Shown here piece after piece: positions 1 to 20,000 of a stretch of 20,000 nucleotides of DNA (the first letter of the stretch is position 1; every line of letters starts with the position of its first letter). The notes under the pieces are model-generated. The model was given only the letters and a program-made list of their open reading frames with translations. It did not search any database and was not told the origin of the DNA. This DNA is from Stramenopiles sp. TOSAG23-2. Taxonomy: Eukaryota. The translations under genes were made by a program, and so were the position numbers. The stretch covers positions 44,346 to 64,345 of the forward strand of contig LT649246.1 of the NCBI GenBank assembly GCA_900128395.1, read 5' to 3'.

Positions 1-356
1 TCAAATATCTATAGTATACTAAATATATGCTTGGGGGAGGTTTTCATCCGATTAATTATTTGAAATTATTGTGTGCATTCCTGCTAAGGCCTGGCATTTT
101 GCAAAATTAAAATTGAAATTATAACGCAATACCAGGTACTATTGAAAAAAAAATCAATGGTGAAAATGTAAAAAAAAATTAATAATTCATTTTATTATTT
201 TTGTGTGGAGATAAGAAAATAATATAGTGTTATATCCGTATATACACATATACAAATAATGCACTTGACGTTTTCGTTCGTTCGTACAGACATATATATA
301 TTACATACATACACGCTTTGTAAGTCGAATTTGCAAGGTCAAATATCTCCGAAATA

Positions 357-3300
357 ATGAGTCAAAAGCAACAAGATAAAGAGGAAGAAACAAATAAAGA
401 TGGGGAGGAAAGTAATAATAATTTAAGTTTTGGTAGTGGCATAATTCCTGCTTTTGGTGCTGGTTTACAACAACCAACTTTTGCATTTACTGGTGGTGAT
501 TTTTCGATCCAAAAAGTTGAAGATGATGGAATATCTGTACCGACTGCTACGTATGCGGATGATAATTTCAGTTTTCCATCAACAGTTGCTTTTGGAACTT
601 CCACCAGTACACCAAAAATACAATTTGGTAAAGTAAATACTCCTGGAGGTGATAGAAGTGGCAATACCACTAATAATAATAGCGATAACAATAACAATAA
701 TAGTAACAACCAACTTTCTTTTGGCAGCGGACCAAGTACCTCTGGCAATTCAATCAACCCAATGTTAAATCCTGTATCAACAGAAACAACAAATTTGCAG
801 ACGCAGGTAACAGAAGCAAATACATCAAAAACAACATTTAACAAAACAAATATAAATTCACCATCTATAATAACACCTGTGAAGCAAGATATTGCTATAA
901 ATAATGATAATAATGATGGTGGGACGACATCGATGATGATGCCCACGACTACTACTACCACCAGCAGCACCACAACAACAACTGCATCTATAAATAACAA
1001 AGATGCAAATGATAATAAGAAGGAAGAAGAAGAAACAGAAGAAAATGAAGATGACTTGGAAATGCTAAATGATGATGGCAGTGACAACAATAGATGCCCA
1101 GCATATTTATCAGAAAAACAATTTGAGCAGATACAAAACAATCAATTAGGTTTAAGTATTATTTCAAAAGCGAATAAGTACATCAAAGCAGTGGAACGAA
1201 ACGCCGAGAGGGACCAAGCCAAAGCTAAAGCAAGGGTAATCGATTCAGAGCAACTTTTTCACCAGTTGGAAAATCGATTTGTACATTTACAAGAAGAATT
1301 AACAAAAGCGAAGATGGAAAAAGATAATGCATTGCAAAATGTGAAAGAGCAAGGAACAAAAGATCAATCTGAACATCTTGCATTAGTAGAAGCAAGGACT
1401 AAAATAGCACGATTGGATAATACAAAACATGAATTGGAGCGAAAGGTTGCAGAATTAACGGAAACGAAACGCAATGCGTTAGAAATGTCGGAACATCGTT
1501 TAACGACAATTGATCGTTTGCATGAAGAGTTACAAAATTCTGAGAAGAAGTTGTTGTCTTTGAGTCAACGCGAGGCGACATTTCAAGATGAATTAAATGA
1601 AGCAAAACGAGCATTGGCTCCTACGAAAATGGAAAGGGATAGATTTAAACAAGAGCTCGATGCCTTACGCGAACATGCTAAATGGGCGGAAGAGGAACAA
1701 GCAAAGAAAGCAAAAGAATTATTAGAAGAGCGTAAATCAAATGCTTTGAAAGTCACTGAGTTAAATTCAGAATTGCATTCCAAAACAACTGAAGCGACAA
1801 ATAATATTGAAATGTTACGTACGGAACGTTTACGTAGCAAGGAGCTTGGTGAGAGAATGAACAAATTACAGGCAGATTTGCGTGATTTACAAAGTTCAAA
1901 TGCTACGGAGCAAGAACAATACCGCACGGAACTTGCACAAAGCAAAAAGTTATGTGATTTATATAAAGCTTCACAAAGTGATGCAGAGGAGAAAGCAAAG
2001 GAATCAGCTGCATTATTGCAAAGCTTGCGAACAGCGGCTGCAAATGCACATGAATCATACACTGAAAAAGAGAAGAAATGGGAACTTGAACGGAAAAATT
2101 TAATGTTAACAAACGGCAGTAGTCTTGGCGTAGCACCTTCATCAAATACTACGACTACGACAACAACAAGTAAGAGCACTCTCCCAGCACCCAATGTTTT
2201 AAATGCTATGGGATCATTAGCCCCAACCGCAGTTGCTGCAATGCAAGAAAAACAAGGAATGACTATGACGGAAATGTATTCAGCCAAAATTGCAGTAGAG
2301 CAAGAAAATGCAAAATTAAAAGAACAGAAAAGGAAATTGGAAACATATATGTCTGAAATTTTGAATGAAGTTCAAAGTAAGGCACCATTAATTAACGAGC
2401 AGCAGCAAGAATACCAACGACTAGTTGGAAGTCATGATGAATTGAGCGGACGCTTGGAAAAAACAATGCAGGAGAATCGAACAGTTCAAATTCAATTAAA
2501 ACGCTCGTACGAAGAGCGAGATTTAGCATTACGTCGCGTTGCATCTGTAGATCAAGAAAATGCTGATTTAGCAAGGCAATTACAAAATTTATTACGGAAA
2601 CAATTAGCTGGTACTCTAAGTGCTACGAAAAGTGCATTGTTGAACGCATCATCGCCATACAAAAATGCTAATAACTTTGGTACATCGTATAGGACACCTA
2701 TGCAACACAATAATAACATGCAAATCACTGCCGAACGTGCTATTACAGAAAATTTAGTCACTTTTAGCGATATCGAAGATTTACAACGTCAAAATCAAAA
2801 GCTATTGGCATTAGTTAGGCAATTAAGCGGGGATAAGGAAAAAAAAGAAGAGGATGAAGAGCGCAAGCGAGCAGAAGAAAGCGCGCCATCTACCATGGAA
2901 AAATTGCGTTTGAAAGAGGAGGAATTAAAAGAACTTCAACAGGGTCGTGAGCGTCAGGCGAAAATCGTTCAAGCTATTGTTCGACAACGAGATCAATATA
3001 AAAAATTATTGGAGGAAGGTGGTGCTCTTGGAAGAGCAATTGGTGTTGCTGCAAAGGCTCGCTCAGAAATGAGTAGCACTAATGCTTCCAATGGACAAAC
3101 AGCACCTGCTGATCCAAATACCGAGGAAGATGGCGCCACCTCTAGCAGGCAAGCTGCTGATATTTCTGATCGTCTTCTTGCTGAAGTTCGCAGTGAATTT
3201 GCAGCGTACCGGGATGAACAACAACAAACGGTTGATATGTTGCAAACAACGTCAGCGAAGTTGAAGGAAGAAATTTCTAGCTTACGAGTGAAAGCAACTA

Positions 3301-6300
3301 GGTCTGAAGCTGACGCAAATTTCCACCGCGAAAACTATGCAACTTTGCTCAGTACCACCGAGGGAGCCAGGGAATCACTGGAGAATCATCGAAAACAAGT
3401 AGCGGAGCAGCAAGCGACGATTCTAAGTCATGAGCGTTTCTTAAAGGAAGTTCAACTGGAGCTAAATGCTGCAAAAGAGGAGTTAAATACGAATCGCACA
3501 AAATTGTTACGCTTGGAAGGCGAGAAAAAAAACGCAGACGCAGCAAATGTACGTTTAAAAAGTGAAAATGAACAAATTGCGGCAGAGCGAGATCGCTACG
3601 TAAAATTAGCCGATTCAATTCGCCGTATAGAAGATGGCTTGGAATCACGGGCGCATGATATGAATGATCAGCTAAAGAAAGATGTAAAACGCCTCGAAGA
3701 TGAGTTGAACACGGAAAGAAAGAATTTAACAGCACTTAGGGAGAAACACTCGGAGGAACTTTCTGCAGTACGAGGAAGTGAACAAGGGTTGAAAGATCGC
3801 TTGTATGCTCTTCAAAGAAAACATGATTTATTGGAGCAAAGCCAGGTTACTTTAACAGAAAAGAACGAAGATCTTGAGTCGCAATTAACACGCCAAGGGG
3901 AAGAGCTTTTGAATGCTCGTGAGGATATCAAGCGCCAAGCACGTAGACATCGTAGCAGTAGTGACAACCCAGAAGGAGAAGAGGAAGATGGTGGTTTCGC
4001 CCTTGTTGCCACAGCAAATGAAGTTGCTGAGTTAAAATTGCAGATCACAGATTTGCGTGCTGAGTTATCAGCTGCACGAACAGCAGCCAAAGAGCAAGCA
4101 AAATATGTCATTGAATACAAAACAATTGCACAGGCAAATGAGGATGCGTTAGCAAAAGTTTCGGAGTCATACGAGGCACTAAAACAGCAACACCAAGAAG
4201 CGGTGACCAAAGCGACAAATGATATAGATGCAATACGCGAAACGTTGCAGGCTAATATTAATGATTTAACAAAAGCTAAAGATGCCGCAGAGAAAAAATC
4301 AAAAACTGCTACTGCACAATTAGATGATGCATTTAAACGTGCGCAAGAAGCGGAGGAGGTCGCGAAGGGAGCCAGCGAGCGGGAAGCGAAAATGAAGGCG
4401 GATGTCAATGTATATGTGGTCGCTAGTAACGAAGCAACTGCTAATTATCAACGCGAACTTCAATTGCATGCAGAAGATTCCAAGCTTTTGGCATCATTAA
4501 GAAAGGAAAAGCTTTCAAATGATGCAGTCTTAAAAGAGAATGATAGGAAAATTGCAACGTTGACAGCTAATTTAGCGAATATGGAGCAAAGTCATAAAAA
4601 AGATTTAGAGCTTCTTCAAAGCGAGGTTTCAAGTTTAAAGTCCCGCAATGAAGAGATGGAGAACAAAAATATGGTCTTGCATGAGCAAATCGACACATTA
4701 ACTGCTAGAACGGATAAACTAATTGGTGACTATAATGGTGGTGATGGTGATGATGGCACTAGCAATGACGATGATGGCACGGCAATAGTTTTGGAGCAAA
4801 CACAGCAAAGCGAAGCTCAACTTCGACGACTTGTCAAATACTTAAGGAACGAGAAACAAGTTATACAAGCAGAAATGGATCTTGCAAAATCAGAAAGATT
4901 AAGAGCGAAACATCGCGCTGATTTATTAGGGAGACAATTAGATGAAGCCAGGATACAAATTATATCGCAAAGTGAAGCAGATTCAAATGGCGCAAAAGCT
5001 GCCGAGGAACGCCAAACGAAATTGTTGAAACAAACACAGCAAATATCATTATTAGAAGAGAGCAATATGTACTTAAAGCAAACTGCCACGGATAATGAAG
5101 AAAAATCGAAGACTCTTGATGCCAAAGTACAGAAATTGGAAAAGAAATTGAAGCCGATTGAGAAAAAGTTGAGAGATGCTATTGCTGAACGCGATGCTGC
5201 TATATCTGATCGTGCCCAGGCAGAAGAGGAGAAAGAAATGTGGCATAGTCGTGTCAATCATATGGTTAGTAAATATCATCAGATTGACCCCGCGATACAC
5301 CAAGAGAAAATGCAAAAGTTGGAGGAGACTGAAAAAGAGTTGGATAGTTTAAATAAAGCATATGCTAAAATGAGGCAGACACTTATGCCAAAATTAAAGG
5401 ACAAGGCACAAACGGAGAAAAAAAGAGCTGATGCTGCGACGAAAGACTTAGAAGCTGCGAAAGAAAAGATTCAGGAACTAGAAGCAAACGTTTCGTCTCT
5501 TGAAAAAAGCTACGAGCGATTAAGAAAAACTGCAAATGTTTTGAAGGCAAGAATTGCCAAAAAGGGAACGGGTGCACCGGCAGCGACAAGTGGAGGAAGA
5601 GTTACACCTGTACCTAGTACGTCAACTTCCACTACTACTTCAACCAAAGCAGCTAGCAACAAAGGCAAAAATAACAAGAATAAAAATAAGGACTTGAAAG
5701 GAGGAAAGAAAGGAAAGAAAGATGAAAGCAATAAAGTGGAAGAAATGAACGCCGAGGAGGAAAATAATGTTGGAGAAGAAGAGGAAGAAGAGGAGGAGGA
5801 AGTTGTACCAGAAAAGAAAGATAATAATCAAGGAAATAAAAAACAAATACAAAAACAAAAGAAGCAACAAAATAAGAAGCAAATAAGGAATACGGGTAAA
5901 AATAAACATAACAATAAATCCTCCGCCTCTGGTGCTTTAGGTAAAGATAAAGATGCTAAAAATAATAAAAATGTACAAAAAGTTGTCAAAAAATCTTCTG
6001 CAGCCAGCATCAAAGCAAAATTTTTAGGTGCTTCGTCGAAAAAGCCTAAGCCGGGAAGGAAAGAATCAGAATCTAAAGTGGATGATACGAAAGGTAATGA
6101 TGGCCCATCCCCCAAAAAAGCAAGCAGAAAATCGTCTGCAGATGCTGTCAAAGCAAAATTAGCAGCGAAACTAGCTAAAATGAAAAAGGAAAAAGCCGAC
6201 AAAATCCATGCAGCAAAGAAAAGAAAGCTATCGGATGTAAACGATGGAGATAATGACGTTGTCAGCGGTAATAAAAAAAATAAACGAAAGTTGGATGATG

Positions 6301-7370
6301 TTTCTGGTGTTACATCAGATGCTGTAGACGAAGAAGCTCCTGCTATTAAAAAGCAAAAATCTAATGAGGAATATAAAAGAAAGCTGAAAGAAGATATGAA
6401 AAAGAGAATGTTGCAATTGCAGGCACTAAGAAAGAAGAAGCGAACAGAATCAAAAGACAAAACCGAGGAAGTGAAACCAAGCCCGAAAGATAAAACAGAA
6501 GCTGGTGGCGATGACGAAAATAAAGAGGTTGAAGAGGAAGATGCTGATATGGTTGACGATAATAATGTTGTTGAAGTTGTTGATGCGGAGAATAAGAAAG
6601 ACGAGAATGATGATGATATTGAAGATGGCGAAGACAAGGATGTAACAACAACAACAACAACAACAACCACAACAACAACCAAGCTAAATCCATCTGCCTC
6701 TGTTTTTGTACCATCTGGACCAACATCGTCTTCTATTTTTGGTTCTACTACTAATGATGGAGGGACAGCTTTGTCTACAACTTCAAATCCTTTTGGAGCA
6801 TTTGGTGGTAGCACTACATCCTTCCCAACTTTCGGGGAAGTGCCTGCATCTGGTAATAATTCTATTTTTGGAAGTGGGACTGGTGATGGGCCAACTTTTG
6901 GTGATTCAACAACTTCATTTGGAACCTTTGGAAGCAATAAAAATGACGCAAATACACCAGCTATACCATTATTTAGCGCATCAAAGACATCGTTAACAAT
7001 GAATAAAGATAGCAGTGAAGCACCTGTGTTTGATGGCTCAACATTTGGAAGTGCAATGAAAAAACATAAATCAAAGCCTACTTTAGAATCGGTGCAAGAA
7101 GGTGAAAACGAAGAGTCAGGAGAGGAGGTATCTGGCGACGAGGATGAAAACGAGGAGGAAGATGAAGAGGATGAAAACGAGGAAGAAAATGATGATGATG
7201 ATGACAATGACGATGATCAAAACGATGAATCTGGCGAGGAAGAATTTGGAGAGGAGGACGAGGTTGAAGAAGAAAATGAGGAAAATTCAGAAGACGAAGA
7301 TGATGAGGATGAAGATGATGATGAAGAAGTTGACGAAGTTGACGAAGAAGATGACGCAGAGGAAGAGTGA
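357..7370 (+). CDS. TPR: Nuclear pore basket nucleoporin TPR/Mlp1 family protein (long coiled coil; low-complexity FG-containing termini, basic NLS-rich region, acidic tail)
   Basis: Uninterrupted 2337-aa ORF with a ~1500-aa heptad coiled coil. It has TPR/Mlp hallmark segments MTMTEMYS...LETYMSEILNEVQSKAPLINEQQQEY, LVTFSDIEDLQRQNQKLLALVRQL, NYQRELQLHAED (4443-4478), LRRLVKYLRNEKQVI, QISLLEESNMYL and WHSRVNHMVSKYHQIDP. Confidence 0.9.
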   Translation: MSQKQQDKEEETNKDGEESNNNLSFGSGIIPAFGAGLQQPTFAFTGGDFSIQKVEDDGISVPTATYADDNFSFPSTVAFGTSTSTPKIQFGKVNTPGGDRSGNTTNNNSDNNNNNSNNQLSFGSGPSTSGNSINPMLNPVSTETTNLQTQVTEANTSKTTFNKTNINSPSIITPVKQDIAINNDNNDGGTTSMMMPTTTTTTSSTTTTTASINNKDANDNKKEEEETEENEDDLEMLNDDGSDNNRCPAYLSEKQFEQIQNNQLGLSIISKANKYIKAVERNAERDQAKAKARVIDSEQLFHQLENRFVHLQEELTKAKMEKDNALQNVKEQGTKDQSEHLALVEARTKIARLDNTKHELERKVAELTETKRNALEMSEHRLTTIDRLHEELQNSEKKLLSLSQREATFQDELNEAKRALAPTKMERDRFKQELDALREHAKWAEEEQAKKAKELLEERKSNALKVTELNSELHSKTTEATNNIEMLRTERLRSKELGERMNKLQADLRDLQSSNATEQEQYRTELAQSKKLCDLYKASQSDAEEKAKESAALLQSLRTAAANAHESYTEKEKKWELERKNLMLTNGSSLGVAPSSNTTTTTTTSKSTLPAPNVLNAMGSLAPTAVAAMQEKQGMTMTEMYSAKIAVEQENAKLKEQKRKLETYMSEILNEVQSKAPLINEQQQEYQRLVGSHDELSGRLEKTMQENRTVQIQLKRSYEERDLALRRVASVDQENADLARQLQNLLRKQLAGTLSATKSALLNASSPYKNANNFGTSYRTPMQHNNNMQITAERAITENLVTFSDIEDLQRQNQKLLALVRQLSGDKEKKEEDEERKRAEESAPSTMEKLRLKEEELKELQQGRERQAKIVQAIVRQRDQYKKLLEEGGALGRAIGVAAKARSEMSSTNASNGQTAPADPNTEEDGATSSRQAADISDRLLAEVRSEFAAYRDEQQQTVDMLQTTSAKLKEEISSLRVKATRSEADANFHRENYATLLSTTEGARESLENHRKQVAEQQATILSHERFLKEVQLELNAAKEELNTNRTKLLRLEGEKKNADAANVRLKSENEQIAAERDRYVKLADSIRRIEDGLESRAHDMNDQLKKDVKRLEDELNTERKNLTALREKHSEELSAVRGSEQGLKDRLYALQRKHDLLEQSQVTLTEKNEDLESQLTRQGEELLNAREDIKRQARRHRSSSDNPEGEEEDGGFALVATANEVAELKLQITDLRAELSAARTAAKEQAKYVIEYKTIAQANEDALAKVSESYEALKQQHQEAVTKATNDIDAIRETLQANINDLTKAKDAAEKKSKTATAQLDDAFKRAQEAEEVAKGASEREAKMKADVNVYVVASNEATANYQRELQLHAEDSKLLASLRKEKLSNDAVLKENDRKIATLTANLANMEQSHKKDLELLQSEVSSLKSRNEEMENKNMVLHEQIDTLTARTDKLIGDYNGGDGDDGTSNDDDGTAIVLEQTQQSEAQLRRLVKYLRNEKQVIQAEMDLAKSERLRAKHRADLLGRQLDEARIQIISQSEADSNGAKAAEERQTKLLKQTQQISLLEESNMYLKQTATDNEEKSKTLDAKVQKLEKKLKPIEKKLRDAIAERDAAISDRAQAEEEKEMWHSRVNHMVSKYHQIDPAIHQEKMQKLEETEKELDSLNKAYAKMRQTLMPKLKDKAQTEKKRADAATKDLEAAKEKIQELEANVSSLEKSYERLRKTANVLKARIAKKGTGAPAATSGGRVTPVPSTSTSTTTSTKAASNKGKNNKNKNKDLKGGKKGKKDESNKVEEMNAEEENNVGEEEEEEEEEVVPEKKDNNQGNKKQIQKQKKQQNKKQIRNTGKNKHNNKSSASGALGKDKDAKNNKNVQKVVKKSSAASIKAKFLGASSKKPKPGRKESESKVDDTKGNDGPSPKKASRKSSADAVKAKLAAKLAKMKKEKADKIHAAKKRKLSDVNDGDNDVVSGNKKNKRKLDDVSGVTSDAVDEEAPAIKKQKSNEEYKRKLKEDMKKRMLQLQALRKKKRTESKDKTEEVKPSPKDKTEAGGDDENKEVEEEDADMVDDNNVVEVVDAENKKDENDDDIEDGEDKDVTTTTTTTTTTTTKLNPSASVFVPSGPTSSSIFGSTTNDGGTALSTTSNPFGAFGGSTTSFPTFGEVPASGNNSIFGSGTGDGPTFGDSTTSFGTFGSNKNDANTPAIPLFSASKTSLTMNKDSSEAPVFDGSTFGSAMKKHKSKPTLESVQEGENEESGEEVSGDEDENEEEDEEDENEEENDDDDDNDDDQNDESGEEEFGEEDEVEEENEENSEDEDDEDEDDDEEVDEVDEEDDAEEE
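6644..6680 (+). repeat. (ACA)n trinucleotide microsatellite encoding poly-Thr inside TPR
   Basis: The run aacaacaacaacaacaacaacaaccacaacaacaacc is directly visible. Less pure poly-Thr tracts also occur near 945-983 and 2148-2170. Confidence 0.85.
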
Positions 7371-7828
7371 GAAGCGTAAAGTATACGAATCGTATAATTT
7401 TCTCTTTTACTCATAACTCATATAATATATATGCATATATATATATAAAATGATGGTTAAAATCTAAAGTTATAATAATTTTACACTTCTCGTGTTAAGT
7501 AAATATGCTCAATACTCAATCGCAAGAATTAATATGCTATCCTACTATAGTAAAGCTCTTATGCACCTCTGCAAACTAATACTCCACCAAGCACAAGTAG
7601 ATATATATATATATTTATTTAAAAAATTGCTTTTACTTCCGTGTACAAATTAAATCTCAAATCAGAAATATGATTTATAAGCGCTCATTAACTCATACTT
7701 CGTAGTTTTATATCATATAAAAGCGTAAAATATACGAAGCCGTTGATGCATAATATATTTTTATACTGAATACGTCTCGTAGTGTTTTAATTTTTGTACA
7801 CGCGCCACATATAATTTTATTTTTTAAT

Positions 7829-9037
7829 TTACTCTACCGGCTCATCAGCTGGCCAATTTGGTTCTTTTGATAATTCTTCTTCTGCTTCAAGTGCACAATA
7901 AACTTGACGACGCATTTCCACAGCACGACTTCTTAACCCACGTACTAATTGTTCTAATTGTGGGTGTGCCGTACCTAAGCCTAAAGTAGTTACATTACGA
8001 TACAACGATTTATATGCTTTGAACCTAGCCTTGTAAGCGTTTAGACGCCGATCTATTGAATGGCCATCAACTACCATAATGTTTGGATCCTCTGAATTAA
8101 TTAATGCTTTGCTTGCTAATTCAAGTATTTTTATTTTATTGTATCCATTGTTACCTTGAAATTGACCATCTTTTACAATGTCCGATAATTCCTCTACTAA
8201 TCGATCATTTTCGCTTACCTCGAAGAAAAATATCACTTCATTATATGCAACATATCTACCATCATCAAGTCGCACTACATTATGGACAGGAAAATTATTC
8301 ATGTATATTTTATCAGTCATTTCAGGATAGCGGCGTAACGATTTGATTTGCTCAGTTTCCACCAACCTCAAACGGAACAGCTCACCATCGTTAGCGCCTT
8401 CCGGTACTTTTCCTTTATGTTCCAACCTTATATCTACACGTGTATTCTCTTCTTCGTTTATTAAAACATTTGATTCTGTTCGCTCAAGCGTTACAACTTG
8501 ATTTGGTTGAGCATTTGGGCTGACAACTGCAACGGTTTCATGAGCCAAAAACAACAAATTATGTATATTCAATTGGCACCCCCAAAATAGAGTAGGGAAG
8601 TCTCTCATGTTACAACTATAATCCTCATGAAAATCCAACTCTTGATTCAAGTCGGAAAATATCCACGTTTTGTTTACAATACCACTAGGATTTGCAATTT
8701 TTGTTTCTTTATATGTTTGATAAATTGAAATGTATTTAGCTTTCAATGTATTGATGCATTTGTTGTCTAAAATGTCCTTACTCTGTAACAATGCAGCATT
8801 TTGTATCAAAGTATCGCAATAATCAACCTTTTTATTGAAAATTTCATCTATATATATATAATGTAACCAATAAGCATCACGAATAGATGTTACATTAAAA
8901 AATTTATTTACCAGACTAATATTTAAATTTTCTCTTATATTTAAATAACTAAGTATAACATATTGCAACGGTGTTGGAATAAATTTATCAACTACATTCA
9001 ACAACTCCGATTCTGAATTCCCTTTAATATAAAACAT
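7829..9037 (-). CDS. F-box domain-containing protein (putative)
   Basis: 402-aa ORF. The N-terminal segment FIPTPLQYVILSYLNIRENLNISLVNKFFNVTSIRDAYW fits the F-box pattern LP.EI...ILSYL....L..LS.V.K.F......D..W. The C-terminal part is not recognised. Confidence 0.65.
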   Translation of the reverse strand: MFYIKGNSESELLNVVDKFIPTPLQYVILSYLNIRENLNISLVNKFFNVTSIRDAYWLHYIYIDEIFNKKVDYCDTLIQNAALLQSKDILDNKCINTLKAKYISIYQTYKETKIANPSGIVNKTWIFSDLNQELDFHEDYSCNMRDFPTLFWGCQLNIHNLLFLAHETVAVVSPNAQPNQVVTLERTESNVLINEEENTRVDIRLEHKGKVPEGANDGELFRLRLVETEQIKSLRRYPEMTDKIYMNNFPVHNVVRLDDGRYVAYNEVIFFFEVSENDRLVEELSDIVKDGQFQGNNGYNKIKILELASKALINSEDPNIMVVDGHSIDRRLNAYKARFKAYKSLYRNVTTLGLGTAHPQLEQLVRGLRSRAVEMRRQVYCALEAEEELSKEPNWPADEPVE

Positions 9038-9143
9038 ATTGTAGTATAATGGTAATTATGATACATATATATTGTTTCTGTGTTTTCTATATATAGTTCT
9101 ATCTGTGTATATATTCATATCATTATTATTTTATAAAATTATA

Positions 9144-9152
9144 TACCTGGTA
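9144..9152. promoter_or_regulatory. Recurring palindromic element TACCWGGTA (copy in the divergent F-box/DUF547 intergenic region)
   Basis: The same 9-mer occurs at 130-138, 9144-9152, 10653-10661 and 14751-14759, all outside the called genes. Function is inferred only. Confidence 0.4.
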
Positions 9153-9303
9153 ATACATAATACCTGATGGATGGAATTCTAAGAAGAAGCCAGTCGGTGT
9201 ACGTAACAACACACATTCGAACAAAATGTAAAAGTGTATAAGAACAGAAGTAGTAAAAGAAAAAAATAGATAAAAGAAATATGGTTTATATTGGTAAATA
9301 ATA

Positions 9304-10314
9304 ATGGAAGAAGAAGAAGACGAAGTAGGAAATGTTGATGAGTTGATACCGAAGAAGAAAAAGAAAACATGCTGTAATAATATAGTAGTAAGAAGAAAAA
9401 AATATATATTGATTTCAAGTATTATCATTATGATGATGACTGGTATTGTAATTTTAATAATATTTTTATTGAATGCGAAGCAAGAAATCATTCAAATACC
9501 TACTGCGTGTGTAAATAATGAAACTAACATAATAAATAATGTAAACAATAATGAAAATAATAAGTGTAATTTTTATATGCATACGAAATGGAATAATGTT
9601 TTACAAAAGTTTTTACAAAAAGATATTGTAAAGGAGGGCGTCACGTTTAATGCATTTGATTATTCAGGAATATTACAAGATAGAAGCTTGCTGGATGAAT
9701 ATTTAGAATTTTTAAAAAGTGCAAAATTAAAAGGGTTAACAAGAAATGGACAATTGGCATTGCTTTTAAATGCTTATAATGCATTCGCAATAGATATGGT
9801 TATATCAAATTTATGCAATCAACAATTATGTACCAGTATACGTGACGTACCAAATGTACCTTTGGGTGTTTCTGTTTGGAAGTGGAAGCGATTCATATTA
9901 GATGAAACAAAATTTAGTTTAGATGATATTGAACATGGAATGATAAGACCAACGTTTAAAGATCCTAGAATTCATAGTGCTGTTAATTGTGCATCTATTT
10001 CATGTCCTGATTTAAGAAAAGATGCATATGAGGAGCTAAACGTCCAGGATTTGTTAACAAATCAAACAAAATTATGGTTACAAAAACCAAATAATAAAGG
10101 ACTTAAAGTAAATAGCAATAATGTCATTTCTTTGTCTAAAATTTTTGATTGGTATTTGGGGGATTTTGAAAATGAATTTCCAAATGGAATGAGTAATTTT
10201 ATTAAAACATTTGGTGGTAGCGATGGTAAATCATATGCAAATCAATATGGCAATGACATCAACGATTGGAATATTGAATATTTTGATTACAATTGGAATT
10301 TAAATAATGTTTAA
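9304..10314 (+). CDS. DUF547 domain protein with N-terminal transmembrane anchor (type II membrane protein)
   Basis: 336-aa ORF. A hydrophobic stretch YILISSIIIMMMTGIVILIIFLL follows basic RRKK. DUF547 motifs are QLALLLNAYNAFAI, FSLDDIEHGMIR, DPRIHSAVNCASISCPDL, LSKIFDWYLGDF and IEYFDYNWNLN. Confidence 0.88.
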   Translation: MEEEEDEVGNVDELIPKKKKKTCCNNIVVRRKKYILISSIIIMMMTGIVILIIFLLNAKQEIIQIPTACVNNETNIINNVNNNENNKCNFYMHTKWNNVLQKFLQKDIVKEGVTFNAFDYSGILQDRSLLDEYLEFLKSAKLKGLTRNGQLALLLNAYNAFAIDMVISNLCNQQLCTSIRDVPNVPLGVSVWKWKRFILDETKFSLDDIEHGMIRPTFKDPRIHSAVNCASISCPDLRKDAYEELNVQDLLTNQTKLWLQKPNNKGLKVNSNNVISLSKIFDWYLGDFENEFPNGMSNFIKTFGGSDGKSYANQYGNDINDWNIEYFDYNWNLNNV

Positions 10315-10871
10315 CATGGCCATAATTCATTAAAATGTGTGTTTGTGTGTGTGTCTGTGTTTGAAACATCTGAAAAGATATACGACGTAACTGTATGTCA
10401 TACAGTATGACTCATGCCCATATCTAATTTTGTATTTCTATAAATTCATCAATACCTAATTGTCTGATTTTTTTTTTAAGACGACTTTTTCTTCAGAAAT
10501 TCCATCTATTAAAGGTACCTGTTACTATACTAAACACCCTCTATAATATATATAAATCCTGTATTAACCTTAACCTGAAATTCTCACTGTCAAAATTATT
10601 TTATTTACAGGAAAAAAAAAAAAACAGGGAGAAAAAAATATGTCCTTTTATTTACCAGGTAAATAACAACATTAACATATGGTGCTATGCCATAAATATA
10701 ATAAATAATTATAGAAATACATATATATATGTTATATATAATGTATATATAACATATATATATTTAATCACAATTAAACAACTCAAAGTATCATTGAATA
10801 AGGGTAGGTATAATACCTGTATTTTTAATATCGTCATCATTGTAACTTTAATCATAATGTATTATAAGAAA

Positions 10872-11335
10872 ATGAATATAATGCCATTCAAAGCATCATG
10901 GATATTATTACCATCATTTGTATATAATATAATAATAATTATCATATTATTATTATTATTACATACGAATCTTCATGTTGTCGATTCAAGACCATTCCGT
11001 CCACATCAAGGTGTAATGAAATATAAAACAAGAATGTGTTTAAAATGTGATGTTAGTTTAGATTTAGCAAAACAAGCAGAATTATCTGCTGCGGTAACAA
11101 AAGCGAAAATTTACAAAGAGAAGCAGCTCCAAAAGAAAATGTCGTTCAAAGTACAAATGTACCAATAGGAAGAGATTTTTTATTTATTGAAGAAGAAGAA
11201 AAAGCAGAACGACAACAAGAAAAACACTTACCAAAACATGATCCAAATGATCCAAATATAAATAACGATGCAATGGATGAACTATTAAATATAATAAACG
11301 AGTTTAGATATTTTTGCATCAGATCCAATAAGTAG
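10872..11335 (+). pseudogene. Frameshifted ORF for a putative secreted/membrane-anchored protein with a CxxC motif (pseudogene or sequence error)
   Basis: Frame A (ATG at 10857/10872/10881, TAG 11166-11168) encodes a hydrophobic signal-like stretch, then RPFRPHQGVMKYKTRMCLKC. The -1 frame is open 11057-11335 and reads protein-like (ENLQREAAPKENVVQSTNVPIGRDFLFIEEEEKAERQQEKHLPKHDPNDPNINNDAMDELLNIINEF). Confidence 0.45.
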
Positions 11336-11860
11336 CCTAGATCCATGAAAACATATTGCTACACCATAACGTCCATTTTTTTTGTTAACGTTAGATGGTA
11401 ACGCTTCTTTTTTATTATTACTTGTTGCAGATAAATTTACGGGTTTATCTTCTTTATTGATCTTAGTTGATTTTAGTGTCGATTCGCCTGTTTTTGATGA
11501 TTCATAGCTTACTGGATTATGAACTGTGACATTAAATGATACAGTTTTCTTTTCTACTTTTGGTTTTTTAGACATCCAGTACAAATACGAAATGCAATAA
11601 CTTCTTTAGTTTTTACGACGAGCCCGGCTCATGTGGTGTGGTAGTGCCATGGCATCTGCATGGAAAGGCCACGTTTTTTGTTTTCCTCCTTGGCCTATGA
11701 TATTACATGCGATGAGTCTTTGGCTGGAGCAATTTACCCAATCTTTCTAACACACCATACTATTGTACACCATAAGGGAACGGCTCCTGGGATCATGAGG
11801 ATATCATTGAATAATATCTAATTTTTTCGTGTTCCTTGTAGGTTTTCCAGGTAATATTAT
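11285..11860 (-). pseudogene. Degenerate coding remnant, possibly of a PHD-finger protein
   Basis: Minus-strand fragments in three frames give ACNIIGQGG / CRCHG / YHTT*AGLVVKTKEVIAFRICTGCLK, followed by a K/S/N-rich open stretch (11285-11584). There are multiple stops and frameshifts. Confidence 0.3.
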
Positions 11861-12602
11861 ATATCGTTTTCTAAAATGCCAATTTTATTTTTCATATATT
11901 TTTGTAAAAATAGCAAATATCCGAAAATATAGAAAAAATGATGACTATTTCCCCATGGTGAATAGTGTTAAATGTGTACAGTTATGACACGGTTTAGAGT
12001 TTAGAGGGTGCCTAACTTGGTGATTGGATGATTTTGCTTTACAGTAATATCATCAGCAGTTGCAAAGTTTAAGTTGCAAAAGCTACTGCACTACTAATAA
12101 TTGAAAAAATTTAAATTCTAATAGAAAAAATGATGAAAGATATATTATATATATATGGAACTGCACAACTACATAAAATAGATTAATATATAAATTATAT
12201 AATTATATATCCAAGTGGTGGGTGGAGAAAACAAACACCACGTGGTAACAGAGATAGGTTGGTTTTACATAGCGCCATAACGGTTTGCGTTTTGTTTTTT
12301 TGTTTTTTATTTTGTAGAATCAACATATCTAAAGCATTTATATTAATAAATTTTTTCCTAGTAGTTTTATTAATATATACTTGCCGTTTTTAGCCAAGTT
12401 AGCAACTACATTTTTGAACGATATTAATAGTTGCTTTATTAATTATAAAGATATTTTTACATATTGGTTGAAATAGGATTTTTGTTTCGTTTCCCTTCAT
12501 TACATATATATAGATATACGATATATATTTGTTTCTTTATTTTTGCATTTTTCCCCTATATATCGAAACAATATATATTATTTATATTAAAATAAATAAA
12601 AG

Positions 12603-14705
12603 ATGTCAACCAATATAGAACTGCCTGCAGATGTGGAAGAGTTGAAAAAACTTGTTTTAACTTTACAAAAACAACTTGCAGCAGCCGGTGTAGATCCATC
12701 AGCGGCATCGATATCACTAGATAAAGCAAAAGAAATGCTTACAGCCGCATTGACACGTTTAATGGAAGGGGATCAAAAGGCTCAAGGTGAATATGATAAA
12801 TGGGATAAACTTGTTTCGACACATCCTGAGCATTTAGAAGAACAAGAAAAGAAAGAAAAAGAATGGGAAGACGAAATGGAAAAAAAATGTAAAGCAGCAT
12901 TGGAAGAAATGAAAGAAATTATTCCATCGAATATAAAACAAATGAAAAAAGATGAAGTGGAAGGACTTCCAGGGATGCATGCATCGTTGGCAAAAAGGTT
13001 ACTACGGAAAAAAGCACTATGGCTTCTTCACGTACCAACAGAAGATATCTCGAAATATCATGCTGCTGATTTAATGGTAAAATTCTCTATTAACGGTTTG
13101 GACTTTAGGGAATTAAAAGCATTATACGCAGTAGTACCGAAAACAATGGACAATGATGCGGATGGCAGAAAAACGGAATGGCGAATACAATTGAAACGAA
13201 AATTAAGAGAATATAGTGACAAAGAAATAAGTGGCAATTTGCCACAAAGCAAATTGATTAGCCCCGATTATTCAGAGAAAAAGATTACATCCAGAAGGAG
13301 ATCAACTGGTTCAATGAAGAATCCATTTGGCAAAAAAAAAATAGGTGGAACAGGAGGTATGGGAAATTTAGCTGCGATGTTGGAAATGAAATTCAAATCG
13401 AAAGGCATGAAGAATTCTCCTGGTCCATCAAAAACAAAGAAAAATAGTAAAGTAAAAGGCAAATTAGGTGGCATTGCATCTAAACTAGAAGGAAAATTAT
13501 TTAATAAAGGAGGTGGACTACTAGGTGGTAAAATTAAAAATCGCCGTGCATCTATTTCTGGACCAATGACTAGTAATAATAAATTGAAAAGTACAAAACT
13601 AAAAGGAATTGCTAGTGCATTGGAAGGCAAACTATTCAATAAAAGTAACAGTGCTAGCAAAAGCAATAGCATTGGAAAGACGCCTGGAGTCCGGCGCAAA
13701 AGCAAGAAAATGGCTGCATTATCAAGTGCACTTGAAAATACATTATTTAAAAATAAAGGTAGTACTACTGGTAGTAGTAGTAGAAAAAATAATAAAAATA
13801 GCAGCCGTAGTGGTTCCAACGTCGGTAGTTTAAGTGGGAAAAGAACCGCATTTTTGAAAAATAATACTAGTAATGAGAAACGAAAATTGAATGGTAACGA
13901 AGGAACCATAGGGGAATCTGGGCGACGGATAAGTACGGATATAAGAACATCACCAGATGATGTGGCATCTCCAGATTTAATGGATGTTATAAAGAAACAT
14001 AACAAAGTTAAACGTAAAATAATGTTTCCAAGTTCATCATCAGCATCAAATGAAGATGATCTTGATACGAAGAAAGGGGAGGAGGAGGAGGAGGAGGATA
14101 AGGCAGTATCTAACGAAGACGATGACGATAGTATAAAGAAAACAAAAGGAAAAAAATTGAAAGGAGGTGAAAAAGCAACTGTTATTAAAAAAGATGACAT
14201 CGTATTGAATGGAAAGAACGTCGTAGTTGTTTCGAAATATTATGCATATGCCTTTATATTTATCTTTCTACTTATACTTGGAATTTTTATCAAACCGTAT
14301 ATGGTACCATCCAATAATAATAATGCTGTGATATATGACACAGAAAAAAAGAGACAACAAGAGGAAGAGGAAAGGGTTAAAATAGAAATGGAAACAACGC
14401 GAACTGAAAATAAAAAGAAAGTAGAAGAAGAAAAAAAACGTAAGATAGCTGCATCAGCTCCACCAAAGCATAAAATTAAAAAAACTTGCCAAGCGAAAGG
14501 TGGATATGGTGCAGGATGTGTATATACTTCTGATGGTGCTGTATCATTAAATGCTGGAGAAGAAGATGTAACGTTGAAAAAAGATACAAAACCAGATCCA
14601 GAAGCTGTTGCTAGAGCACAAAAAGCTCGACAAGTACAAAATCGAAAATCAAAATATAAGAAATGGCAAGAAGAGAAGAAGAAGAAAAGTGCTACTACTG
14701 CATGA
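12603..14705 (+). CDS. Uncharacterised single-pass membrane protein with N-terminal helical globular domain, K/G/S-rich repeat region and late TM helix
   Basis: 700-aa ORF with typical coding composition. It has an ordered N-terminal ~220 aa (LAKRLLRKKALWLL...GLDFRELKALYAVVP...NDADGRKTEWR), four related repeats at 13362-13760, and a TM segment YYAYAFIFIFLLILGIFI at 14238-14291. Confidence 0.8.
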   Translation: MSTNIELPADVEELKKLVLTLQKQLAAAGVDPSAASISLDKAKEMLTAALTRLMEGDQKAQGEYDKWDKLVSTHPEHLEEQEKKEKEWEDEMEKKCKAALEEMKEIIPSNIKQMKKDEVEGLPGMHASLAKRLLRKKALWLLHVPTEDISKYHAADLMVKFSINGLDFRELKALYAVVPKTMDNDADGRKTEWRIQLKRKLREYSDKEISGNLPQSKLISPDYSEKKITSRRRSTGSMKNPFGKKKIGGTGGMGNLAAMLEMKFKSKGMKNSPGPSKTKKNSKVKGKLGGIASKLEGKLFNKGGGLLGGKIKNRRASISGPMTSNNKLKSTKLKGIASALEGKLFNKSNSASKSNSIGKTPGVRRKSKKMAALSSALENTLFKNKGSTTGSSSRKNNKNSSRSGSNVGSLSGKRTAFLKNNTSNEKRKLNGNEGTIGESGRRISTDIRTSPDDVASPDLMDVIKKHNKVKRKIMFPSSSSASNEDDLDTKKGEEEEEEDKAVSNEDDDDSIKKTKGKKLKGGEKATVIKKDDIVLNGKNVVVVSKYYAYAFIFIFLLILGIFIKPYMVPSNNNNAVIYDTEKKRQQEEEERVKIEMETTRTENKKKVEEEKKRKIAASAPPKHKIKKTCQAKGGYGAGCVYTSDGAVSLNAGEEDVTLKKDTKPDPEAVARAQKARQVQNRKSKYKKWQEEKKKKSATTA

Positions 14706-14913
14706 AGGAGGGAAGGATTGTGTATTGATGGTAGTGAGAGTTTATTTTTATACCAGGTATATTTTAATGTATGATATTTTATTTTTTTATTTTTAAAATT
14801 TGTTTGTATTTATTATGATATATATTCTGATTATACAAGTATGTACGAGCGTAAAAATAAAATATTTTTGTGTACGCACCTGTACACTCTCATCTCAACA
14901 ATACTCTCAACTT

Positions 14914-16683
14914 TTAAATAAATCCATTTTGAACACGAGCACTGCTATGTGTATTCTTTTTCTTCACACCAAGACTTTTATCCAATATCATTTTTTTCGT
15001 TATATGACCTTCTTCATGCAATTCATACCCATGATGCCGTAAATGTTGATCCAAATCTAAAGAGTTGAAATTCCAATCTTTTGCAACATATATAGTTGCT
15101 TCACCAGTTTCAAGTTCGATGGACGAGTACAAAACACCATCGGCTTGATTTATAATTCTACCAACCGCATCAATACATGCCTCGCAACCCATATTATCAA
15201 CAACATATGTTTGCTTTATCGCATTTGATGTCGGTGGCGCAATTGCAGGTCCACCTAATAACTTTAATCCTTCTGGCATATACATCAATAATATTGTTAT
15301 GATAGTATTAATAAACAATCGCTTTTGAATTTGAGTAAAATATGATGTTATTTTCTTCTTATTCTTTGCATCATCTTTTTTTTTATTGTTTTTCGTCGTT
15401 ATCTTACCTTTATTATTATTATTATTTCCTAATGCATGGTACCATAGAACAACCAACCAGGTCAACGTTACAAATCTTAGGTATGGTCGCAATGGTCCTA
15501 AAATGACATTAAAACCAGCACAACCAATATGAACAATATCAAAAACAGAAAGAATGTTCAATCCTAATTGTAACAAGCAACATGATGAGCTTAGAAGTCC
15601 AGCTAATATGCCTGTTGTAAAATGTGATATGCTGGTTGTTGTTGGTGTAGAATCCATAGTCATCTCCGCCACAGTCTTTGCAACACTTGCTATTGCTGTG
15701 GGTTTACTTTTTCTTGTAACAACCTCGTCCTTCTCGTCATCATCCGAGGATAATGCAGTAATTTCATCAGGTCTTATTAATACTTTTTCCACGTTATTAA
15801 TATTTGCACTAAATCCAATATCATTGATTCGGGTGGTAAGTAAAGGTACAGTATTTTCCCACGTATTTGTTTTCACAAATGCTTCTCCAGTTTCTAATAC
15901 CACAGTTGAATGTCCTACAACACCTTTTGTCGACTCAATCGTATTTTTTATTGTTTGCACACACGCTATGCAGTTCATACCTTCAATTTTCAATTTATAC
16001 TCTGATACATTTGCTTTCTCATCTGTATTACTCCTATTTTTTTCTTCCTTCGATGCATTACGGTGATCTTTATATTTTATGTAATAAAACAAAATTTCAG
16101 GTAAAAAGGTCAATGCAGAAGTAACTAAAATGGATATGTATGCACGTAAATATTGTTCCTCTTTTTCAATTGAAAGAAATTGCCATGTTTGTGTTATAGT
16201 AACAATAGAAACGAAAAATGGCCGCATCGGCCCTAACACTGAATTCAACCCAGCACAACCAATGCTAAAACAATTTAATATCAGCTGAAAGGCACAGCAA
16301 CTTGAACTTAAGAGTGATATAATTATCCAAGCTCCTAATTGATGCGAGAAGCTCATTGCTTGATACAATATATAATCATATACGATAGTACACTTTTCTT
16401 TTAAATACCTATTCGTCAAAATTGCTTGTAAGATAAATATATTAAATGTTAACCAATATAAATATTGAGAAAAAAACGTAGATGAAGATACTAAATAATA
16501 TGATTTTTTCTTTTGCTGGTTTGTCACATCATCAGTCGTTCCTTCTTCTTTTTTGTTCTTTTTATCATTTTTCAATTTATTATTCCGTTCCTTATTATTT
16601 CTTGAGGTCGCCCGTGGCCTCTTGCTATTTTTCCGCACTTTCTTCTTCTTCTTTTGCGATGGTTGCTTCTTCCGTGTCTTCAT
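14914..16683 (-). CDS. Heavy-metal transport protein-like: two tandem [MerT/MerF-like membrane module + HMA domain] units
   Basis: 589-aa ORF. Membrane modules are SLLSSSCC...GCAGLNSVLGPMRPFF and GLLSSSCC...GCAGFNVILGPLRPYL. HMA domains are YKLKIEGMNCIACVQTIKNTI...VVLETGEA and YVVDNMGCEACIDAVGRII...IELETGEA. The C-terminus is His-rich. Confidence 0.82.
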   Translation of the reverse strand: MKTRKKQPSQKKKKKVRKNSKRPRATSRNNKERNNKLKNDKKNKKEEGTTDDVTNQQKKKSYYLVSSSTFFSQYLYWLTFNIFILQAILTNRYLKEKCTIVYDYILYQAMSFSHQLGAWIIISLLSSSCCAFQLILNCFSIGCAGLNSVLGPMRPFFVSIVTITQTWQFLSIEKEEQYLRAYISILVTSALTFLPEILFYYIKYKDHRNASKEEKNRSNTDEKANVSEYKLKIEGMNCIACVQTIKNTIESTKGVVGHSTVVLETGEAFVKTNTWENTVPLLTTRINDIGFSANINNVEKVLIRPDEITALSSDDDEKDEVVTRKSKPTAIASVAKTVAEMTMDSTPTTTSISHFTTGILAGLLSSSCCLLQLGLNILSVFDIVHIGCAGFNVILGPLRPYLRFVTLTWLVVLWYHALGNNNNNKGKITTKNNKKKDDAKNKKKITSYFTQIQKRLFINTIITILLMYMPEGLKLLGGPAIAPPTSNAIKQTYVVDNMGCEACIDAVGRIINQADGVLYSSIELETGEATIYVAKDWNFNSLDLDQHLRHHGYELHEEGHITKKMILDKSLGVKKKNTHSSARVQNGFI

Positions 16684-17189
16684 TATTATAAATATTACAT
16701 AAAAAATATTCTTTAAAATTGTTTAATTCCACATTATAACAAACTTTATCGATTATGTATATAATTACATATATTCTTCATTGGTTATTATATATATTTG
16801 ATTGAGGAATAATCTTAATCTTCGATCGAAGAATAACTATGTGCATTTTAATTTTTATAATCAGTGCTATGTCCATGTTAATTGTTAATGTATTATCTGC
16901 GAATTCTATTAAAAAAAAGATAATGTATAGCATGCGAATAGCACCACCACTGTGTGAACCACAGCAGGTAAGACGGTAAGACGCGGAAACGACGACCGAG
17001 ACAAGCACCCAACACACATTGAACTTTCGAAAGAGTATGAAGAAAATATATATACATATATATCGTGAAACCAAAATATAATATACACACACACATATAT
17101 ATATACATAAAAACATAAATTGTACTTATTTATATATATAAAAAAAGAATTGAGCAACCCCACCCCCGCCTCCCTCCCACCTCTTAAAA

Positions 17190-18098
17190 ATGAATATTCG
17201 CGTAGTCGAAGATGTGCCGGAAGTCTTAATTGAATGGATGATCGAATATTTTGATGGCGTAACATTATGTAAATTCATTGAAACTAGTATTTTGAAACAA
17301 ATGAAGTCAAGAAGATTATCAAAACGTTGTTATGAAAAAATATTTAAATTTAAAATACTAAATGGGTTGTATAAAATGATTGGTTGTAAGGATGGTTATA
17401 ATGTATATAAAGTAGAAAAGCGCGATAAGCATCCTTCCGTTGAAAAAGCAGTTTGTGCTGCAAAATGTATTGCAGAAGTTGTAGCAAATTGTGATGGTAT
17501 TGATGATGGGAGATATAAATTTTCATTTCCTTGCGTCGATTGGCCAGGACATACAAACGATACGGATCGTCCAATCGGTTGGTCAACAAAAAAGAAAGTG
17601 AAAATACAAAAAAATGGAGTTCAATACGATGATCCTGAATATGAAAAACCAAAATATGAAATTCAATTATCAAATAGTATAGAATGTAACCCACAATCTA
17701 TCGTTATTCCTTTTGGAATTCCTTTAAGACTAGTTGCATCAAAAACATTAAAAGAAGAATTTCAATATTTAAAATTAAATGCATTGACACTTGCCGGTTC
17801 AAATAATAAATTAAAGTATGTTGAAAATGCAGGCAGGGCAAATGGATGGAATGTTGCTGAAATAATGAGATTACAACGGCATATAGTATCATCAAAAGCA
17901 GGAAAAAATATAATCCAAAGAAGATGTGAACAAGGAAGACGTATACAAGGTATACGAAATATTACACCGGGAATTGTGGACCTACGTGTGAAAAAATACG
18001 ATCTTGATGAAGTTATTTTAGAAGTTGTTGATATACGTCCAGATTATTTCGTTATGGATAGAAGAAGACGATTACTACGGAGGATGTTACGATTATAA
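17190..18098 (+). CDS. Hypothetical protein with weak N-terminal F-box-like segment
   Basis: 302-aa ORF. The N-terminal EDVPEVLIEWMIEYFDGVTLCKFIETS resembles an F-box (LP.E....I..YLD..TL......S). The remainder is not recognised. Confidence 0.6.
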   Translation: MNIRVVEDVPEVLIEWMIEYFDGVTLCKFIETSILKQMKSRRLSKRCYEKIFKFKILNGLYKMIGCKDGYNVYKVEKRDKHPSVEKAVCAAKCIAEVVANCDGIDDGRYKFSFPCVDWPGHTNDTDRPIGWSTKKKVKIQKNGVQYDDPEYEKPKYEIQLSNSIECNPQSIVIPFGIPLRLVASKTLKEEFQYLKLNALTLAGSNNKLKYVENAGRANGWNVAEIMRLQRHIVSSKAGKNIIQRRCEQGRRIQGIRNITPGIVDLRVKKYDLDEVILEVVDIRPDYFVMDRRRRLLRRMLRL

Positions 18099-18369
18099 AA
18101 TATTTTTTAACTCTGAAAATAAATATTAATGGTCAATTTATTATAGTATAGAGTATAGAGTATAGTCGGTCATCTTGTTGCATTAAGTATAAAATTATGT
18201 ACTCTGATAAATATACCCTATATAATAATATAAATATATGATTAAAAAAAATATAGAATTTTAAAGATTTTTCTCCTTTTATTATATATATATCATTTTG
18301 CTTCTGTGTTTCATCATCGATGTAACACAAAAAAAAACAAATTAGTTGGATCGAACGAAAAGCAATTTC

Positions 18370-18828
18370 TTATTGTGATTTCTTAGCTTTTTTTGCAGCT
18401 TTTTTATCTTCGTGTGCTTTTAATGTAACACTGGTCCATCTTGGATTTGCAAAGAACCAGAAATGAACTGTTGCTAGGTAAAACATTAATGCAAAAACAT
18501 ATTGTTGTCGGAAAACAAATTTTCCATCCAATTTATATGCTTGGTATGCAAAGGTAGTAGCCATTGTAAACAATCCTAAGGCTGCTGCTTTACCATTCAT
18601 TGTATTCCATCGAACAATATAAAAGGTTAAACAGCATAAAGTGAGGAAACTCCCCAATATCGCTACCAATGACAACATTTCAGGTGTTGGTGATGAGTCA
18701 AACATTGGTTCCATGGTAAAACCACCAACTTCAATTTTATTAAAGTAAATGTCCGGTTTGAAGAAAGCAATCATCCCAGTTGCAAAGCAAAAATATGCAG
18801 TCTTGTCAGAAAAATCTCCATGCGGCAT
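18370..18828 (-). CDS. Small ~4-TM membrane protein with C-terminal dilysine (KKxx) motif
   Basis: 152-aa ORF with four hydrophobic segments and a Lys-rich tail ending KKSQ*. Confidence 0.75.
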   Translation of the reverse strand: MPHGDFSDKTAYFCFATGMIAFFKPDIYFNKIEVGGFTMEPMFDSSPTPEMLSLVAILGSFLTLCCLTFYIVRWNTMNGKAAALGLFTMATTFAYQAYKLDGKFVFRQQYVFALMFYLATVHFWFFANPRWTSVTLKAHEDKKAAKKAKKSQ

Positions 18829-19154
18829 GTTGTGTATATTTTTTTCTCAATATTATAGTTTAATGTTTGTGTGTGTGTGACGTATTTCTATTATTGATTG
18901 TGTAATTATATTTCTAAATTAAATATGTTCTCTAGCAAGAATCAGTTCTACTATCTATTTTATAAATAACTTTATATTATATTTATTATTTGTTCTACAG
19001 TATGATGAGATATGATGTGAGGCTTCAATCATCAGAAGAACGATGTTTAAGGGAATAGAACAATTGACCTTATCAAAATAGTAAGCACGTAATATCAAAA
19101 TATCAAAATAGCCCTCGTTCCGAGTAGAGCATTCTAGAAGCAAAGGGTGCATAG

Positions 19155-19355
19155 TTTTAGTTTTGAATTATTACATAAAAGCAGGGAGTTCATTAGGTGT
19201 ACACCAAGATGATACCTATCTTTTTTCTCGCCCTATTATATCAATTCGACTTTTTAGTTTTGAATTATTACATAAAAGCAGGGAGTTCATTAGGTGTACA
19301 CCAAGATGATACCTATCTTTTTTCTCGCCCTATTATATCAATTCGACTTTTTAGT
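19155..19355 (+). repeat. Perfect 97-bp tandem duplication bounded by TTTTAGT microhomology
   Basis: 19155-19258 is identical to 19252-19355 (period 97). TTTTAGT is present at the start, junction and end. Confidence 0.95.
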
Positions 19356-19691
19356 GATTCAATATTATCATTTGGTTGCAAAGGTATGGGAATGCAAGAG
19401 ACCCCATATTATTTTCCTATTGAACAAAAAGTTGGCACAATCACAATCATGGAAGGTTTAGCAGCAAATAATATGTTACATTGCATACGTTCCCGTGATA
19501 TTAAGCAAAAAAGTTTATCGATTATATTTAGACAAGTAACAGAAAAAGCAATAAAAGATATGCATTTGTTAAATTTAAAACGGGAAAGATGTAATATGTT
19601 AAAGGAGGATCATTTAATGCGTTGCATCACCACCGACGATACCATAGTACCAGATAAAAATAATAAATATACGAGTCGTAATATATTATAG
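19155..19691 (+). pseudogene. ALKBH5-like AlkB family 2OG-Fe(II) dioxygenase, C-terminal half only, disrupted by a 97-bp tandem duplication (pseudogene or misassembly)
   Basis: LVLNYY...GVHQDDTYLFSRPIISIRLFSDSILSFGCK...GTITIMEGLAANNMLHCIRSRDIKQKSLSIIFR matches the ALKBH5 pattern (HxD...RPIVSVSFFSDSALCFGCK...THCIR..DIK...IILR). HxD is at 19299-19307 and the distal His at 19479-19481. In the copy-1 frame there is no ATG between the upstream stop (19109-19111) and the domain. Confidence 0.72.
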
Positions 19692-19695
19692 TAAA

Positions 19696-20000
19696 ACATA
19701 ACATTTACAACATATTAAACTCTACAAAAAACAACCCGACGAGTACTATAGTATAGTAAACTTACCGAATATAAATTTTTATAAAAATACATTACATGCA
19801 ACTTTGTCACCTCCAGTGTAATCAGATAAGGACCAACGCCATTGGTACGATAATACAGACATAACATTTACAACATATTAAACTCTACAAAAAACAACCC
19901 GACGAGTACTATAGTATAGTAAACTTACCGAATATAAATTTTTATAAAAATACATTACATGCAACTTTGTCACCTCCAGTGTAATCAGATAAGGACCAAC
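19696..20000 (+). repeat. Perfect 163-bp-period tandem duplication (second copy runs off the window)
   Basis: 19696-19837 is identical to 19859-20000. Confidence 0.95.
19942..20000 (-). CDS. Possible 3' end of a minus-strand gene extending beyond the window
   Basis: This GC-richer stretch reads ...WSLSDYTGGDKVACNVFL* with TAA at 19942-19944. The longer copy at 19779-19859 reads SVLSYQWRWSLSDYTGGDKVACNVFL*. Confidence 0.35.
   Translation of the reverse strand, partial: WSLSDYTGGDKVACNVFL

Follow-up and report, generated by a model that had tools for sequence, protein, structure and literature searches.

Bacterial mercury transporters are the closest described counterparts of the protein considered here. 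MerT bears a second cysteine pair in the loop that joins helices 2 and 3 on the cytoplasmic side, and we know of no full structure or mechanism for a bacterial Mer transporter. Passages of PMC6215804 present the Mer superfamily (TC 1.A.72) as channel-type, with no energy requirement. Passages of PMC3466566 assign three predicted spans to MerT and describe the Mer transporters as bringing Hg(II) to the cytoplasm. Bacterial fusions of MerT and MerP exist, as the earlier note on this DNA had stated: two Bacteroidota MerTP proteins (L001 and L002) score 250 and 206.8 bits against the MerTP_fusion model NF033556, for which the cut-off is 180.

The window analysed is a 20,000-nucleotide stretch of DNA from Stramenopiles sp. 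TOSAG23-2, and it encodes a protein built from two such units, here called the tandem protein. The internal duplication that had been proposed is borne out. The two halves are 28% identical (BLASTP E 7e-18), and their family profiles align over 162 columns with a probability of 100% and E 5.8e-46 (hhalign). Each half covers NF033556 end to end, in agreement with the proposal of a covalent tandem of two MerT plus HMA units: half 1 alone matches model positions 3–184 of 186 (E 4.8e-12, 45.9 bits) and half 2 alone positions 1–184 of 186 (E 2e-16, 60.1 bits). The whole protein reaches E 4.1e-28 and 98.3 bits against the equivalog cut-off of 180. Pfam recovers the supposed likeness to MerT in two stretches at E 2e-06, with a score (28.3 bits) that falls short of the 32.9 cut-off. 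The NCBIfam scores are 27.1 bits for MerT (NF010314, cut-off 150) and 32.2 for MerP (TIGR02052, cut-off 92.55). Two stretches match Pfam HMA (PF00403) at 49.6 bits, above the cut-off of 24.8 (E 5.4e-13). The scores of HMA1 against CopZ models exceed that of the tandem protein against MerP, if only by a small margin. Since the scores lie below the curated MerTP and MerT cut-offs, function is not simply transferable. The predicted absence of P-type ATPase domains holds: no ATPase family is among the Pfam matches at E up to 10, and NCBIfam ATPase models match through the HMA stretches only. By these sequence comparisons the tandem protein is a pair of homologous MerTP-like units, each consisting of a three-helix Mer-type module and an HMA domain, with an additional helix (TM0) in front. 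The features are collected in table 1.

Table 1. Features of the tandem protein and its gene, with positions in the window.
Feature	Position	Strand	Remarks
Tandem protein, whole CDS	14914..16683	(-)	589 aa + stop; intron not required
N-terminal Lys/Asn-rich low-complexity tail (aa 1-57)	16513..16683	(-)	pLDDT <50; probably cytosolic
Motif K[KR]x[YH]L[IV]xSxGF, then extra helix TM0 (aa 58-91)	16411..16512	(-)	
Amphipathic helix between TM0 and TM1 (aa 92-116)	16336..16410	(-)	AF2 helix 92-116; probably on non-cytosolic face
Unit 1 membrane module (aa 117-203)	16075..16335	(-)	Pfam MerT stretch 118-166
Vicinal Cys pair C129/C130 in TM1	16294..16299	(-)	55/55; aligns with bacterial MerTP CC
Hairpin-tip Cys C143 of GCAG, unit 1	16255..16257	(-)	55/55
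HMA domain 1 (aa 227-301), GMNCIAC	15781..16005	(-)	CxxC 15961-15972; Pfam HMA; probably cytosolic
Acidic disordered linker (aa 302-351)	15631..15780	(-)	pLDDT 36-42; without hydrophobic segment
Unit 2 membrane module (aa 352-475)	15259..15630	(-)	MerTP model 1-184 of 186, 2e-16
Vicinal Cys pair C368/C369 in TM1'	15577..15582	(-)	55/55
Hairpin-tip Cys C388 of GCAG, unit 2	15520..15522	(-)	54/55
HMA domain 2 (aa 488-557), NMGCEAC	15013..15222	(-)	CxxC 15175-15186; Pfam HMA; probably extracytosolic
C-terminal tail (aa 558-589), sub-family motif G[HW]xTKKM	14917..15012	(-)	

The open reading frame is single and unbroken and begins with ATG. A public contig of 1965 nt carries the same protein end to end (590 aa), the sole difference being one more Asn in the poly-Asn run. 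This speaks for a single gene rather than a pair. A non-functional fusion, whether created in assembly by the joining of neighbouring genes or left by a decaying duplicate, is barely credible against this unbroken frame and the second full-length copy. The tandem layout and the invariant cysteines are moreover common to 55 relatives, and the unit 1 and unit 2 subclades largely match in a tree of 133 rows. What such a reading can call upon is one relative, on a contig of 36,592 nt, for which the prediction gives two ORFs, P0008 and P0213, containing scrambled stretches. Selenocysteine, with an in-frame UGA for a relay cysteine, was also considered for these truncated relatives. The idea was rejected because scrambled stretches, as found in both, are typical of frame disruption.

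The DNA of the window is low in GC, gene-dense and eukaryotic. Seven neighbouring ORFs were compared with Pfam. One has a TPR/MLP1 nuclear-basket domain, DUF547 and a weak 2OG oxygenase match were also found, and four of the seven have no match. The eukaryotic setting assumed in the earlier note is thus upheld by the nuclear-basket neighbour and by the named relatives, which are all protists or algae. Among these seven ORFs, which are unrelated eukaryotic genes, Pfam reveals neither a mer partner gene nor a metal regulator. The divergent neighbour at 17190-18098 has no Pfam family and a weak F-box lead in the Atlas (0.88); no link between it and the tandem protein was seen. A bacterial promoter and terminator scan, uninformative for a eukaryote, returned 22 promoter-like sites around the gene against 16.2 +/- 3.8 expected. 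No tRNA genes are present in the window.

The tandem protein is a member of a conserved eukaryotic family, not a singular fusion. Both CC pairs and both CxxC motifs are kept in 55 full-length eukaryotic relatives. The conservation of the pairs among these homologues is complete: C129, C130, C368 and C369 are present in 55/55. The remaining putative relay cysteines C143, C238, C241, C500 and C503 are equally invariant (55/55), and C388 is found in 54/55. Other motifs reported in the earlier note were located as described. The SSSCC pairs occupy the positions given in table 1, GCAG occurs at aa 142-145 and 387-390, LGP[ML]RP at aa 150-155 and 395-400, GMNCIAC at 15961-15981 and NMGCEAC at 15175-15195. 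In unit 1 the order is TM1 with SSSCC, a hairpin with GCAG, LGPMRP, TM2, and TM3 with LPE. In unit 2 it is TM1' with SSSCC, a longer hairpin with GCAG, LGPLRP, TM2', a Lys/Asn-rich loop, and TM3' with MPE. Across the 55 relatives the invariant residues of unit 1 also include Q133, N147, R154, P155 and P195; those of unit 2 include Q372, N376, R399, P470 and E471; and those of HMA domain 2 include G499, E501 and A502. The C-terminal histidine run is present (HLRHHGYELHEEGH at aa 547-560), but it proved to be lineage-specific. As a family-wide metal site it was rejected: histidine occupies position 547 in 5/55 relatives, 550 in 7/55, 551 in 9/55 and 556 in 10/55. The conserved residues in this segment (L548 in 55/55, G552 in 53/55, Y553 in 47/55) belong to the end of the HMA fold. 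The G[HW]xTKKM tail is common to the closest relatives and to diatom single-unit forms, but about half of the 55 lack it or have a gap there.

Among the named relatives the tandem form occurs in Chromera, Amoebophrya and Cymbomonas. It is probably also present in haptophytes, and single-unit forms are found in diatoms; this taxonomic range is drawn from a few named matches and the Atlas summary. Among the best 150 of 502 matches in a search unrestricted by length, no protein that matches through the membrane module exceeds 634 aa. One longer protein (P0189, 1636 aa) was considered as a fused form and set aside, as it matches through an HMA stretch only and by eye resembles a P-type ATPase with many HMA repeats. 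Unit 1 forms one clade in both trees, with support of 100/100 for all 26 unit-1 rows in the careful tree (63 rows) and an SH-aLRT of 95 for all 55 in the quick tree (133 rows). On these phylogenies unit 1 has a single origin. The single-unit forms group with unit 2 in both trees. An AU test of ancestral single-unit forms against loss of unit 1 gave p 0.41.

Seven hydrophobic segments are found in the tandem protein: the conserved N-terminal TM0 and three per unit, the latter coinciding with helices in the AF2 prediction. TM0 has a median hydropathy of 1.83 (at least 1.4 in 41/55 relatives) and is modelled as a helix over aa 68-90 with pLDDT of about 95. In the motif that precedes it, F70 is present in 55/55 and L64 in 48/55. 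The N-terminal segment carries a net charge of +2.76 across the 55 relatives. The amphipathic helix between TM0 and TM1 has a net charge of -0.64 and reaches a hydropathy of 1.4 in 0/55; the linker reaches it in 0/50 sequences scored. TM2' is only moderately hydrophobic (median 1.16, at least 1.4 in 14/55). With an odd helix count in each unit and no helix in the linker, the two units should be antiparallel.

The distribution of charge is consistent with this arrangement. Over the 55 sequences, the mean K+R count close to the membrane is 9.9 on the face taken to be cytosolic and 4.0 on the opposite one; the former is greater in 53/55, equal in 2 and lower in 0. Homologous loops of the two units are biased in opposite ways: K+R in the TM2-TM3 loop is greater in unit 2 than in unit 1 in 47/55, and in the segment after TM3 it is greater in unit 1 in 49/55. 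The TM2'-TM3' loop of unit 2 is net positive in 55/55. The segment that precedes HMA1 is rich in K/R (mean K+R 2.7), whereas its counterpart before HMA2 has a mean of 0.45. The single-unit relatives (n=20) are less consistent: the net charge is +2.3 for the TM2-TM3 loop, but it is also positive for the segment after TM3 (+1.25; positive in 12/20), and for the N-terminus it is -2.6. Most likely, then, to judge from sequence, the two units are antiparallel and the HMA domains lie on opposite faces, HMA1 in the cytosol and HMA2 outside. The orientation proposed for unit 2 matches that usually given for bacterial MerT, and periplasmic MerP is the comparison for an extracytosolic HMA2.

The AF2 model of the tandem protein has a pTM of 0.48, and within the membrane its confidence is lowest at the two helices that carry the CC pairs (pLDDT 51-64 and 49-56). 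HMA1 adopts a beta-alpha-beta-beta-alpha-beta fold (pLDDT 81-93), and HMA2 is modelled at pLDDT 87-95. When the full and unit-2 models were compared with the PDB by Foldseek, MerP (1osd) was the top match for each (target TM-score 0.81-0.82), and the 50 matches listed for each were of HMA type only. A PDB profile search with a 22-sequence unit alignment listed 60 matches, again of HMA type save for two chance rows (E 0.18 and 0.53). As all structural matches listed, these two aside, are of HMA type, no solved structure informs the membrane module.

The low confidence of TM1 and TM1' allows other membrane dispositions of both helices and so lends something to a different topology, as does the moderate hydrophobicity of TM2'. 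In this alternative the tandem protein would carry out no transport but would serve, anchored in the membrane, as a chaperone, buffer or sensor of metal. A re-entrant hairpin or a TM0 that does not span the membrane would leave both HMA domains on one side, and the membrane cysteines would take up or detect metal but not carry it through. HMA domains of eukaryotes are usually cytosolic, which also favours such a reading. We nevertheless regard it as unlikely. The K/R bias fits seven spans in 53/55 and is reversed in none; the segment between TM3' and HMA2 is poor in K+R relative to that after TM3; and the helices contain invariant polar and thiol residues (CC, Q, N, PE) of the kind that a conduit requires. 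The Mer-type homologues are, in the passages of PMC3466566 cited above, transporters.

A second alternative takes up the antiparallel arrangement itself. CcdA/DsbD resembles an antiparallel 3+3 cysteine-bearing repeat, with membrane cysteines in each repeat as in the tandem protein. If the tandem protein has cysteines in the first helix of each 3+3 repeat and CxxC domains on both sides, it could act as a trans-membrane thiol-disulfide electron relay between those domains. This seems very improbable, for neither Pfam nor NCBIfam lists a DsbD or CcdA family at E up to 10, so that no sequence relationship is detected. The domains beside the membrane modules have the HMA fold rather than that of thioredoxin, and sequence homology points to the Mer metal transporters.

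The interpretation to which we give somewhat better than an even chance is that the tandem protein is a seven-helix, antiparallel, ATP-independent relay for soft metals, with a ladder of thiols between its two HMA domains. The proposed mechanism is as follows. (i) TM0 would insert with the Lys-rich N-terminus in the cytosol. (ii) Unit 1 would thereby be inverted and HMA1 would be cytosolic, while unit 2 would take the usual orientation of bacterial MerT and place HMA2, as MerP is placed in the periplasm, on the outside or within a lumen. (iii) Each unit would form a half-channel open towards its own HMA domain, and the two CC pairs would pack against each other. (iv) A soft metal ion would be handed on by exchange of thiol ligands, from the CxxC of HMA2 on the outside to C388 at the hairpin tip. 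(v) From C388 it would pass to C368/C369 and then to C129/C130, both in mid-membrane. (vi) Finally, C143 at the second hairpin tip would receive the ion from C129/C130 and deliver it to the CxxC of HMA1 in the cytosol. ATP would not be required; a cytosolic sink of thiols or chaperones would provide the driving force. The extracytosolic CxxC of HMA2 would need to remain reduced.

The earlier note had suggested an ATP-independent relay for Hg, Cu or Cd, which on this analysis may be called plausible. The inward direction of transport is an inference, as is the topology. As a conjecture, we take Cu(I) to be the likeliest physiological substrate; the chemistry would also allow Hg(II), Cd(II) and Ag(I). 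The same architecture and relay might instead serve a mercury-specific importer, which would detoxify Hg(II) by passing it to a mercuric reductase in the cytosol or to some other sink. The sole family matched along a whole unit is the mercuric transport protein MerTP, the nearest prokaryotic relatives found adjoin an ArsR-type metalloregulator and a GDCCVxC protein, and both HMA models have MerP 1osd as their best structural match. The window holds no mer partner, however, and the scores are far under the equivalog cut-off. In mer systems the import of Hg(II) without a reductase renders cells hypersensitive, and the retention of the family in such diverse protists is more readily explained by a nutrient metal than by a rare toxicant. 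Mercury specificity is therefore distinctly unlikely.

Growth of marine protists is limited by trace-metal acquisition, and to our knowledge few of their routes for copper have been described. If the soft-metal relay is real, marine protists would have in it, in addition to CTR channels and P1B-ATPases, a way to move Cu(I) or other soft metals without ATP. It would be a candidate for uptake or trafficking in haptophyte-type organisms, prasinophytes, chromerids and syndinian parasites and, in single-unit form, in diatoms. The same route could let mercury, cadmium or silver into marine protists and hence into the marine food web. The fused form fixes the stoichiometry of two Mer-type units and, if our reading is right, their relative orientation. 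It thus suggests a testable model of how Mer-type proteins pass metal across the bilayer. A broader proposal is that this is the first eukaryotic family of Mer-superfamily transporters, arising from a single duplication in which TM0 flipped copy 1 to give an antiparallel thiol ladder with an HMA domain at each mouth. This we hold tentatively, at rather less than an even chance, and with it the supposition that the architecture has not been described for any Mer protein. Full-text literature searches brought up no description of a eukaryotic MerT-HMA protein. Should the proposal be true, it would be a clear, natural and datable case in which an inverted repeat formed through one duplication and one added helix. 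Small transporters with inverted repeats or dual topology likewise consist of bundles with an odd number of helices, in opposite orientation and with opposite K/R bias; the tandem protein shows such a bias in its homologous loops, and its antiparallel arrangement is predicted from sequence.

Among the known systems close to the tandem protein is bacterial MerTP (NF033556). The Bacteroidota proteins L001 and L002 resemble one unit, with three helices and a C-terminal HMA domain bearing MxCEAC, and share with each unit the CC in TM1, (E/A)PLRP and the TM3 proline. When three MerTP proteins of Bacteroidota are aligned with it, the TM3 proline and MxCxAC coincide, as do the CC pair and the R-P of LGPxRP, which are invariant there and in both units of the 55 relatives. 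The CEAC of HMA2 is also present in the bacterial proteins. Identity is about 28% in the tblastn match and 20-24% in the alignment. The bacterial form is a single unit of about 200 aa without TM0. It has FPYY or FPFF where the tandem protein has LPE. Its TM2-TM3 loop bears a C[GD]C pair, whereas neither unit of the tandem protein has a cysteine in this loop. The GCAG cysteine, which had been noted as an addition in each module, is indeed absent at the hairpin tip in the three aligned bacterial proteins. The loci of bacterial MerTP adjoin a gene for an ArsR-type regulator and a GDCCVxC gene.

Proteobacterial MerT and MerP (PF02411; TIGR02052) are alike in the vicinal cysteines of the first helix, the HMA-fold partner and, if the relay is as proposed, thiol exchange. 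They are separate proteins, whereas the tandem protein is fused and comes without MerA, MerR or an operon; it also differs from MerT in having no second cysteine pair between TM2 and TM3. Three predicted spans and, under the proposed mechanism, inward transport without ATP are further points of likeness, going by passages of PMC3466566 and PMC6215804.

The single-unit relatives are represented by CTEN210_12309 of Chaetoceros tenuissimus (P0225, 259 aa), and identity to unit 2 is 39-42%. They share a signature specific to the eukaryotic proteins (SSSCCxxQLxLN, GCAGFN, LGPLRPY, MPE, DNMGCEAC and the GYELHxxGWxTKKMK tail), and lack TM0 and the second HMA domain. A CC pair in the TM2-TM3 loop, at the place of the bacterial C[GD]C, is retained in 14/20 of them and occurs in unit 2 of 12/55 tandem relatives. 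The HMA metallochaperones and P1B-ATPase domains (CopZ, Atx1/ATOX1, ATP7A/B, MerP) have the same GMxCxxC loop and ferredoxin-like fold, with target TM-scores of about 0.8. In systems of the CopZ and ATP7A type the HMA domain is a free chaperone or part of an ATPase, whereas in the tandem protein it is tethered to a Mer-type module.

The Mer-like gene encodes two MerT-like and HMA units in tandem: unit 1 comprises helices TM1-TM3 and the domain HMA1, unit 2 comprises TM1'-TM3' and HMA2, and an additional helix, TM0, lies at the N-terminus. Each coordinate assigned to the ORF and its motifs in the earlier note was rechecked, and all are correct. The view that one fused gene is present, not two, is supported by a 1965-nt public contig that codes the same protein end to end (P0002, a near-identical public protein): one gene, one product. 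P0002 carries one Asn more in a poly-Asn run of the TM2'-TM3' loop, which reflects either a polymorphism in length or a difference between assemblies. This poly-Asn insert is of low complexity, and unrelated sequence stands in its place in the closest relatives. A close relative on a 36,592-nt public contig is predicted as two ORFs (P0008 and P0213), with conserved motifs replaced by short scrambled stretches. A selenocysteine stop was considered for this pair and rejected; the scrambled stretches look like frame disruption or unrecognized introns instead.

Positions of the Mer-like gene, its motifs, neighbouring ORFs and bacterial MerTP loci
Feature	Position	Strand	Remarks
Mer-like ORF	14914..16683	-	uninterrupted frame, 589 aa
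CC pair 1	16294-16299	-	within SSSCC
CC pair 2	15577-15582	-	within SSSCC
GCAG, two copies	aa 142-145 and aa 387-390		Mer-like protein
LGP[ML]RP, two copies	aa 150-155 and aa 395-400		Mer-like protein
GMNCIAC	15961-15981	-	
NMGCEAC	15175-15195	-	
HLRHHGYELHEEGH	aa 547-560		Mer-like protein
Poly-Asn run	15415-15429	-	aa 419-423
2337-aa ORF	357-7370	+	
DUF547 protein	9304-10314	+	336 aa
700-aa ORF	12603-14705	+	
302-aa ORF	17190-18098	+	
ORF with weak oxygenase match	19197-19691	+	
MerTP locus L001, Bacteroidota	5570-7552		
MerTP locus L002, Bacteroidota	5567-6782		

The G+C content of the window is low (0.26-0.44 per 1-kb segment), and long ORFs lie on both strands. The DNA is read as eukaryotic and nuclear, with long genes that lack introns, because the 2337-aa ORF carries a TPR/MLP1/MLP2-like nuclear-basket domain (aa 1321-1448, Pfam E 4.9e-15). 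A weak PAM2-like motif is also present in this ORF. Among its best 120 matches, the DUF547 protein has few close relatives (40-99% identity); the named matches are nearly all bacterial (approx. 33-38% identity), with a single green-alga match, Ostreobium, at 32%. By sequence, bacterial ancestry is possible for this protein. The 700-aa ORF is convergent with the Mer-like gene across a spacer of approximately 208 bp. Its product is rich in Lys, Ser and Gly, has a single hydrophobic stretch close to the C-terminus and contains the motif [LM]xx[IL][AS]S[AK]LE[GN][KT]LF three times (aa 288, 333 and 370). The 302-aa ORF is divergent from the Mer-like gene (gap of 506 bp) and has a weak ESM Atlas F-box lead (0.88, low feature count). 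No Pfam family was found for either. The last ORF has a weak 2OG-Fe(II) oxygenase match, at 24.2 bits under a cut-off of 31.2.

The most telling match of the whole Mer-like protein is to NCBIfam NF033556 ('mercuric transport protein MerTP'; E 4.1e-28), a model of the bacterial MerT-HMA fusion with 186 positions and an equivalog cut-off of 180 bits. Half 1 alone matches positions 3-184 (E 4.8e-12, 45.9 bits), and half 2 alone positions 1-184 (E 2e-16, 60.1 bits). Of the proposal that each half is a MerT-MerP-like unit, the end-to-end coverage of the model holds, but both scores fall far under 180 bits. The halves are, as judged from sequence, clear homologues of MerTP without membership in the naming sense. 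Pfam finds HMA in two stretches (49.6 bits versus a cut-off of 24.8) and MerT in two stretches (E 2e-06, 28.3 bits, below the cut-off of 32.9). All tests identify the protein as one with HMA domains. It is not a P1B-type ATPase; its Pfam listing contains no ATPase family, in agreement with the claim that P-type ATPase domains are absent. The internal duplication described in the earlier note is borne out, as the halves are homologous well beyond chance. They share 28% identity (BLASTP E 7e-18), and the alignment of the unit-1 and unit-2 family profiles spans 162 columns, starting at TM1 and finishing where the HMA domain ends (hhalign E 5.8e-46).

The Mer-like protein belongs to a family, and the family is eukaryotic. 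Scoring of 8000 candidates yields 92 relatives of similar length at E up to 0.001. The taxon range, based on few named sequences, includes full-length relatives in Chromera velia (36% identity), Cymbomonas tetramitiformis and Amoebophrya sp. A120; the MMETSP and EukProt transcriptomes supply others. The relatives nearest in sequence are 59-62% identical, part of them automatically labelled 'copper chaperone CopZ'; this and 'HMA domain-containing protein' are the only database names of relatives. The nearest ESM Atlas cluster is 88% Eukaryota, with Haptophyta the commonest; separate clusters hold diatom proteins of 278-289 aa and a Bacteroidota HMA/MerT protein group of 191 aa. Alignment of the 55 of 92 relatives chosen for having both units complete reveals a set of invariant cysteines: C129, C130, C143, C238, C241, C368, C369, C500 and C503. 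Both CC pairs are thus conserved throughout, and C388 is kept in 54 of the 55. Q133, N147, R154, P155, R399, P195, P470 and E471 are also invariant. Conservation peaks along the latter half of TM1, through the hairpin and into the beginning of TM2 (GLLSSSCCxxQLxLN...GCAGFNxxLGPxRP), and again at LPE close to the end of TM3. The C-terminal motif highlighted in the earlier note is confirmed in position, but its histidines are not conserved (5-10 of 55 relatives).

At an E cut-off of 0.001, a phmmer search with half 2, at any length, returns 502 proteins. The best 150 of these include many single units of approximately 200-300 aa; no larger fusion is seen there, with membrane-part matches of at most 634 aa. 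A word-indexed search names one of them, Chaetoceros tenuissimus CTEN210_12309 (259 aa). Single units share a eukaryotic signature (GCAG, MPE, DNMGCEAC and a GYELHxxGWxTKKMK tail), and in 14 of 20 the helix 2-3 loop carries a CC pair; unit 2 of the tandem relatives keeps this loop pair in 12 of 55. A quick tree was built from 133 rows (55 of unit 1, 55 of unit 2, 20 single units and three bacterial MerTP proteins); in it, the 55 unit-1 rows all group together as a single clade with a long stem (SH-aLRT 95). For a careful tree of 63 rows, 26 tandem proteins were split into their two units and combined with eight single units and three bacteria; the other tandem proteins and the four single units on the longest branches were omitted. 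The unit-1 rows once more group as a single clade (ultrafast bootstrap/SH-aLRT 100/100), and unit 2 with the single units is an unresolved grade. Constraining the latter to be monophyletic lowers the log-likelihood by 2.1 units, and the AU test does not reject it (p-AU 0.41). The single clade of unit-1 rows therefore indicates that the duplication was one event and predates the divergence of the sampled tandem proteins. These comparisons also indicate that unit 1 is the faster-evolving copy and that unit 2 is nearer the bacterial model (60.1 versus 45.9 bits, with CEAC and, in 12 of 55, the loop CC kept). The diatom single units may be either ancestral or secondarily reduced. One 198-aa single unit, P0165, combines a short unit-1-type hairpin with a bacterial-like LEPYRP motif; in the quick tree, its long branch arises next to the unit-1 clade. 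P0165 may be a fragment, or else a unit-1-like protein that stands alone.

Seven hydrophobic segments recur across the 55 tandem relatives, three per unit and TM0 in front. The maximum Kyte-Doolittle value of TM0 has a median of 1.83 and is at least 1.4 in 41 of 55; a conserved motif with the invariant F70 precedes this helix, which the AlphaFold model renders at pLDDT ~95. Between HMA1 and unit 2, the linker is free of hydrophobic segments (none of the 50 scored sequences reaches 1.4). Since each unit has three helices and the linker none, units 1 and 2 must be antiparallel, provided that all seven predicted segments span the membrane. By the positive-inside rule, K and R mark the cytosolic side. 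The side proposed as cytosolic comprises the N-terminus, the post-TM3 segment, the linker end and the TM2'-TM3' loop; its mean K+R near the membrane is 9.9 versus 4.0 opposite, being higher in 53 of 55 relatives, equal in two and lower in none. The bias is swapped between homologous loops: K+R of the TM2-TM3 loop is greater in unit 2 in 47 of 55, and that of the post-TM3 segment is greater in unit 1 in 49 of 55. The N-terminus and HMA1 are thus probably cytosolic. In bacterial MerT, the Cys-bearing TM2-TM3 loop is generally placed inside. By the same rule, unit 2 would be oriented as MerT, with HMA2 outside, as MerP. Against this reading, single units are mixed (loop net +2.3, post-TM3 net +1.25, N-terminus net -2.6), and a same-side chaperone or sensor remains a rival to an antiparallel transporter. 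The CC-bearing helices are the least sure membrane parts of the AlphaFold model (pLDDT 49-64; pTM 0.48 for the model); unit 2 modelled alone reaches pLDDT 79.3 and pTM 0.56.

In the antiparallel arrangement, the hairpin-tip Cys and LPE Glu of each unit would lie on the same side as its own HMA domain, with the CC pair deeper in the membrane. This placement leads to the proposal of two half-channels, one per unit, joined mid-membrane. A soft metal ion would follow six steps. (i) It would be bound at the HMA2 CxxC. (ii) It would pass to C388, (iii) from there to C368/C369, (iv) across to C129/C130, (v) on to C143 and (vi) finally to the HMA1 CxxC. Transfer may proceed by ligand exchange without ATP, as held for bacterial Mer transporters, which passages of PMC6215804 list under TC 1.A.72 as needing no energy input. 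A thiol-disulfide relay remains a rival use of these cysteines. For metal relay, Cu(I) is the favoured candidate physiological metal, because protist lineages that are not related to one another have kept the family and because the window shows no obvious partner for mercury detoxification. A mercury-specific role remains the rival here. Bacterial Mer transporters move Hg(II) to the cytoplasm, according to passages of PMC3466566.

Both halves were aligned with three Bacteroidota MerTP proteins from genomes. The CC pair, the Arg-Pro of LGPxRP, the Pro of the third helix and MxCxAC occupy the same positions, whereas the GCAG Cys and the LPE Glu of the third helix occur in the eukaryotic proteins alone. 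The extra Cys per module is accordingly a eukaryotic feature in this alignment, as had been suspected. A prokaryote scan of one genome per species matched 57 stretches, six of them confirmed relatives: four Bacteroidota MerTP loci (25-28% identity) and two Alphaproteobacteria loci matching in the HMA part only. In L001 and L002, an ArsR/SmtB-type regulator is followed by the MerTP gene and then a GDCCVxC protein gene; no mercuric reductase was seen among the ORFs inspected at 3000-9500 of each locus. L001 also has a 253-aa ORF without family between MerTP and the GDCCVxC (seleno)protein gene, and a CusA/CzcA-type RND pump after it. In L003, a Sediminibacterium MAG, the MerTP frame ends after 75 aa (5944-6168) and the tblastn match runs on; the gene appears interrupted.

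The literature searched, in open full text, does not describe any eukaryotic MerT-HMA protein or tandem Mer transporter. The Mer-like protein is homologous to bacterial MerTP and MerT+MerP and would work like them. It differs from them in scoring under the curated cut-offs, in the loss of the second Cys pair (the bacterial C[GD]C loop pair) and in lying outside a mer context.
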